Shown: in pieces, positions 1 to 64,000 of the stretch | Position numbering within the stretch: the first letter of the stretch is position 1 | How the letters are laid out: every line of letters begins with the position of its first letter | NCBI GenBank assembly: GCA_030704615.1 | Contig: CM060734.1 | Location: forward strand, 12,710,001-12,774,000 | Reading direction: 5' to 3' | Source: Takakia lepidozioides | Lineage: Eukaryota > Plantae > Bryophyta | DNA: 64,000 bases | The notes under the pieces: model-generated | Databases searched by the model: none | Told to the model about the DNA's origin: nothing | Seen by the model: the letters and a program-made list of their open reading frames with translations, nothing else | Made by a program: the position numbers and the translations under genes

Positions 1-2014
1 TGGACAACAATGACATATCATGTTTATGACCCTGAATCCAAGAGTCATGATAATTGCAGTGTTTGCAAAACATGCAATCAGAGATATTGCCAGAATCCCA
101 GCAGCTGATGTGAAATCTTTGATTCGTGTTATGGGATGCCATGGTGTCTCATCTCCAAAATTTTGCAGGATTCATGGCCGAAAGTGCTCAGGCGAATTTC
201 AATGCGGTTTGTATTGTCTTCGGATCGGGTGATCCAAAAGTGCCCATGCCGGAAAGAGAACGTACATGTCTTTTCCATTGGACACAGTCGATGGAAAAAA
301 CATACAAAGGCAGACATCAAGCCGGAGGAAGGGGAGAGATGCAGACTTGGCATCGCAGGTTGTGCCAAAAACAATACAAAGATGCCAAAACTATGGACAG
401 AGGCGAATAATTTGTTCCAAACCATTCGTGCCTGGTGGTTCTCGAGTCTGGGGCTGCATCCCTGGACAGTACAGAGCACTGGAAGACCGGCTTGCATTTG
501 GGCCCTTCCGGTTACAGGAAGTGGGGAGAGTGGGGGAGCATGCATACAAGGTACGTGCTTTGTTGCATGGAAAAATGGATCTTGGTCTCCTTTTTTTCCA
601 TCGTTGTTGTAGAAGTTCTGAAGTGTGTTTTCCCATTGTGCAGCACATGTCCTTTGAGGCGATGACGGACATGCATCTTACAATCTGGCGGCGACCGTGC
701 ACATGTCTGATTGCCCAACAATCAGGAGGAAACGGGAGAAGAGATTTGTATGTGGCGACAACCGACGGACCTGACGCGTGCTCTGATAGCAACAAACCAG
801 GTAACGGGAGTTTTGCGGGTGGGGTTGGTGGCAAAGGTCCAGACAAAAATGAGTTGATGTGCGGTGCAAGAAGATCAGGGGATACTGAGCACGACAGTGT
901 CAGGGCGGTGAGCCTTTATGCCCATGGAAACCCCTCTCGTGTCAAGAGTTCCACATTTTCTGGAAGGCGAGGAGAGATTCGACTCTTGCACGTGAAAATT
1001 GAACACCCCACTGGTTTTCGGATTTGGGATTCGCACAGGGTAGACAGAGACAACTTCTCCATGCCGCGTGTTCCCTTGCATCATAGATCCATGTCCGGAA
1101 CCAACACTGCGGAAGAAACTTCGTCACGACGCCAGGCCCCTGCATCTCCCTCTGTTAAGACAATAGTGCAAGAGAATAACATGCTACCCGATGTGGTGGA
1201 GTCCATGTGCCCCGACGACGTTTGGCACATAGAACGCACCGGTGCTGGGTCTCGGGTGAAATGTTCGGCGATCCGGGGGCACCATTTCAAGAAGTGCACG
1301 TCCTTCATATGAAGAGCAGTGCCTGGACTCCAGCTCCAACTGTCACTGGTTTGTTCCACCAATACGGCCAATCAAGGCCAAGAACCACAAAACCGGGTTG
1401 TAACGCTGATCACTATGGTAGATGCGTGCGTGGAACAGTGCGACCATCGGTGGTCATGAAGCCTGCTTCACCAAGCGTTTTGCCTGTGAAGGTGGGGACA
1501 GGTCTCTCAACTCAAGAGATTGCAATGCTGGAGGATGCGGGCTTTGCCCTTGAATGCAACGGACTGTGCGTGCAGGTGCATCGAGTTCTGCAAGTTATGA
1601 TTGATCCAGCAGATGCTCATTTGTGACCAAATAGACAGAATGGAAAGCGTTTCCCTCCAATTGCTGAATACTTCGGCAAAGTGGAATCGCAAGAAGCCGC
1701 AAGCTCGTGTGTGGCAGGCACAACGGAAGTTACTGATCTTAGTGGTATGGCCGGCTCTACAGAATGGTGACATCGACATCTGCTCTGCAGGACAAATCTT
1801 ACGACATCACTGTCTCGAATTTCTCCAATTGCACCTGTCCAGACTTTGTTGGCATGCTTTCAACAAGTTTGGGAAAGAGAGGAAAATTCATTCCATACAA
1901 ACAATCTTCTTGAAGAAGAGGATTTGTGATCCCAAGCGGGACATCTTCATCCACCAGGCCACTATGAGTTTCAATGAGGTGAATACAATATTACAGCGGG
2001 ATACAAGCACATAG
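1..2014 (+). mobile_element. Degenerate MULE-type/SWIM-finger transposase fragment (left end outside window)
   Basis: Frameshifted segments NFAGFMAESAQANFNAV..RTCLFHWTQSM (MULE core with CxFH-like motif), then TIRAWWFSS; a SWIM-like CTCPDF segment near 1830; many frameshifts and stops. Confidence 0.6.
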
Positions 2015-2028
2015 GAGCATCCATTAAA

Positions 2029-3225
2029 TGTAGTCATGGTAACTCGGAATTACCTACTTCTAGTTAAGTAGGACATTTTGGATATTTATATTTGTATTTT
2101 GTGTGTTGGGACTTCATTTGGTCTCATATGCCAAGTGAGGTGTCAAGCCTCACTTGAAACATGGGGATGGGTTTTCTCCTTGTGAGGGTTGAGGAGGGCT
2201 CATCTTCTTGTAGTTGAGCCTCCATGAGCCTCTCCCACCTCCATAGCTCTAGGTATTGAGAGGGAGTGTGGTGAGGGATTTGTAGGGTGGATTCCTTTAG
2301 CAAATGTGTCCTTGGCTTGACTTAGTTTATGTGATTGAGTGGATTCATGAGTGGAGTGTTTCCATGTGTGTTCACTTTCCATTATCACTACAAGAAGATG
2401 ACCTTATGCTTGTGAGTGCGGAGTGTAAGGATTAGTTTAGCACTTGTGTTGGTGTACACCAAGGAGTGAGAGAGCTAGGAGAGCTCAAGTATCTCACAAG
2501 GCTTGCAAGGTGTTGCAAGGGAGAGTGTTTTTGCATTGCATCAAAGAGGTGGAGAGCTCAAGGAGAGAGCTCTTGAGTTACAAGACTTTGCAAGTATTGC
2601 AAGGAGAAAGTCTTGTATGTGTAGAAACATTATTGTGCACTAAGGGTTTGAGAGCTTGAAAAATAGTTCTTGCATCACAAGAGAAATGTCTTGTGTGTGG
2701 AGAAGATAGGCACTTGGGTTTCAAGATCAAGCTCCAGTTGTTCAGATGGGGTGTGAAAGAGAAGCCAAAGAGCGGCACATGCTTGGGTTGGAAATACCAT
2801 AGAAGGAGGACAACAAAGATAGCTTGAGGAGCATTGAGTAGCTTAAGAGAAGCTAAGAAATGGTTGTTCTATCCATGGTGAAATGAAGCCAAATGGGGTT
2901 TCATTTGGTTGATAAACAAGCAAGCTAAAGCGCTAGAAGGGAGTGCTTTTGCTAGTTCTATGAGTTCTTGGATTGCTCTTGGTGAAGCAAGTGGTTGACC
3001 AAGTAAGTGACGCGTGTGTGGAGCATGCTTTCCAAGTGTGGCTTCCAACTTCAAGCTTGAGGAAAGCTAGAAGGTGAAGTGAGCAAGTTCATTCCTTTGT
3101 GCATGAGGTGGTGCATGTTGTGGAAGAGAAGCCAAGGAGCTACACAGGCTAGGGCTTGAAGACAACAAAAGCAAACACTTGGAGAGCATCAAGAAGCTCA
3201 AGATAACCCCAAAAGGAAGCATGTG
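2029..3225. mobile_element. LTR-like retrotransposon fragment
   Basis: Abrupt TG start (tgtagtcatgg) just after the transposase fragment; non-coding, repetitive caag/cttg/gag-rich composition typical of plant LTRs. No TSD or partner LTR found. Confidence 0.35.
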
Positions 3226-3399
3226 GGTGAAAATTCTATCCATGATGATGTAACTAGCATTTGTGCTGGCTATACCATCCAAGCACAAGCAATGATAACA
3301 GAGCTGTCCAGTCAAAGGACCAACAAGAGTAATGCAGCAGCCCATCTTGAGAACATCTCCATATCTGATTCTGAGGTGCCGGTGGCATTCTTTCCTATG

Positions 3400-5334
3400 T
3401 ACCTTGGAGATGTATAGATGTAACCTACCAGTACACTGACAAGAGGGTGGGCGGTAGCAGTATCACTAACCCTGCTGATATGCAAATTGTTTTTGGCTTG
3501 GCAAATCACCAACCTAATGGAAGTTCCGGCAGGCATAAATGTTGGCCCCACCATTCTGAAAGATGACATGAACCATGACGAGTCCTAGACTAGCCCCCTA
3601 ATTCGAATTTCTGTAAATCTAATCAGAGATCCTTACAACCAAATGGCTTAAATCTGCATCCGGGAATAAAGTCTTTCAAGTGATTGACCGCGTGATGTAA
3701 GAGCGGTAACATCATGAATCCATCATGAGATGCCGATAGCTTCGACCCCGTGCCAGCCGGTGCCAAAAATACCTGATGCTGTCTGCCGAACTGAAACTCA
3801 ACTTCTGTCTCACAAGCCTGCACACACAGTTCATAAGCTAAAACCCCTGCTTGTGGAGTTCTAGTACAATGTATGAGTGTCTATTCAGTGTCATAGGTAG
3901 GATGAATCTCTGGCAAAGACATGAACGTTTACAGAGAATAGTACCATCGAACAAGACATCGCATGATGCCAATTGATGTTGGTCTAATGTAAGGGGGGGC
4001 CCTTTGTTGATAGAGAAGACCCACCTGCCACTCCCAACCAAAAACACGTCATATATAACTCTAACCCTGGACACTTTTGAGCACACCGACTGGTCCAAGT
4101 TAAATGGAACAGACCTAATTCGCATGGGGGGAGGTAGCAAGGGAAGAAAGAGATGAAAGATATTTGCCTTCTGGCTATAAGGGTTAAGCTGACATGAGTG
4201 TTGTTGTGCAACTTGACACTCCCTCCTCCAGAAAGAAGAAAGGCCTCTGTTTGGAAACTTTAGAGGGTCTTTACAATTTTTTGTTGCATTTGTTGCTGCT
4301 TGCCCTTTCCGGCTATCTTGGTTTTGCTGACATGTTACTTGAACAAGTTCTATATTTAAGTTTGATCTTGGTGCCCCTTTCCTTGAAACAAAGCAGAGGA
4401 GAGGGGGCCCATGTGCACTAAAGGAAGCCCACCTCCACAAGCGCAAGAGCTGCAGGGTCATCCAAGAGCTCCTTGCCTTCACCTAAATAATTCACCTGCC
4501 ATGTCATACAGAAACTCAGGTAGGATTTCAAAGCAGGGCTGAAACCAAATACACTGGATGCACCTCATTATCTTTGCTGCAAAGATGGCCCAGTGGTTAG
4601 GGCACAAGGCTGCCTTGCAATGGTCACTGGTTCAAAAACCACATTAAAAGGGGGGTCATTGGTTTAACCAGTCACCTAATGTATGTGTACCTAGGGGCTG
4701 TTGAGTTGAAAGTGAAAGGTTTTGGGGTTAGAAGGTGTCCACCTTTCAAAATGGGAGGTAGTGGCAGGGTGAAGAGACACAATACTTTACGCTTGCTTTC
4801 ACAGGAGTCAACCTTTCTTTACTGCAGAATGGCACACTTGAGTTCTGCAAGGAGTGAGTTGAAAAGCTGGGAGTACCTCCACAATGGAGTGACAGCATAG
4901 TTTCTTGCCTTACATGTTCTTTGGGCAGGCTTGCAATGGCTAGTCCGTATAATCAATGCAGTGTTCATCATGGACACTCTGGTACACATACCAGTAAGAA
5001 CAAGCTGGTGCTTCCCCAACTGGGCCAGAAGAGAACGAAATTTCAAAGGCAACGGAAAGCGAAGGCAAGGATAAACATGTACGATGGCACACATGCATCT
5101 AGTAAGCTGATTTCCACCCACCCCAAACTCCGCTTTAGCCAGGGCCTGAATGAGGTCCATGATCTGCAACTGGGCCCGTTGGCGCTGCTTGTCCTTGTGA
5201 GGGGTTTTCGGTGGATGCCTCCAGGGTGCACCATGCTGGAGCACATGGCTGCTGATGTGGCCCAGCCTGGCTTTGTCAGCAAACTCCTGTAGTAACCCCA
5301 GCGCCACATCAATTGCTGGATCAACTGCTGTCAC
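3400..5334 (-). pseudogene. Putative multi-exon host gene or fragment of unknown identity
   Basis: AG/GT-bounded exon 5334-5122 (VTAVDPAIDVALGLLQEFADK..HGAPWRHPP..LAKAEFG); smaller AG/GT-bounded candidates at 4844-4813 (NSSVPFCSKE), ~4494-4433 (VNYLGEGKELLDDPAALALVE) and ~3817-3773. Protein family not recognised. Confidence 0.45.
4586..4640 (+). mobile_element. tRNA-derived SINE-like head (Pol III A/B boxes)
   Basis: A-box TGGCCCAGTGG (4586-4596) and B-box-like GGTTCAAAAACC (4629-4640) at tRNA-like spacing; no complete cloverleaf. Confidence 0.45.
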
Positions 5335-5499
5335 CTACAACATCAACAAACCAAATTGTGTCCTGTTACAGAATACTCATTACTAATTCCACAACCCTCC
5401 AGTTCTCACAATAAGTGGCATGCGCACACTCATCTATAGGTGCCACATATCCTTCTAACACCAGGGCAAGGAAAATTGGAGGAAGGAAAAATGTGGAAA

Positions 5500-5950
5500 T
5501 GTAACGATCAAACCTCTTATGGAAAGTACTTAACAACTAAGCCACCTCTGAGCAAGATAACCTCCCAACCTTAGAGACCTCTCTTGCCTGCTTGCTAAAG
5601 AGTACAGGATCCCTCTTGGTGCTAAGACTCTCTCAAGACTCAGAGTAACCACGTCTGATCGTCACGCTCTCTCTGACTACTTGTCCTTCTGTTCTCTGAC
5701 TGTGTTCTCCTCTCTAGCTTAGCACCAGATCCTTTAAGTACTCTTTGAGGTCTCACCCCCTTGCTCTTAAGATATCCAAGGCTGTAGCTATTCCTGATAT
5801 CCCTTCATGCTCTTAAAGCTTACTTTTTGCTTTACTTGGCTCTAGCCTTCTTTTAGACTTTTGCCAATCTTGACTCTTAAGAAGGGAAGCCACACAAATA
5901 AAGACGAGTAGCTTCTAAAGACCTGCAAATCATTAGGGTTCTAATTTAGA
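5500..5950. mobile_element. LTR-like fragment
   Basis: Purine-rich tract followed by TGTAAC start; CT-rich non-coding body. Right end uncertain. Confidence 0.3.
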
Positions 5951-7389
5951 TTATTATTTAGTTTAAAATGTTCATTTCATATTGCCATGAGAGTCAACTT
6001 AGTATCGTAGCCTGCACCATGGCCTGGAGCAGGCAGGGGGTTTACGTGGCCGCGACCAATACTAGCAGTTCCTACGCACAGGTAATCGATCTCAATGTAT
6101 GCTGGAGGTGTGATTATTCCACAGACTGTCTGAATCCTGCTGTAAGCTTGTAAGACTTAGTTTAGTGCACATGAAGAATGAAATATATCTGTCATCACTG
6201 GGCCATAATGCCACATTCTTGTGAAGACTCATCATTCTGCACTCACAAAACACCAAGGTCATCTCACTGATGCATCCTAAATCACGGCATGGAGACCATG
6301 TATTTACCTGCACATATGCCAAGTAGAGGTCAATGGAATCCTCCATGGTTGTGGAATCATCCTCTTTCATGAGCCTGTGAACATACCCCTTTCTTCTCCC
6401 GTTAGCAGAGTGCCAGCTTAGTCCTAAGTATGTTCAGCCAGACTTCTACAACATTCATGCTGCGTGGGTAACTGAATTGTGCTGGCAGAAATCCCAAGTA
6501 CTGGTCTTCAGTAAGTATGTCTCCCTTCTAGTGATGGGCAATGTTGGGCACTGAGCAACTGGGGATCATCAGGTTACCAGTTCTGGCCACTTATTGGAAG
6601 ACCTACACCAACAGGACTTGCTCTTTGTAAAGGAAATTTCTCGATAAGACCAAGTGCTGAGAGCAAAGGGACATGTCACATACTCAGAAAAGACATGACT
6701 GTCTTATGAACTGTAGCTCTACGAGATGGCGTGGATTGGGGCTCAGTACACCTGACACAACTCGCCACTGCACATTCCAAAATTCACAACTGGGTCAGTT
6801 CTTGTCCCTTTCACATATGATTGCATAGCACCTCAAGTTCAAACCATCAGATTAACTTGCTTGGATCCTTCTGTCTACTCAAGTTTTCCAAAAAAAATCA
6901 TCCTGTACAAGTGATTCCAGAGAGCCCTAACAGAAAAGTGGGACTAAGAAAAGACCTACCTCAGCTTCACTGACCACACCAGGGACCAAATGAAGTGCTG
7001 CTTCTTGCGGGGTCCATCCAAAAACCTGCTCATCCCTTTTCCCTTCCATGACGATAACCCTATTCCAAACTGGAGAATATTGAACATGGCATGCTTGCCA
7101 ATGCCCACTGTGGGATTCCAAAGCAGATGACATCTTGAGCCCAGGCTGGCAAATTACACATCCAAAAGGCCTGTCTCACAGCTTGCCCAGGCCCTGGACA
7201 GATTCTTCCTGAGTCCACTCTAAGGATTCCCGCAAGGCCAAGAACATATGAATAACAAGCTGAGCCAGATTACAGAAGGATAGCTTGGCTTCAAGTTGCC
7301 AAAGACATCCAAAGCCTGTATTCCATTATTTCACAATCGTATAGTGCTTTCCCTGCGAACGAGCCTCAAAACTATTGATTCTTTTCCTG

Positions 7390-7950
7390 GGGTTGATTCT
7401 AGTTTTTATTCTACATCTTTTTGGCGCCGCAGCCGGGGAAAGACGATGCGGTTTGTGATAATGATGCTTTAATAAGCTTTCAAGATATATATATTTTTAA
7501 GGTTGTTGAAGGAAGACGAGATGACAGGGGAAATCATTCGTAACAGTAAGGTTCCACCACCTTGGTTAAAATTATGTCCTTTTTGCAATCCACGGACTCG
7601 GCACAAAAAGGCAGAAATTCCGGAGTGTTTTTGGAGTCAAAGGAAGAAGGCTAAAACGAACCTTCGGGATTTGAGCCTAAGGAAGACGGCGATGTTAGCA
7701 CTGGCGATAGCCAAGGAGGAGCCGATCCAGCTCCCACCTAATCAAGAGGACCAGACAACAACACTTGAATTGTCTGTCGCAAGAAATCAGGGAGATCGTC
7801 TTGTGTTCTCGATAAAGAAAAAGGGGTTATGGGGAATGAGGGAGTCCCCTGTGAGAACGGAGCATCAGACTAAGGTGAGGGCTGATCGATTGGCAGTGCG
7901 GAAGGGGAGCATGCTCATTTTCCTCTGGCTGCTAATAGAAATGTAGACTC
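7390..7950 (+). mobile_element. Gypsy (Athila-like) LTR end, primer-binding site and leader/gag remnant
   Basis: CA-tctttt followed by TGGCGCCGCAGCCGGGGA at 7422-7439, near-identical to the Athila-type tRNA-Asp PBS TGGCGCCGTTGCCGGGGA; degenerate ORF 7503-7946 downstream. Confidence 0.55.
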
Positions 7951-9234
7951 TGTTGTGGAGCCTGGGAGAATTAACAGGCAATCAACTGTGCATCTGCTGA
8001 GACAGTAGCTAAATACCCTAGGCCTATGATATGTATCAGATATAGCCCCTTTCAGTGATTTCTAACGGAAATTTTGTGGCTACAAATGCATCACTGGTCA
8101 GGACTGATCCAACCTTATCAGGTCTAGTCTCCACAGTGAGAGAGAATCGAACTTGTTCTTTTGTGTTTCAACTTTCCCTCATTTCTAAGATCACATCAGA
8201 CCTTTACGAATACGCAACATATCCAAATTCATTTGTAGAAAGACCACCAGAACATTATCTACTCATACACGAAGTAAATTGGTCATAGAAAGTGGACTAG
8301 CCACTTAAGTGAGGTACAATCAAGCCTCAACAGGTGGGGAGGGAGGGCAGACCTTCGTCATCAAATTTATCCCAGTCATTCAAATCAGTAGCATTCTCCT
8401 GAACACTGCCTTGCCAACCTGTAGCACCAAATTCAACCCCTTCGAGTACCCTGGAAAAACTGATATCAAAGAGAAAACTTTCAGATAAGAAGGTCACTTC
8501 ACTACATAACTTGTTTCAGCATTGAAAAGGTTCCCGACCCTCTGCTTTTTGAAGTTTTAGGCTAAATGGTCTGCCACAACATGTGACAATGCACTCTAAG
8601 CCAATCTGACTCCCTTGTGAAGGTCTGTGTGACAGGAAACTAAGTAGATTAACAGGTATCTCAATTGCTAGAAGAACTCTTTAATTAAGGACTAGAAATA
8701 TAGCAAGATGATGAGTGGAAGAGAGTGTTGTACATTAGTAAGAAGAAAAACAGAAAAAAAAATATGAAGATTCTTCTCCGTGCTACACAGGGAAGGAACC
8801 TCACCAAAAGGAAGCTCAGTGGGAGCTGTTGTCCTGGCACGGATACCAAAATGCTTAGTTCGTTCATTCAGAGCTTTCTTTAAATCATCCATATCAGTTG
8901 AAATGTGGAGTGCACCTGACAAAGAATGAACCCCCATAAACTTCAAAACCTGAAATCAAGTTTCCTAACGACTGTCTCCTCAACCTTTCCCTGTGAATAT
9001 AGACTACAATGTACCCTCAAAGGGAAAAATCATCTGGGATACTAACCCTCCCAGACCCACCTGTGGGGTTCCAGTCCAAAGATATATGACTCAACCTGAA
9101 ATGAACATAGATAGCTGAAAAGGTGCTTACATGCAAGGGAGTGTTAATATACATTCCATTACACTAGTCTCACGATAAAATGCACAAGCCTGTTCGACAA
9201 ATTGTGCTTGCCGTAGCTTTCAGACACGCTCACC

Positions 9235-10565
9235 CACATTGGACTAAGCAGAATGGAAAGGATGAGGGGACACGCACACAACAATAAAATAAGAACTTTA
9301 TATCGTTCGCAGAAAGCTCAAAGAGCTTATGGGACAAGAGATTGTACTCATAAGACGTTGTTTGCCGTAGCCTTGTGGCCATTGACCCCGCGCCCAGTTT
9401 GAGCGGGAACAAAAGGGACAGAACCTACCTCTGTCAGGGGCTGACGTTGGTAGTAAGACTTACCTCCATATAAAGAATTAATCCGGGTTTTCCAGATATC
9501 CTCTAGAAATCCCTTCACACAAGCATCAATCTGCTGTGTGTGATTTGCCCAAAAACTAGGCCTCAGGAGGGCCTGGGCTTTTGGCTCAGCCTCGAGACTT
9601 TCAAAGTTGGTAAACAGGGGTACAGGCACAATTCCCTTAATAGATTTGAAGAGAGCGTCTCTTTGGTGAGAGAACCCCGGACAGTGTATCAGAAAATGAA
9701 TACTGTCTTCAGATTGCCCACACAACGGGCAATTGCACTCTCCCTTTCCTCTCTGCTTCTGTTTGCTGTTCAAAGGTAGGCTTCCTGCCCTGAGTTTAAA
9801 TTTCAGTCTAGTGCCGAGAGTGGGTAGACCCTTGAGGTCATCCAAGATGTCCTCCCCCATGTCACAGACTGGAAACAAGTTCAGGGAAGTTTTCTGCCTA
9901 ACTTCATTTTCATCAGACAATCTCATGGCAACAGACATGGCTGAGGACACTACAGCCTCTAAGTCAGATTTATCCAGCAGGGTCAAGACTTGTGGATCCA
10001 GGTCCAGGTCCTTGAGGATCTCTTCTACTCTCTTCTGCCAGGACTTAGCCTGTTTGACAGGGCGGTCCTGTTTCCAAGATATAGAGTCGATTAATTTAGG
10101 ATATCTGGTGTTGGGCATATGTTGCAGCTGACCCCACCATCTGACCTTGAATTCATCTCGTCGGGAGCTTAAGGACGGAATGCCAAACTCACCCCGAACA
10201 GCCACATTGACTGTTTTGGAGCATGCTGACATACACTCCTTAAGCACCCCCACTTGAATGGATTCTAGAGACTTAGCCTGGTTGGAGTTATCAACCCATA
10301 TGGGACAAGAGAGAGAGGGAGAAATGAAGATGTAGCATCTGAAAGCCTTTCAAGTGCAAAGAAATAAGCGTGCAGTAATGGACAGAAGGATGAGGGGGCA
10401 CACACAGAAATGACATGAAACTTCATAACGTCCGCAGAAAGCTCAAAGAGCTTATGGGACAAGAGAGAGAAATGAAATGAAATGAAATGGTACTTTATAA
10501 TGAGAGAAATGATGATGATAGCATCTGAAAGCCTTTCAAGTGCAACGAAACAAGTGTGCAGTAAA
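9235..10565. repeat. Old ~170-190-bp tandem duplication whose first unit is split by the LINE
   Basis: GGATGAGGGG..CGCAGAAAGCTCAAAGAGCTTATGGGACAAGAGA..TAGCATCTGAAAGCCTTTCAAGTGCAA occurs as 9260-9341 plus 10313-10378, and again at ~10388-10565. Confidence 0.75.
9342..10298 (-). mobile_element. 5'-truncated LINE (RTEX-like) with 14-bp TSD
   Basis: ORF 10253-9348 (KLRAGSLPL, CPLC..EDSIHFLIHC zinc motif) is near-identical to 41976-42881; TSD TATGGGACAAGAGA at 9328-9341 and 10299-10312; 3' end ATGAGTACAAT with no poly(A). Confidence 0.92.
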
Positions 10566-10610
10566 AGCCAACTGCAAAGGCAAAGAGGAAAAAAAGTGAA
10601 GGGCCCTTAC

Positions 10611-12499
10611 CACGCGTACAGATTTTACAACTTTGCTGATTTCCTTTACAAACTTATCATACACAGCAGCATGCACATAAAAACGTTCTGCATCTGCACA
10701 GTTTTGCCCACTAGCTTGTAATGCCCCTCTCACTGCTATGGGCACAATCTGCATGTGTAATAAATCATAAGTGTATATTAGTGTCTCAAAAATCAAAGTC
10801 TTGGTAATTGTCAGAGGAGAGAGAGATGTACTCATAAGATGTTGCTTTCCATAGACCCCACGTTGGACAGGACAAAAATAGCAAGGGAAAAGAAAGATGT
10901 ACTCATTAGTGAGAGACCCCATCTCTGTACCAGTTCTAGGTTGTTTACAAAGTAGGCCGTGCAAGGCTGTATTCCAGTCCCTGAATTGAAAGAGAAAAAG
11001 TAAGCAAAGGAAAATTGGTTATGGGAATGCCTGAGAGACATCTGTATCATCACAGACAATGAATGCATCTTTCCCACCAAGTTCCAGGACAACAGGTGTC
11101 AATGTCTTTGCGGCAGCTTCCATAACCTGAAAATAAACAGTACAGTGCATCTGAAGCCTCAAAGTATATCCATTCAAATGAAGAGTAAAACTTACAACTT
11201 ACATTTGGACAGATCTTGGAGGTAACAAGAAAGATCAGACGGGAAAGTAAAGACTTTCAAGACAAGCAAACGAACAAACCCACAGGACTGCAACCTTCTA
11301 GCTCCTAGAGCATGGACCAGCAGTGCTAGCTGAACACCATAACTCGCTTTCATCACTGATGATTGACTCAACTTTTGTACATATTGAGAACAACTTTTGC
11401 AAACAAAACTTTGCAAATAGTTCGAGGGAGCAATACCTCCAACCCACCTTCTGGCCCACAGCAGGAGACCCAACAAAAAAAACCTTGTGTACAGAGGTCA
11501 CCAAATCTTCTCCTGTCTCAGCAAACCTGCCACAAATGAACAGAGACTAAAACCTGCTAAATGACAGAGTCCAAAATAAATCTGGAATATTATTGTTATG
11601 TGAGCCGCACTGGCCCAGGCATGTGCAGTGACACATGCTGTTGCTTCCAATCTCCTGCTAAATACTGACAACACTTATAATTGCAAGGGTCCACAATCTC
11701 ATTCCCTTAAGACAGAGAAGATACAAACCGATAGAAGATTGCTTGTGTATAGGGGCAGAAAACTTAATTAGATCATCCAAACAGACAACTGGCTTTCTGC
11801 TTAGAAGTACTTGTGTTTCTTGAGTTCCTAACATAAGTGCTTGGAATTACATTTCAATGAAGACCAGGAGAAGCTTGTCCAGTCCTTCCACGAAGGAAGT
11901 CACCATCAACTTGTTCTGATTGAAAGATGAGATTGATCATCGCCACTCTCACGGATTATTCTGGAAAGTGCCAATCTAGGCCCCTTCTCTTTGGCCCCCT
12001 TACGAGAAACTGCCAAAACTAAGCCAGTAATCACTCAAAAACATTTCAATAACCATGGGTAATGAGCTTACCCTGTGACTACATGAACAAGGTCTTGAGG
12101 AGCTCCAGCTACCGCTAATGCCGCTTGGATAATGCGAAGGTAGAAGCACCCTGACCAACTTGCATGCTCTGACACCTTCCAATTTCATGTCCCCAAAATG
12201 GAAGGAACAATGTCTTAGATGCAAATGTGGGATCCACAAAAATAGCCCGCCCAACAAGAGTATCAACCTGTCAGAGAAAGCATCCAAGGAAGTAACATGG
12301 AGATAAAGACCCAAATCATGAAAATCTCACACTTTTCATGCTTACCTTGATAACAATGGCATTACCGGCCAAGACAGCTGCTACCATAGGGTTGAAGATA
12401 TTATGGAAGGGATAGTTCCATGGCACAATTGCCGCCATCACTCCCAAAGGATGGTACTCCACCCTATTCGACTTATATGGCATTACTGTTCCTGATGAC
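10611..12499 (-). pseudogene. ALDH22A1: Aldehyde dehydrogenase family 22 gene fragment, five consecutive internal exons: 12499-12346, 12175-12072, 11526-11448, 11126-11031, 10748-10611
   Basis: Spliced translation [32 protein letters not shown]|[23 protein letters not shown]|FAETGEDLV..FVGSPAVGQK|[27 protein letters not shown]..|..ALQASGQNCADAERFYVH. Phases are consistent. N- and C-terminal exons were not found nearby. Confidence 0.88.
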
Positions 12500-13469
12500 C
12501 TGCCGTTGCACGGATGTATAAGCATATCGACTGTTGCAATAAATAGCACAATAAAATTCCCCCCTCTCTCTCCAGTTTCACACTAGTGCCTCTTCCCAAT
12601 CTAGCCCTCTTTCACTTCTACCCATTTCCTCCATAAGGTTTCTATCTCCCTTCCTGCCCGCACCAACGAGCTCAGACGACAAAGCTATGACAAAGCAGTC
12701 TGATTAATACATTCACTACTGAGTGTCTCTACCCAAGATGCCTTCCTTGATATCCTTGTCAGGACCTTTGGTGTATGCGGTCCCTTGGAGGCCATAGCTA
12801 GAACTAACTCAAGACACTGGAACCAGCTGCGTCGTCGGAGCGTGCAATCTTCGCGGACGAATGCTTCTGCCCGCTGAGCACTGGACTCCGGAGCCCACAG
12901 CCCATAGAGACCATGGCCATGGCCACTGTGGAAGAATGGCCGGTGACTTGAGGGGGGAAATCTCGCTTCTCGTGTTAGTTGCCTTAACTTGGGCATCCAA
13001 AGATGTTTTTGAGATTTTGTGTACGGTAATATTTTTTATTTTTATTTTAGAGAAGGGAAACATTTGGGAGCTATAACGCACAAATTAGGCCCTTTGGTAA
13101 TTTACTATCGAATTACTTAATAACGTGGAATATGCAATTTCATAAAAGTCTTAGGGGGAGTGTAGGACTGGGTGTAATCTGAGGAGAGGTTCATTTAGGG
13201 TAGGCGTTATATGGGGAGGGTGTAACAGGGAGTTGACATATTTTTGACAGTGATGGGTAGTCTCCTCTTTAGGGAGGAGCCAATAAAATAAAATTTACAA
13301 GCATCATAAGGTCATAGTGCCTGCCCTTCCCATTTTCAATTGCTCGCCCCTCAATATTGGTTTCAATCACAACATCACCAATGACAGACTCCAATAGAAA
13401 GCAAAAAAAATGTTGATGAATGGGACAATAGGGGTTGAAGCCTCAGTCCACGATGGGACCTGCCTTTTG

Positions 13470-13823
13470 ACATACACAGTGATGCATCAGTCATAGCCAT
13501 TGGAGTAGTATTGGCTCAAAATGTCAAAGGGATGGTAGATTCCCAATCTACTACGCAAGAGGATATTGACATATGCTGAAAAGAATTACAACACTACGGA
13601 AAGAGAAGCATTGGCTATGATCTATGTTGCTCAAAAGTTTCGACATTACTTGTTGGGCAATCGATTTAAATTTATTGTGGATCACCAGGCCTTGGTTCAT
13701 TTAGCAAATCGACCACTAGCTAATGGTAGAGTAGCTCGGTGGTTACTACTTCCTCATGAATACGACTTTGAAGTCGTACGCAAGCCTGGTAGGTTGCACA
13801 TCATAGCGGATCACTACTCATAG
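13470..13823 (+). mobile_element. Gypsy RNase H fragment
   Basis: DAS..AIGVVLAQ, AEKNYNTTEREALAMIY..KFRHYLLG..IVDHQAL..GRVARWLL..PGRLHIIADH. Confidence 0.85.
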
Positions 13824-14514
13824 AACCCCACAAAACAACTTGGAAGTAGAATTGTCGCACCATGTTGTTCCCAAGTTTCATTTAAAAAAAACCAAACTAG
13901 GGCTTCGCGATGCTCCGCACTACCAATGACGAATGGTAACTGAGTGCTGAATGGAGGAGAAAGACAGAACAGAAGAGTTATAAGATTTATGATTTTAACA
14001 TAGCGTATATCAGAGCCGATATAATTGCTATTAGAAGGGGTGAGGGAAATAAATTCACTAAGTAGCAAAAGTTTCCGAAATATACATCATAAAATGATTG
14101 GAACATAGTATTTATTCATGATTCTATTTTTTTTTAAATAAATAGGGGAGGAATGTCCTTTAATTCATATTAAGAGATAAAGTGAGAAAAAATTAATTTG
14201 ATTTGTAGGAAGCTTAAATGTTGGATGTATTGGTTCACTTTAACCGTATATGAAGTACTGACAATGGTACAGCTATATCAGGGTAGCGCTGTGGCTTTTG
14301 CTTATGTCAAAAAAGAAGTGGTTTTAAATAACCCGTGATATAGGGTGTATCCACTTGCTGATTTTGGGCAACATTGGTGGGCATTGAATTGTTTTTTTTA
14401 AATCCTCTTTCCGGTATCAATTCATGACATTTATTTATTTATGGACGTGCCTCTATGTGATTCGTAAGTGGTGAGAGAGGTTTAGAATTATGAGGTTCAT
14501 TCATGGACCTTTCC

Positions 14515-16160
14515 TTTAATCCCACAAGAACAAACCCCATCTTCAAAGTGGTGAAAGTGGTTAGTGCCCAGTAAAATAATTTGCTTGGTGGACAATCTTT
14601 GAGATGAACCTGGTGGCGGGTGTCAGGTACATACCCTGCCTTCTCCATCTGCCGAGACAATCTTCTCAGCTGAGCATGGATCTCCTCAATTTTTAGATGC
14701 AATTTATCATCTACAAAAAAGGTGTGCACCCTGTTGTCAACCTCAATGCAGTAGTGACATGGCTCCTTTCTAACCCACATCATTTTCCTCACCTGCGTTG
14801 CATGTCATACCTGCCAGCTGCAGCATAGATGTTTGACAGCAACACGTAAGTCGCAGCATCCTGTTCATCCTACTTGAGAATAGATGTTGCAGCACGTTCA
14901 GCCATCTCCACATTGCCGTGAATCTTGCAGGCACCAAGCAAGGTCCTCCATACCACAACATCTAGTTTAATTGGAATGTTGTTAATGAAGTCCTCTGCCT
15001 CATCTAATCGCCCTGCACGACCAAGAAGGTCAACCATGCAGACAAAATGCTCTACTGTTGGAGTGACACCATGATCTTGACTCAGTGAATCAAAGTAGTG
15101 TTTTCCTTCATCCACTAGGCCAACATGGTTATATATGGAGAAAACACATATGAAGGTGATATTGTCCAGTTCAAACCTTCCTTTTGCATTCCGTCAAATA
15201 GTTGCAGGGCATTCCTGTGACAACCATGCTGGATATATCCTGTGATCATTGCAGTTCATGACACCAGATTTCGTTCAGCCATATTGTCAAACACTCCTTT
15301 TGCATCTTCGATGCTGCTGCATTTGGCATACATGTACATCAGGTACAATTCCAGCTTTCATGATGTCTTCATGGACCTTTTTTCCCTTTTCCAGGGCTGC
15401 TAGGCTGGCACACACATTGCAAACACAAATGAATGTAATATGGTCCGGCTTCACCCCTTTCCACATCATCTGCTCATAGGTCTCCAAAGCCTCCATCCCA
15501 CACCCATACTGGGAATATCCTGCAATCATTGTGTTCCATGACACCACATTTTTTTCAGCCATACTGTCAAACACTATCTTTGCATCTTTGATGCTGCCAC
15601 ATTTGGCATACATGTCCACGAGGCTATTGTTCAGAATGACATCAGGTACAATTCTTGCTTTCATAATGTCATTATGGACATTTTTTTCTTTTTCCAGGGC
15701 TGCTAGGCTAGCACATGCATTGCAAATGCAAATGAATGCAACCTGGTCTGGCTTCACCCCTTCCCACATCATTTGATCATAGGTCTCCAAAGCCTTCATC
15801 CCACACCCATGCTGAGCATATCCTGCAATCATTGCACTCCAGGATACCACATCTCGTTTAGTCATATTGTCGAACACTACCTTTGCATCTTCGATGCTCC
15901 CACATTTGGCATACATGTTCACCAGGGCAATGTTTAGAATGACCTCTGGTACAATCCCAGCTTTGATGATGTCAGCATGGACCTCTTTGGCCTTTTCCAG
16001 GGCTGCCAGGCTCGCACATGCATTGCAAACACAAATGAATGTGACCTGGTCTGGCTTCACCCCTTCCCACATCATTTGCTCAAAGCCTCCATCCCATACC
16101 CATGCTGGGCATATGCTGCAATCATTGAGGTCCAGGATACCACATTTCCTTTAGACATAT
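14515..16160 (-). pseudogene. PLS-class PPR protein with E/E+ and internally deleted DYW domain (RNA-editing factor pseudogene)
   Basis: Repeated ~101-aa PLS triplets (GVKPDQVTF..ALVNMYAKCGSIEDAKVVFD..DVVSW), HFVCMVDLLGRAGRL, VWRTLLGACKIHGN, GYVPDT and terminal HHFEDGVCSCG; several frameshifts and stops. Confidence 0.92.
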
Positions 16161-16439
16161 AATTATCACAATTGCACAAAACCAGCATGCATCCAACATC
16201 AAAGACCACAAAAGACACAAGGTAAAAGGTGCCACACACACTCACAACAGCGAGAGAGAGAGAGAGAGAATGAATGTACTCATCAGACGTTGATTGCCGT
16301 AGAAAGCAGGGAACAAGAAAGACAGCGGGGCCCTAAACAAGCAGCCCAAAAACAAGAGTTGTTTAAAAAAATCACAGTATTATTTGCATACGTCATGACC
16401 TTAACATCTGCAAGCCTTGGCTGCAGAGGGAGAGATATG

Positions 16440-16990
16440 CATTGGACACAAAATGCTTGCTACAGGCTTATGCCATAGATCTTTGAACGGCATGAGAGAA
16501 GGGATACTAATCTCGTCTTGCAGGATTCCCTTTGCCTCCTTCTCTAAAAGCCTTGGATCCACCTACCCTCCCACAACATAACATAAGACAAAGTCTTCTA
16601 CTAACACACATAAGAGCCAAGGAATCTTAAAAATTCCAGCCGGCTTCGAAATGGTGCTTCACAGACATTGTTTAAACAGAATCAGATGTAATTGTGAATG
16701 AAGGAAGTTGGTTAACGGAGGCCGCCTTAAGTGCACACATCTTACCAAACCACTTATAGCCATTGACATCTCCAACCAGTTTGTCCAAAGTTTCCCATGT
16801 CTCTGCCCTGCACAGATACGAATACCATTTGCCTGAAGAAAATGTCCCACTCCAAATTGTTTCCTTTGGTTAGTCAGCCCTGAGAAGTTGAAAGTGCCCA
16901 GCCGCAAGCCAGCCCTTTGCATACGGATTGTTTGCCGTCTAGGTGGCCTATGATTGCTCCTGGACGGCCAACCGATCTGCAAAGGGGGTC
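16440..16990 (-). mobile_element. Internally deleted LINE derivative (APE endonuclease start joined to a family-type 3' end)
   Basis: LRLGTFNFSGLTNQRKQ..IRICAGQ-ETW is an APE N-terminus; about 300 bp downstream lies a diverged GFLE..KTRI-like segment and the GATCTATGGCATAAGCCTGTAGCAA 3' motif. Confidence 0.6.
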
Positions 16991-17349
16991 CGATTACCCC
17001 GTGTGTAGATTTGTGGGTTCACAAGACGAGGTATTCGGTTCAGACCACCTTCACCGCCACCCTCAACTACTGAAGAGTCTTGTGTAAACTTTAAGGATTG
17101 GCAAACAATTCAGAGTACCATATCCTCCACTCACACGACGCTCAGACTCAGCACACATCGGGCCAGCTAGTCTATCTGGCTGCTTGGTATCTACTCTACT
17201 TTGTTTACTCATCTCAGCTGCAGCGTCTGCAACCAGTAAAGGCCACCACTAGACAATCCACTGGTTACCTCATACGATCATTTTGAATCAAGCATTTCAC
17301 AGGCCTGACATAGTTTACTTGGCTCAGATGTGATAAGGATAGAAAATAT

Positions 17350-18110
17350 ACCTTGCTAGACTTGAAGCTTGAGGCGATCTTCTCCCATAACATACCCCCT
17401 GGCCACATCTGCAGACATGGACCCCCCTCAGTCACTCTCATGTGAAATCAATGAGTTCGCTAATGTGTAGAGAATTTAGATGTCTCCACCTGAGACATGG
17501 CACTGACAAAATTTGCCTTCATTGATTCGTTGCGGGTAGCCACTTCATATTTACTCTTGCACCCAGGATCGACAACAATCTTGGTATATGTAAATACCCT
17601 AAGCAGTACTGACCTCTCTGATAACAGAAGATTGATGCTTTGAATATGTCTGTATTCCATAAACTGTACTCGAGAGTTTTGCAATTGCAAACCAATCACC
17701 TGGCCAAGGGGTGCAGCCACTACTGTGTTGGCTGAAAATGTGATCCTCATATCGCTTGAGTTTACAGAGGGGCTGACCATTACTAGGGCTGCAATTAGGA
17801 CTCCTACTGCTAGACTCTGCCACCTCCATAATTTGTCTCCCACATCCTTGCATGCACCATGGCTCCTGATTGTGTAATTCGCTTCCATCTGCAAAGAAAG
17901 AGATTGTTGACTCAATTGGAAGTTTCACTAGTGCACTATCATTTCTCGTCTTGTCCGCCTTCACATCTTTCAGCATCATTTGCTTGCACATCCCCATACC
18001 CTCCATTCCACACACCTGCAGCGCATATGATGCAAGTACGCGGATTTAACATACATAGCTCGGAAATTGGCGCCGTAACGAAACGAACCGAACGAGAGAA
18101 AGAGAGCCTA
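17350..18110 (-). other. Putative 5' exons of a minus-strand gene (possibly the 5' end of the PPR locus)
   Basis: AG/GT-bounded segments ~17889-17780 and ~17408-17352 (MWPGGMLWEKIASSFKSSK); CT-rich leader near 18100. Linkage to the PPR is an inference. Confidence 0.3.
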
Positions 18111-18186
18111 TTCTGGCCTCTGCTAAAACCAGTTCCAACTTTGTCGTCACTGGTATTAGAACTAAAAAAACTCTTCATTAATGAAT

Positions 18187-18723
18187 GCCTCTCATTTTAG
18201 ATTAAATAGCGTCTTGAATACACAAGCGTGTGTGGCCTGTGGGCCCGCCACATCCAAACAAGGGGTCACCCTACCATGGTCGGGTCCGGGCCCTAGGGTC
18301 TGCCGCTACTTATCAGGGTCTCAGGCAGACCCGGTCTGTTGCCTTATCCCGGACTTAGAAGTTTTCAGAGACTTTATGAGTCTTTCCAGCTTCAAAAAGA
18401 ATTGGTTTACATCCACTTCTACATAATGGTACACACAACCACCACACTGTCAAGGATTGTACCCAACCACTGGGGTACTTGCAGCTTTCTCCTCAACATC
18501 CAAAATTTTATTGCTTTATTCTAAACTTTCGACCTTGGAATAGCGCGTACGCCTAAGGAGAGGCGTTCCCGCGGGTCTGCCGGGGCATGAGGAGACCCTC
18601 CATGCTGCAGACCATCCTTGCATACCCATGGCCCGGGTGGGTTTGACCCTCTTTTTTTTGCGGGTCCCACCATGTGTAGGCCCCACAATGCAATTAAGAC
18701 GCTATTAATCTAAAATGAGAGGC
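18187..18723. mobile_element. Non-autonomous MULE/MITE sharing termini with the large MULE
   Basis: Inverted termini GCCTCTCATTTTAGATTA(A)ATAGCGTCTT at both ends, similar to the large element's GCCTCTCATTTYAAGATAATAGGGTCTT; no recognisable TSD. Confidence 0.8.
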
Positions 18724-18757
18724 CATAAGCCTAGGCCCTGATTAATGTGGCCCACAC

Positions 18758-19573
18758 CAGCGTCCGGGAAATAATTTCAGTTGAACCAGCCAGTAGCCGC
18801 TCATTCCCAGCAGCAATCGGCTAAGTGGGTTGGGCAGTCGGTTGCTGCCCCTTAGTGGTAACTATACCCGGTCAATTTCTGAGATAATTTCTTTACAACC
18901 GGTAATATTCCTAATGATTTATTTTGTGTTCAGCTATAAATCCGGCCCTTATAAATATCAACCGGTTGACAACACAAGTGTCAAATGCACAACAATAAGT
19001 AAATAATAATAATAATAAATAATCACAACCAGTTTTAAGCAATTCAAACAAGTGAAGAACATTGTATCATTATAGAAGTTGGACCTGTCAATGCCTTCAA
19101 ACCACATGGAGGCCAAGAATTGAACCCGCGTGGACAGGTGAGTTGTGATAGCAGGCAGCGAGTGCAAGCAGGCGTGGGGCTGGGGGCTGCGAGAGCAACG
19201 TCCAGACTTAGTAGGGTTTGCCCGCGGGCCCGCCCTCTTGAGTTCAATATTTTTTCACCTAAACGCCTTTCCTCGGATGTAACCCGGCCTGGCATGTTGG
19301 ATTTCTGCCATGTGGTGGACTTCGACGGCCATTTCCATTTTTTGTAATATAAGAAGGGCCGGAATCCGTCCAGGCCTTGCCAACTAAGGCAGATTTCCTG
19401 TCTGTAATGAAATGGAAAGGCAAATATCCTTCCTAAAAGTAGGGCACCCGGTTGATTTCCACTTCGGCCATTTTTTCCCTTGGATCCATTTCCTGAGGTT
19501 TCATATTTCATTCGGAAATTTTGGAATTCAGTCGGCTAGCATGTAACTGGCTGCCGGTTCTCCCCGGACGTTG
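18758..19573. mobile_element. hAT-type MITE (816 bp)
   Basis: TIRs CAGCGTCCGGG and CAACGTCCGGG (reverse complement of right end); perfect 8-bp TSD GCCCACAC at 18750-18757 and 19574-19581; CCGG-rich subterminal motifs. Confidence 0.85.
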
Positions 19574-19589
19574 GCCCACACTATTTTAC

Positions 19590-20018
19590 GCCTCTCATTT
19601 CAAGATAATAGGGTCTTCAATGGGCACGTGCGATGTGGCCGGTGGGCCCTGCGCACGGACGCCCGGCTCCCCAGCACCCCGCCCACCCCGCCCGCCACTG
19701 CGCCCGGTCGCCCAGCTGCGGGCGCGGCTGCAGCAACCACGCCCGCGCCCCCGTCCGCCGCGCGGCCAATCCCCCGCCCATGAGTCCGCTGCCATCCAGT
19801 CTGCCAGTCCGCTGCCAGCAGTCTACCAGTCCGCCAGTGTGCCCGCCAGTCCGGTGCCCAGCAGTCTGCCAGTCCGCCAGTCTGCCCGCCAGTCCGGTGC
19901 CCAGCAGTCTGCCAGTCCGCCAGTCTGCCCGCCAGTCCGCTGGCCAGTCCCCTGCCATCCAGTCCGCTGACGGCGCAGGATCCCATAACCCATCCGAGCC
20001 CTCCATTTTTAGGGCTGC
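19590..20018 (+). repeat. Left TIR of MULE with internal CAGTC(C/T)GC array
   Basis: Reverse complement of 31733-32156 with small indels; GC-rich, with about 20 CAGTCYG units at 19780-19970. Confidence 0.95.
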
Positions 20019-21571
20019 GAAAATGGAAATGATCTTCCCACCAAATCCCAGCCGCTCTCTTTTGACGGCTGTTTGTTGTCCGATGTTCCGGTAGGCGTTT
20101 CCATGCACGCGACTGTTCCTCTTTTGCGCGCGATGTTCATGATGATGATGAAGCATGTGCTTGAACATGAGAGGACTGTCTCGGCACTACAGCCACCATC
20201 GTGCATATGCTTCCACTATTTTTGCCTTCTTGTTGTGCTTTCGGGAACCTTCGTTTTATGGTTTGGTTCTATGTCATAAATATGGAAAATGCCGACATCT
20301 GTCGTCGATAACGTCCTCTGCTTGTGATCCGTCATGATACGTTTAGCCCTTTCGTACTGCATCCCTCATGAGAGCCTTCACAAGTTTAGTTCGTTAAAGG
20401 AACCCATGGGTAACATGTGCGCGAAAATGGTGGAAGCGTATGCACATGGGGGCGTGTATTGCAGATTTCATATCGGACGATGGGACTGTTTATGTGACCA
20501 AGTACAGCGGCTTGCATCCGTCGTGCATAAGTTGTGGAAAAGGGTGGAGAATCTGAAGAAACCCAGCTTTGTGATGGATCCACATGGTATTATATAAGGG
20601 ATGGCAGCACAAAAAAGCAATTCGAGTCGTCACGAAACACCATCCAGTGTTAAGGTCCTCAAACATCCACACGCACCTGCTGATGTCTGAGCCACGAGGC
20701 GGACATCAGCAGACGGACTAGGCTGAGACAATTGCATCTGCAAATGTGCATGGATGTTTGAGGTCCGTTGTGTCGCGAGTCTGTTCACAGTGAGTCCGTT
20801 GGCCCGTCAGTGCTCCGGATATTCCCCTTATCGCGTGCATAACAGTCAGTTTGGAGGCGGTCTGCTGGAAGTCCGTCTGTTGGGATATCAGTCTGTCGCA
20901 CTTGTGAATTTGTCAGCCTGTTGTGTCGGAAGTCTGTTGCACTAAGTCTGTTTGACTTCTTATTTTCCCTCCGGTCAGTCTTTTGGCTTGTTCTCCCGCC
21001 AGTCTGGTGAAACGTCCGTCTGCTGGACAGTTCTCCTCTATGGATATCAGTCTGTTGGACTGTGCATGCATCAGTCTGTTGTGCCGCGAGTCTGTTCACA
21101 ATGGGTGTGTTTGACTTTCCTGTTCTCCCCTTACTCTCTTTTGTCTTCATTCCGCTGGCAGGGAAGTGCCTCCAATATGAAGCCGCTTCGCCTCAGCGAA
21201 GCGAATAGTCCGCTGGACTGGCGGTCCGGTGGACTCTCTGCCCGATGGGAAATGAGTCCGCTGCACTTGCGAGGACCGTGGATGAATTTAGTACGATGCG
21301 TTCGTTCGGTGGACGTATTCAATGCGATGACGGCGGATAGTTGGCGCCTGTGAAATCGCGCCCCGTTGGCAGTGCCATGCCCGCTTTCCCCCTTCTATTT
21401 CAACTTTCTTCTCATGTTCCCTGTGCGATCGACTCCATTCTCTTCGCGCCTGTTTCTTCGCACAGTTTTACACTATTTTGTTTTCCTCTTTGCGTTTCCA
21501 TCACCGTAACGAAAGACGACCGTTCTTTCCCAGGTGTGGAGAGTCGCGGTGAGCCGCGAAGCGTCGCAAAC

Positions 21572-24500
21572 ATGCTCGCCTTCGTAACATCTCAAAGTTC
21601 ATCGTCTCGGTGAGGTTCTCACTTGATGCGGTGTTTCCATTCCATTTTGTGTCCTCTTCTTGCTTAGGGTGAGTCTTTTCATAGGACTTCTATCTGTCGC
21701 TCATTGTCCTTGCACCTTCGTTTCATTCTGCAGCGATGGAGGATGCTTGTGAAAAAGGTGGAGCGGACTGGGTGGATTTTGTGCACCAAACCAGACTGAA
21801 GAGGAGCGAAGGTACTGGTACTCACCAGACGAGTTTGATCATAAAATAGTGGAAGCATTTATAGACCTCCGCGCCCGGAAGCCCAAAAACTCAAATTGGC
21901 AGAAAGACAAGCTCTTCTGTCCTTTCTGTGAAGAGGTTATCAAGGACAAAATCCAACTAAATCGGCATTGTGTTGACACGGGTTGCAAGGAGACTGTTGC
22001 AATGATTCCACGGGATTTCAAGCCTTGGCCGATACTGAAAGAAATGTCGATTGTCAAAGAGGCCACAATGCGTTTGCGCGGATCAGTGCTTGACCCCCGC
22101 ACTTTGGAATTAGACGAAGTGCGCGCACGGTATGGTGTCCATTGTGGTGGCCCGTCAATGGAGGATTTGCAAGTGCAGGAAACGCCGGACGCTCCCAGAA
22201 AACGTAAACTGAGTGATGGGGCCCAAAAAAAGGAGAGGCAAAAAAAGGAGAAGGCTGCAAGGTCTGCTCGCGAGGCAAGGGCAAAATCCACGCAACAGAC
22301 TGAACCCCGTCCTGGGCGGCAGACCCACACCATCAGTACTGATACTGAAAGTGAATCTGCTCAGGGCCTGGAAGGGGTGACAAGTCCAGTGGACATTGAC
22401 TTGCCTGACCAGACTCGGCAACAGACTCACACATATCGCGACCCATGCCATCGGTTTAGGGTCAAAACCAAAAACTCAACAGAGCACTAAAGGGCCAGTC
22501 TGCCCTGGCACATTGCGCCTCGTTGACTTTGGGCTTTTCCCACCAGAGTGCCCACCAATTGGGGATCCAGACTTCTTCCGTTATTTCTACAGAGTTGCCC
22601 AGTCAGGTCTGCTACGCACATTCATCCGACAGGCGGAACAGAATTGGTTGAACAGCTTTGAAGATGAAGATGACGATGATGAAGTAGATGAGGTAATGGT
22701 CAGTTTGACCGCCCAGTCTGTTCTCTGTGCTGTTTGAGTCCATCATCGGGGTCACGTTGCCTATTCAGTCTGGTCAGTCCGCTGCGTTCTCTCCTCAGTC
22801 CGCTGGTTCACTCCGCTCGTCAGTTAGTCTGTTTTATATCGCTGCATTACTTACTGAGTCCGTTTGTCAGTCCGCTGGTCCAGTCCACTGGTATAGTCTA
22901 CTAGTTGCCTCCACCCTACGTACGCACGTTACAGTCTGCTGGTCTGTGAGTCCAGTCCGCTGCATGAGGTGAATATAGAGTCCACGTCCATGTTCCTGAC
23001 GTCCAAGTTTTCTGTCGTGTACCAGGATGAACGTGTTTCTATTCGTAGGGCCATTCAGGCTTGGCGGATACCTAGCAATGATGCTCATTTACAAGCGACT
23101 GCAGTGCGTGCGGAAGTGGACCGCGTGTGAGAGTGCATATTATTGAAGTATCATGGGTCATCTGCTGCTATAGCGGCATTACATATTCAAGACGCGTCGG
23201 GGGGGAATGTGTCTGGGACAGCCGAGTCTGCCATCCAGCAGACTCCCATTCAGCAGGCCGTCATCTAGTAGACTCCCGTTCAGCAGCCTGTCATCCAGCA
23301 GACTCCAACGGAGCAGACTCCCAACGAGCAGCCTGTCATCCTGCAGACTCCTCTCCAGGAGCCCATCATGTAGCCCATGCCAATGGGAAGTCTTGTCATC
23401 CAATAGACTGCGGACCAGCAGACTGACCAGCAGATTGCCTTTCTCTCACATAGCACGGCGCTTTTTGCAGTTTGGCGATCGCCATCACCGGTAATTCGAC
23501 CCGGAGCTAAAGACCTCACACTTCCCCGGCTTAGGGTGGGAGAAATTAATCCCCATTGGATTGGAATAATGAGCTCCACCGGATTGTTGCGGACCGCCGG
23601 TGGTCATTTGTACCCTTTTCATTATTCCATGGAGTTTTCTATTGAGGAAGCCAACCATGTTCTAGAAGCCGCCTCTGCTGTTGCCATTGAAGCCACAAGC
23701 GACCAAAATGCGCCGCCTCTACTTGTGCAGCTGATTCTCATGGATGACCCACGGCCTGAAGACCTCAGACATATGCCTATGGCACATTCAACCTTTGGGG
23801 TGCGAAGAAAGCACTTGTTCGGATTGACTGAGGAGGACTTTGAGCGCATGGCAGCTTCCTTCCTACAACACAGATGGATGCAATTTGGCAATTTCCGCTC
23901 ATACAACAAGTTGATGAAGGATCTGCATAGTTTGAGAATGGACTTACTCCATGGAACAGACCATTCACAGAAGTTTGTGGTGGATGACGCATTGCACTGG
24001 TTTGCATTGGTGATGGAGCGAGCAGTATTCGACATTGTTTTGCAGAAACCCAATGTCTTCTGTGGTGTGGGATCCCAATTAAAGACTGCATCGGCGCCAT
24101 TGCTCATCTCGATGGAGCATGCCTGTGCCGGAAAATCAAGGACATTGGCCTCGTCGGAAATCTCTTGGAAGGTAAAATGTTATGGGCAACTTTCGTGTTT
24201 CAGCTCAATTTCTCTTGCCAACTTTTTTAGAAGTTCACATTTGCATAAACATGTGTTGCAGGGCGAGTTGATCTAGGAGACAAGCAAGTGCAGGCTGCTT
24301 TCGACTCTTTTGCCAGAGGTGCAAGGGACCTTGTCCTGGCTTTACAAGGAGTTCGGGAGACTGTCCAGCAGACTGGCCACAAGAATGTCGAACAACATAT
24401 TCCCCACGACACATGTGGGCAGACTGCCCAAGTGCTGGAGACCGAGCATGTGCACCAGACCGTCCCGGGTAATAGGCCGGATCACTCCCAGCAGACTGCC

Positions 24501-27459
24501 CTGCACACACATACTCAGTATGTGCAAACAGTACTGAGTGGGCAGCGAACTTTGCAGACTTTGCAGCAGACCGGAGAACAGACCGGCCATCAGACTGCCC
24601 CTCAGCCGACTGTGCAGCAGACCAGCTAACATGACCACCAGACTGCCCCTCAGCAAATTGTACAACAGACCGTGCAGCAGACCGACGAATCCAGCCAGCA
24701 GATTGCCCCTTAGTAGACTGTGCAGCACACTGGCGAATCCACTCAGCAGATGGCCGAGCAGACTATCCAAGAGACTAACAGCCAGTCTGTTCCCTGGATT
24801 GTGCAACAGACTCGGATGCACTGGCCTCACTGGGACCCTGTGGACGAATTTCTGCTGAGTTCCCAACAACATGTTTTTGGATCTGTCAGTATGAGTGTTT
24901 TGACCGAGTCCACTTTTCCCCCAGGCACATTCACTGACGACGTCATCAGGTCACCGGTAAAGCATTCTTATCCAGCTCCCCGTGGCCTGCCTTCTATGAC
25001 CTTCCAGCTTAGTCTCGTTTTCGTGCGCTCAGTGGCGAAAGCCATAGATGAGTCTTACGTGATGACCGAACTCAATTTGGGAACGCAAAACCGTATCATA
25101 GATCTTACAGAAGAGTCTGAGGAAGCAATTGTCAGTGGGTCTTCCATACATGTTCTTGATGTTTCCCAAGTCCATGGAGATCCGAACACCCAGCCAGCTG
25201 TCCACCAGACTGACCAGCACACTGAACAGTGGACACATGGAAGGACTGCCGAGCAACCTGTGGCGAGGCAGCATATTGTCTTCATTGATGAGCAGACTGA
25301 ACCGCAAACTAACTAGCAGACTGCACAGGTCACAGATGGAAGGACTGACCAGGATGACTCAGAACGGCAGACTGCACAGCTCAGCTCTGACTGCACAGTT
25401 CAGACTGCACGGCCTGACCAACACACTGCACACTTCACAGAGGGAAGGACTGATGACCAACCTGCCACCGAGCACATTGCCCACATTGAGGAAGAGACTG
25501 AACCGCAGAGTTGCCAGCAAACTGCACAGTTCACAGACGAAAGGACTGACGAAGAACCGACGACCGAGCAGACTGCCCACATTGAGCAACAGACTGAACA
25601 TGCTGGCAGGCACACTGACAAGGAACCACATGCGGCGCAGACACAATCTGGTATAGCGCTGGATTACATGGAGTCTGCTCCCTCACCCCTTGGGCAGGTT
25701 GTGTCATTTCCTCTTTTAGCACTGTTGTTTATGTTTTAGCACATTGTGAAATTGGGCTAATTCGTCATTTTGCTCGGTATCCTCACAGGATGTTCGTCCC
25801 TCCATCGGCAGACTGTCTACTTCTAAGGACATGACATCTTCCGCCCATGCTGCAAACGTGGGATCAACAACCAAGAAAGGTGTAGGGGTGAGTACGCCCC
25901 CCGATGCGCGGGTCAGTTCTACGCATGCGACCCACGAAGCTGCAAAGACAGGTCCAGCAAGTGTAAACAAACCTGCTGACCAGCCTCTATTGCGAAGTAG
26001 GGCGACAGTACTATGTTTGTCTGCTCTATCCAGCCCGCCTACAGCTGTCCCTGCTTCCCAGGGGAGAGGTAAAGCCAAGAAGCGGACTGTCGTGGACCAT
26101 GCTGAGGAGGTAGAGGAGGGTCCGAGTACCAAGAGACCGGCGAAGAAAAAGTCTGGCGTCTTTATGAACAAGAACCGCAAGCTGGCCTTGGACATGGACA
26201 AAGATGTGGGTCGTTTCCTGGAGCAGCACAGGTGAGTACTGTGCTCAGTCTCCTCGTCTGTCTTTGTCGTTAAGTGCTTTGCGCTCTGTTGTGGTCAGTT
26301 TGCACGCTGGTCAGTCTGCTGCTGGTTTCATCATTGTCTGTTGTGGTTAGTCTTGTCAGTCTGATGAATTGTTCAGCCTGTAGAGTGTTTGGTACCATAT
26401 TGACGTCAGTCTGTTCAGTACATGAGGCTTCCCGAAGGATGGTCTGCTCTGTGCAGAATGGGTGCTCGGTTTGGCAAAACACATACTCTGCACGTGAAGG
26501 CGGGTAATTCCATGCTGATGTTTTTTTAAGGGGACCCACGGTTTGAATGTGGACTGTCGCCGGATGACATAAAGGCGCTCAAGAAGGTTGAGTCGGAGTG
26601 CACAGATAGACTCCTGGAGCTGTGGTGTCGATTCTATGAGAAGTCGGTTGAGGCTGCGTTCACCAACACTATTGTTGTTTTTCCAACGTCGACGTGGACG
26701 GTGTTGAAGTCATTGGGGGTGGGGCAACATGAAAGCCTTCTGGAGGTCTTGAAAGGTTGCCTCAGCACTGAACGACTGGGCAAGGACTTGAAAGAGTGCG
26801 ATTTCATTTTGGTGCCAATTGGGGACGAGTAAGAACTCTTCCGAGTCTGCTGAGACTGTCTCCTGAGTCATAGTTTGGTTTCGCAGTGTCGTCTTGACTC
26901 TGAGGACCTCTGTATTTGTGCAGTGGACTGGGTTTGAAGATTGAGTCTGCTGAGTGCTGAGTCTGCTGAGTGTCGGTCTGCTGAGTCTGCCCATCATGAT
27001 TGTGCAATGACGCCATGTTGTTTGATACCATTGCAGGGGGCACTGGAGTGTTTGTATCATCGACCTCCGCAAGGGCTGTTACACTCACCTGAACTCTATC
27101 AGGACTCGCATAAATGTCCCTTTGTTCTAGGGTGGATTCGGAAGCTTCATGCTGAGTGCTTAGGGTACTCGATGGACTCACCAGAGTGGCATGAGATTGT
27201 CCAAGCATTTCAGTTCCACGCGCCTGATGTGCCCCAGCAACCATTCAGCTGGGAGTGTGGCTTTTATGTCATGTCATTCATTCAAGTGTTTTATGAGTGG
27301 GTAAAAGTCAGAGCAAATGTCTCCAAGACTGCAAAGCCAGAGAGAGGAACACCTTTCACGAAGGACTGGTTTACTTTCAAGTTTGCACTTGGGCAGCGAA
27401 TGCAGTGTGCCCAGTATATCATGCGGGGGTTGGACAATGTAGAGAAACTGCTCTCATGA
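21572..27459 (+). pseudogene. MULE accessory gene: zinc-finger-like motif, unknown domain, Gln/Thr repeats and C-terminal Ulp1/C48 SUMO-type protease (spliced, disabled)
   Basis: FCPFCEEV..LNRHC motif; acidic stretch; globular segment 23454-24171; QT repeats 24350-25650; Ulp1 motifs DFILVPIG(~26805)|GHWSVCIIDL..HLNS (exon from 27037)..VPQQPFSWECGFYV. Stops and frameshifts present; the exact start and exon chain are inferred. Confidence 0.75.
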
Positions 27460-28071
27460 GTATGATGTACTTGTCATGTGAAGTCTATGTACCGAAATAA
27501 AAAATGCAGGTCTTTTCGCTTACTATTCCAGTGGTGATGAGCACTTTTGTGTACTGTGGGTGCTGGCATGTTTGTAATGTTGTCACTAAACTCAATGGAC
27601 ACAATGGTGTCAATTTTTCCATGCTGCTGAGCTTGAATGTGCGAGCAATACACTGCCGAGGCTAGGACTGCTGGGTCTGGTACCTAGTCTGGTAGGCACC
27701 ATGTCCATGAGTCCGCTGGGACGCTGGATTGGCATGAGTCGTTAGGGAGGTAGTCCATTGGAGCCTGTCCATTTTGAGTCTGCTGTTGTGGATGAGTCTG
27801 CTTGAGAGTTAGTCTGTCCAGCAGTCTGCTGGAAGAGTTGCAGGGATGAGGTGGAAGTGTGGTGAGCAGACTTTTGGAGTGGGCAGCAGACTGGCTTACT
27901 GGCGCTTGCAATCTGTTGACTGTGACTCTGTTGGGAGACTGTGCGTGAGTCCGTTGGGAGACTATGCTTGGAAGACTGTGTGGGAGTCAGTTGGGAGACT
28001 GGAGGAGACCGTTGGGAGACTGTGCATTAGTCCATTGCGGACTTGTATTTCAGAAAGGGACAATGCTACCA

Positions 28072-28269
28072 GAGGAATTGCAGACTTATATTGTCTTCTT
28101 CGTGACACCTACACGACGTGAAACCTTATCTCTTTTCGAGGAATTGCAGACTTATATTGTCTTCTCCGTGACACCTACACGACGTGAAACCTTGTCTCTT
28201 TTCGAGGCATTGCAGACTTATATTGTCTTCTTCGTGACATCTACACGACCTGAAACCTTGCGAATTTTC
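28072..28269. repeat. 66-bp tandem triplication at the transposase 3' end
   Basis: Units 28072-28137, 28138-28203 and 28204-28269 (GAGGAATTGCAGACTTATATTGTCTTC..). Confidence 0.92.
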
Positions 28270-31200
28270 GAGTATATATGTGCTGCAGGTGCAGGTGCAG
28301 ACACCCTCTTGCTGGTTCTCCGCAAAACCCTAGGCCGGGTTTTCCAGGCCTCCACAAAATCTCGTCTCCTTTTCAGAGACATGTTGTTGTTGTCGTTCAG
28401 AGGACGGAAAGCCTTCGCTGCCGCAGGGTGCAACATTCTAGCCGCATTTTTTGTCAGGATATCAACGAGCTGCCCTCTGCACATATGAAGAGCAGATCGG
28501 GCATGTGCCTCCAGGTATTTGTCATCACCTACAATGCGAAGTATGTCCGCGAATTCTTGTTCCATTGAGGCTGAGACCTCCAGAGGTGCCTCGTCGTAGG
28601 GGAAGTCGTCCGGAGGATGTCTTTCCATGAACTGATTGGATTCGTCGTTGTCGCCGGTACCATTGCCCAAGAGCAAGTTAGGTAATCCTCCATGAATGGT
28701 TCCCAGCGCCGTGCCACAAGCGCGCACAAGGAGGCCATCCTGCAGGTCAGGGTGAAGCATCTTCAGGACACGGACCTGATGCTTGCATAAGTTTCCCTTC
28801 ATTGCCCATGGGCACGTGCAACAACCCCAATCGCAATCAGGATTGTAAACAATGTATGTTGTGCCGGGGTGGTTGCTGCTGAGAACGTAGGCTGGTTCAC
28901 CAGACCCAAGGGAAGAGTAACACTCTCAGCAGGAATGTCTCGTGCCGCAAGTATAGAACTGGATATGTACTTTTCGTGTTTGTCATTTCTTATGAACCCG
29001 TGGGTCTTCAAATGGATTGCGTACCAGTAGTGTGTTCCCATATAAGCCAGTCCACTCTACGACCACTCATCTTGCCTTTCCCCATGGCAAGTCATGCCTT
29101 CAGATTTCCATGGTATGCCTCAATGCTTGCGTTTGTGTCTTGGCTCGCATGAGGGACATGGCGGGCTGCTGTACACCACATTGCTATTTTGGGCTTCCAG
29201 TACTGTTCGATATAGTCAAGAAATTCATGTCCTTTCGGGTATTTTGACCTCATACGACGGATTCTCCTTGCAACCCACCGAAGCGCTCTTTTCTCGTTGC
29301 GTGGTCCCCCTCTACAGTACATGAGGTCTCCCATATCCTTCAACAAGTTTACAGCGGTCACCGGATCCTTTGTTTTCTTGCATGATTGCTTCACCCATGC
29401 CTTGCGGACATGCCAAAGGCAGAGGAAAATGAGTACTCATTCAAAAACAATTCTGCACAACACACATGGTACACATTAGAGTCTTGGGATCGGACTGCAA
29501 TGGTGGACTGCCGGAGTGGACTGTAACAACGACCTGTATCAGCGGGCAGAGCCACTGGACTCGCCCAGTGGACAGTACAATGCCATGACGTTGATGTGCT
29601 GGAATAACCCCATTGGACTACCTAGTGGACTTCCCCATTGGACTTCCCCTAGCTAGGACTGGGGCAGCGGACTGCCACAACGGACTGCCGAGCGGATTTG
29701 CCAGGGACTGCCGAGTGGACTTGGCAGCGGACGGCCGACCCCAGGGACTGCTGAGTGGACTTAGCAGTGGACTGCCGAGCGGACTTGCCGGGGACTGCCA
29801 GTGGACTTGCCAGGGGACTGATGAGCGGACTTGACAGCGGACTACCAGTGGATTTGCCCAGCGAACTGCCATCGGGTTTTGCCACAGGAGTCTGCCAGTG
29901 GACTGTAGCAATGGACTGCTGCAGTGGACCTCGACAATGGACCGGTGATGTGGACCAACAGACTTACCGAATAGCGTTGATTTCTGCTTTGGCATCGTCC
30001 ACAATGAACGCATTGGGTCGCCAGCTCGGCAAATCTGCGAGGAGTGAATCGCGCAAGGCTCTCATCCACGGAACCAGGTCTCTTGTCCGATTCATCGCGG
30101 ATAGGATATATGCAACTGGTATACCGTTCAACCACTCGTCGAAGACCATCAACGTGTACAATGGGAACTGTTGGAATGCACAATGTAAGATGGTCAGAGC
30201 ATGCAAATTCCGCTCAGTTCTGCACGAGAAGACTTCATAAGAGTGATGAGGTTTGCAGCGGTTCACAATGGGTCTGCCCCTCGGTCTTCCGCAACGTATA
30301 CATGAAAACATACAGAAAGGGTTAGCACACCAAATATTATGTGAATGTTGCATGGTACTATGCTATCATGCTCGTACAAGTCCATGGAATCGTTCAAATA
30401 GTACATTGTCATGATTTGTCCCAAAGGTTGCATCACATGCAATGATACGGTCATGTTCTAGTTCCAGCATTCGTCGTTTCTGCCACGGAGTCTGTATGCC
30501 AATAGTGAATGGCAAATCTCCATCAAAATGCTCGAATGTTGGCTCTAATTTCTCCTCTTGATAGAAAAAAACGGACGCAGGATTCTGGTCTCTCCACATG
30601 CGCACACTCTCTGGATCATCGGCGTGCTTTTTGAAGGTTTGCCACGCACGTTTCTCGGCAAGGTTGCGAACATCTTGTTCCAACAAGAAATCATCGCAGG
30701 TCCATGCATCGCCCAAGCCGGTGTTGTTCATCACGTGCTCTTTATGCTCCATCATGATTTGGGTGACCGACAGGCCTCGACACAAACACTCGACGACCCA
30801 GGCTTTCAATTCCTCGCTAATGTGTGGTGCATAGGCGTGGTGGGTGTTCCTGAACTCTGCGGACTTCCCATGCGAGGGTTTCCTTTGCGCATCTGTATGC
30901 TCCATGTTGTTGTAGTACGTGAGGACAAAGATGTCAGGGGCGAGATAGCATTGCTGGACCTTGAAACAACATTGGCAACCACGTTTGTAAGACTCTCCAT
31001 ACTCCGACTTCTTTCTCCTTGGGCCTTTATGAGGGCAAGATGCTCCAGCACCCACAAGAGGTCCTCCACGCTTCTGTTTTGGATCCTCCACTATTGCCTT
31101 GTTGGTGCGCTTGTCATCAGGACCGTAGCAGCATTGATACCTGGGCAGAAAATTCTAAAATCGATATCCAACGACTTGAGGAAGCATAAAATCAGAGAAC

Positions 31201-31588
31201 TCGTGAAACAAAAAATGGCAACAGACATGCAATGAAACAGCAAAAGGATTGAGGATGGTGCACACATAATACTGGACAGAAATGTGTTGGCTCTGGGTGC
31301 TTTTCGCGAGCCGGGTTCCACTTTAGAATGGACATTCACCTAAAACTGAGTGGGGTAGTCCTCCAAACTCTCCTCTCCCAGGACGAAGTCACCAACTCTA
31401 TCCCAAGGTATGCAGGTCTTTTCAACATTCACTCGCACACCCATAAACCCATATTGCGTCTCACTCTTCCAATGGAGATCCTTTATGTTGAAGGGTCCTG
31501 GTTTTGCTGTTTGCAAACATTGTCGAAGAGGCCGTATAAGCGGGCTTTCCGTGATCAGTATATCATCGGGTTTTGCTTCCACGTCCAT
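28218..31588 (-). pseudogene. MULE DDE transposase with SWIM finger, At4g13970/At1g60560-like (spliced, premature stops)
   Basis: IPWDRVGDFV, YQCCYGPDD, KRGCQCCF, APHISEEL, FTIGIQTPWQ, CDATFGTN, PLYTLMVFD..IPVAY, FIVDD, CLWHVRKAW, SIEAYH and SWIM CTCPWAMKGNLCKH; GT-AG introns at ~31263-31144, ~30403-30170 and ~29968-29455. Confidence 0.9.
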
Positions 31589-31732
31589 GCCCTATACAGT
31601 ACAAAGGACACGCTTCTGAACATGCAAGAAACGCGCCGCAGTACAAGACACGATCGACAACGTGCCAGGAGAACAGTGCGCACGTTCGCGGCTGCTGGCA
31701 AGTGGCAGGCGGCAGGGATGCAGGTTTGAATT

Positions 31733-32156
31733 GCAGCCCTAAAAATGGAGGGCTCGAATGGGTTATGGGAATGGACGGTGACGATCCTGCGCCGTCAGCG
31801 GACTGGATGGCAGGGGACTGGCCAGCGGACTAGTGGGCAGACTGGCGGACTGACGGACTGCTGGGCAGCGGACTGGCCAACAGCGGACTGGCGGGCAGAC
31901 CGGCGGACTGGCAGATTGCTGGGTAGCGGACTGGCAGACTAGAGGGCAGCGGACTCATGGGCGGGGGACTGGCCGCGCGGCGGACGGGGGCGCGGTTGTT
32001 GCAGCCACGGTTGCTACAACCGCGCCCGCGGCTGGGCGACCGCGCGCTGCGGCGGGCGGGGCGGGCGGGTTGCTGGGAGCCAGGCGTCCGTGTGCGGGGC
32101 CCACCGGCCACATCGCACGTGCCCATTGAAGACCCTATTATCTTAAAATGAGAGGC
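31733..32156 (-). repeat. Right TIR of MULE
   Basis: Inverted copy of the left TIR, ending ..AAAATGAGAGGC. Confidence 0.95.
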
Positions 32157-32189
32157 CTATTTTACCACCAACACTAATTGGGGACCCAC

Positions 32190-32320
32190 ACTAAATGTAG
32201 TATTTGATACTTCCTTCTTGAGGGTGGAAGGTCAACGACACCTTTATGACGTCTAACATGTGGTTTGAACCCACGATCACTACTGAAGTAGTGTTATATG
32301 GCCTTACCAGTGGGCTAAAT
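32190..32320 (-). mobile_element. tRNA-derived SINE-like head
   Basis: Minus strand: A-box TAGCCCACTGG (32317-32307), CACTAC/GTAGTG hairpin, B-box GGTTCAAACC (32271-32262). Confidence 0.45.
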
Positions 32321-32969
32321 GTTGGTTGTCGACATTGCTAAAATGGTTGGGCCTAGTTCCACTTCAAGGCTCTTATTTACGCTATGTAACTTGGGTTGCC
32401 CTTCTCTCTCTGGATGGTCAACACTCAAATCGAGTCAACTGTCGGAATTCAGATATAAACATTAGTCCACCAACGACTTTCCACGCAACACCAATACAAG
32501 TGGGATGTGAGAAAACTATATACAATCGTGACACCATAATTTACGCTTCCTTCTGGTGCCACCATCCTTTATTTATTCTTATGATTATTTTCTTACCATT
32601 CGCTGTGCCGGTGGGGGCTAGAATAATATTTGACTGGGCAAGGCAACAGTGAAGCAGGGTAGGTGGTGCAATCACCGCTATGGATGTCGTAGCACCGTCC
32701 GTCCATCCGTCCGTCCGCCCGTCGGAGGATGGCTACGGATGGATGGCAGTCAGTCGATGCGACCAAACGGTCGCAATACGGCTGCGCCGAGAGCGTCAGC
32801 CGCGAGAACGGCCCCCTGCGAAGACAGAGTCGGGGGCCGGGCCGGGCATGATGGGAGACCTGACCCGCGCTGCATCTCCTTTAACACGCGGGTGCGAAAC
32901 CGTGTGTGTTTGCCGGGTGTGGACCACCTACGGTACGAAGATGATTCGGGCTTGAGGAGTGTCGGGGAG

Positions 32970-35900
32970 ATGAAGTCATTCAAGAAGCTCAGGGATTTTG
33001 CACTCTCCAGCCATAAATCCAAAGACAAGTCCAATGGTGCTGCGCATGTGTTACCAACACAGGATGTCGAGGAGGTCACCAAGGGCATGCAGGTTTGGCC
33101 TTGCCAAGCATTTTTTCTCTCGTGTATTCGAGCCAAGCATCTTCTTTGCTAAGCTTCTCTGTCACTTATGCTGAGTCTCTACATGCAAAGCGTCCTGTTG
33201 TTGTTGACAGAGAGGATCTGATGAGTCTGGATTCAGAGCAGAGTCCATTTTATTTGAGCAGAGTCATTTTATTATTATTTTTTCACATTCGCCTTGTATT
33301 TGATCACATCGAATCGTTTTTTTGATGCTTCTTAGATGTAAGAGTGCTATATTTGCTTTTGGCAGAGATTGGTTCTTGTCACGTTCCAGTAATTTTGCAG
33401 GTCTTGCAATCTTATTTTTGTAATATTTAGAACGGGTGTAAAACTTTGGAGTAATAAAGTCGACACTTTGTATAGTCTTTGATTTTTGGAATGTGCCCGC
33501 AGTGCGAACGAGTGCGAAACGATTTCGTCAGTCCTAAAATTTGTTTGAACAATGGTTCTATCAGTGTTTGGTATTGTCCAAGTCTGCCTTGAAGCACTTA
33601 AGCTTGTTAGAATGTCTCCTCTAGGCACATTAGCTGAATTTGTATCCATTATTCGGCAGTCCTTACTTGTTGCCCCTATCTAGAGGGGCTCTATAATCAA
33701 ATGCAACCAGCAGCATATCTGGTTGTCAAGTTTAGCTTTTGCGCCTTTAGCAGATGTGTACAACGGCGTGGCAGAGGTGTGTGCATGTTGACAGAGAGCG
33801 AGAGAGTAGAGCACTGGGCCTCACACATAAGCATCCTGACTGATGGACTGTTATAAGGCTTTTTATTCACCCCAGTTTGACATTCTGGAGCCACACACTT
33901 ATGACTGAAGGCAGCAACTTAGAATATGAGAGGCATGGATGAAACTGGACTTCCATGATATAGTTGATGTGCTTAAATTTTTTTCAGCTGACTAAGGTAA
34001 GCTCCAAATGTTGATCAGTTTGATGGATCTTTAAGGTTCACCTGCAAGGATGGTGTGCACACTGGAGGTGTCAGCTGTTATTATTACAGGGAAGGTCCCT
34101 GTTTGTCTGAGACGCCCATTGTGTTCACTGCCACGAAAATAATGGATTGACTGGAATATATATTTTGGGTCATATGAAATAGTATCATTCAGTTGCCGAA
34201 GAAAAACAGTCACAGGTCTCAAATGTTTTCTCAGATTTTCAAGTGATCGTGCAGGCAATAGTTTAACTACACCATAATCTGAAAGCTACGGATTGCAAGT
34301 AATTAATGGAGATGCTAGCTGTGATTGATGTGGTCAGCAGTGGGACTTCATCAGAAAAGTAATGGGAACCCAAAGTAACTGCCATTAAAGCAATGCTGAA
34401 CCTGTAGGGGTCATATTCCAAAGGCTTGCAAAGGGGGCATCCATTTCTCTTTCCCTAGAACTGCTTTAATAATGAATGGATTGTTTTGCTGGCCTTCTAG
34501 TTAAGCAAGAGCGATATTCTCTGCAGGATGTCCGGGCTATGGTACGACGATATGAGGGGTTGGTCACAGTGTCCTCCCAAGTTTCAACCCGCGCTTATGG
34601 TTAGTCTGTCATCTTACTGTTCTGTTCTTCTATAGTCTCCTTTTACGAGGGTCCAAGTGGGTTGTGGGTCATTAATACTAGTTGTGTTTTCCTCAACACT
34701 GAGCAATACTTCTTTGACCAGCATGGGACTGCTTCAGTCTGGGCGTGAGAGTCTGAAAGGGGAGCTCCTCTACATCCCATACAAACAGTTGATATTCATT
34801 TTCCTGTGTATTCAGCAACGTTGTGATCTATTAATGAGCCACCTTTAGTGTAGCCTATCTTCTCCTTGTTCAGGTGTATGCACATGACACCGAATCACAA
34901 GACATCGGGTTTTTTGGTTAATTTTGGAGTTTGGTTTTATGCTGCACAGACTTGTCTGCAGCTGTTCAAGAAATGGCCTCGTATCTCATCAACTCTTATG
35001 GGGTTCTAGACGAAGAGATTGGTAAACTTCCCTCCTCTCTGTTATTGAGACAACTGCTTTAGGATTGTGGGACCATCTTAAATGCAATAAGGCTGGAATA
35101 TAAACACAGAATAAGAAAGTACTAATAAAACTTTACTCGCTGTAGCCTTTTGGCCATAGACCTTTCCCCTGGTTTGGATAGACCACAGAGGGGAAAAGAT
35201 AGAGTAAGTGACTAGGGGAAAACAGAATGGGGCCACTGGCATTGCCGATTGCTGGCTCCACTACCTTTGGTGACTTACAAATGGTTTAGGCTTTCCAGAT
35301 TTCAATCTGGAACCTCTTAGGTGAGGATGGCCATCATTTCAAGGTTCTCATGTAGAGTAAAAAGAGGTGCACTTTCATGTCTATGCTGACAATCTCGGTC
35401 AGAGGAACCCATGGCACTGGTATTTTCAGCAACGTGTTCACAAATGGGCTCATGTTCTCCTTTTCCAGCTGGGTTAACTTATTGTTCAGATGTAAGAAGC
35501 CACTCTCCGTTAGAACAGAGACCTTGTCCCCAATGTGGAAGGCTGTGCCATTCTTAAGAGAGGCTAGCTGCACTTGGCCTCCCATACAGTAGACCCATAC
35601 TCTTAAGGTTGGTCAATTTGGACTGCACGAGCATGCAGGCTATTAAAATGAGACAACTCTTTCCTGCATTTCCACAAGCTTTTCGGTGTGTAGCTCCCAG
35701 CTATATCATGGGAGAATTGAGAGATGATATTAGGTGGCTGAGCATAGATACTGTTGTGCCACACCAACTTATCTGGATGGTGAGGCTGCATTTACCAGGG
35801 GATTCTTGTTCTTGGCAGTTGTGCTAAGGCCCTTTTGGTTGAATTGTGTCATCTTCTTAGCGGTCGTGGGGAGGTCAGGTGGGAAGAGGGATCTGTTGCT

Positions 35901-38900
35901 GTATCCATATTATTTTCTGATGAAAGCAGACAAAGTGAGTGAGAGACATTTACTCCCAAATCTGTCCAGGTGACTAGAGGGTTGTTCACTCCAGGTGGAT
36001 AGTGCATAATCCATATGGCTGGGGGGAATTGTGCTATGTAGCTTAATAGTGGCAAGGTGAGGGAAAACACTGATTGGTTCTCTATTTTTCCAGTGTTTCC
36101 TGTGAAAGTGTGGATTTGGTAGCATTTGCTGAAGTGTAGGAAACTTGCAGTATTCCTGGAGAGATACATGATGCTGACCAAAGCCAGCGTAAATAAGAGC
36201 CTCTTCCCCTTGCATATACTACCCTTTGTGGGGGCGGGGGGGTGGGCTGTATCATTGATACGCTGCAGAATTTGTTGCACATGGGATTAACTTTTATGCC
36301 AAATCCATTGATAGCTGACATGCCCATTGTGGTTCTTCAGGAAAGGTGTTCAAGATTGTTGGGAGAGTGCAGTTTGATATTGCAAAACTCTTAGATGCCT
36401 ATGTAAGTATTTCCGTTCTGTTTTTTCAAATTGTAGCACTTGTTAACTTTGTTCATAATTAAGGTAGACCTCTTTTATTCATCAGCCGCTTTGCTTTCCA
36501 AGAGGAGCCATGTAGCGCGCAATTTGAGGCAAACAGCAGGAATGGAAGCACTGGCCTGGCGGATGATCGGTTTAATCCTTTGGCTGAATATACACTTGGC
36601 TCAAACTTAGATGTGATTTTCTCATGCCTAAATGCTGTTACAATGGAAAATCTGATTGAAATGTCAGGAGTTTATGTACTGCAGGCTGCCCATGTTTCTC
36701 AGACCGTCACAGCGCCCACTGAGAGTCTTATCAGTGAACTTCAGACAGTTGGGGTGAGTGCATGCCAAGTTCCCTAGAGACAATTGAACTCTGTAAATAA
36801 AAGTCCCTTTCCCTGCAGGTACTACACCTTTCGTCGGTGGGCTCTATACTGAGTTCACTAGAATATACACTCTCCACTCATCCGAAGGACCTTTAAAAGG
36901 CAAAGAATCCCATAGAGGGAACCTGGCTAACATCGTCCTTGGATGACCTGTCAATCTTCTTTCACCTGCTTGAATGAATAATATAATGAGAAAGTTATTG
37001 GATACTCTATGCCATTTCCTTAGACAAATATCTGTTAGACCTAATTTAGATTAGGAAGCACTTCATCCCTACAGTTGTGACATTTCATATCTGAACAGAT
37101 GTGACTCTTCCTTATGAAGAGTCATCTTCCTTAGGATAGAACTTAAGAAGAAAACATTATTAAGAAGTTAGTTACTTTGTAATATACAGAAGGATTCTCT
37201 CTCATTCTCTCTCTCATCTGAATGCTCTCATTTCATGGTATCAGAGCCATCCTGTGAAACCAACTAAAGTTGTCTAGTGCGATCCACAGTAGTCGAGGGA
37301 CGCCTCGACTCCTGCGGAACGGGGGACGCCTCGAACCATAGGATCTCACTTATTCATTTTTCTTTTAGGTGCTTGTCAGAAGCACAACAAAACAAAATAT
37401 AATTCGAGTAAGCTGCTTTGAAAAATAAGCACTTTAAGATCCGCATAGGCGGGTTCGTATTAGTTCTTCTGAAGAGGAAGAAGTTCTAAAAACAGCTCTG
37501 TTTATCTCATTGTGAAGTCAACAGATCGTTGGGAAGATGTCAGGCTTAAAGGTCACGGACCTTCCCAAATTCGATGGAACTTATTTCCATGTGTGGGAGC
37601 ATAGGTTCCTAATGTTTCTAAGAGCTGAGAAAATGCAAGGTGTTGTTGATGGCACAGTGCCAAGACCCACCACACCCATCCCAGCTTCAGGAGGAGCAGT
37701 TGTGCATACTCCTGCTACTGGCGCTGGCAGCAAGATAGAATGGGATAACCAAAATAACATTGCGTTATCCTATCTTCTTAATTGCCTGGATAATAGCCAG
37801 ATAAATCATGTTACTGCTTTTACCATCGCTCAAGAAGCATGGACAGCACTTAACGATCTATATGATGCGCAAGACACGGTGACCAAGATGTATCTTAAGG
37901 ATCAGCTTGTCACTCTAAAGTTCAAGGAGGGAGCCAGCCTTACTAAGCATATTCATGCTTTTCGAGCTTTGTTAGATCAACTTAGCTCTGCTGGTTCGGG
38001 GGTACGTAACGAGGAGGCTGTTATATCCTTGATGCGTAGTATGCCACCTTCATATCGTAATTTCTTAACAGCCTTAAGAAGAAATCAGGCTCTTACCCTT
38101 ACACAACTGATCACCTATCTTCTCCAGGAGGAGACCATGATGAAACATGATGATCCTGAACCTGTTGCCACTTTACTGTCCACCCAAAAGCAGGGGTTCA
38201 TACCTCGAGGAGGAGGTCGACCTTCTACCTCATCTGTATCTACCAGTCAGCCCCCTAGCTCTAATGGGAAGCGTTCTTTAAAATGCTTTTACTGCAAGAT
38301 GACCAATCATGTCATTAAGGACTGTCGCAAGCGCATTGCTGCAGAAAAGCAAGCTGCTCAAAATCTGGACAGACCAAAGACTGTTAGACGCTTGCTTGTC
38401 ACAGCTATGTTTCCTACTCCTGCAAGGGATACGAGTTGGTACGTTGATACCGGTGCCACAGACCACATGGCCCATGATAGGAGTCACTTTCATACCTACA
38501 CTTCTTTAGATCCTGCTCAAATTGTCTATTTAGGAGACAACTCGACTCAATCTATTGTTGGCATAGGCGATGTCTACGTTACCCTTCCTCACGGTGAGCC
38601 TATCATTATCTCTAATGTTCTTCATGTCCCTGGCCTTACCAAGAACCTCTATTCCATCAACACCTTGATTCTTCCAATGGTGAGATGGTTTTACGTCGGG
38701 GAATTTGTTCCCTTACAGACTCCCAAGGTCAGCTTATTGCCAAATGTCCCCAAGTAAATGACCTTTACAAACTTGGTGAGTCCTGCCCTCCCCCTCCCAT
38801 TGTTGCCATCCCAGCATCTACTGCCACACCTGCTGAAGTGTGGCATCGACGTCTTGGCCATATTGGCCAAGCTCGGCTTCACCAACTGTTCACTGGCAAC

Positions 38901-41900
38901 ATGGTTCGGGGCATTGCTCCTATGAGTCTGAACAAACTTTCCCCATGTGTGTCTTGTATCCAAGGACAACACAACTGTAAGCCCTTCCCAAAGGATGGTG
39001 CCAGTCGTGCTACTAAGCTTCTAGGTCTGGTTCACTCAGACATCTGTGGACCTCTTACACCTGCAACCCATTCTGGTTTTCGTTTAATTGATGACTACTC
39101 GCGTTACACTACGGTGTATTTATTACGCAAGAAGTCATGCTCTCCACACTTTCAAAGAGTGGAAAACCTATGCTGAAAATCAACTCCACAAAACAATTCA
39201 GGTTCTCCGAACTGACAATGGAGGTGAATACGTTTCGCAAGCCTTTACCGACTTCTGTGCTCAGTATGGGATACATAGGCAGTTGACAGTTCCTCATACC
39301 CCTCAACATAATGGTGTTGCAGAGCGCATGAACCAAACCCTCATGAAGATGGTGCGATCTACCTTATTTCATGCTCATCTCTCCAAGTCATATTGGGGAG
39401 AGGCCATGATTACAGCTAATTACGTCAACAATCGTATCCCAACCGTAGCTTTACCGCCAGACAAAACTCCTTATGATGAGCTATGGCATAGTTCTAAACC
39501 TGACATATCTCATATGAGAGTATTTGGCTGCACTGCTTTTGCTCATGTCCATGAACAGACTCGTACTAAGCTAGATCCTAGGAGTATCGAATGTCGCTTC
39601 TTAGGTTATAGTGAGTCCTCTAAAGCTTATAAGCTGGAGCGTAAGTCTGATCGCAGGGTTATTATTTCTCGTGACGTCCAATTTCTAGAAGATGTTACTT
39701 CATCTCTTGTCAACCCCGTATCTTTCAATGCTGATGGCCTTACAGATGAAGAATTGCAGCAAGAGCTGACTTTCTTTCAACCCTATCCTAATACAATTGT
39801 TCCACCATCCTACCCTGCACCTCCAGTGGGAGCAGTAGCTCCTCCCATCTTGCCTACCCCTCCTGGCACACCGCCTCAGGTTGTTCTAAAGACATATTCT
39901 AGACGGCCTACTACCCAAGGTACTTCTACTACCCAAACTACTGGATCCACCTCTCTTCCCAGCTCTCGTCCTCCATCGGAGCGCAATCATACTTGGACCA
40001 TTACAGCTCTTCCTTCTGGACGCCAAGCTGTAGGCTGCAAATGGGTTTACAAGCTGAAGATGAATCCTGACGGCTCCATTGCACGCTACAAAGCAAGATT
40101 CCTGATGGCCTTGAAGGTGCCGGGGATCTCCAACGAGCTTGCAAGTTACATCACTCTATCTATGGACTCAAACAGTCCTCTCGCATGTGGTATCAACGTA
40201 TTGATACTTTCCTTCTTAAAATAGGTTTTGTTCGCTCTACGGCTGATTCCAATGTCTACATTTATGATAAACACCCTGATTTTGGGATCTTAGCCCTTTA
40301 TGTGGACGACACCATCATTACAAGTAACAGTCTCTCTCTCCTTACTTATTGGGAGGAAACTAATTGTCTGCGGTAGAGCAGTTAATTGGTGGACTAATGA
40401 GATTAAACTCAAGATAGCTGAGAGACGAGCCCTCTATAAAGAGTGCTGCAATTTGGAAACCAACAGAGAATTGTGGGCGAGGTACTACCAGCTCCATAAA
40501 GATATCAATCAGCTTGTTAGGTCTCAGAAGAAATTATACTGGGACAAGTTATACAGTGAAATAAACTCAAACCACCATGGTGGTAATGACAAGAAATTCT
40601 GGTTGGCCCTTCAACGTTTGTACAAACCGAAAAACGGTCAGCAAGTACAAGCGCTGAAGACTACTAAAGGTGCAGTGGTGACTTCATCGGTTGACATTGT
40701 CAAAACCTTTGAAACTCACTACAGTATCCTTGGCAGAACTTCTAGGTCTAACAGTTAGGGGTCTTCTGCAGAATGGAGGGACACAGTTGGAAAAACTGTT
40801 CCTATGATTCAAAACAGCCCTGATGAACTGGAGTATATTTCAATGGCTTATAATGCTCCCATTAGTTCTTCTGAGATTGTGGAAGCAATTGAACATTTAA
40901 ATGGATATAAAGCTGGTGGACCTGATGGTATTGTCAACGAGCTTATCAAGCATGGTGGCGATCCCATGATAGAGGCCCTAGTTCTCCTCTTTAACCTTAT
41001 CTGGAAGACTGAAATGATCCCCTTTCGCTGGTGACAGGGGGTCATTGTCAATCTATACAAGAAGGGTGACAGAGAAGAACCGGGGAACTACCGTGGCATC
41101 ACGCTCCTCAATGCTGTTGGCAAGACATTCTGCAGAGTTATAAGTACTCGTCTCGAGGTTGATCTGGAGTCTAGAGGTTGTTTCCACGAAGGCCAAGCTG
41201 GCTTTCGGCGAAACAGGGGCTGTGTGGATCATATCTTCACTCTAAGCCAGATTATCCAGGGAAGGAAAAAAGAAGGGAAACCCACTTATGTCTTTTTCCT
41301 GGATGTCAAAAAGGCTTATGACACAGTGTGGAGAGATGGCCTATGGTTCCGCCTCTGGTCTTGTGGGATCAAGGGAAAGATGTGGAGAGTTGTCCACAAC
41401 TTGTATGCTCACACCAAAAGCTGTGTCACTGTTAACGGACAGAAGTCCAACTTCTTTGACATAGACCAAGGTGTAGCTCAAGGATGTACTCTCTCCCCTC
41501 TGCTCTTCAATGTTTTCATCAATCAACTCCTCGAGGATGTGGAAAGTGAGGGATTTGGGTTAAGGGTGGGTGATACCACCATATCAGCCCTTATGTTTGC
41601 GGATGACTTCGCAGGCATAGGGGAGACTCTAACCAATCTCCAGGAGTTGATTGATTGCGCGAAGAGATACTTTGATCTTTGGGGGCTAGAGGCTAATGTC
41701 AGCAAATGTGCAGTGGTAGCATTCAACGACAGAGGAGAGGGAGGAAGTGATCTTAAGTGGCAGTGGGGTAGCCAAGAGATCCCGGTCCTCCCTTCCTACA
41801 CTTACCTGGGCGTTGAGTTCTCCTCCAATTGTAATTGGGATGCACATATCCGGAAAGTTGTTCAAACTGGCAAGGGCAAAGCTCTGGGGCTCACTAAATT

Positions 41901-44900
41901 TTTCCACTGCAGAGGGGTCAACTCTGAGGTTAAGAAAACCATGCTTTGTCACGTTATTAGACCTGATCCATTCAAGTGGGGGTGCTTAAGGAGTGTATGT
42001 CAGCATGCTCCAAAACAGCCAATGTGGCTGTTCGGGGTGAGTTTGGCATTCCGTCCTTAAGCTCCCGACGAGATGAATTCAAGGTCAGATGGTGGGGTGA
42101 GCTGCAACATATGCCCAACACCAGATATCCTAAATTAATCGACTCTATATCTTGGAAACAGGACCGCCCTGTCAAACAGGCTAAGTCCTGGCAGAAGAGA
42201 GTAGAAGAGATCCTCAAGGACCTGGACCTGGATCCACAAGTCTTGACCCTGCTGGATAAATCTGACTTAGAGGCTGTAGTGTCCTCAGCCATGTCTGTTG
42301 CCATGAGATTGTCTGATGAAAATGAAGTTAGGCAGAAAACTTCCCTGAACTTGTTTCCAGTCTGTCACATGGGGGAGGACATCTTGGATGACCTCAAGGG
42401 TCTACCCACTCTCGGCACTAGACTGAAATTTAAACTCAGGGCAGGAAGCCTACCTTTGAACAGCAAACAGAAGCAGAGAGGAAAGGGAGAGTGCAATTGC
42501 CCGTTGTGTGGGCAATCTGAAGACAGTATTCATTTTCTGATACACTGTCCGGGGTTCTCTCACCAAAGAGACGCTCTCTTCAAATCTATTAAGGGAATTG
42601 TGCCTGTACCCCTGTTTACCAACTTTGAAAGTCTCGAGGCTGAGCCAAAAGCCCAGGCCCTCCTGAGGCCTAGTTTTTGGGCAAATCACACACAGCAGAT
42701 TGATGCTTGTGTGAAGGGATTTCTAGAGGATATCTGGAAAACCCGGATTAATTCTTTATATGGAGGTAAGTCTTACTACCAACGTCAGCCCCTGACAGAG
42801 GTAGGTTCTGTCCCTTTTGTTCCCGCTCAAACTGGGCGCGGGGTCAATGGCCACAAGGCTACGGCAAACAACGTCTTATGAGTACAATCTCCTTATTTGA
42901 AAGACTGTCTCAAGAAGGAATTTGAGATGACCGACTTAGGGGAAGTCCACCATTGTGTTGGTCATGAAGTTACCCGGGACAGAGTTGCTGGCTGAATACG
43001 ACTCTCTCAGAAGTGGTATCTCCTTCAAAAGCTTAAGGAATTTAATATGCAAGATAGCAAACCACTTCGCACCCTATGGAACTGGGCCTTCATCTCTCTA
43101 CCCATGATTCTCCTACCACTGACGAGGCTAAACAGTTCATGCTTACTGTTCCTTACAAATCTGCTTGTGGCTCATTAATGTGGGCCATGGTTTGCACCAG
43201 GCCCGACCTCTCCTATCCAGTGGGAGTTGTGGCCCAATTTACTGCCGTTAAGCGTATCTTTCGATACGTCAAGGGCACTCTATATCTCTATTCCAATACA
43301 CTCGTGTTCTTCAGCCTCGCCCTCTATATGGGTTTTCTGATGCTGATTGGGGTGGCAATCTCGATTCTAGACATTCCACCTCTATATACACTTTTATTCT
43401 TTCTGCTGGTGTTATTACCTGGGCCAGTCGCAAGCAACGGGCCATTGCCTTGTCTAGCACAGAGGCCGAGTACATGGCCTTGATGAAAGCTAGCACCGAA
43501 GCTATTTGGCTCCGTCATCTACTCCAAGACCTTGGCTTTCTTAATGCCACTGATCCCACTACTATCTTTTGTGATAATCAGAGTGCTATTGCTCTGATTG
43601 ACACTACCAAGTTCCACGACAGGACCAAGCACATCGACATACAATTCCTTTGCATTCGCGACCAAGTTCTCAACAAACATGTCATTTTATCACAATATCT
43701 GGCAGGGCATCCTTCTCCTGGGTGTCCATTGTTGTGTAGTGTATGGCTGTTTTTCATTCCTATCTGATTAGACATTGTGATGTGACATGGCAGTTCTTGC
43801 CAAGATGTTGTGAGGAGCTATGTACATAAGCATGCATTATACCACGTTTCTCTACAAGATGCTTCAGACCTTTCGTTTTTATGAAAGGGTGAAGACAAAA
43901 GGTATTGGCATTTGGCTAAATTGTGTTGGTGGGATTATGTTGGGCAGGAAAGCAAGAAACGCTATGATGAGAAAAGGTGAACATTTTTCCAATAACCTTG
44001 AATCTTTTGTTCCTTGTGATTGTCCCCAAGGCTGGTTTAGCTAGGAATTAAGAAAGGTGATAGAGAGTCTAGTGTGGAATTTATTGCCAACTCAACATTA
44101 GGCATCTAGCAGATGACCTATTAAATAAGTTGACTAGTTTTGGGTAGTTAATTCTGGCCCTCATAGATTGTTGAAAGAAAGGTTTGGAGGTACTTAGGTT
44201 CTCAGTGAGAACACTCTCCATTTGGAGGTTCAAGCTAAGATCAAGATAGCATGTGAGGCTGGGTGCTGGGGCTCAGATTAGGTGTAAATGATGCAGGCAG
44301 GCACTGGATCAGCATAGAATACGTGTGGCAAAAGCGAGACCTAAGAATGGCAAAGGTGATGCACAGGAAGATCCACAGTTGCAAGTGGCAAAAGATGAGT
44401 TTGATGAGGTTGCCATGTTTTTGGGCTGTCGCTTGCTCTCTCTGGAGCAAGGGCGCCCTCGCAGCCTCATCACTCAGGCTGCCCGCCACCATGCTGCCCA
44501 GGTTCTGTTTCTTTCTCTCCCCTCCTGCTTTTTGCTGCTCCGTTCGTCTGCTGGTGGTATCCCAGATCAGTCTTGAGGCAGTAGGAAAACATGTTGAGAT
44601 GAACTTGGTGAGTTAGACATTGCCCGGAGGGAAGCCCTGGTCATTTGCCCTTTTTATGGTCATCTTTTGTTTGGGTTCATCGGGGCTCTGCAAATGCAAT
44701 TTTGGTGGGGAAAGTAGCAGTTTCATCCATGTATCCATTCGGAGTTTTATGGCCTTACCTGCTTCATAGAATATTGCCGTCTTTTAACTTGGAGTTGAAA
44801 ATGTTTCCAATCTTGCCGAGTATTGCGCTTGTTGCGATGAAGATAGGGTCATGTTAGCAGTCTCCTGTAGACAAATGTCACTTTCATGCTGGATTTCCAG

Positions 44901-47900
44901 TACTTAAAAGCTTGTGTACCTGTCAAACTACACCCAGATGGAGATATTTCGGCATACAAGATCTGTGTTGCAAAGATAGAAGCCAAAATCCGGAATCTCT
45001 GTAGCCAACCCAATAAAGTGAGGGGTTTGTCATTTGGTGTCTATGAAATGTGTCATGTTATGAGAGTCTTTCTTACCTTGAAAATGGTGCATCCATACCT
45101 GTTGGACCACACTGAGGTCAAGGGCATTGTTGGATTGGTTGCAGATGCAGCTTTTCAGCAAAGGGCTGACCGCTCTCCATGGGATTGAGCCCTACATGAA
45201 GCAAGTTACCCATGAACGCAACATCGATCGGCAGCTTAGCTCTCTGGACAGAGGGTTGTTTGATGATGCAAATGATGAAATAGCTTCATTTGCCGATGAT
45301 GTGTCATACATTGAGGACAGGGAGGACTTCGGTGGTTCTGCAAACTTTGAACACGTGAGTCTTTCCTATCTTCTCTATGGGTAAGACATCTTAGACCAGA
45401 TCTAAACACATGGTATAACTTTCAATCTCACAATTTCACATACTATTTCACATTCCCTTCCATCTCATGTGGAGGCTTGTTTAATGAGGTTTCCATTTTA
45501 AACAGTGGCCCAAGTTTGGGCTGATATGTAGAAGCATAGAAATTACTTCAGAGATGGTGTCAAGGCAGCTGCTTCATATCTGCCAAGCTCTCCATCTGAC
45601 TCTCTGCTGTCACATCACAGCCTCTGCTGGTCAAGGATGGGCCTGCTTGAATGGGGAGGGCCATTGGCCTTTGTGTCCTTTTCTATTGTTCCCCCTGCTC
45701 TGTAAGCAACTCTTTCAGGGTGTAATATGTCCCATGCAAGGTATATCCAAGTGAATCACCATTGCCAAGCTACCTACATATCTAGGCTGGACAGTTGTGC
45801 AAACAGATGATGTCATCTGCCATAGGTTTGGACATCCCTATATCATTGATATGGAGCAGATCAAACAAAATTCGACTTGTTGGGATTTATCGCCTCTCCT
45901 CATGATATTGCTTGCAAAGACTGCATCCCTGCATTCTCATCCAAGATGGCAGTACGGCTCATGGGGGAGTAGTTGTCTCTTGATGGACCATTTCTGGAAC
46001 TCCATCATCGTATGTATGTGGTGGTTTGTGTCATCGTTTTGTGTGCTGCTGCAATTCTCGAGTGAGTGCACCCAACCGATTTGGAAAGACTTTTGACAGA
46101 GGTGTGTGTTGGCACCACGCTCAATTCTATCATTGTCTCTCCTGAATTGAACAACGGAGGGTGTATGTTGCACAGAAGTTGGAATTTAAAGTTGTTAAAA
46201 CTAACATATGTGGTCCCACTCTTCTTCCTGCTTTGGTAGGAACATTATGTGACGTCTGCTGCTTGGAGCCATTCGCATAGTAGCATGCATGCCTCTGAGC
46301 TAGAACTTGGGTCTCAGGGTCCAGTACCCAGTACCCACTTCTTAATGGAGTGCTGAATTCTGAAGAGCTGCACCAGCATCCTGTGCATAACTGTTGTTGC
46401 AAGAGATGGTGGCCTGAAAACTTATTTATAATAAGTAGAGTTTATTCATGAACTCTGTTTGGTATGGTACAGAATACTTTTTTATAATAAGTAGAGTATA
46501 TTCTCGATGAACTCTCTTTGGTATGGTAGAGAAATAAAAAACTCAATATGATATTCTTAATGTATTCAGTGCATTAAAAAGTCCCTGTTGATGATCTTCT
46601 ACCCCAGACCATCAAGAGTTCCCCTGACAAATGAGTTCACATATTGCTGCATATGTATCTTGCAGGAGGGTGCTGTACCATTGAATCTGTCACAGGAATG
46701 GAGCAGTTTGTTAGAAGTGTCGGGCAGTTTGGACCAGCATGCCCCCTATACCAACGAGCGAGATAGCTCTCCGTTGCATCAGGCGAGAGTTGGAGCCAGC
46801 AACTCCGCACCTCCCTCGCCCATTGCCAGCTTTGAAGGTGGGGACAACATTCAAGAGCTTGATGTGGACCACCTTTCCAATGGAAAGTCAAGTCCCGTTT
46901 CTTTATCCAGAAGAAGATCCCCTCCAGTCTATTTGGACTCTATTGGTGGTCAGAGTTCAGTGACAGGCCCCTACGAAAGGCTAGCCATTGAGTATTATCC
47001 ATCGGCATTGGACCACAGTCAAACCCCTGGTTTAGTTGCCCATCAGCTCCCAGGTAGAGAAAGCTCAATCCCAGCATGTTCACCCGGGGTACGCCGAACA
47101 AAAACCAGATTGGGTGTTCCTTTAACAATGTTCTCTGCATTGGAGCCAGCTAGGTCCCAGCTCATGCCACTGCCACCTTCAAAAGAGGCACCTCCGGTTC
47201 TTAACTTTGTTGCCCCCTCTTTGTCGTCAACCACAAATGGTACCATGACTGGCAATGCCATACCCTCCAAATCTAAGAAAAGGTACAGCCATTCGGGACC
47301 ATTAACCTCCTCCGCTGCTTTACGGGTCAGCCATTCAACTGTACCTAGTAGTGGGCCAATTCATTCGAGTATTCCCAACAGTGGGCCTTTGCCACCTCCT
47401 CCTCCTGATCCACCCAAACCAGGACAGTTGGGGTGGTTACCAATTGGCCGTACTTTTGGTTCTCCAAGAGTCTCTCCGTGTGTCTCCCCCCCTAAGATGT
47501 CACCGCCGCAAATCAGTGAGTTGCACAAGCTTCCTCCTCCTCCCCTTAGTGCTAGTTCTTCGCCGGTACCAGCCTCCACTGCAAGTTTGATTGCCCACTC
47601 AGCACCTTTGTCCAGACCACACTCTGAACCTGTAACAAGCTCTCCCCTGAAAGCTTCTCCCCTTCCTCCCCCTCCTCTTGGCAATTTGAAAGGCAGCCTA
47701 TCTGTGCCTGGTGGACATATCAGGCCACATAAGGAGCAACGATCCAAGGGCCTTCCGATTTCACAAGTTGTGGAGAGTGAGGAGGAGGGTTTCTTGCCAT
47801 CTTATGATATCAAGCAGGTGCCGATGAGTTGTAATACTTCAGGCCTGTCAACTGCAGGCAGGCTTCAAGTGGGCAGATCTGACCTATCATCCCTGGTATG

Positions 47901-49350
47901 CGAGTTGTTTTCTGTTGGTGCAAGGTTGTCATTCTTGCAGTTTTCTCGACTTTTAGCTGTTTTTTGACAGTTGGCCTGGTACTTTCTAGGAAATTGTATT
48001 GTTTTGAGTTGCACTGTTAGTTAGGAACAATGTAGTGACTGTGGGAGGCCTTGGGAGTCCTGAGCAGGAAGTCTGTATGGACATGCCACTTGTCTAACAC
48101 TCCTTAATCCGCTTTTCATCTCAGGAAATAACAAGCCTCTAGTACCTTCACCACCTGCCTGCTGTGTGGTCTGTGGGTGTCTCTGAGATGCCAACATTTT
48201 CTCTAGCTTGCATCTTATGTTGTGGATTTTTTCAGGGTCCTGTCCTGCACAAAAATTCGTTGGGTTCTGGGAGCTCGGCATCAATGGATGTCACAAATGG
48301 TGCACCTGAGAAGAATACATCATCAATTTCTCAGGCTGCTCATGGTGATGTTCGGAGGCTGAACACAATGTTACATACCTCACCCAATTTAGCATCAGCT
48401 TATTCTGTCATGTCACCCATGTGTAAGCTGGCCATGCATTTCATGTTTTCTTACTTGTAGGTAAACTTGAAGTAATGCGTCTTTCTGAATGTGCTGGTAT
48501 TGGGTCCCTACGATGGATTCGACATTGGTACTATTGGAATGTCTCTCATGTCGGCAGCCACTTCCAGTCATTTACTTACAGGGGGTTGCACATGTGGTGG
48601 TTTGAAAGGCAGATAGCTCAGCTGAAATTATTCTCCATGTTATGTTGATTTGTTTAGGTTTTGAACCTTATGACAGGTGATAAGATTTTATTAGCAAATT
48701 TTCAGTAGATGATTTTTGAAGCTAGTGATGAATTCCAGGGAGCAATCAATGGTCATCAAGCGGTTCAATTTGTTGCTGGGATGGACCGGAAGTGTGCATA
48801 TTATTATCCTTGGACTCGGGGCTTTGAGTTGTGATGCCACGAGGATTTTCCCAGCCCAACCAATCAGTGACTACTTAAAGTTGTAATAGCAGACCGCTGG
48901 AAGCATGAGATCGCTTCCATTCATTTTGGAGCAGATCGCAGTGAGGAACAAATCCTATACCTTTGACATCTTAGTTGTATGTTAATCAGTGTCTCTGTCT
49001 TCCTGAGATACAAGGTGATTTGCAACATCTGTTAGTGATCCGGACTCTTGAAGCCCTTTTTGGTAGCTATTTCTAAGTCTGGTTCAATTGTATTTGCAGC
49101 CAATGTGAAGGAGGGAACTCAGTCAGGTAGTGATTTTGAGGTAGGAAGACGGTCCCTAGATGCAAGGCTGCCAGATGATGCCCGGGGTTCAAAATGGAGG
49201 TCTTTATCGTCCAATGATCGTGGTGCGTACTTGCAGTCAATTGCTCGATCAGTGAACCACATGCGGGAAAGCCCTCAACAACATCGACATAATCCAAGTC
49301 CAAGGAGGGTCACCATCAATTGCGGGAATGGCATTCAGCCTGTTCCTTAA
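32970..49350 (+). CDS. At2g33490-like BAR-domain protein with Pro/Ser-rich C-terminus (~810 aa); exons 32970-33092, 34527-34599, 34950-35021, 36341-36402, 36685-36753, 43948-43976, 44297-44501, 45145-45354, 46666-47895, 48236-48344, 49100-49350
   Basis: All exons are AG/GT-bounded with consistent phases and sum to 2433 nt. Family motifs: MKSFKKLR, GKVFKIVGRVQFDIAKLLDAY, TVTAPTESLISEL, YDEKR, RLLSLEQGRPRSLITQAARHHAAQ, KRYSHSGPL, PQISELHKLP, HSAPL. The last two exons are less certain. Confidence 0.88.
35118..36290 (-). mobile_element. Old diverged LINE 3' fragment in intron 3 (related to the tail-less family)
   Basis: 3' motif GGTCTATGGCCAAAAGGCTACAGC..GTTTTATTAGTAC resembles GGTCAATGGCCACAAGGCTACGGC..GTCTTATGAGTAC; degraded body, 5' extent uncertain. 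Confidence 0.5.
37033..43700 (+). mobile_element. Ty1/Copia retrotransposon, 3'-truncated, in intron 5 and interrupted by a LINE
   Basis: 5' LTR TG..CA 37033-37235; PBS-Met TGGTATCAGAGC 37236-37247; gag (CFYC..H..C), protease (VDTGAT), WHRRLGH, integrase (HSDICGP, TDNGGEY), RT YVDD, RNase H (SSTEAEY, DNQSAI, RTKHIDI). Frameshifts and RT deletions; no 3' LTR. Confidence 0.93.
40351..42888 (+). mobile_element. 5'-truncated LINE (RTEX-like) inside the Copia RT
   Basis: KAGGPDGI, GNYRGITLL, QAGFR, FLDVKKAYDTV, GVAQGCTLSPLLF, FADD, YLGV and C-terminal CCHC-like motif. The Copia frame resumes after ATGAGTACAAT; imperfect TSD CTCCTTACTTATT / CTCCTTATT. Confidence 0.93.
46425..46535. repeat. ~55-bp tandem duplication in intron 8
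   Basis: TTATAATAAGTAGAGT..ATGAACTCT(G)TTTGGTATGGTA occurs twice. Confidence 0.8.
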
Positions 49351-49390
49351 GTTGCAAGCTGGGTACCTCTTTCTCTCTCTATATATATAT

Positions 49391-49416
49391 GGCAAACAAC
49401 GTCTTATGAGTACAAT
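49391..49416 (+). mobile_element. 26-bp ultra-truncated LINE 3' end in the 3' UTR
   Basis: GGCAAACAACGTCTTATGAGTACAAT is identical to 42863-42888 and is flanked by CTATATATATA on both sides. Confidence 0.85.
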
Positions 49417-50869
49417 GCTATATATATAAGCTCTCATAGCCCAGTGTATATGTTGGACAAAGCCAAGGGAGGTTGGTGTCCTAGTGTAACATTTCCAGCC
49501 AAGCTATAAAGTGCCAGTGAACAAATGAACAAACTAACAATCTTAGTCATGTGTGGGTTTCAATGGTAGTGGCATGGACAGTTGTGATAGGTATTTTCCC
49601 ATAGTTGGAAAAGTTGTCATTTAAAAAATTTATACAAAAGGAATGCAAACTCTCCCCTTTTCCAGGGTTCTTGTCTAGTGTTTTGGTTTCCCGTTATTGT
49701 TCTGGAGGATTACGCCAACGTACTTACCATTGGCTGGTGGTAGCTGATAATTGACTTGGTAGATGCAATGGTCGCAGTTGTGTCTGGTTGCATTTTTTCC
49801 CTGTTTGCTGTACTTGTTATGCTTTTGAAGTCTGGATTTTACGCTCCTGGTAAAGGTTATACCGTGGTATAGAATATGAACTACATATTCTCTCCTCCTA
49901 GGATATATTGTATGGAATAGTCTTTGACCAAGGATTAGTCAAGGACCAAGTAGCTGTTTGTACTTCATATGTTTTTCAATGAAGGAGAGACTGTTTCGAC
50001 AGGCTGTGGGTGGAGGGGTGGGTGAAAATAAGTTACTCTTTTGCTAGACTTTTCTCTCGTGCTGTCGTGGTCATGTTCATTCGATGAAATGTTGGTGGCT
50101 GTCCCTGTTGCTGACTCTGAAACTGAAATCTCACCCACGTCATCATCCTCCACATCACTTGCCAAAACTGTTGTTCCGGAAGCAGCTCATGGAATAGATA
50201 TCTGATTCCAAGACACAGGCACACAGATTTGTGCGCAAGCGCTTCACAGACCAAAGAAAACGCAGATGTGAGCACAGGTCCAGTTTTACCACTTCTGTGC
50301 GTGGATGTCGTCAAAGACTGATAATCCAAACTGCATAGTTGCATCGGTCTCTTTGTTCCACCACTGTTTCTCTCTAACACTGCTTTTCTGTGCTTTCTTT
50401 CCCTGTGTTCTCTCTACAGATCTAATGTCCACTAATTTACTCTTAACACTTTTGCCATTCAGAGCTGACTATAATAAGGTTAGATCATTTCATGGTCTTA
50501 ATGCTGCTGAAAACAGACTTTTTGGTCATTTGATTGTACAAGTTGGTGTGGTTAGTGTTATAAATAGTTTCTACTAGATCCTATGTTGGTTTACTATACA
50601 CAATTTGTAATTGCTCATTTTCCAGCATGTCCATAGTCTCTAGTTGGCATGACTCAGAACAACACACACCAATGAATGTTTTTGGACCAATACGAGTCTT
50701 CACATGGAGTAAGGACAGTTGACCATTTTCTCTTGACTTCAACAAGATGCAAAGTTAATGCCCTTAAAGGGAGGGAGCATAGATACCTAGTGAACCAGTA
50801 TCAGTGGCATTTTGGTGTCCCGGATGCAACTTGAATCTGTGATGTCACTTGTAGGGTATTGTGTTTTAA

Positions 50870-51679
50870 CCCTTAAAAGGACGAGCTATTTTTTGGTGGG
50901 CCCACTCAAAAAGGGTGCATACCCTTATGGACGAGGGTGTAACTTCTTACCCCCAATCATCCATGGGGATGAACCTTATACTTATGTGCATATCTACTAG
51001 ATCCATGTCCTGTCAAAAATATAGGCAAATAAATATAGGCAAATTGACCGTTGCATTCGGGAGATTATAACAAACTAATATGCCCCAATTTGTAAATATA
51101 TTCAAAAATTGCATGGAAAAAAATGTTTGACCACAAAATTGAAGTATCTTGAGTCCAATCTTTCAAAGGCCCTCCATAATCTGATTATATGGCACCTAAA
51201 CTACTGCCTCCCCCAAAAAATCAGACCAAAATTCCAAAAATTCAGATAGGCTGCTTTGTATGTGAAACGTGGGGGGTAAATTATCTTGTTTTGGCTTCTT
51301 TCCCAAGTGAGGTGACATTTGTCTTCCAATTCCTCTGGTAAGTAAGTGCATAGTAACATTTCATGGTGTCTTGTCCAAATTTTTTGGCATTAAGATAAAT
51401 TTTCAGCCCTACATGTTATCTTGAAGATTGCCCATTTGGCTGCCACGTAGGCAGCTCAATGGTGCTCTAACACTGGATTTCCTGAAACCTTGGCACTTTG
51501 CAAAATTCTAGGGAGCAGAGCTGTTATGATTTTTTGGCGCTGTAAATTCCCACATGTGCTCCTCTCTGACATCTACAATTCATCTTCAAGGTTCACCTCC
51601 ATCCACTATCATCCATGGGAACTGGAGCGTGGCAAGTAATCTGACGCGACCCGATTCGGGTCACGTTGTCCTATAGGGG
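50870..51679. mobile_element. piggyBac-like non-autonomous element (810 bp)
   Basis: TTAA at 50866-50869 and 51680-51683; imperfect TIRs CCCTTAAAAGGAC and CCCCTATAGGAC (reverse complement); subterminal palindrome GACCCGATTCGGGTC; internal repeat CCCTTATGGACGAG at ~50922. Confidence 0.6.
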
Positions 51680-52026
51680 TTAAGTGTTAGCTATCCCTTT
51701 GAATTATTGAACTTGAGAAGAAAAAGAGCAATACATCATATAAGCCCAGATATTAAGCTTGATTAGAGCCATCCATTTGGGTGAGCAAATTATTCATCAA
51801 TTTGCACTAGAGTAGATATCCTAGTGGTTGAGAGTTTATGCCTTGTCTGTGCATAACCTAGGTGATCTAGGGTTTGGAAAGATTTTCCTGCTTTTTCCCT
51901 TTGGGTTTGTGAAGCCTTAAAACAAGTGTGAGAGAATAATCTCCTATCCTCACAAGGCACTTGACAAACGACAGGGGCGAAGCAAAGAAGAGCTTGCAAG
52001 CACGCAAGAGGAGGATACACCACAAC

Positions 52027-53690
52027 TGATAGGATTCTTTAACACGTACAAAGTTCTCACAGCTTTACACATACGTTTCACCAGAGTACACAAGCCGTCT
52101 GACACAAGTCAGGCCGCTGCTTTATACACTAACCCTAGGGCTGCTGTGAGGTGGCGAGGCGTTATAGGCTGAGCGCGCGACGCCTCTTTCTGGCCATAGA
52201 TTGATCGGACGGTCAAGATAAAACCAGCACATAAGCTAACCCCTAACTTAACTATGAGTGTAACGGTTTACCGGTATACTAAGCGAAAAAATACACTAGA
52301 TGAATGAGTATAGATGGATGGATGAAATAGGAAAGTAAGTCACTAGGAGGAAATGGGCCTTCACATCTGTGAAGCCTACCCCCCTCGGAAAGTCCCGAGC
52401 TCCGCTAGGTAAAATATAAGAAATAATATATAAAATATTTTGATAAAATCACCATCCTCTGCTGGGTGAAAAACCTACCAAGGGAAAACCTGGCACCTGC
52501 AAATTGGGCCGAGGACAAAACCCTTGGGTAGGAAAACCGTGCAGGGAGTACAGGTGGTGATATATCATAAGACTAAAATGTTTTGAGTCATATAATGTCA
52601 CAAAAGTCACAAATCCGCAATCTAAGACCAAGCCGCCGAAGAACAAGAGGATCAAGCTTAAGCAAATCAGCAAAGAAGATCAAGACATCACCCCACCATG
52701 CGTCCCTCCACGTTGATGCACGTGAGATCAAAGACCAACTCGGAATGCACCAAATCAGTGAGAAACAGGTTCATCATGCGCTTGAACATTGGGCCCCTGC
52801 GGAAGAAGGAGAGCACGTCGCCCACGTGAAATCTAATAGAGCAAGTATGGACCGTCGATCTTGAGCTTAGATTTGCATGCATGCTTACCATGCTGCAACC
52901 GAATGCACACGGTTTGTCCCACCTGAAACAGGTTAGAATACTTGACACGTTTGTGAAAATTGCAGACCTGGGTTAGCTAAGCCTTACCAATGTTCGACTT
53001 GGCATCGTAGATAGACACCGCATGCCGACCATGAAGATCCTCAACAAAGGTATCAAGATCAACCGGATCAGCAACAGTAGAGATAAGAGGGGTAGAATGC
53101 AAAGAAGAAACACACTTACGACCATAAAATAACTCAAAAGGAGTCTTCTTGGTGCTAGCATGCACGGCGGTGCGATAAGCAAAGAGAAATAGGGGGAAGA
53201 GAGGTATCCCACTCCCTGGTAAGTGTGCCATTCTTCTCCAACATTCGGCAAAGAGTTTGGTTGAAGCGTTCTGTAAGGCCATTGGTCTGGGGATGGTATG
53301 GGGCGGTGGTGGAATGTTTGACACCAAAATTGAAACAAACCACCGTGAGGAGCTGGTTACAAAACTCCCTGCCTTGATTCGTCAGTATCTCCCGAGGACA
53401 CCCATGCCGCATAAGGATCTTATTGAAGAAGAACTGAGCTACAGCATCACTATCATTGGTACGCAAATGCCGAACTTCTACCCACTTAGTCAAGTAATCA
53501 GTAGCAACACAAAGGTAGCTTCGACCCTTTGATGTGAGTGCGAGGGGTCCTACCAAGTTAATGCCAACACGAACAAAAGCATGGGTAACAGGCAAAGGCT
53601 GCAGCTCATGCAAGATCCGGGCCCTAGGGAGAGCAATGTTAGCACGACAACCTTCACACTTAGAGATGAATTCCGTGACATCCCGTGGTA
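52027..53690 (-). mobile_element. Gypsy integrase fragment plus LTR-like segment (52027-52365)
   Basis: VGINLVGPL..VATDYLTKWVE..ILTNQGREF..TAPYHPQTNGLTERFN, FAYRTAVHASTKKTPFELFYG; G-rich PPT-like tract near 52380; TG..CA-bounded segment with TATA-like motif. Confidence 0.8.
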
Positions 53691-53699
53691 GTGATAAGT

Positions 53700-55420
53700 T
53701 GGGTAAGGCTAGAGATACTGCGTTGTTTGAAGTATGTCAGAATGAGTTTTTTTTTTGTCGTGGGTGGGAGTGTTCAAATTGTGTGTGGGAGGGGCTTTGA
53801 AGCCATGCACGTTCAAGTGGGGAGATGGTGTTGGGGTAGCTTGGTAGGTCGGTTTGTATACTGATCTTCAGTTGTCTTAGAATAAACAGTGTGCGGGTGG
53901 TTGGGGAGTGAAAGCATGATTGGGGATAAAGGGTGGGAAGAGAATATAGCCCATTGTATTTACCCGCCAGGTATTTGAGGAGGCCTCTAAAAATGAGTCC
54001 TAAGCGACCACGGTCGTTTAGGGCTTCCTTGTAATTGTGAGCCAAGGGTGCGGGTGTATGAGATGATGAGGGGACTAGAGCCTATGTCATAGCTATCTTG
54101 TGGGAGTTGGGTGAGAGCGTTCGGGGTGCTAGTGGGTAGGCCACATATACGTTTGGTGAGTTGAACAATATTTTTATCAATTTGTTTGATGTCTAGTAAA
54201 GAGAAGAGGGCGGCATGAAAGGCGTATTGTACTTGGGTTTTGAGGACTGTGTTGATGATGGCAAGCTTGGGGTGGATGGCAACCGGAGCTTTGAGGAGGG
54301 CCAGGCTTTTGTTGGTTAGTTTATAGAGTGTTGTGGATTTTCCATGTGAGTGAGGGGACCAGCTGAATGCCTAGGTAGGTGTAGGGCTCGTCTGGGCCTA
54401 AGAAGGGGAAGGGTTTTTGTTGATAATATATGGAGTTTACAGTGGGAGACTATGGTGGATTTTGTGAGTTTGCTGCAATGTGTGGTGGCAATGACCGCAC
54501 ATTTGTGGAGGCTGAACTCCATGCCAGACCATTGGTTGAAGCGGGCAAGTTTGTCCACCCATCGCTTAAGATGTTGAGGTTTGTGTGCAAGTATGGCAAG
54601 GTCGTCAGCATAAGTTGCTGCAGTGATTTCATTAGGGGAGGTTTTGTACTGATAACCAAGGTTTCCACGGGCGAGCCATCTGAGCAGGGGTTCAAGGAAT
54701 ATGATGAATAGATAGGGGCTCAGAGTGTCACCTTGAATGGTTCCATGAAGGATGGGAATAGGAGGCGTGGAACCATAGTAAGAACCAGCGTATTTTGTGG
54801 TGATGTTGGTGTAGATGTTACCAATGAGCTAGATAGCATCTATAGGGTATCCTAAATCTATCATGACGGCGAGCAGGCGGGGGTGGTCTAGGGATCCGAA
54901 GGCATTTTTTAAGTCGATGTAGAGAAGATAAATGTCTTGTTTGGTAAGTTTTGTATCTTCCAGAGCCGATAGGACATATTGTATTTGACTGGTGGTACTC
55001 CGCGTAGCACGAAAACCTTCTTGTGGGTCGCTGAGGATCCGGTGTTGTTCCCCATAGGTAGACAACATTGTTGTCAGGGTGCTAGTGAATAGTGTTAACT
55101 AGTGCGATAGGCCTGTAGTTACCAAGGTCCGTGGGGTCACCTTTTTCGAATAGTAGTATGGTCCTGCTATGCTTCCCGCAAGGGAGTGTGGTATTCGGTG
55201 GAGCTGGTAGCAGAGTTGAAATTTTTTAAAGAGGAGGTCATGAAATTGGGGTTCGAGTGCTTGGAGGATGGCGTTGGGTATGAGGTCTGGGCCTGGCGCC
55301 TTGGCTTTGGATAGGTTTTTGAGGCATGAGTCATAGAGGTCTCTTGTGAAGAGATTCAATATACAGTCTGTAGGGGGGCCGCGTTTTTTTAGGGAGAAGC
55401 CGTCAAGGTCGTGCCACGGG
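53700..55420 (-). mobile_element. Degenerate LINE RT fragment, Dualen/RandI-like
   Basis: KAPGPDLIPN, GNYRPIAL, QEGFR..SALEDTKLTKQDIYLLYIDLKNAFGSLDH, GTIQGDTLSPYLFIIFLEPLLRWL, TYADDL. Confidence 0.8.
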
Positions 55421-55489
55421 TAGTGCTTGACTCTGCATAGGCAAGTGGATACGTGTTGGCTTGGATGCAGGCAGTTAGTGACTGTGGGT

Positions 55490-57878
55490 GTGTATGAAGT
55501 CGATGATCGTGGTACTCATTTCTTAAACTCCACTATTGAGCAAATGACGGCTAAGTATGTCATTAAGCATCGAAAGACCACCCCTCATCATCCTCGGGCG
55601 AATGGCCAAACTGAGAAAACCAATGGACTTTTATGTGCAATCTTGACCAAAATAATTTCTGGTTCTGGCAAAGATTGGGATATCAAGCTATTTTCTGCTT
55701 TGTGGGCCTATCGGACTGCCTTTAAGGTTACTATAGGTTTTACACCTTTTCAACTTGTTTTTGGCCAGGAGGCGATTTTGCCTATTGAATTAGAGATACC
55801 CTCTCTCCGCATAGCTATCGAAGAGCGTCTTGGCGAAACTGACAGCTCGATTGTTGCAATTGGTAAAAGGATGAACTTCGTTGGCAGGCGTTACAACATA
55901 TTGAAGTCACCCAGTTGCGGCGGAAGGACTATTATGACAGCCGCCTTAAGCCTAAAGCATTTAAAACCCATGATTTGGTGCTCATTTTATGATAGTCGCT
56001 TTCAAGATTCTGCCCACAGAATACTTAAGTATGGTAGAGTTTAAGGCGATCGCCATTAATGCGAGTGTCCAATGGATCGCCAAAAATTATCGATAATGTC
56101 ACTGAGCCATTGGGAAAAGCCTCCACCGAGCGATAAGGGCCAAGCCAGAGCATTTTTAATTTGCCAGGAAATTTTTTAGGTTACGTGAGGGGGAGGGTGT
56201 TTTACAATTCTATTGGTCAAGGATCATTTTTTCTTATGATTGCGTTATCATTAGGTTGATAGAGAGCCATCGTCGCCGTTTGTGGTAGCCGCCATGTCGA
56301 ATCAGTTATGACCGACAGTTAGTTTCATTGCTTACTGCAAGACAATTGTATAGCCAAGTGGCTGCTGTTAGGTTATGCCACCTTGGTCAATAGATAGGAG
56401 TGGGGCCGTCTTTTCCGCTCTCATTTCCATTGTTGTGTCATTCTCTTCTTGCAGAGCGATAGTTTGTTGTAGTGTGCGAGAGAGAGTGTGTAGGAGGGAG
56501 CATTGGGTGAAGTGAGTGTTGTGAGGAAAAGTAGTGTTTCCAGCCAATTAGTCAAGATGGTGAAGAAATCTGTGCAGCAACCATTGCCGAGGCCGGTTTC
56601 CATGATGGCAGAAGAATTGCGGAGTTGTGATATTACTATGATTTTGGGTAACCGTGATCAGAAAGCGCTGTGGAGGCAGACACAGATGTTGGAGTTTTTT
56701 ATTCTCTGTTTGAAGGGTATGCCAAAGCCTAGCATGACATTAGTTATGCAGTTTTGCAATTCTTACGATCGTGGTTCGAAGAGTGGAATAGTGAAGGGCA
56801 CGGGGATAGTTGTTGATGCTCGCACTGTCACAGAGGTCTTGTTATTGCCCTCAACAAGAATTGAAGTCGATGGTTTTAAGGATGAGGCTTTTGTTCCTGC
56901 AAGCCATTTCAAGTTGAATGCTTTCAATCGAACGGGAGGTTGGGCAATTGCCAAAGCAATCAGACCTGAGCTGATGGAATGGATGAAGTTTGCAGTAAGC
57001 CGATTAGCCCTGAAGAAGGCCGCTACTTATGTTGTGTAATCGCAACTTAATTCGGTGGTAGCAACATTCATGGGCCTGCAAATCAATTGGGCAGAATTCG
57101 TCTTTGGGAAGATCCATGAGGAGATAATATCGAAGCGTAAGAATGGTAAGACTGACACTCTGTTTTGTGCGACCTATTTGTCTATGATTATGCAACATCG
57201 ATCGAAGGTACCACCTCCTGCCGATGCAAATGACATTGAGATTATTGACAGGCCAGAGACGAGTAGGCTCCAAGAGAAGAATCCAAGGACCACAACGCCT
57301 GTAGCAACTACTCCTATCACTTCTATTGTTGTATCAGGAAGTAAGGATGTGGGTAGTCAAACCTCTTTCACAGCAAGGTTGCGTGAATTGGTCTCTGGTC
57401 TTCAAGAGATAGCAGCAGAAACAATTGATCACGAGGACGTGAAGGGGGAATTGGACGATTTGAGGACCCTCATACTGCTACTTTGTCGCGTAATCAACAG
57501 TTGCAGCTTGCTTGGGATGATGCCAAGAAAAAGATGGAGGGAGATGCAAGGGAACTCCAGAAATCGAAGGAGCAATGGCAGACTCGAGAGGCACAACATC
57601 ATAAGACTTCTGTAGATAAGGATGCTCTAATTACCATGTTGACTGAACGATCAAATTCCAAGGACAGTCAAATTGCAGAATTAGAGAAGAGATTGGCAGA
57701 AGTTGCTAATCAGATTGTCGAATTAGAGAAACGTCCTCCAGTGGTCCAAAATTCAGAAGAGCAATATGTGGCATTACAACAGGAGTTTGAGGCTTACCGT
57801 GTTGAGCAGAAAGGCGCAATGGATGTGATGGAGGAGACAATGAGGGCTCAGATGGCTGAATTGGAGCTGAGCCGATCA
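55490..57878 (+). mobile_element. Gypsy integrase C-terminus followed by an extra downstream ORF (56557-57878, coiled-coil tail), cut by CACTA
   Basis: DRGTHFLN..TTPHHPRANGQTEKTN..LWAYRTAFK..TPFQLVFG; downstream disrupted ORF with INWAEFVF motif and heptad-rich tail. Confidence 0.78.
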
Positions 57879-60800
57879 CACTACAGGAAAAAAAAAGGGA
57901 GGGGGGGGTTTTAGTGACGCTGCGGAAACGGCGCAGCCACGCCGCGGCGTCACTAAATGCCGCTTTTGAGGCAGGGGCACAAGCGCCCTTGCCCTTTTGT
58001 GACGCCCAGGCGTGGCACGACCGTCCTCGGGGCGTCACTAATCGGACGTCGCATAAATGCGACGGATGGGGGTTGCAAGCCGTTACCCCCCTCCAGTGAC
58101 ACCCCACCGTTGCTTCTTGGCCATCCAGGGTAGCCACGCCCGGCCGTCGCTACCATCCCGGCGACGGCTCGGCGTGGCAACCAATTTTTTTTTTTCCATG
58201 CCCGGACTAAAAAACTCCACGTGGGGTTAGGCTCAGCCACCCAGTGGCGTCGCTGCCAGACATGCCACGGCGTCGCATGGGGAGACCCCGTCGCCTCAGT
58301 GCAGTCGCCCAGTACGACGCCGGGGCGTGGTTACTTGCGACGCCCAGGGGTGGTTGGGTGCCTTTTTTTACAAAAAACAAACAGGTGGGGGAGGCCTTGT
58401 GTTGGGCTCAGGGACGCCGAGGCATCGCAGCTAGCCACCCCCGAACGTCACACAAAAGAAAAACCCGTCGCACGGGGGGGGGTCCGGCTTTGCCACTGCG
58501 TTGCTGCTAGCCACGCCCGGTCGTGGCTAGTTGCGACCCCCATTCGTGGCAAGCCTAAAAAACCCGTCGCAAAGGCGCCGGCCCAAGCGACGCCTTGGGG
58601 TGCAATGCAGGTGGTGGGGGTTCATTTTGGGGGGTGAATTAGGGGTGATTTAGGGTTTTTCCCTGGTTTCTTTCTTGGGTGTTGGAAGACATTAGAGCTT
58701 CCATTGCTCTGATTTAACAGGTACTCAATTTTGTTTATTGCATTGGTTCAAGAAAGCATGAATTGAGGGTGAGGCCGGTGCGACACATGAATAAGATGGA
58801 AGATGGAAATATATGTACAAATGGAAATATATTTACAAGCAATGAGCTGAATTCTTTGCTAACAAGGGTTCAGTAGACTGACCCTGGGACCTACACGGAC
58901 TAGGTCTACTCATCCTCATCCTCATCCTCATCGTCAGAGGAGGAGTCATAGCTATCCGATGAGCCTGATGACTCCGCGTCTTTCGCCTGAGCACGTAAAC
59001 CAGGCGGCGTTCCCCTAACTTCCACAGAGCTCTCATCCAATCCCTGGCCATGACCCCCCCCCCCCCCCCCCCCCTTCAGCCATACTAGTGCCTTGTAGTG
59101 CACTCATCCCCCCCGTCTTGGCCATGTTGGTCATAAAGGGATTGCCAACCATGCTCCTTGGCGTAGTCGTACTCTATCAGAGATGACAACCTCTCAAACG
59201 TGGTTTCCTACATATGCCACAAATTAAAGTCAGTTTCTCACAATGATGGAGCCAGAAAGAAGACATAACAAAATACATAGGGAAGTATGACTTACAAATC
59301 GGAGGATAAAACCCCTCGATCCGCCGGGGCCCCACTTGTGTGTGGATTCATGCTTCTCAAGGCGGATTGTTGTTGCTTCGCGTGCCCTCTAAAAGTTATC
59401 ATTGTTTGCCGCATCATTCTCTCCCGCAATGAGCGCATCCCACGATACATATGCCCCCCCCCCCCCCCCCCCCCAACAATTAGTGAATTACACACATACG
59501 TTGCATCGAATCCACCTCATTAATGCACATGCAACAAATGGAAGGTGAAATGATTCCAGGATTTGCCAACCTGTGAAATTCAAAAGGTGGTTTGGGGGTG
59601 ACCCCCTTTTCCATTGCCCTCCGAATCCTTTGTTTGGCACGGTACCTCTTGTTCTTCAAGTTCTGCCCCACCATCTCCATCACCCTTGTCTCACTCCAAT
59701 TGCCCGGAAACCGGCGGTCTAACTCACGGGCATACTTGCGCTTCTGGCCATGTAGTGCTGATCACCCCACTCGATGTGCCAAGGGAACCACGCCGCTGCG
59801 AGTTCGAAGGCTTCATAGCCGCCCAGAACGCACTGCACGGGTCACCATGCTTATTGACCTCCACCGGTGGCACAATGATCTTTGCCAAGGCCACCTCATT
59901 TATCCCCCGGGATTTCTTCTTCTTCTCCCCCACCCTCTCCCTTCTTTGTAGGCTCCTTCCCCACCTCCTTTGTTACCCCACTGCCCTCCCCCGCACGCAC
60001 ACCCACCCCGTCATCTCCATGGGACTTCTTCCCCTTCTCCACGACTACCTCCTTCCCCTTCCCTGCTACTTCCTCTCTCTCCTTCTCCCTCTCCCTCCTC
60101 TCTCTCTCCTCGGCAGCCCCTTCATTGATGGTAAAAGGGACCTCGGGAGGTCGAGGCCTCTTCTTCTTACCTTTGGTGTTCGGGTCCTTCATCAATACCA
60201 TGTGCTCTGCCTCATTGGCAACCCCACGGGAGTGCACCCAACTGGCCAAGAATGTCTCTGCCTCTTGAAGACGAATACCCCCCCAAATTCAAAAAAAGAA
60301 ACAAACAAGAAAGAAATACATGCATGCAAAGGAAATGACAAAACATGGAATGGGCAAGGTGCGACGGTTGTACCTTTGCAAGCTTGGCCGACTCGGCCCC
60401 GGTGTCACCTAATGTGGCAAGAGTCCCCGCTGCCGGAAGTCCCCGCGCTATCCCCTCCCGGAGCCGCTGGAAGTAGGTTCCAGATGTCGACCATAGCCGC
60501 CGCCGGCGCCCCGTAGTCCAGGCCCTTCTTTGCTGACCGCTCAGGCTGAGGGGGCGACATCGCTAATCGGCTAGGCCGCTCCAAACTGGCCCGTAGCTCC
60601 TCCTCCCCCCCCACGAATGCATAGCAGGGTAGAAGCCCTCACCCGGCTTGACTAATTCGAGATGCTTCGCTATCTCGGCCTCCTCATTGGCCCTCCTCGT
60701 CAACTCCTCCCTCATGATCAACATTGGGCTAGGAACCGCTAGTTCCCGAGGCCCTTCAACCTGACCATGGGCCTTGGCAAGTGCGGCCTTCGCTGCGGAG

Positions 60801-61396
60801 AAAGGGGTCTGTATAGGGGTGACATCCAAAAGTTGCCCGAACCGGGCCCCCGACGGGTGATGCGCTTGCCAAGGTACATCTCACCCGTCTTGGTGGCCGG
60901 GGGTGTGCTCAACTAAGCATCCGGCCCAGCAACAACCTCCCGAATAGGAGAGGTGGCTGAGCCGGCCCCTGGTGAATCCAAGACGGGGACAAGAGGGGGG
61001 GGGCTGGCCTTAGGGGGCAGAGGAGCCCTCCGGCTGCAGCTGTCGACGGGGCTGGTTAACCGTGAGACGCCAGCCCGCGTCACATGTGCCGGTAGAGCAA
61101 ACGGGTTCTCCGCCCCTTTCTTTGGGGCAGGGGACTTCTTCTCTTTCCCCATAAGCCTGGCACCTATCATGCAAACCCAAAAGTTGGCCTCACCAGGAAA
61201 CAATCTCTACATTCCATATCCAAAAAAAACAACAATGTGGGGGCTGAGAGCAGCAAGTGCTGCTGCTCTCAGCTCCGCCCCACCAGAGAGGGTGCAAGAA
61301 AAATAAATAAAAGGTGGGGGGGGGAGTGACTGAGCAGCAGCAACTGCTGCTGCTCAGTCACCCCCCCGCCCCCCACACCTTTTTTGTTTTTTTTTG

Positions 61397-61482
<86 letters not shown>

Positions 61483-61700
61483 GTCACTCCCCACAAAAAA
61501 ACAAAAATCAGAGAGGGGAGAGAGGGGGCAGAAGAGAGGGAGAGGGACAGAGGGAGAGAGAGGGAAAGAGAGAGGGAGAGCGGTGCAAGAAAAAAATAAA
61601 AATAAAAATGTGGGGGGGAGTGATTGAGCAGCTGCTGCTCAGTCACTCCCCCCCCCCCCCCCCCCCCACCTTTCCTGATCTCTCCCTCTCTCTCCCTCCC
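57879..61700 (-). mobile_element. CACTA (En/Spm) element, one end visible, with a spliced TnpA-like/accessory gene remnant on the minus strand (~58890-61200)
   Basis: Terminus CACTACAGGAAAAAAA at 57879; subterminal direct and inverted repeats GCGACG/CGTCAC/AGCCACGCC to ~58600; charged low-complexity exons ending SSSDDEDEDEDE. Matching end and 3-bp TSD not found. Confidence 0.72.
61400..61479. repeat. (TC)n microsatellite
   Basis: About 80 bp of perfect TC repeat. Confidence 0.97.
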
Positions 61701-61715
61701 TCCCTCCTTGGAATT

Positions 61716-62355
61716 CCCCGGTTTTATCAGTGTTAATTTCCTATTTTTTCATCTATACCGGATGGACTCTAACAGTTTTTTCACCCGCCCTATAACAATT
61801 TTTTATCCATACCGGATGAATTACCTCGGTGGACACTAAACTGAGTCTATGATTTTTTCATTCCTCTTTTATTGACTTTCATCCATACCAGATGAGTCAC
61901 CAGAGAATGAGGAATTACCTCTGTAGGGGTTGACACTGGCATCCTATATATAATTTTTTCCATCCATACCGGATGAAAAATAGCAGGATATTAATTCGTT
62001 TATTCCTCTTTTATGGCTTTTTTCCGTACTGGATGAGGCATTTTTTTTGGGGATGTTGAATTACCTGTGAGGATGTGAAACCGTTGCTTTGGATGTTAAG
62101 TACTGTTTTTTCATCCTACTGACGAACCTTCTCCAACGGATGAACTTATTAACTTTTTCATCTGAACCGGATGAAATATGCAGCTTATTATGGCCTTGGA
62201 CTGATGATTAATTACCCTTAATTATGGCTAATTAAGGAGTGAAACCCTTACCCCTACCCTATAACCTACTGTTTAAACCTAGCTAACGGATGACATCCGT
62301 CGGGTTTCGAAAAATGTGGTGTTGATTACTCATCCTGCACGGATGAAAAAACGGG
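61716..62355. repeat. Array of short palindromes TTTTCATCC(ATACC)GGATGAAAA, possible MITE
   Basis: About 9 degenerate copies with recurring GAATTACCT and ATTCCTCTTTTAT; weak terminal inversion CCCG(G)TTTT..ATC(A/C)GTG. Confidence 0.6.
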
Positions 62356-62419
62356 CATGAGCCCTAGGGTGTCTCTCCCGCCGCCAGAAGCACTCCTCGT
62401 GCTTTTGAGCTCACGGGAT

Positions 62420-63840
62420 TAGAGTTATGGCATCTGCGTTTTGCTGCTACTTGTTTGCTGGCACGACACGGTCTAGACCAGCTACAAGAATGGCTGCTTT
62501 ACAGATAGCGAAGTCGTTCAAACCAGAGGATACTCTCAGATTGCCCACCTGTGGGCAAGCTCCTCTGACTCCCTTTCAAGCAGCCTTGGGTAGAAGAAGG
62601 CTAACATCCGACATCGATTCCATTGTCAAAAGTATCCCAGACTGCTAGAAACTAATCCTCCGAAACGGTCGGCCCCTGCATTCTCTTCATAGCTGGGTTG
62701 TGGCTTCAAGCAAACCCTACTCAGTACTGTATACTACAGAGGTGAAACATGGCATACTAACCGGCTATGCATTCCAAGCGGATACCTTCTCCGGGTTCCT
62801 GACACTCTTCTCGCACACTACCCAAAATCTCTGCTGCATAGATGCCCTGCCGGCAAGAATCTGCCAGTGGTCCTCCCCTGCCAAAGATTTCAACCCATCT
62901 GCCCCAGAGGGAACACCCCCTTTTCCGTGGCTTCTCTCTGCCTCCTTTGCCTGGATCGGAGGCATGCCTCTCCAGGACCTGCAGATAGACCCTGGAGAGT
63001 GGAAGTGGAAATTTGGTGATACCAAATTGGGATTCTTCTCCTATTCGGCCAAGAGGGCATACAGGGCCCTTGCAAACGCCAAATCCCTGCCGGGCAAATG
63101 GAATGCAAGATGGCTGCATGGAAACTTCCATGAGGAAAATTGGGGAGACATCTGGAAACTCATTTGGGAAAAAACTAAGCCCGCAAAAATTAGTGCCTTT
63201 CTCTGGCAGGTAGCAAATGGGGTGCTCAAGGTCGGACACTTTCTGAATTTCCCTGAGGCCCTGTTGTGCTCATGCTGTCAATCTGGGACCATTGAAACAC
63301 TGGAACACTGCCTCATTCTTTGTCAAGCACCCCGTCTGATATGGCCAGTTATTGACTCATTCTATAGTGCATCATGGGAAGCTTTCCCCTCCAACCAGGT
63401 TGTACTGCTCCTCAACTATGACATGACTACCAAATCCATAGCCATTGACTGTCCGGTCTATGAAGCCTTGAGGGGATACACCCTATGGCACCTCTGGAAA
63501 GCTAGATGTTCCTGGTCCTTGGACAATGTTAACTCCACTGCCACTACTACACTCACAAAGATATTTTTTGATCTTACCATAGCAGCTAAACTTGCTTGGG
63601 AAAAAGTGCGTGCAGGCATCGTCAAATCCCCAGATCGACAGCATGCCCTCCTCAGTTCCTTCAGGGCCACTTGGGGCAGAAACGACATCATCTGCGCATG
63701 CACGGGAGCGGGAGATTGTGTCTGGCCTAGGGATATCCCCCCTCAATGGCAACACCACAGAGCCCTCCTCTTCCGCTTCCCCTGAGTTTGACAAATCGGA
63801 TGTCAACTGGAAGCATGTGAAGACTAGTACAAGGACCAAG
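62420..63840 (+). mobile_element. L1/Tx1-clade LINE 3' region (zf-RVT domain)
   Basis: ORF 62700-63785: YSAKRAY, WKLIW..PAKISAFLWQVANGVL, CSCC..ETLEHCLILC, LWHLWKARC. Confidence 0.85.
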
Positions 63841-64000
63841 TTGCTCTACAGATAGATCTCCCCTCCTCTCCTCCTCTGCACTTAGATTTTCTCTGCTCTC
63901 TACAACGGTTCCATGCAAGGAAAATCTTCTTCAAGGAGTGGTTGGCCCTCCATGCTTGTCTATTATGCACAACGTACCATCAGAGCCTCTTTAAGGGTAG

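What the first reader, a model, noticed from the sequence alone, without database searches (positions are those of the whole stretch)
19590..32156. Self-contained Mutator system: transposase plus convergent Ulp1 gene, long TIRs and perfect TSD (VANDAL/KAONASHI-like architecture)
Seen: ~425-bp TIRs, exact 9-bp TSD, and two spliced genes reading inward with 3' ends ~760 bp apart. Known: maize MuDR has convergent mudrA/mudrB; Arabidopsis KAONASHI and VANDAL MULEs carry Ulp1-like genes, and VANDALs lack long TIRs and encode the anti-silencing factor VANC. Inference: this is a separate MULE lineage combining a long-TIR MuDR-like layout, a SUMO-protease cargo and a private DNA motif, and is a candidate TE-encoded counter-silencing system in a probable non-seed plant.
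Basis: partly seen in the sequence, partly recalled or inferred. Interest (0 to 1): 0.85.

Follow-up and report, generated by a model that had tools for sequence, protein, structure and literature searches.

The report
Dead moss transposon with helper protease
This is a broken copy of a moss (probably Takakia) jumping gene that carries a zinc-finger/SUMO-protease helper gene and is covered in its own short DNA word; intact relatives in other plants keep the same helper with a different word, which resembles the self-protection systems of Arabidopsis transposons, though nothing has been shown to bind the word.

Summary
In detail: a 12,567-bp Mutator-like element (19590-32156) with an exact 9-bp TSD, 429/424-bp TIRs (93% alike) and two convergent spliced genes whose stops lie 758 bp apart. 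A 98.5%-identical copy from a Takakia lepidozioides sample has open frames. The helper gene encodes a CCHC zinc finger, an unknown domain, Gln-Thr repeats and a Ulp1 protease, with no VANC domain. The word AGTCYG occurs 111 times (26 expected), oriented 91:9 in non-coding DNA. Two other families with related transposases carry the same convergent zinc-finger...Ulp1 gene. One is intact in about 20 assemblies, shows purifying selection on its Ulp1 and carries another word (GCAGAAC); its TIRs are only about 43 bp. So neutral one-off capture is rejected. Ulp1-MULEs with TIRs and in opposite orientation are already published; new are the moss lineage, the non-VANC finger and family-specific words. 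The scan has noted this word and design on other DNA of this genome.

The parts
19581..19589 (.). left target-site duplication, 9 bp
19590..20018 (+). left TIR, 429 bp; inner part is a motif-bearing tandem array (43-bp unit)
20019..21735 (+). 5' non-coding region of the helper gene, with a motif cluster at about 20750-21270
21736..22692 (+). helper exon 1: conserved ~80-aa N-terminal module with C-x2-C-x12-H-x5-C zinc finger (21918-21986), basic stretch, acidic end; two small frameshifting deletions in this copy
22693..23025 (+). helper intron 1, 14 motifs, all on the sense strand
23026..24171 (+). helper exon 2: Gln-Thr repeats, then a ~230-aa domain with no known relative; 5 stops and 3 frameshifts in this copy, open in L001
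24262..25697 (+). helper exon 3: long Gln-Thr-rich repeats (48- and ~96-bp units) spelled by the motif's reverse strand; 4 stops
25789..26231 (+). helper exon 4: low-complexity, with basic NLS-like stretches
26419..26828 (+). helper exon 5: N-terminal half of the Ulp1/C48 domain; 1 stop; 5' splice site unresolved
27037..27459 (+). helper exon 6: Ulp1 catalytic part (His 27041, Asn 27092 where relatives have Asp, Gln 27238, Cys 27256); one frameshift near 27125
27460..28217 (.). 758-bp region between the two stops; motif orientation flips at about 27840; 66-bp tandem repeat 28072-28260
28218..29452 (-). transposase last exon: third catalytic acid (~29121), SWIM finger (28823-28779); stops at 29439 and 29094, about 2 frameshifts
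29453..29967 (-). transposase intron 3, motif array (19 of 20 on the sense strand)
29968..30167 (-). transposase exon 3: MULE domain core, second Asp (~29999)
30405..31140 (-). transposase exon 2: Cys/His N-terminal region and first Asp (~30434)
31340..31588 (-). transposase exon 1 (ATG 31588)
31733..32156 (-). right TIR, 424 bp, with motif array
32157..32165 (.). right target-site duplication

Best explanation
Shown: a decayed copy of a two-gene Mutator family of a moss (probably Takakia). It was mobilised by a DDE-SWIM transposase (TIRs, 9-bp TSD) and carries an old, conserved helper gene (zinc finger, unknown domain, repeats, Ulp1-type protease). Family-specific short words are packed in one orientation into its TIRs, promoter regions and introns. 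Inferred: the helper protein (finger plus neighbouring domain) docks on the dense word arrays of its own family and brings the protease there, removing SUMO or a related modifier from silencing proteins or from the transposase, so that the family stays transcribed and mobile. It would work like VANC/KIU but was assembled independently. This copy lost the race: it was methylated and decayed by deamination.
For: Structure. Open-frame sister copy and polarised decay (32 C>T/G>A versus 2 reverse transitions; 22 of the 32 in CG/CHG; synonymous share 10/32, as expected for neutral decay). Motif 111 versus 26 expected (maximum 44 in 200 simulations); 18.8/kb in non-coding DNA, 9.1 in helper exons, 1.2 in transposase exons, 1.6 outside; polarity 91:9. 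These match the VANC-target hallmarks in PMC5735166 (non-coding, same orientation, dense, tandem; peptide repeats in the protein). The finger module is homologous across three families (12.6 bits versus at most 6.9 in 2000 shuffles), resembles classical DNA-binding fingers (PDB profile E about 0.002) and models as beta-beta-alpha. The sister family has an intact His-Asp-Gln-Cys protease, pN/pS 0.12 on Ulp1, and 11 synonymous of 20 variants in finger+middle+Ulp1 versus 5.2 expected, p=0.006; it carries another word, and the two words barely cross.
Against: One finger normally reads only 3-4 bp; the best shape matches were C-terminal fingers of OTU1 deubiquitinases (TM 0.45, not significant), so it may bind protein. 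The third family (L015/L021/L038/L066/L072) has the helper but no strong word (z at most 4), though it is heavily decayed. L018/L020 and L028/L030/L053 are word-rich without a detected helper (some contigs are short). The middle domain is not detectably shared between Takakia and the others. This copy has Asn at the catalytic Asp position. Motif counts are inflated by tandem duplication, and variant counts are small.
Confidence: 0.45

Rival explanations
1. The transposase itself reads the word (end synapsis plus intrinsic activation of cognate copies); the helper protease acts through protein contacts, for example by deSUMOylating the transposase or chromatin proteins.
For: Words fill the inner half of both TIRs and point inward from each end. 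Word-rich relatives without a detected helper exist (L018/L020, L028/L030/L053). A Mutator transposase alone binds motifs and hypomethylates cognate TIRs (AtMu1c; bioRxiv 10.64898/2026.08.24.746577). The finger resembles OTU1-type fingers in shape.
Against: In that preprint AtMu1 binding peaks were at the TIRs, whereas here words also fill introns kilobases from the ends. The long-TIR relatives L002/L003, which lack the finger-Ulp1 gene, have no dispersed word.
Confidence: 0.3
2. The words are a by-product of slippage and conversion of tandem repeats spreading inside the element, with no reader; the helper is functional but independent of them.
For: Many words lie in tandem arrays; they also invade coding exons as Gln-Thr repeats; one helper-bearing family shows no strong word.
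Against: The same core sits in arrays with different unit lengths (15, 23, 43, 48, 66, 96 bp) and as isolated copies, keeps sense orientation in the non-coding DNA of both genes (91:9) and avoids transposase exons (1.2/kb).
Confidence: 0.15
3. The word is a binding site for a host transcription or splicing factor that the element recruits.
For: Strand-biased intronic and promoter-proximal placement fits host factors.
Against: Each family has its own word, and the word is rare in flanking host DNA (AGTCCGC 30 inside, 0 outside).
Confidence: 0.07
4. Pack-MULE-type neutral capture of a host Ulp1 fragment in this copy only.
For: This copy's helper is broken and evolves neutrally.
Against: Open frames in L001; a homologous gene in the same place in two other families; purifying selection in the intact one.
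Confidence: 0.03

Closest known systems
KAONASHI (KI/KIU) MULEs and other C48-MULEs of flowering plants (PMC4948706, PMC2528002, PMC13317346)
   Same: Second gene with a Peptidase_C48/Ulp1 domain in opposite orientation to the transposase; many C48-MULE clades have TIRs.
   Different: Moss host (the review dates the capture in non-TIR MULEs to the monocot/eudicot split); two genes, not three; the N-terminus is a CCHC finger, not a VANC domain; the transposase clade includes an Arabidopsis host 'zinc ion binding protein' (NP_001329143.1).
VANDAL/VANC anti-silencing system (PMC5735166, PMC10398659)
   Same: Dense, same-orientation, family-specific short motifs in introns, intergenic and terminal regions; tandem peptide repeats in the accessory protein; related families have different motifs.
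   Different: No DUF1985/DUF287/PMD domain detected; long TIRs; no vanB-like third gene; binding and demethylation unshown.
Maize MuDR (mudrA/mudrB; layout from established knowledge)
   Same: Long TIRs, 9-bp TSD, two convergent genes transcribed from the ends.
   Different: The second gene is a ~1,600-aa finger-protease rather than the small MURB; no MuDR N-terminal Pfam domain was detected; element-wide motif arrays.
AtMu1 transposase as intrinsic activator (bioRxiv 10.64898/2026.08.24.746577)
   Same: A TIR-MULE whose own motifs mark cognate copies for activation.
   Different: AtMu1 has no accessory gene, and its binding peaks are at the TIRs.

Membership tests
Mutator/MULE superfamily | 8-11-bp TSD | tested here: met
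   exact 9 bp
Mutator/MULE superfamily | TIRs | tested here: met
   429/424 bp, 93%
Mutator/MULE superfamily | DDE transposase with MULE domain and SWIM finger | tested here: met
   Motif residues; Pfam MULE weak here (E 0.14), E 2e-4 plus SWIM in relative L010
C48-MULE (broad sense) | second gene with Peptidase_C48 domain | tested here: met
C48-MULE (broad sense) | gene conserved across copies and under selection | tested here: met
   Open in L001 (exons 1-2 only); selection shown in the sister family, not in this one
C48-MULE (broad sense) | intact His-Asp-Cys triad | tested here: inconclusive
   His-Asn-Cys in this decayed copy; His-Asp-Cys in both related families
KAONASHI/KIU (strict) | non-TIR, three-gene MULE | tested here: not met
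   long TIRs, two genes
VANDAL/VANC | VANC domains DUF1985/DUF287 | tested here: not met
   No Pfam hit in the helper pieces scanned here, in L001 or in L010
VANDAL/VANC | absent or short degenerate TIRs | tested here: not met
   (the sister family has about 43 bp)
VANDAL/VANC | dense same-orientation family-specific motif in non-coding DNA | tested here: met
VANDAL/VANC | accessory protein binds the motif and causes hypomethylation | not testable with these tools
   needs EMSA/ChIP and methylomes
VANDAL/VANC | transposase within the VANDAL clade | not tested
   No reference VANA/MURA sequences were on hand; the tree holds only relatives found here
MuDR (maize type) | convergent second gene, long TIRs | tested here: met
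MuDR (maize type) | MURB homology | not tested
   no reference sequence; no Pfam hit suggests it
Pack-MULE | no transposase; neutral host-gene fragments | tested here: not met
   transposase present; helper conserved and selected

The most novel reading that the evidence does not exclude
Moss MULEs of a transposase clade unrelated to VANDAL evolved, independently and long ago, a sequence-specific anti-silencing system in which a zinc-finger protein reads a family-specific word and a fused SUMO protease disarms host silencing at those sites, with finger and word diverging together between families.
Probability: 0.35. Interest if true: 0.82.

Novelty: new variant of a known kind. Interest (0 to 1): 0.56.

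Why it matters
VANC-type self-protection is shown only in Arabidopsis, and the role of the Ulp1 domain in plant transposons is described as unknown (PMC13317346, PMC4948706). A non-VANC finger-protease with family-specific words in mosses would show that this design arose more than once and that Ulp1 recruitment is not limited to flowering plants. The intact, near-identical sister family (L091-L110) gives ready material to test what the protease does and who reads the word.

Tried and rejected
Homologue searches with the Ulp1 exon and the transposase C-terminus were blank, as were exact look-ups of two window ORFs. P0002/P0003 (Flavobacterium repeats) are chance hits. The single-sequence fold failed (pLDDT 35); the alignment-based model is modest (pLDDT 51; 60-66 over the finger) and gave no significant Foldseek match. 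The Atlas found nothing for the middle domain. The tree is the quick version with weak deep branches; it does not show whether the helper arose once. Apparent Ulp1 motifs in L065/L082 were repeats, not protease. Sasaki 2022 (EMBO J) is not held and is cited only through PMC13317346. Paper searches found no description of such elements in mosses and did not identify the hosts of the related loci. Repbase/Dfam could not be checked. Two lines used a wrong frame; exon 3 was corrected, and exon 2 stops were read and the L001 comparison.
Full report
Observation. The element spans 19590-32156. The 9-bp flanks are identical and the ends are 429- and 424-bp inverted repeats, 93% alike without gaps. Six-frame translation shows a four-exon transposase on the - strand (31588 to 28218) with DDE-like residues and a SWIM finger, and a six-exon gene on the + strand (21736 to 27459) ending in a Ulp1/C48 domain. 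The stops are 758 bp apart. Four of five helper junctions are canonical and in phase, which supports one fused gene of about 1,600 codons (inference, no RNA evidence). No other copy lies in the window.

This copy is dead. The helper has 10 in-frame stops and several frameshifts, the transposase 2 stops and about 2 frameshifts. A search with the unknown middle domain found one real relative, P0001, on Logan contig L001 from run SRR15431198, a Takakia lepidozioides metagenome of washed plants (PMC9021317). L001 matches 21534-24389 at 98.5% without gaps, and its exons 1 and 2 are open. Of 44 differences, 32 are C>T or G>A towards the window and 2 are reverse transitions; 22 of the 32 lie in CG or CHG context. 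Ten of 32 codon changes are synonymous, as expected for neutral decay of this type. So the family was intact when it spread, and this copy was methylated and decayed. The host is probably Takakia; a PLS-class PPR gene in the window fits a non-seed plant.

The word. AGTCYG occurs 111 times against 26 expected from an order-2 Markov model (maximum 44 in 200 simulations); AGTCCGC occurs 30 times inside and never in 51 kb outside. Density (AGTCYR) is 18.8/kb in non-coding DNA, 9.1 in helper exons, 1.2 in transposase exons and 1.6 outside. In non-coding DNA it reads inward from each end, on the sense strand of each gene, 91 to 9, flipping near 27840; in exons it lies the other way (10 to 37) and spells Gln-Thr repeats. 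Tandem duplication makes these counts non-independent, but the core recurs in arrays of unrelated unit length.

Relatives. Transposase exon 2 found relatives at 30-44% identity and 80 metagenome loci. (a) L010/L005 and L091-L110: the same convergent layout, with the same finger module at the start and a Ulp1 domain with His, Asp, Gln and Cys at the end. All frames are open in about 20 assemblies. TIRs are only about 43 bp, and the word is GCAGAAC (57 versus 3 expected in L010). Variation among these assemblies shows purifying selection on the transposase (26 of 45 synonymous, 10.5 expected) and on finger+middle+Ulp1 (11 of 20, 5.2 expected, p=0.006; Ulp1 alone p=0.018), but not on the linker. 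(b) L015, L021/L022, L038, L066, L072: decayed copies of a third family with finger, middle domain and Ulp1, TIRs of about 130 bp and no strong word. (c) L002/L003: 300-bp TIRs, 9-10-bp TSDs, a small convergent gene with an RNase H1 N-terminal domain (Pfam E 5e-17), no Ulp1 and no dispersed word. (d) L018/L020 and L028/L030/L053: word-rich, no helper detected in the DNA held. (e) Angiosperm host genes, including Arabidopsis NP_001329143.1 on the 18.6-Mb chromosome (At4g13970 from memory and note s1-454932). The hosts of (a)-(d) were not identified; neighbouring genes look plant-like, and from memory several JGI ids are peat-moss samples (unverified). The quick tree puts this transposase near the finger-Ulp1 families, but deep branches are unsupported.

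The helper. A profile built without Takakia scores its exon 1 at 12.6 bits against at most 6.9 in 2000 shuffles; the shared pattern is C-x2-C-x12-H-x5-C after a helix. The profile's best PDB hits are classical DNA-binding fingers (CTCF, ZFP57; E about 0.002), and the model is beta-beta-alpha, but the best Atlas shapes are OTU1 C-terminal fingers (TM 0.45). DNA versus protein binding is therefore open. The middle domain is not detectably shared with the other families and has no known relative. No VANC domain was found. This copy has Asn where relatives have the catalytic Asp; a single G>A decay would explain it, but this is unproven.

Mechanism. Shown: transposon structure, an old selected helper gene, and oriented family-specific words. 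Inferred (0.45): the helper docks on the words and uses its protease locally against SUMO-dependent silencing, like VANC/KIU but built independently. The main rival (0.30) is that the transposase reads the words, as AtMu1c does for its own motifs, with the protease working through protein contacts. Others: repeat by-product (0.15), host factor site (0.07), neutral capture (0.03).

Comparison. Ulp1 in opposite orientation, with or without TIRs, is published for flowering-plant MULEs (PMC2528002, PMC4948706), and KIU proteins are VANC-Ulp1 fusions that recognise non-coding motifs (PMC13317346). Dense, same-orientation non-coding motifs and peptide repeats are VANC hallmarks (PMC5735166). The element is a C48-MULE in the broad sense and may work like VANDAL/KIU, but is not a member: long TIRs, two genes, no VANC domain. 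No paper on such moss elements was found.

Limits. Exons were searched apart; the joined-protein step was left out. Verdict: real, a new variant of a known kind, interest 0.56.

Noticed in passing
window 9338-10263 (-) and 41966-42891 (+): Two 926-bp pieces, reported as 100% alike, of a LINE 3' end; the second belongs to an RT-bearing LINE (about 40294-42891) inserted in a copia element (about 37500-43760). Suggests very recent retrotransposition.
   Followed up: partly
window 32970 onward (+): A host gene appears to start about 800 bp from the right TIR, with a probable proline-rich exon at 46561-47964; the motif-rich TIR sits in its upstream region. No Pfam hit for the two pieces tested.
   Followed up: partly
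window 14442-16150 (-): PLS-class PPR gene with an E+ motif and 303-bp internal repeats, near or within an aldehyde dehydrogenase gene (exon near 10539-11018, -).
   Followed up: partly
L002 14502-14759 (-), L003 16290-16457 (-): Long-TIR MULEs of the same transposase clade carry a convergent small gene with an RNase H1 N-terminal (Cauli_VI, hybrid-binding) domain instead of Ulp1.
   Followed up: partly
L065, L081, L082, L090 (- strand, downstream of the transposase): Another family carries a different convergent C2H2 finger gene and GCAATAC arrays; no Ulp1 detected.
   Followed up: partly
L005 1000-7000: A neighbouring element with a DUF7869 gene is packed with CACCCGTG (58 copies): motif coating in a different transposon type. 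L005 also joins abruptly to bacterial genes at about 16500, probably a chimeric assembly.
   Followed up: no
L006/L007 7550-15231: Element with ~600-bp TIRs and a 9-bp TSD holding two inverted transposase remnants (foldback-like).
   Followed up: no
window motif versus L010 motif: The two words look related (GCAGACT versus GCAGAACT, one base inserted) and both contain a CHG site.
   Followed up: no
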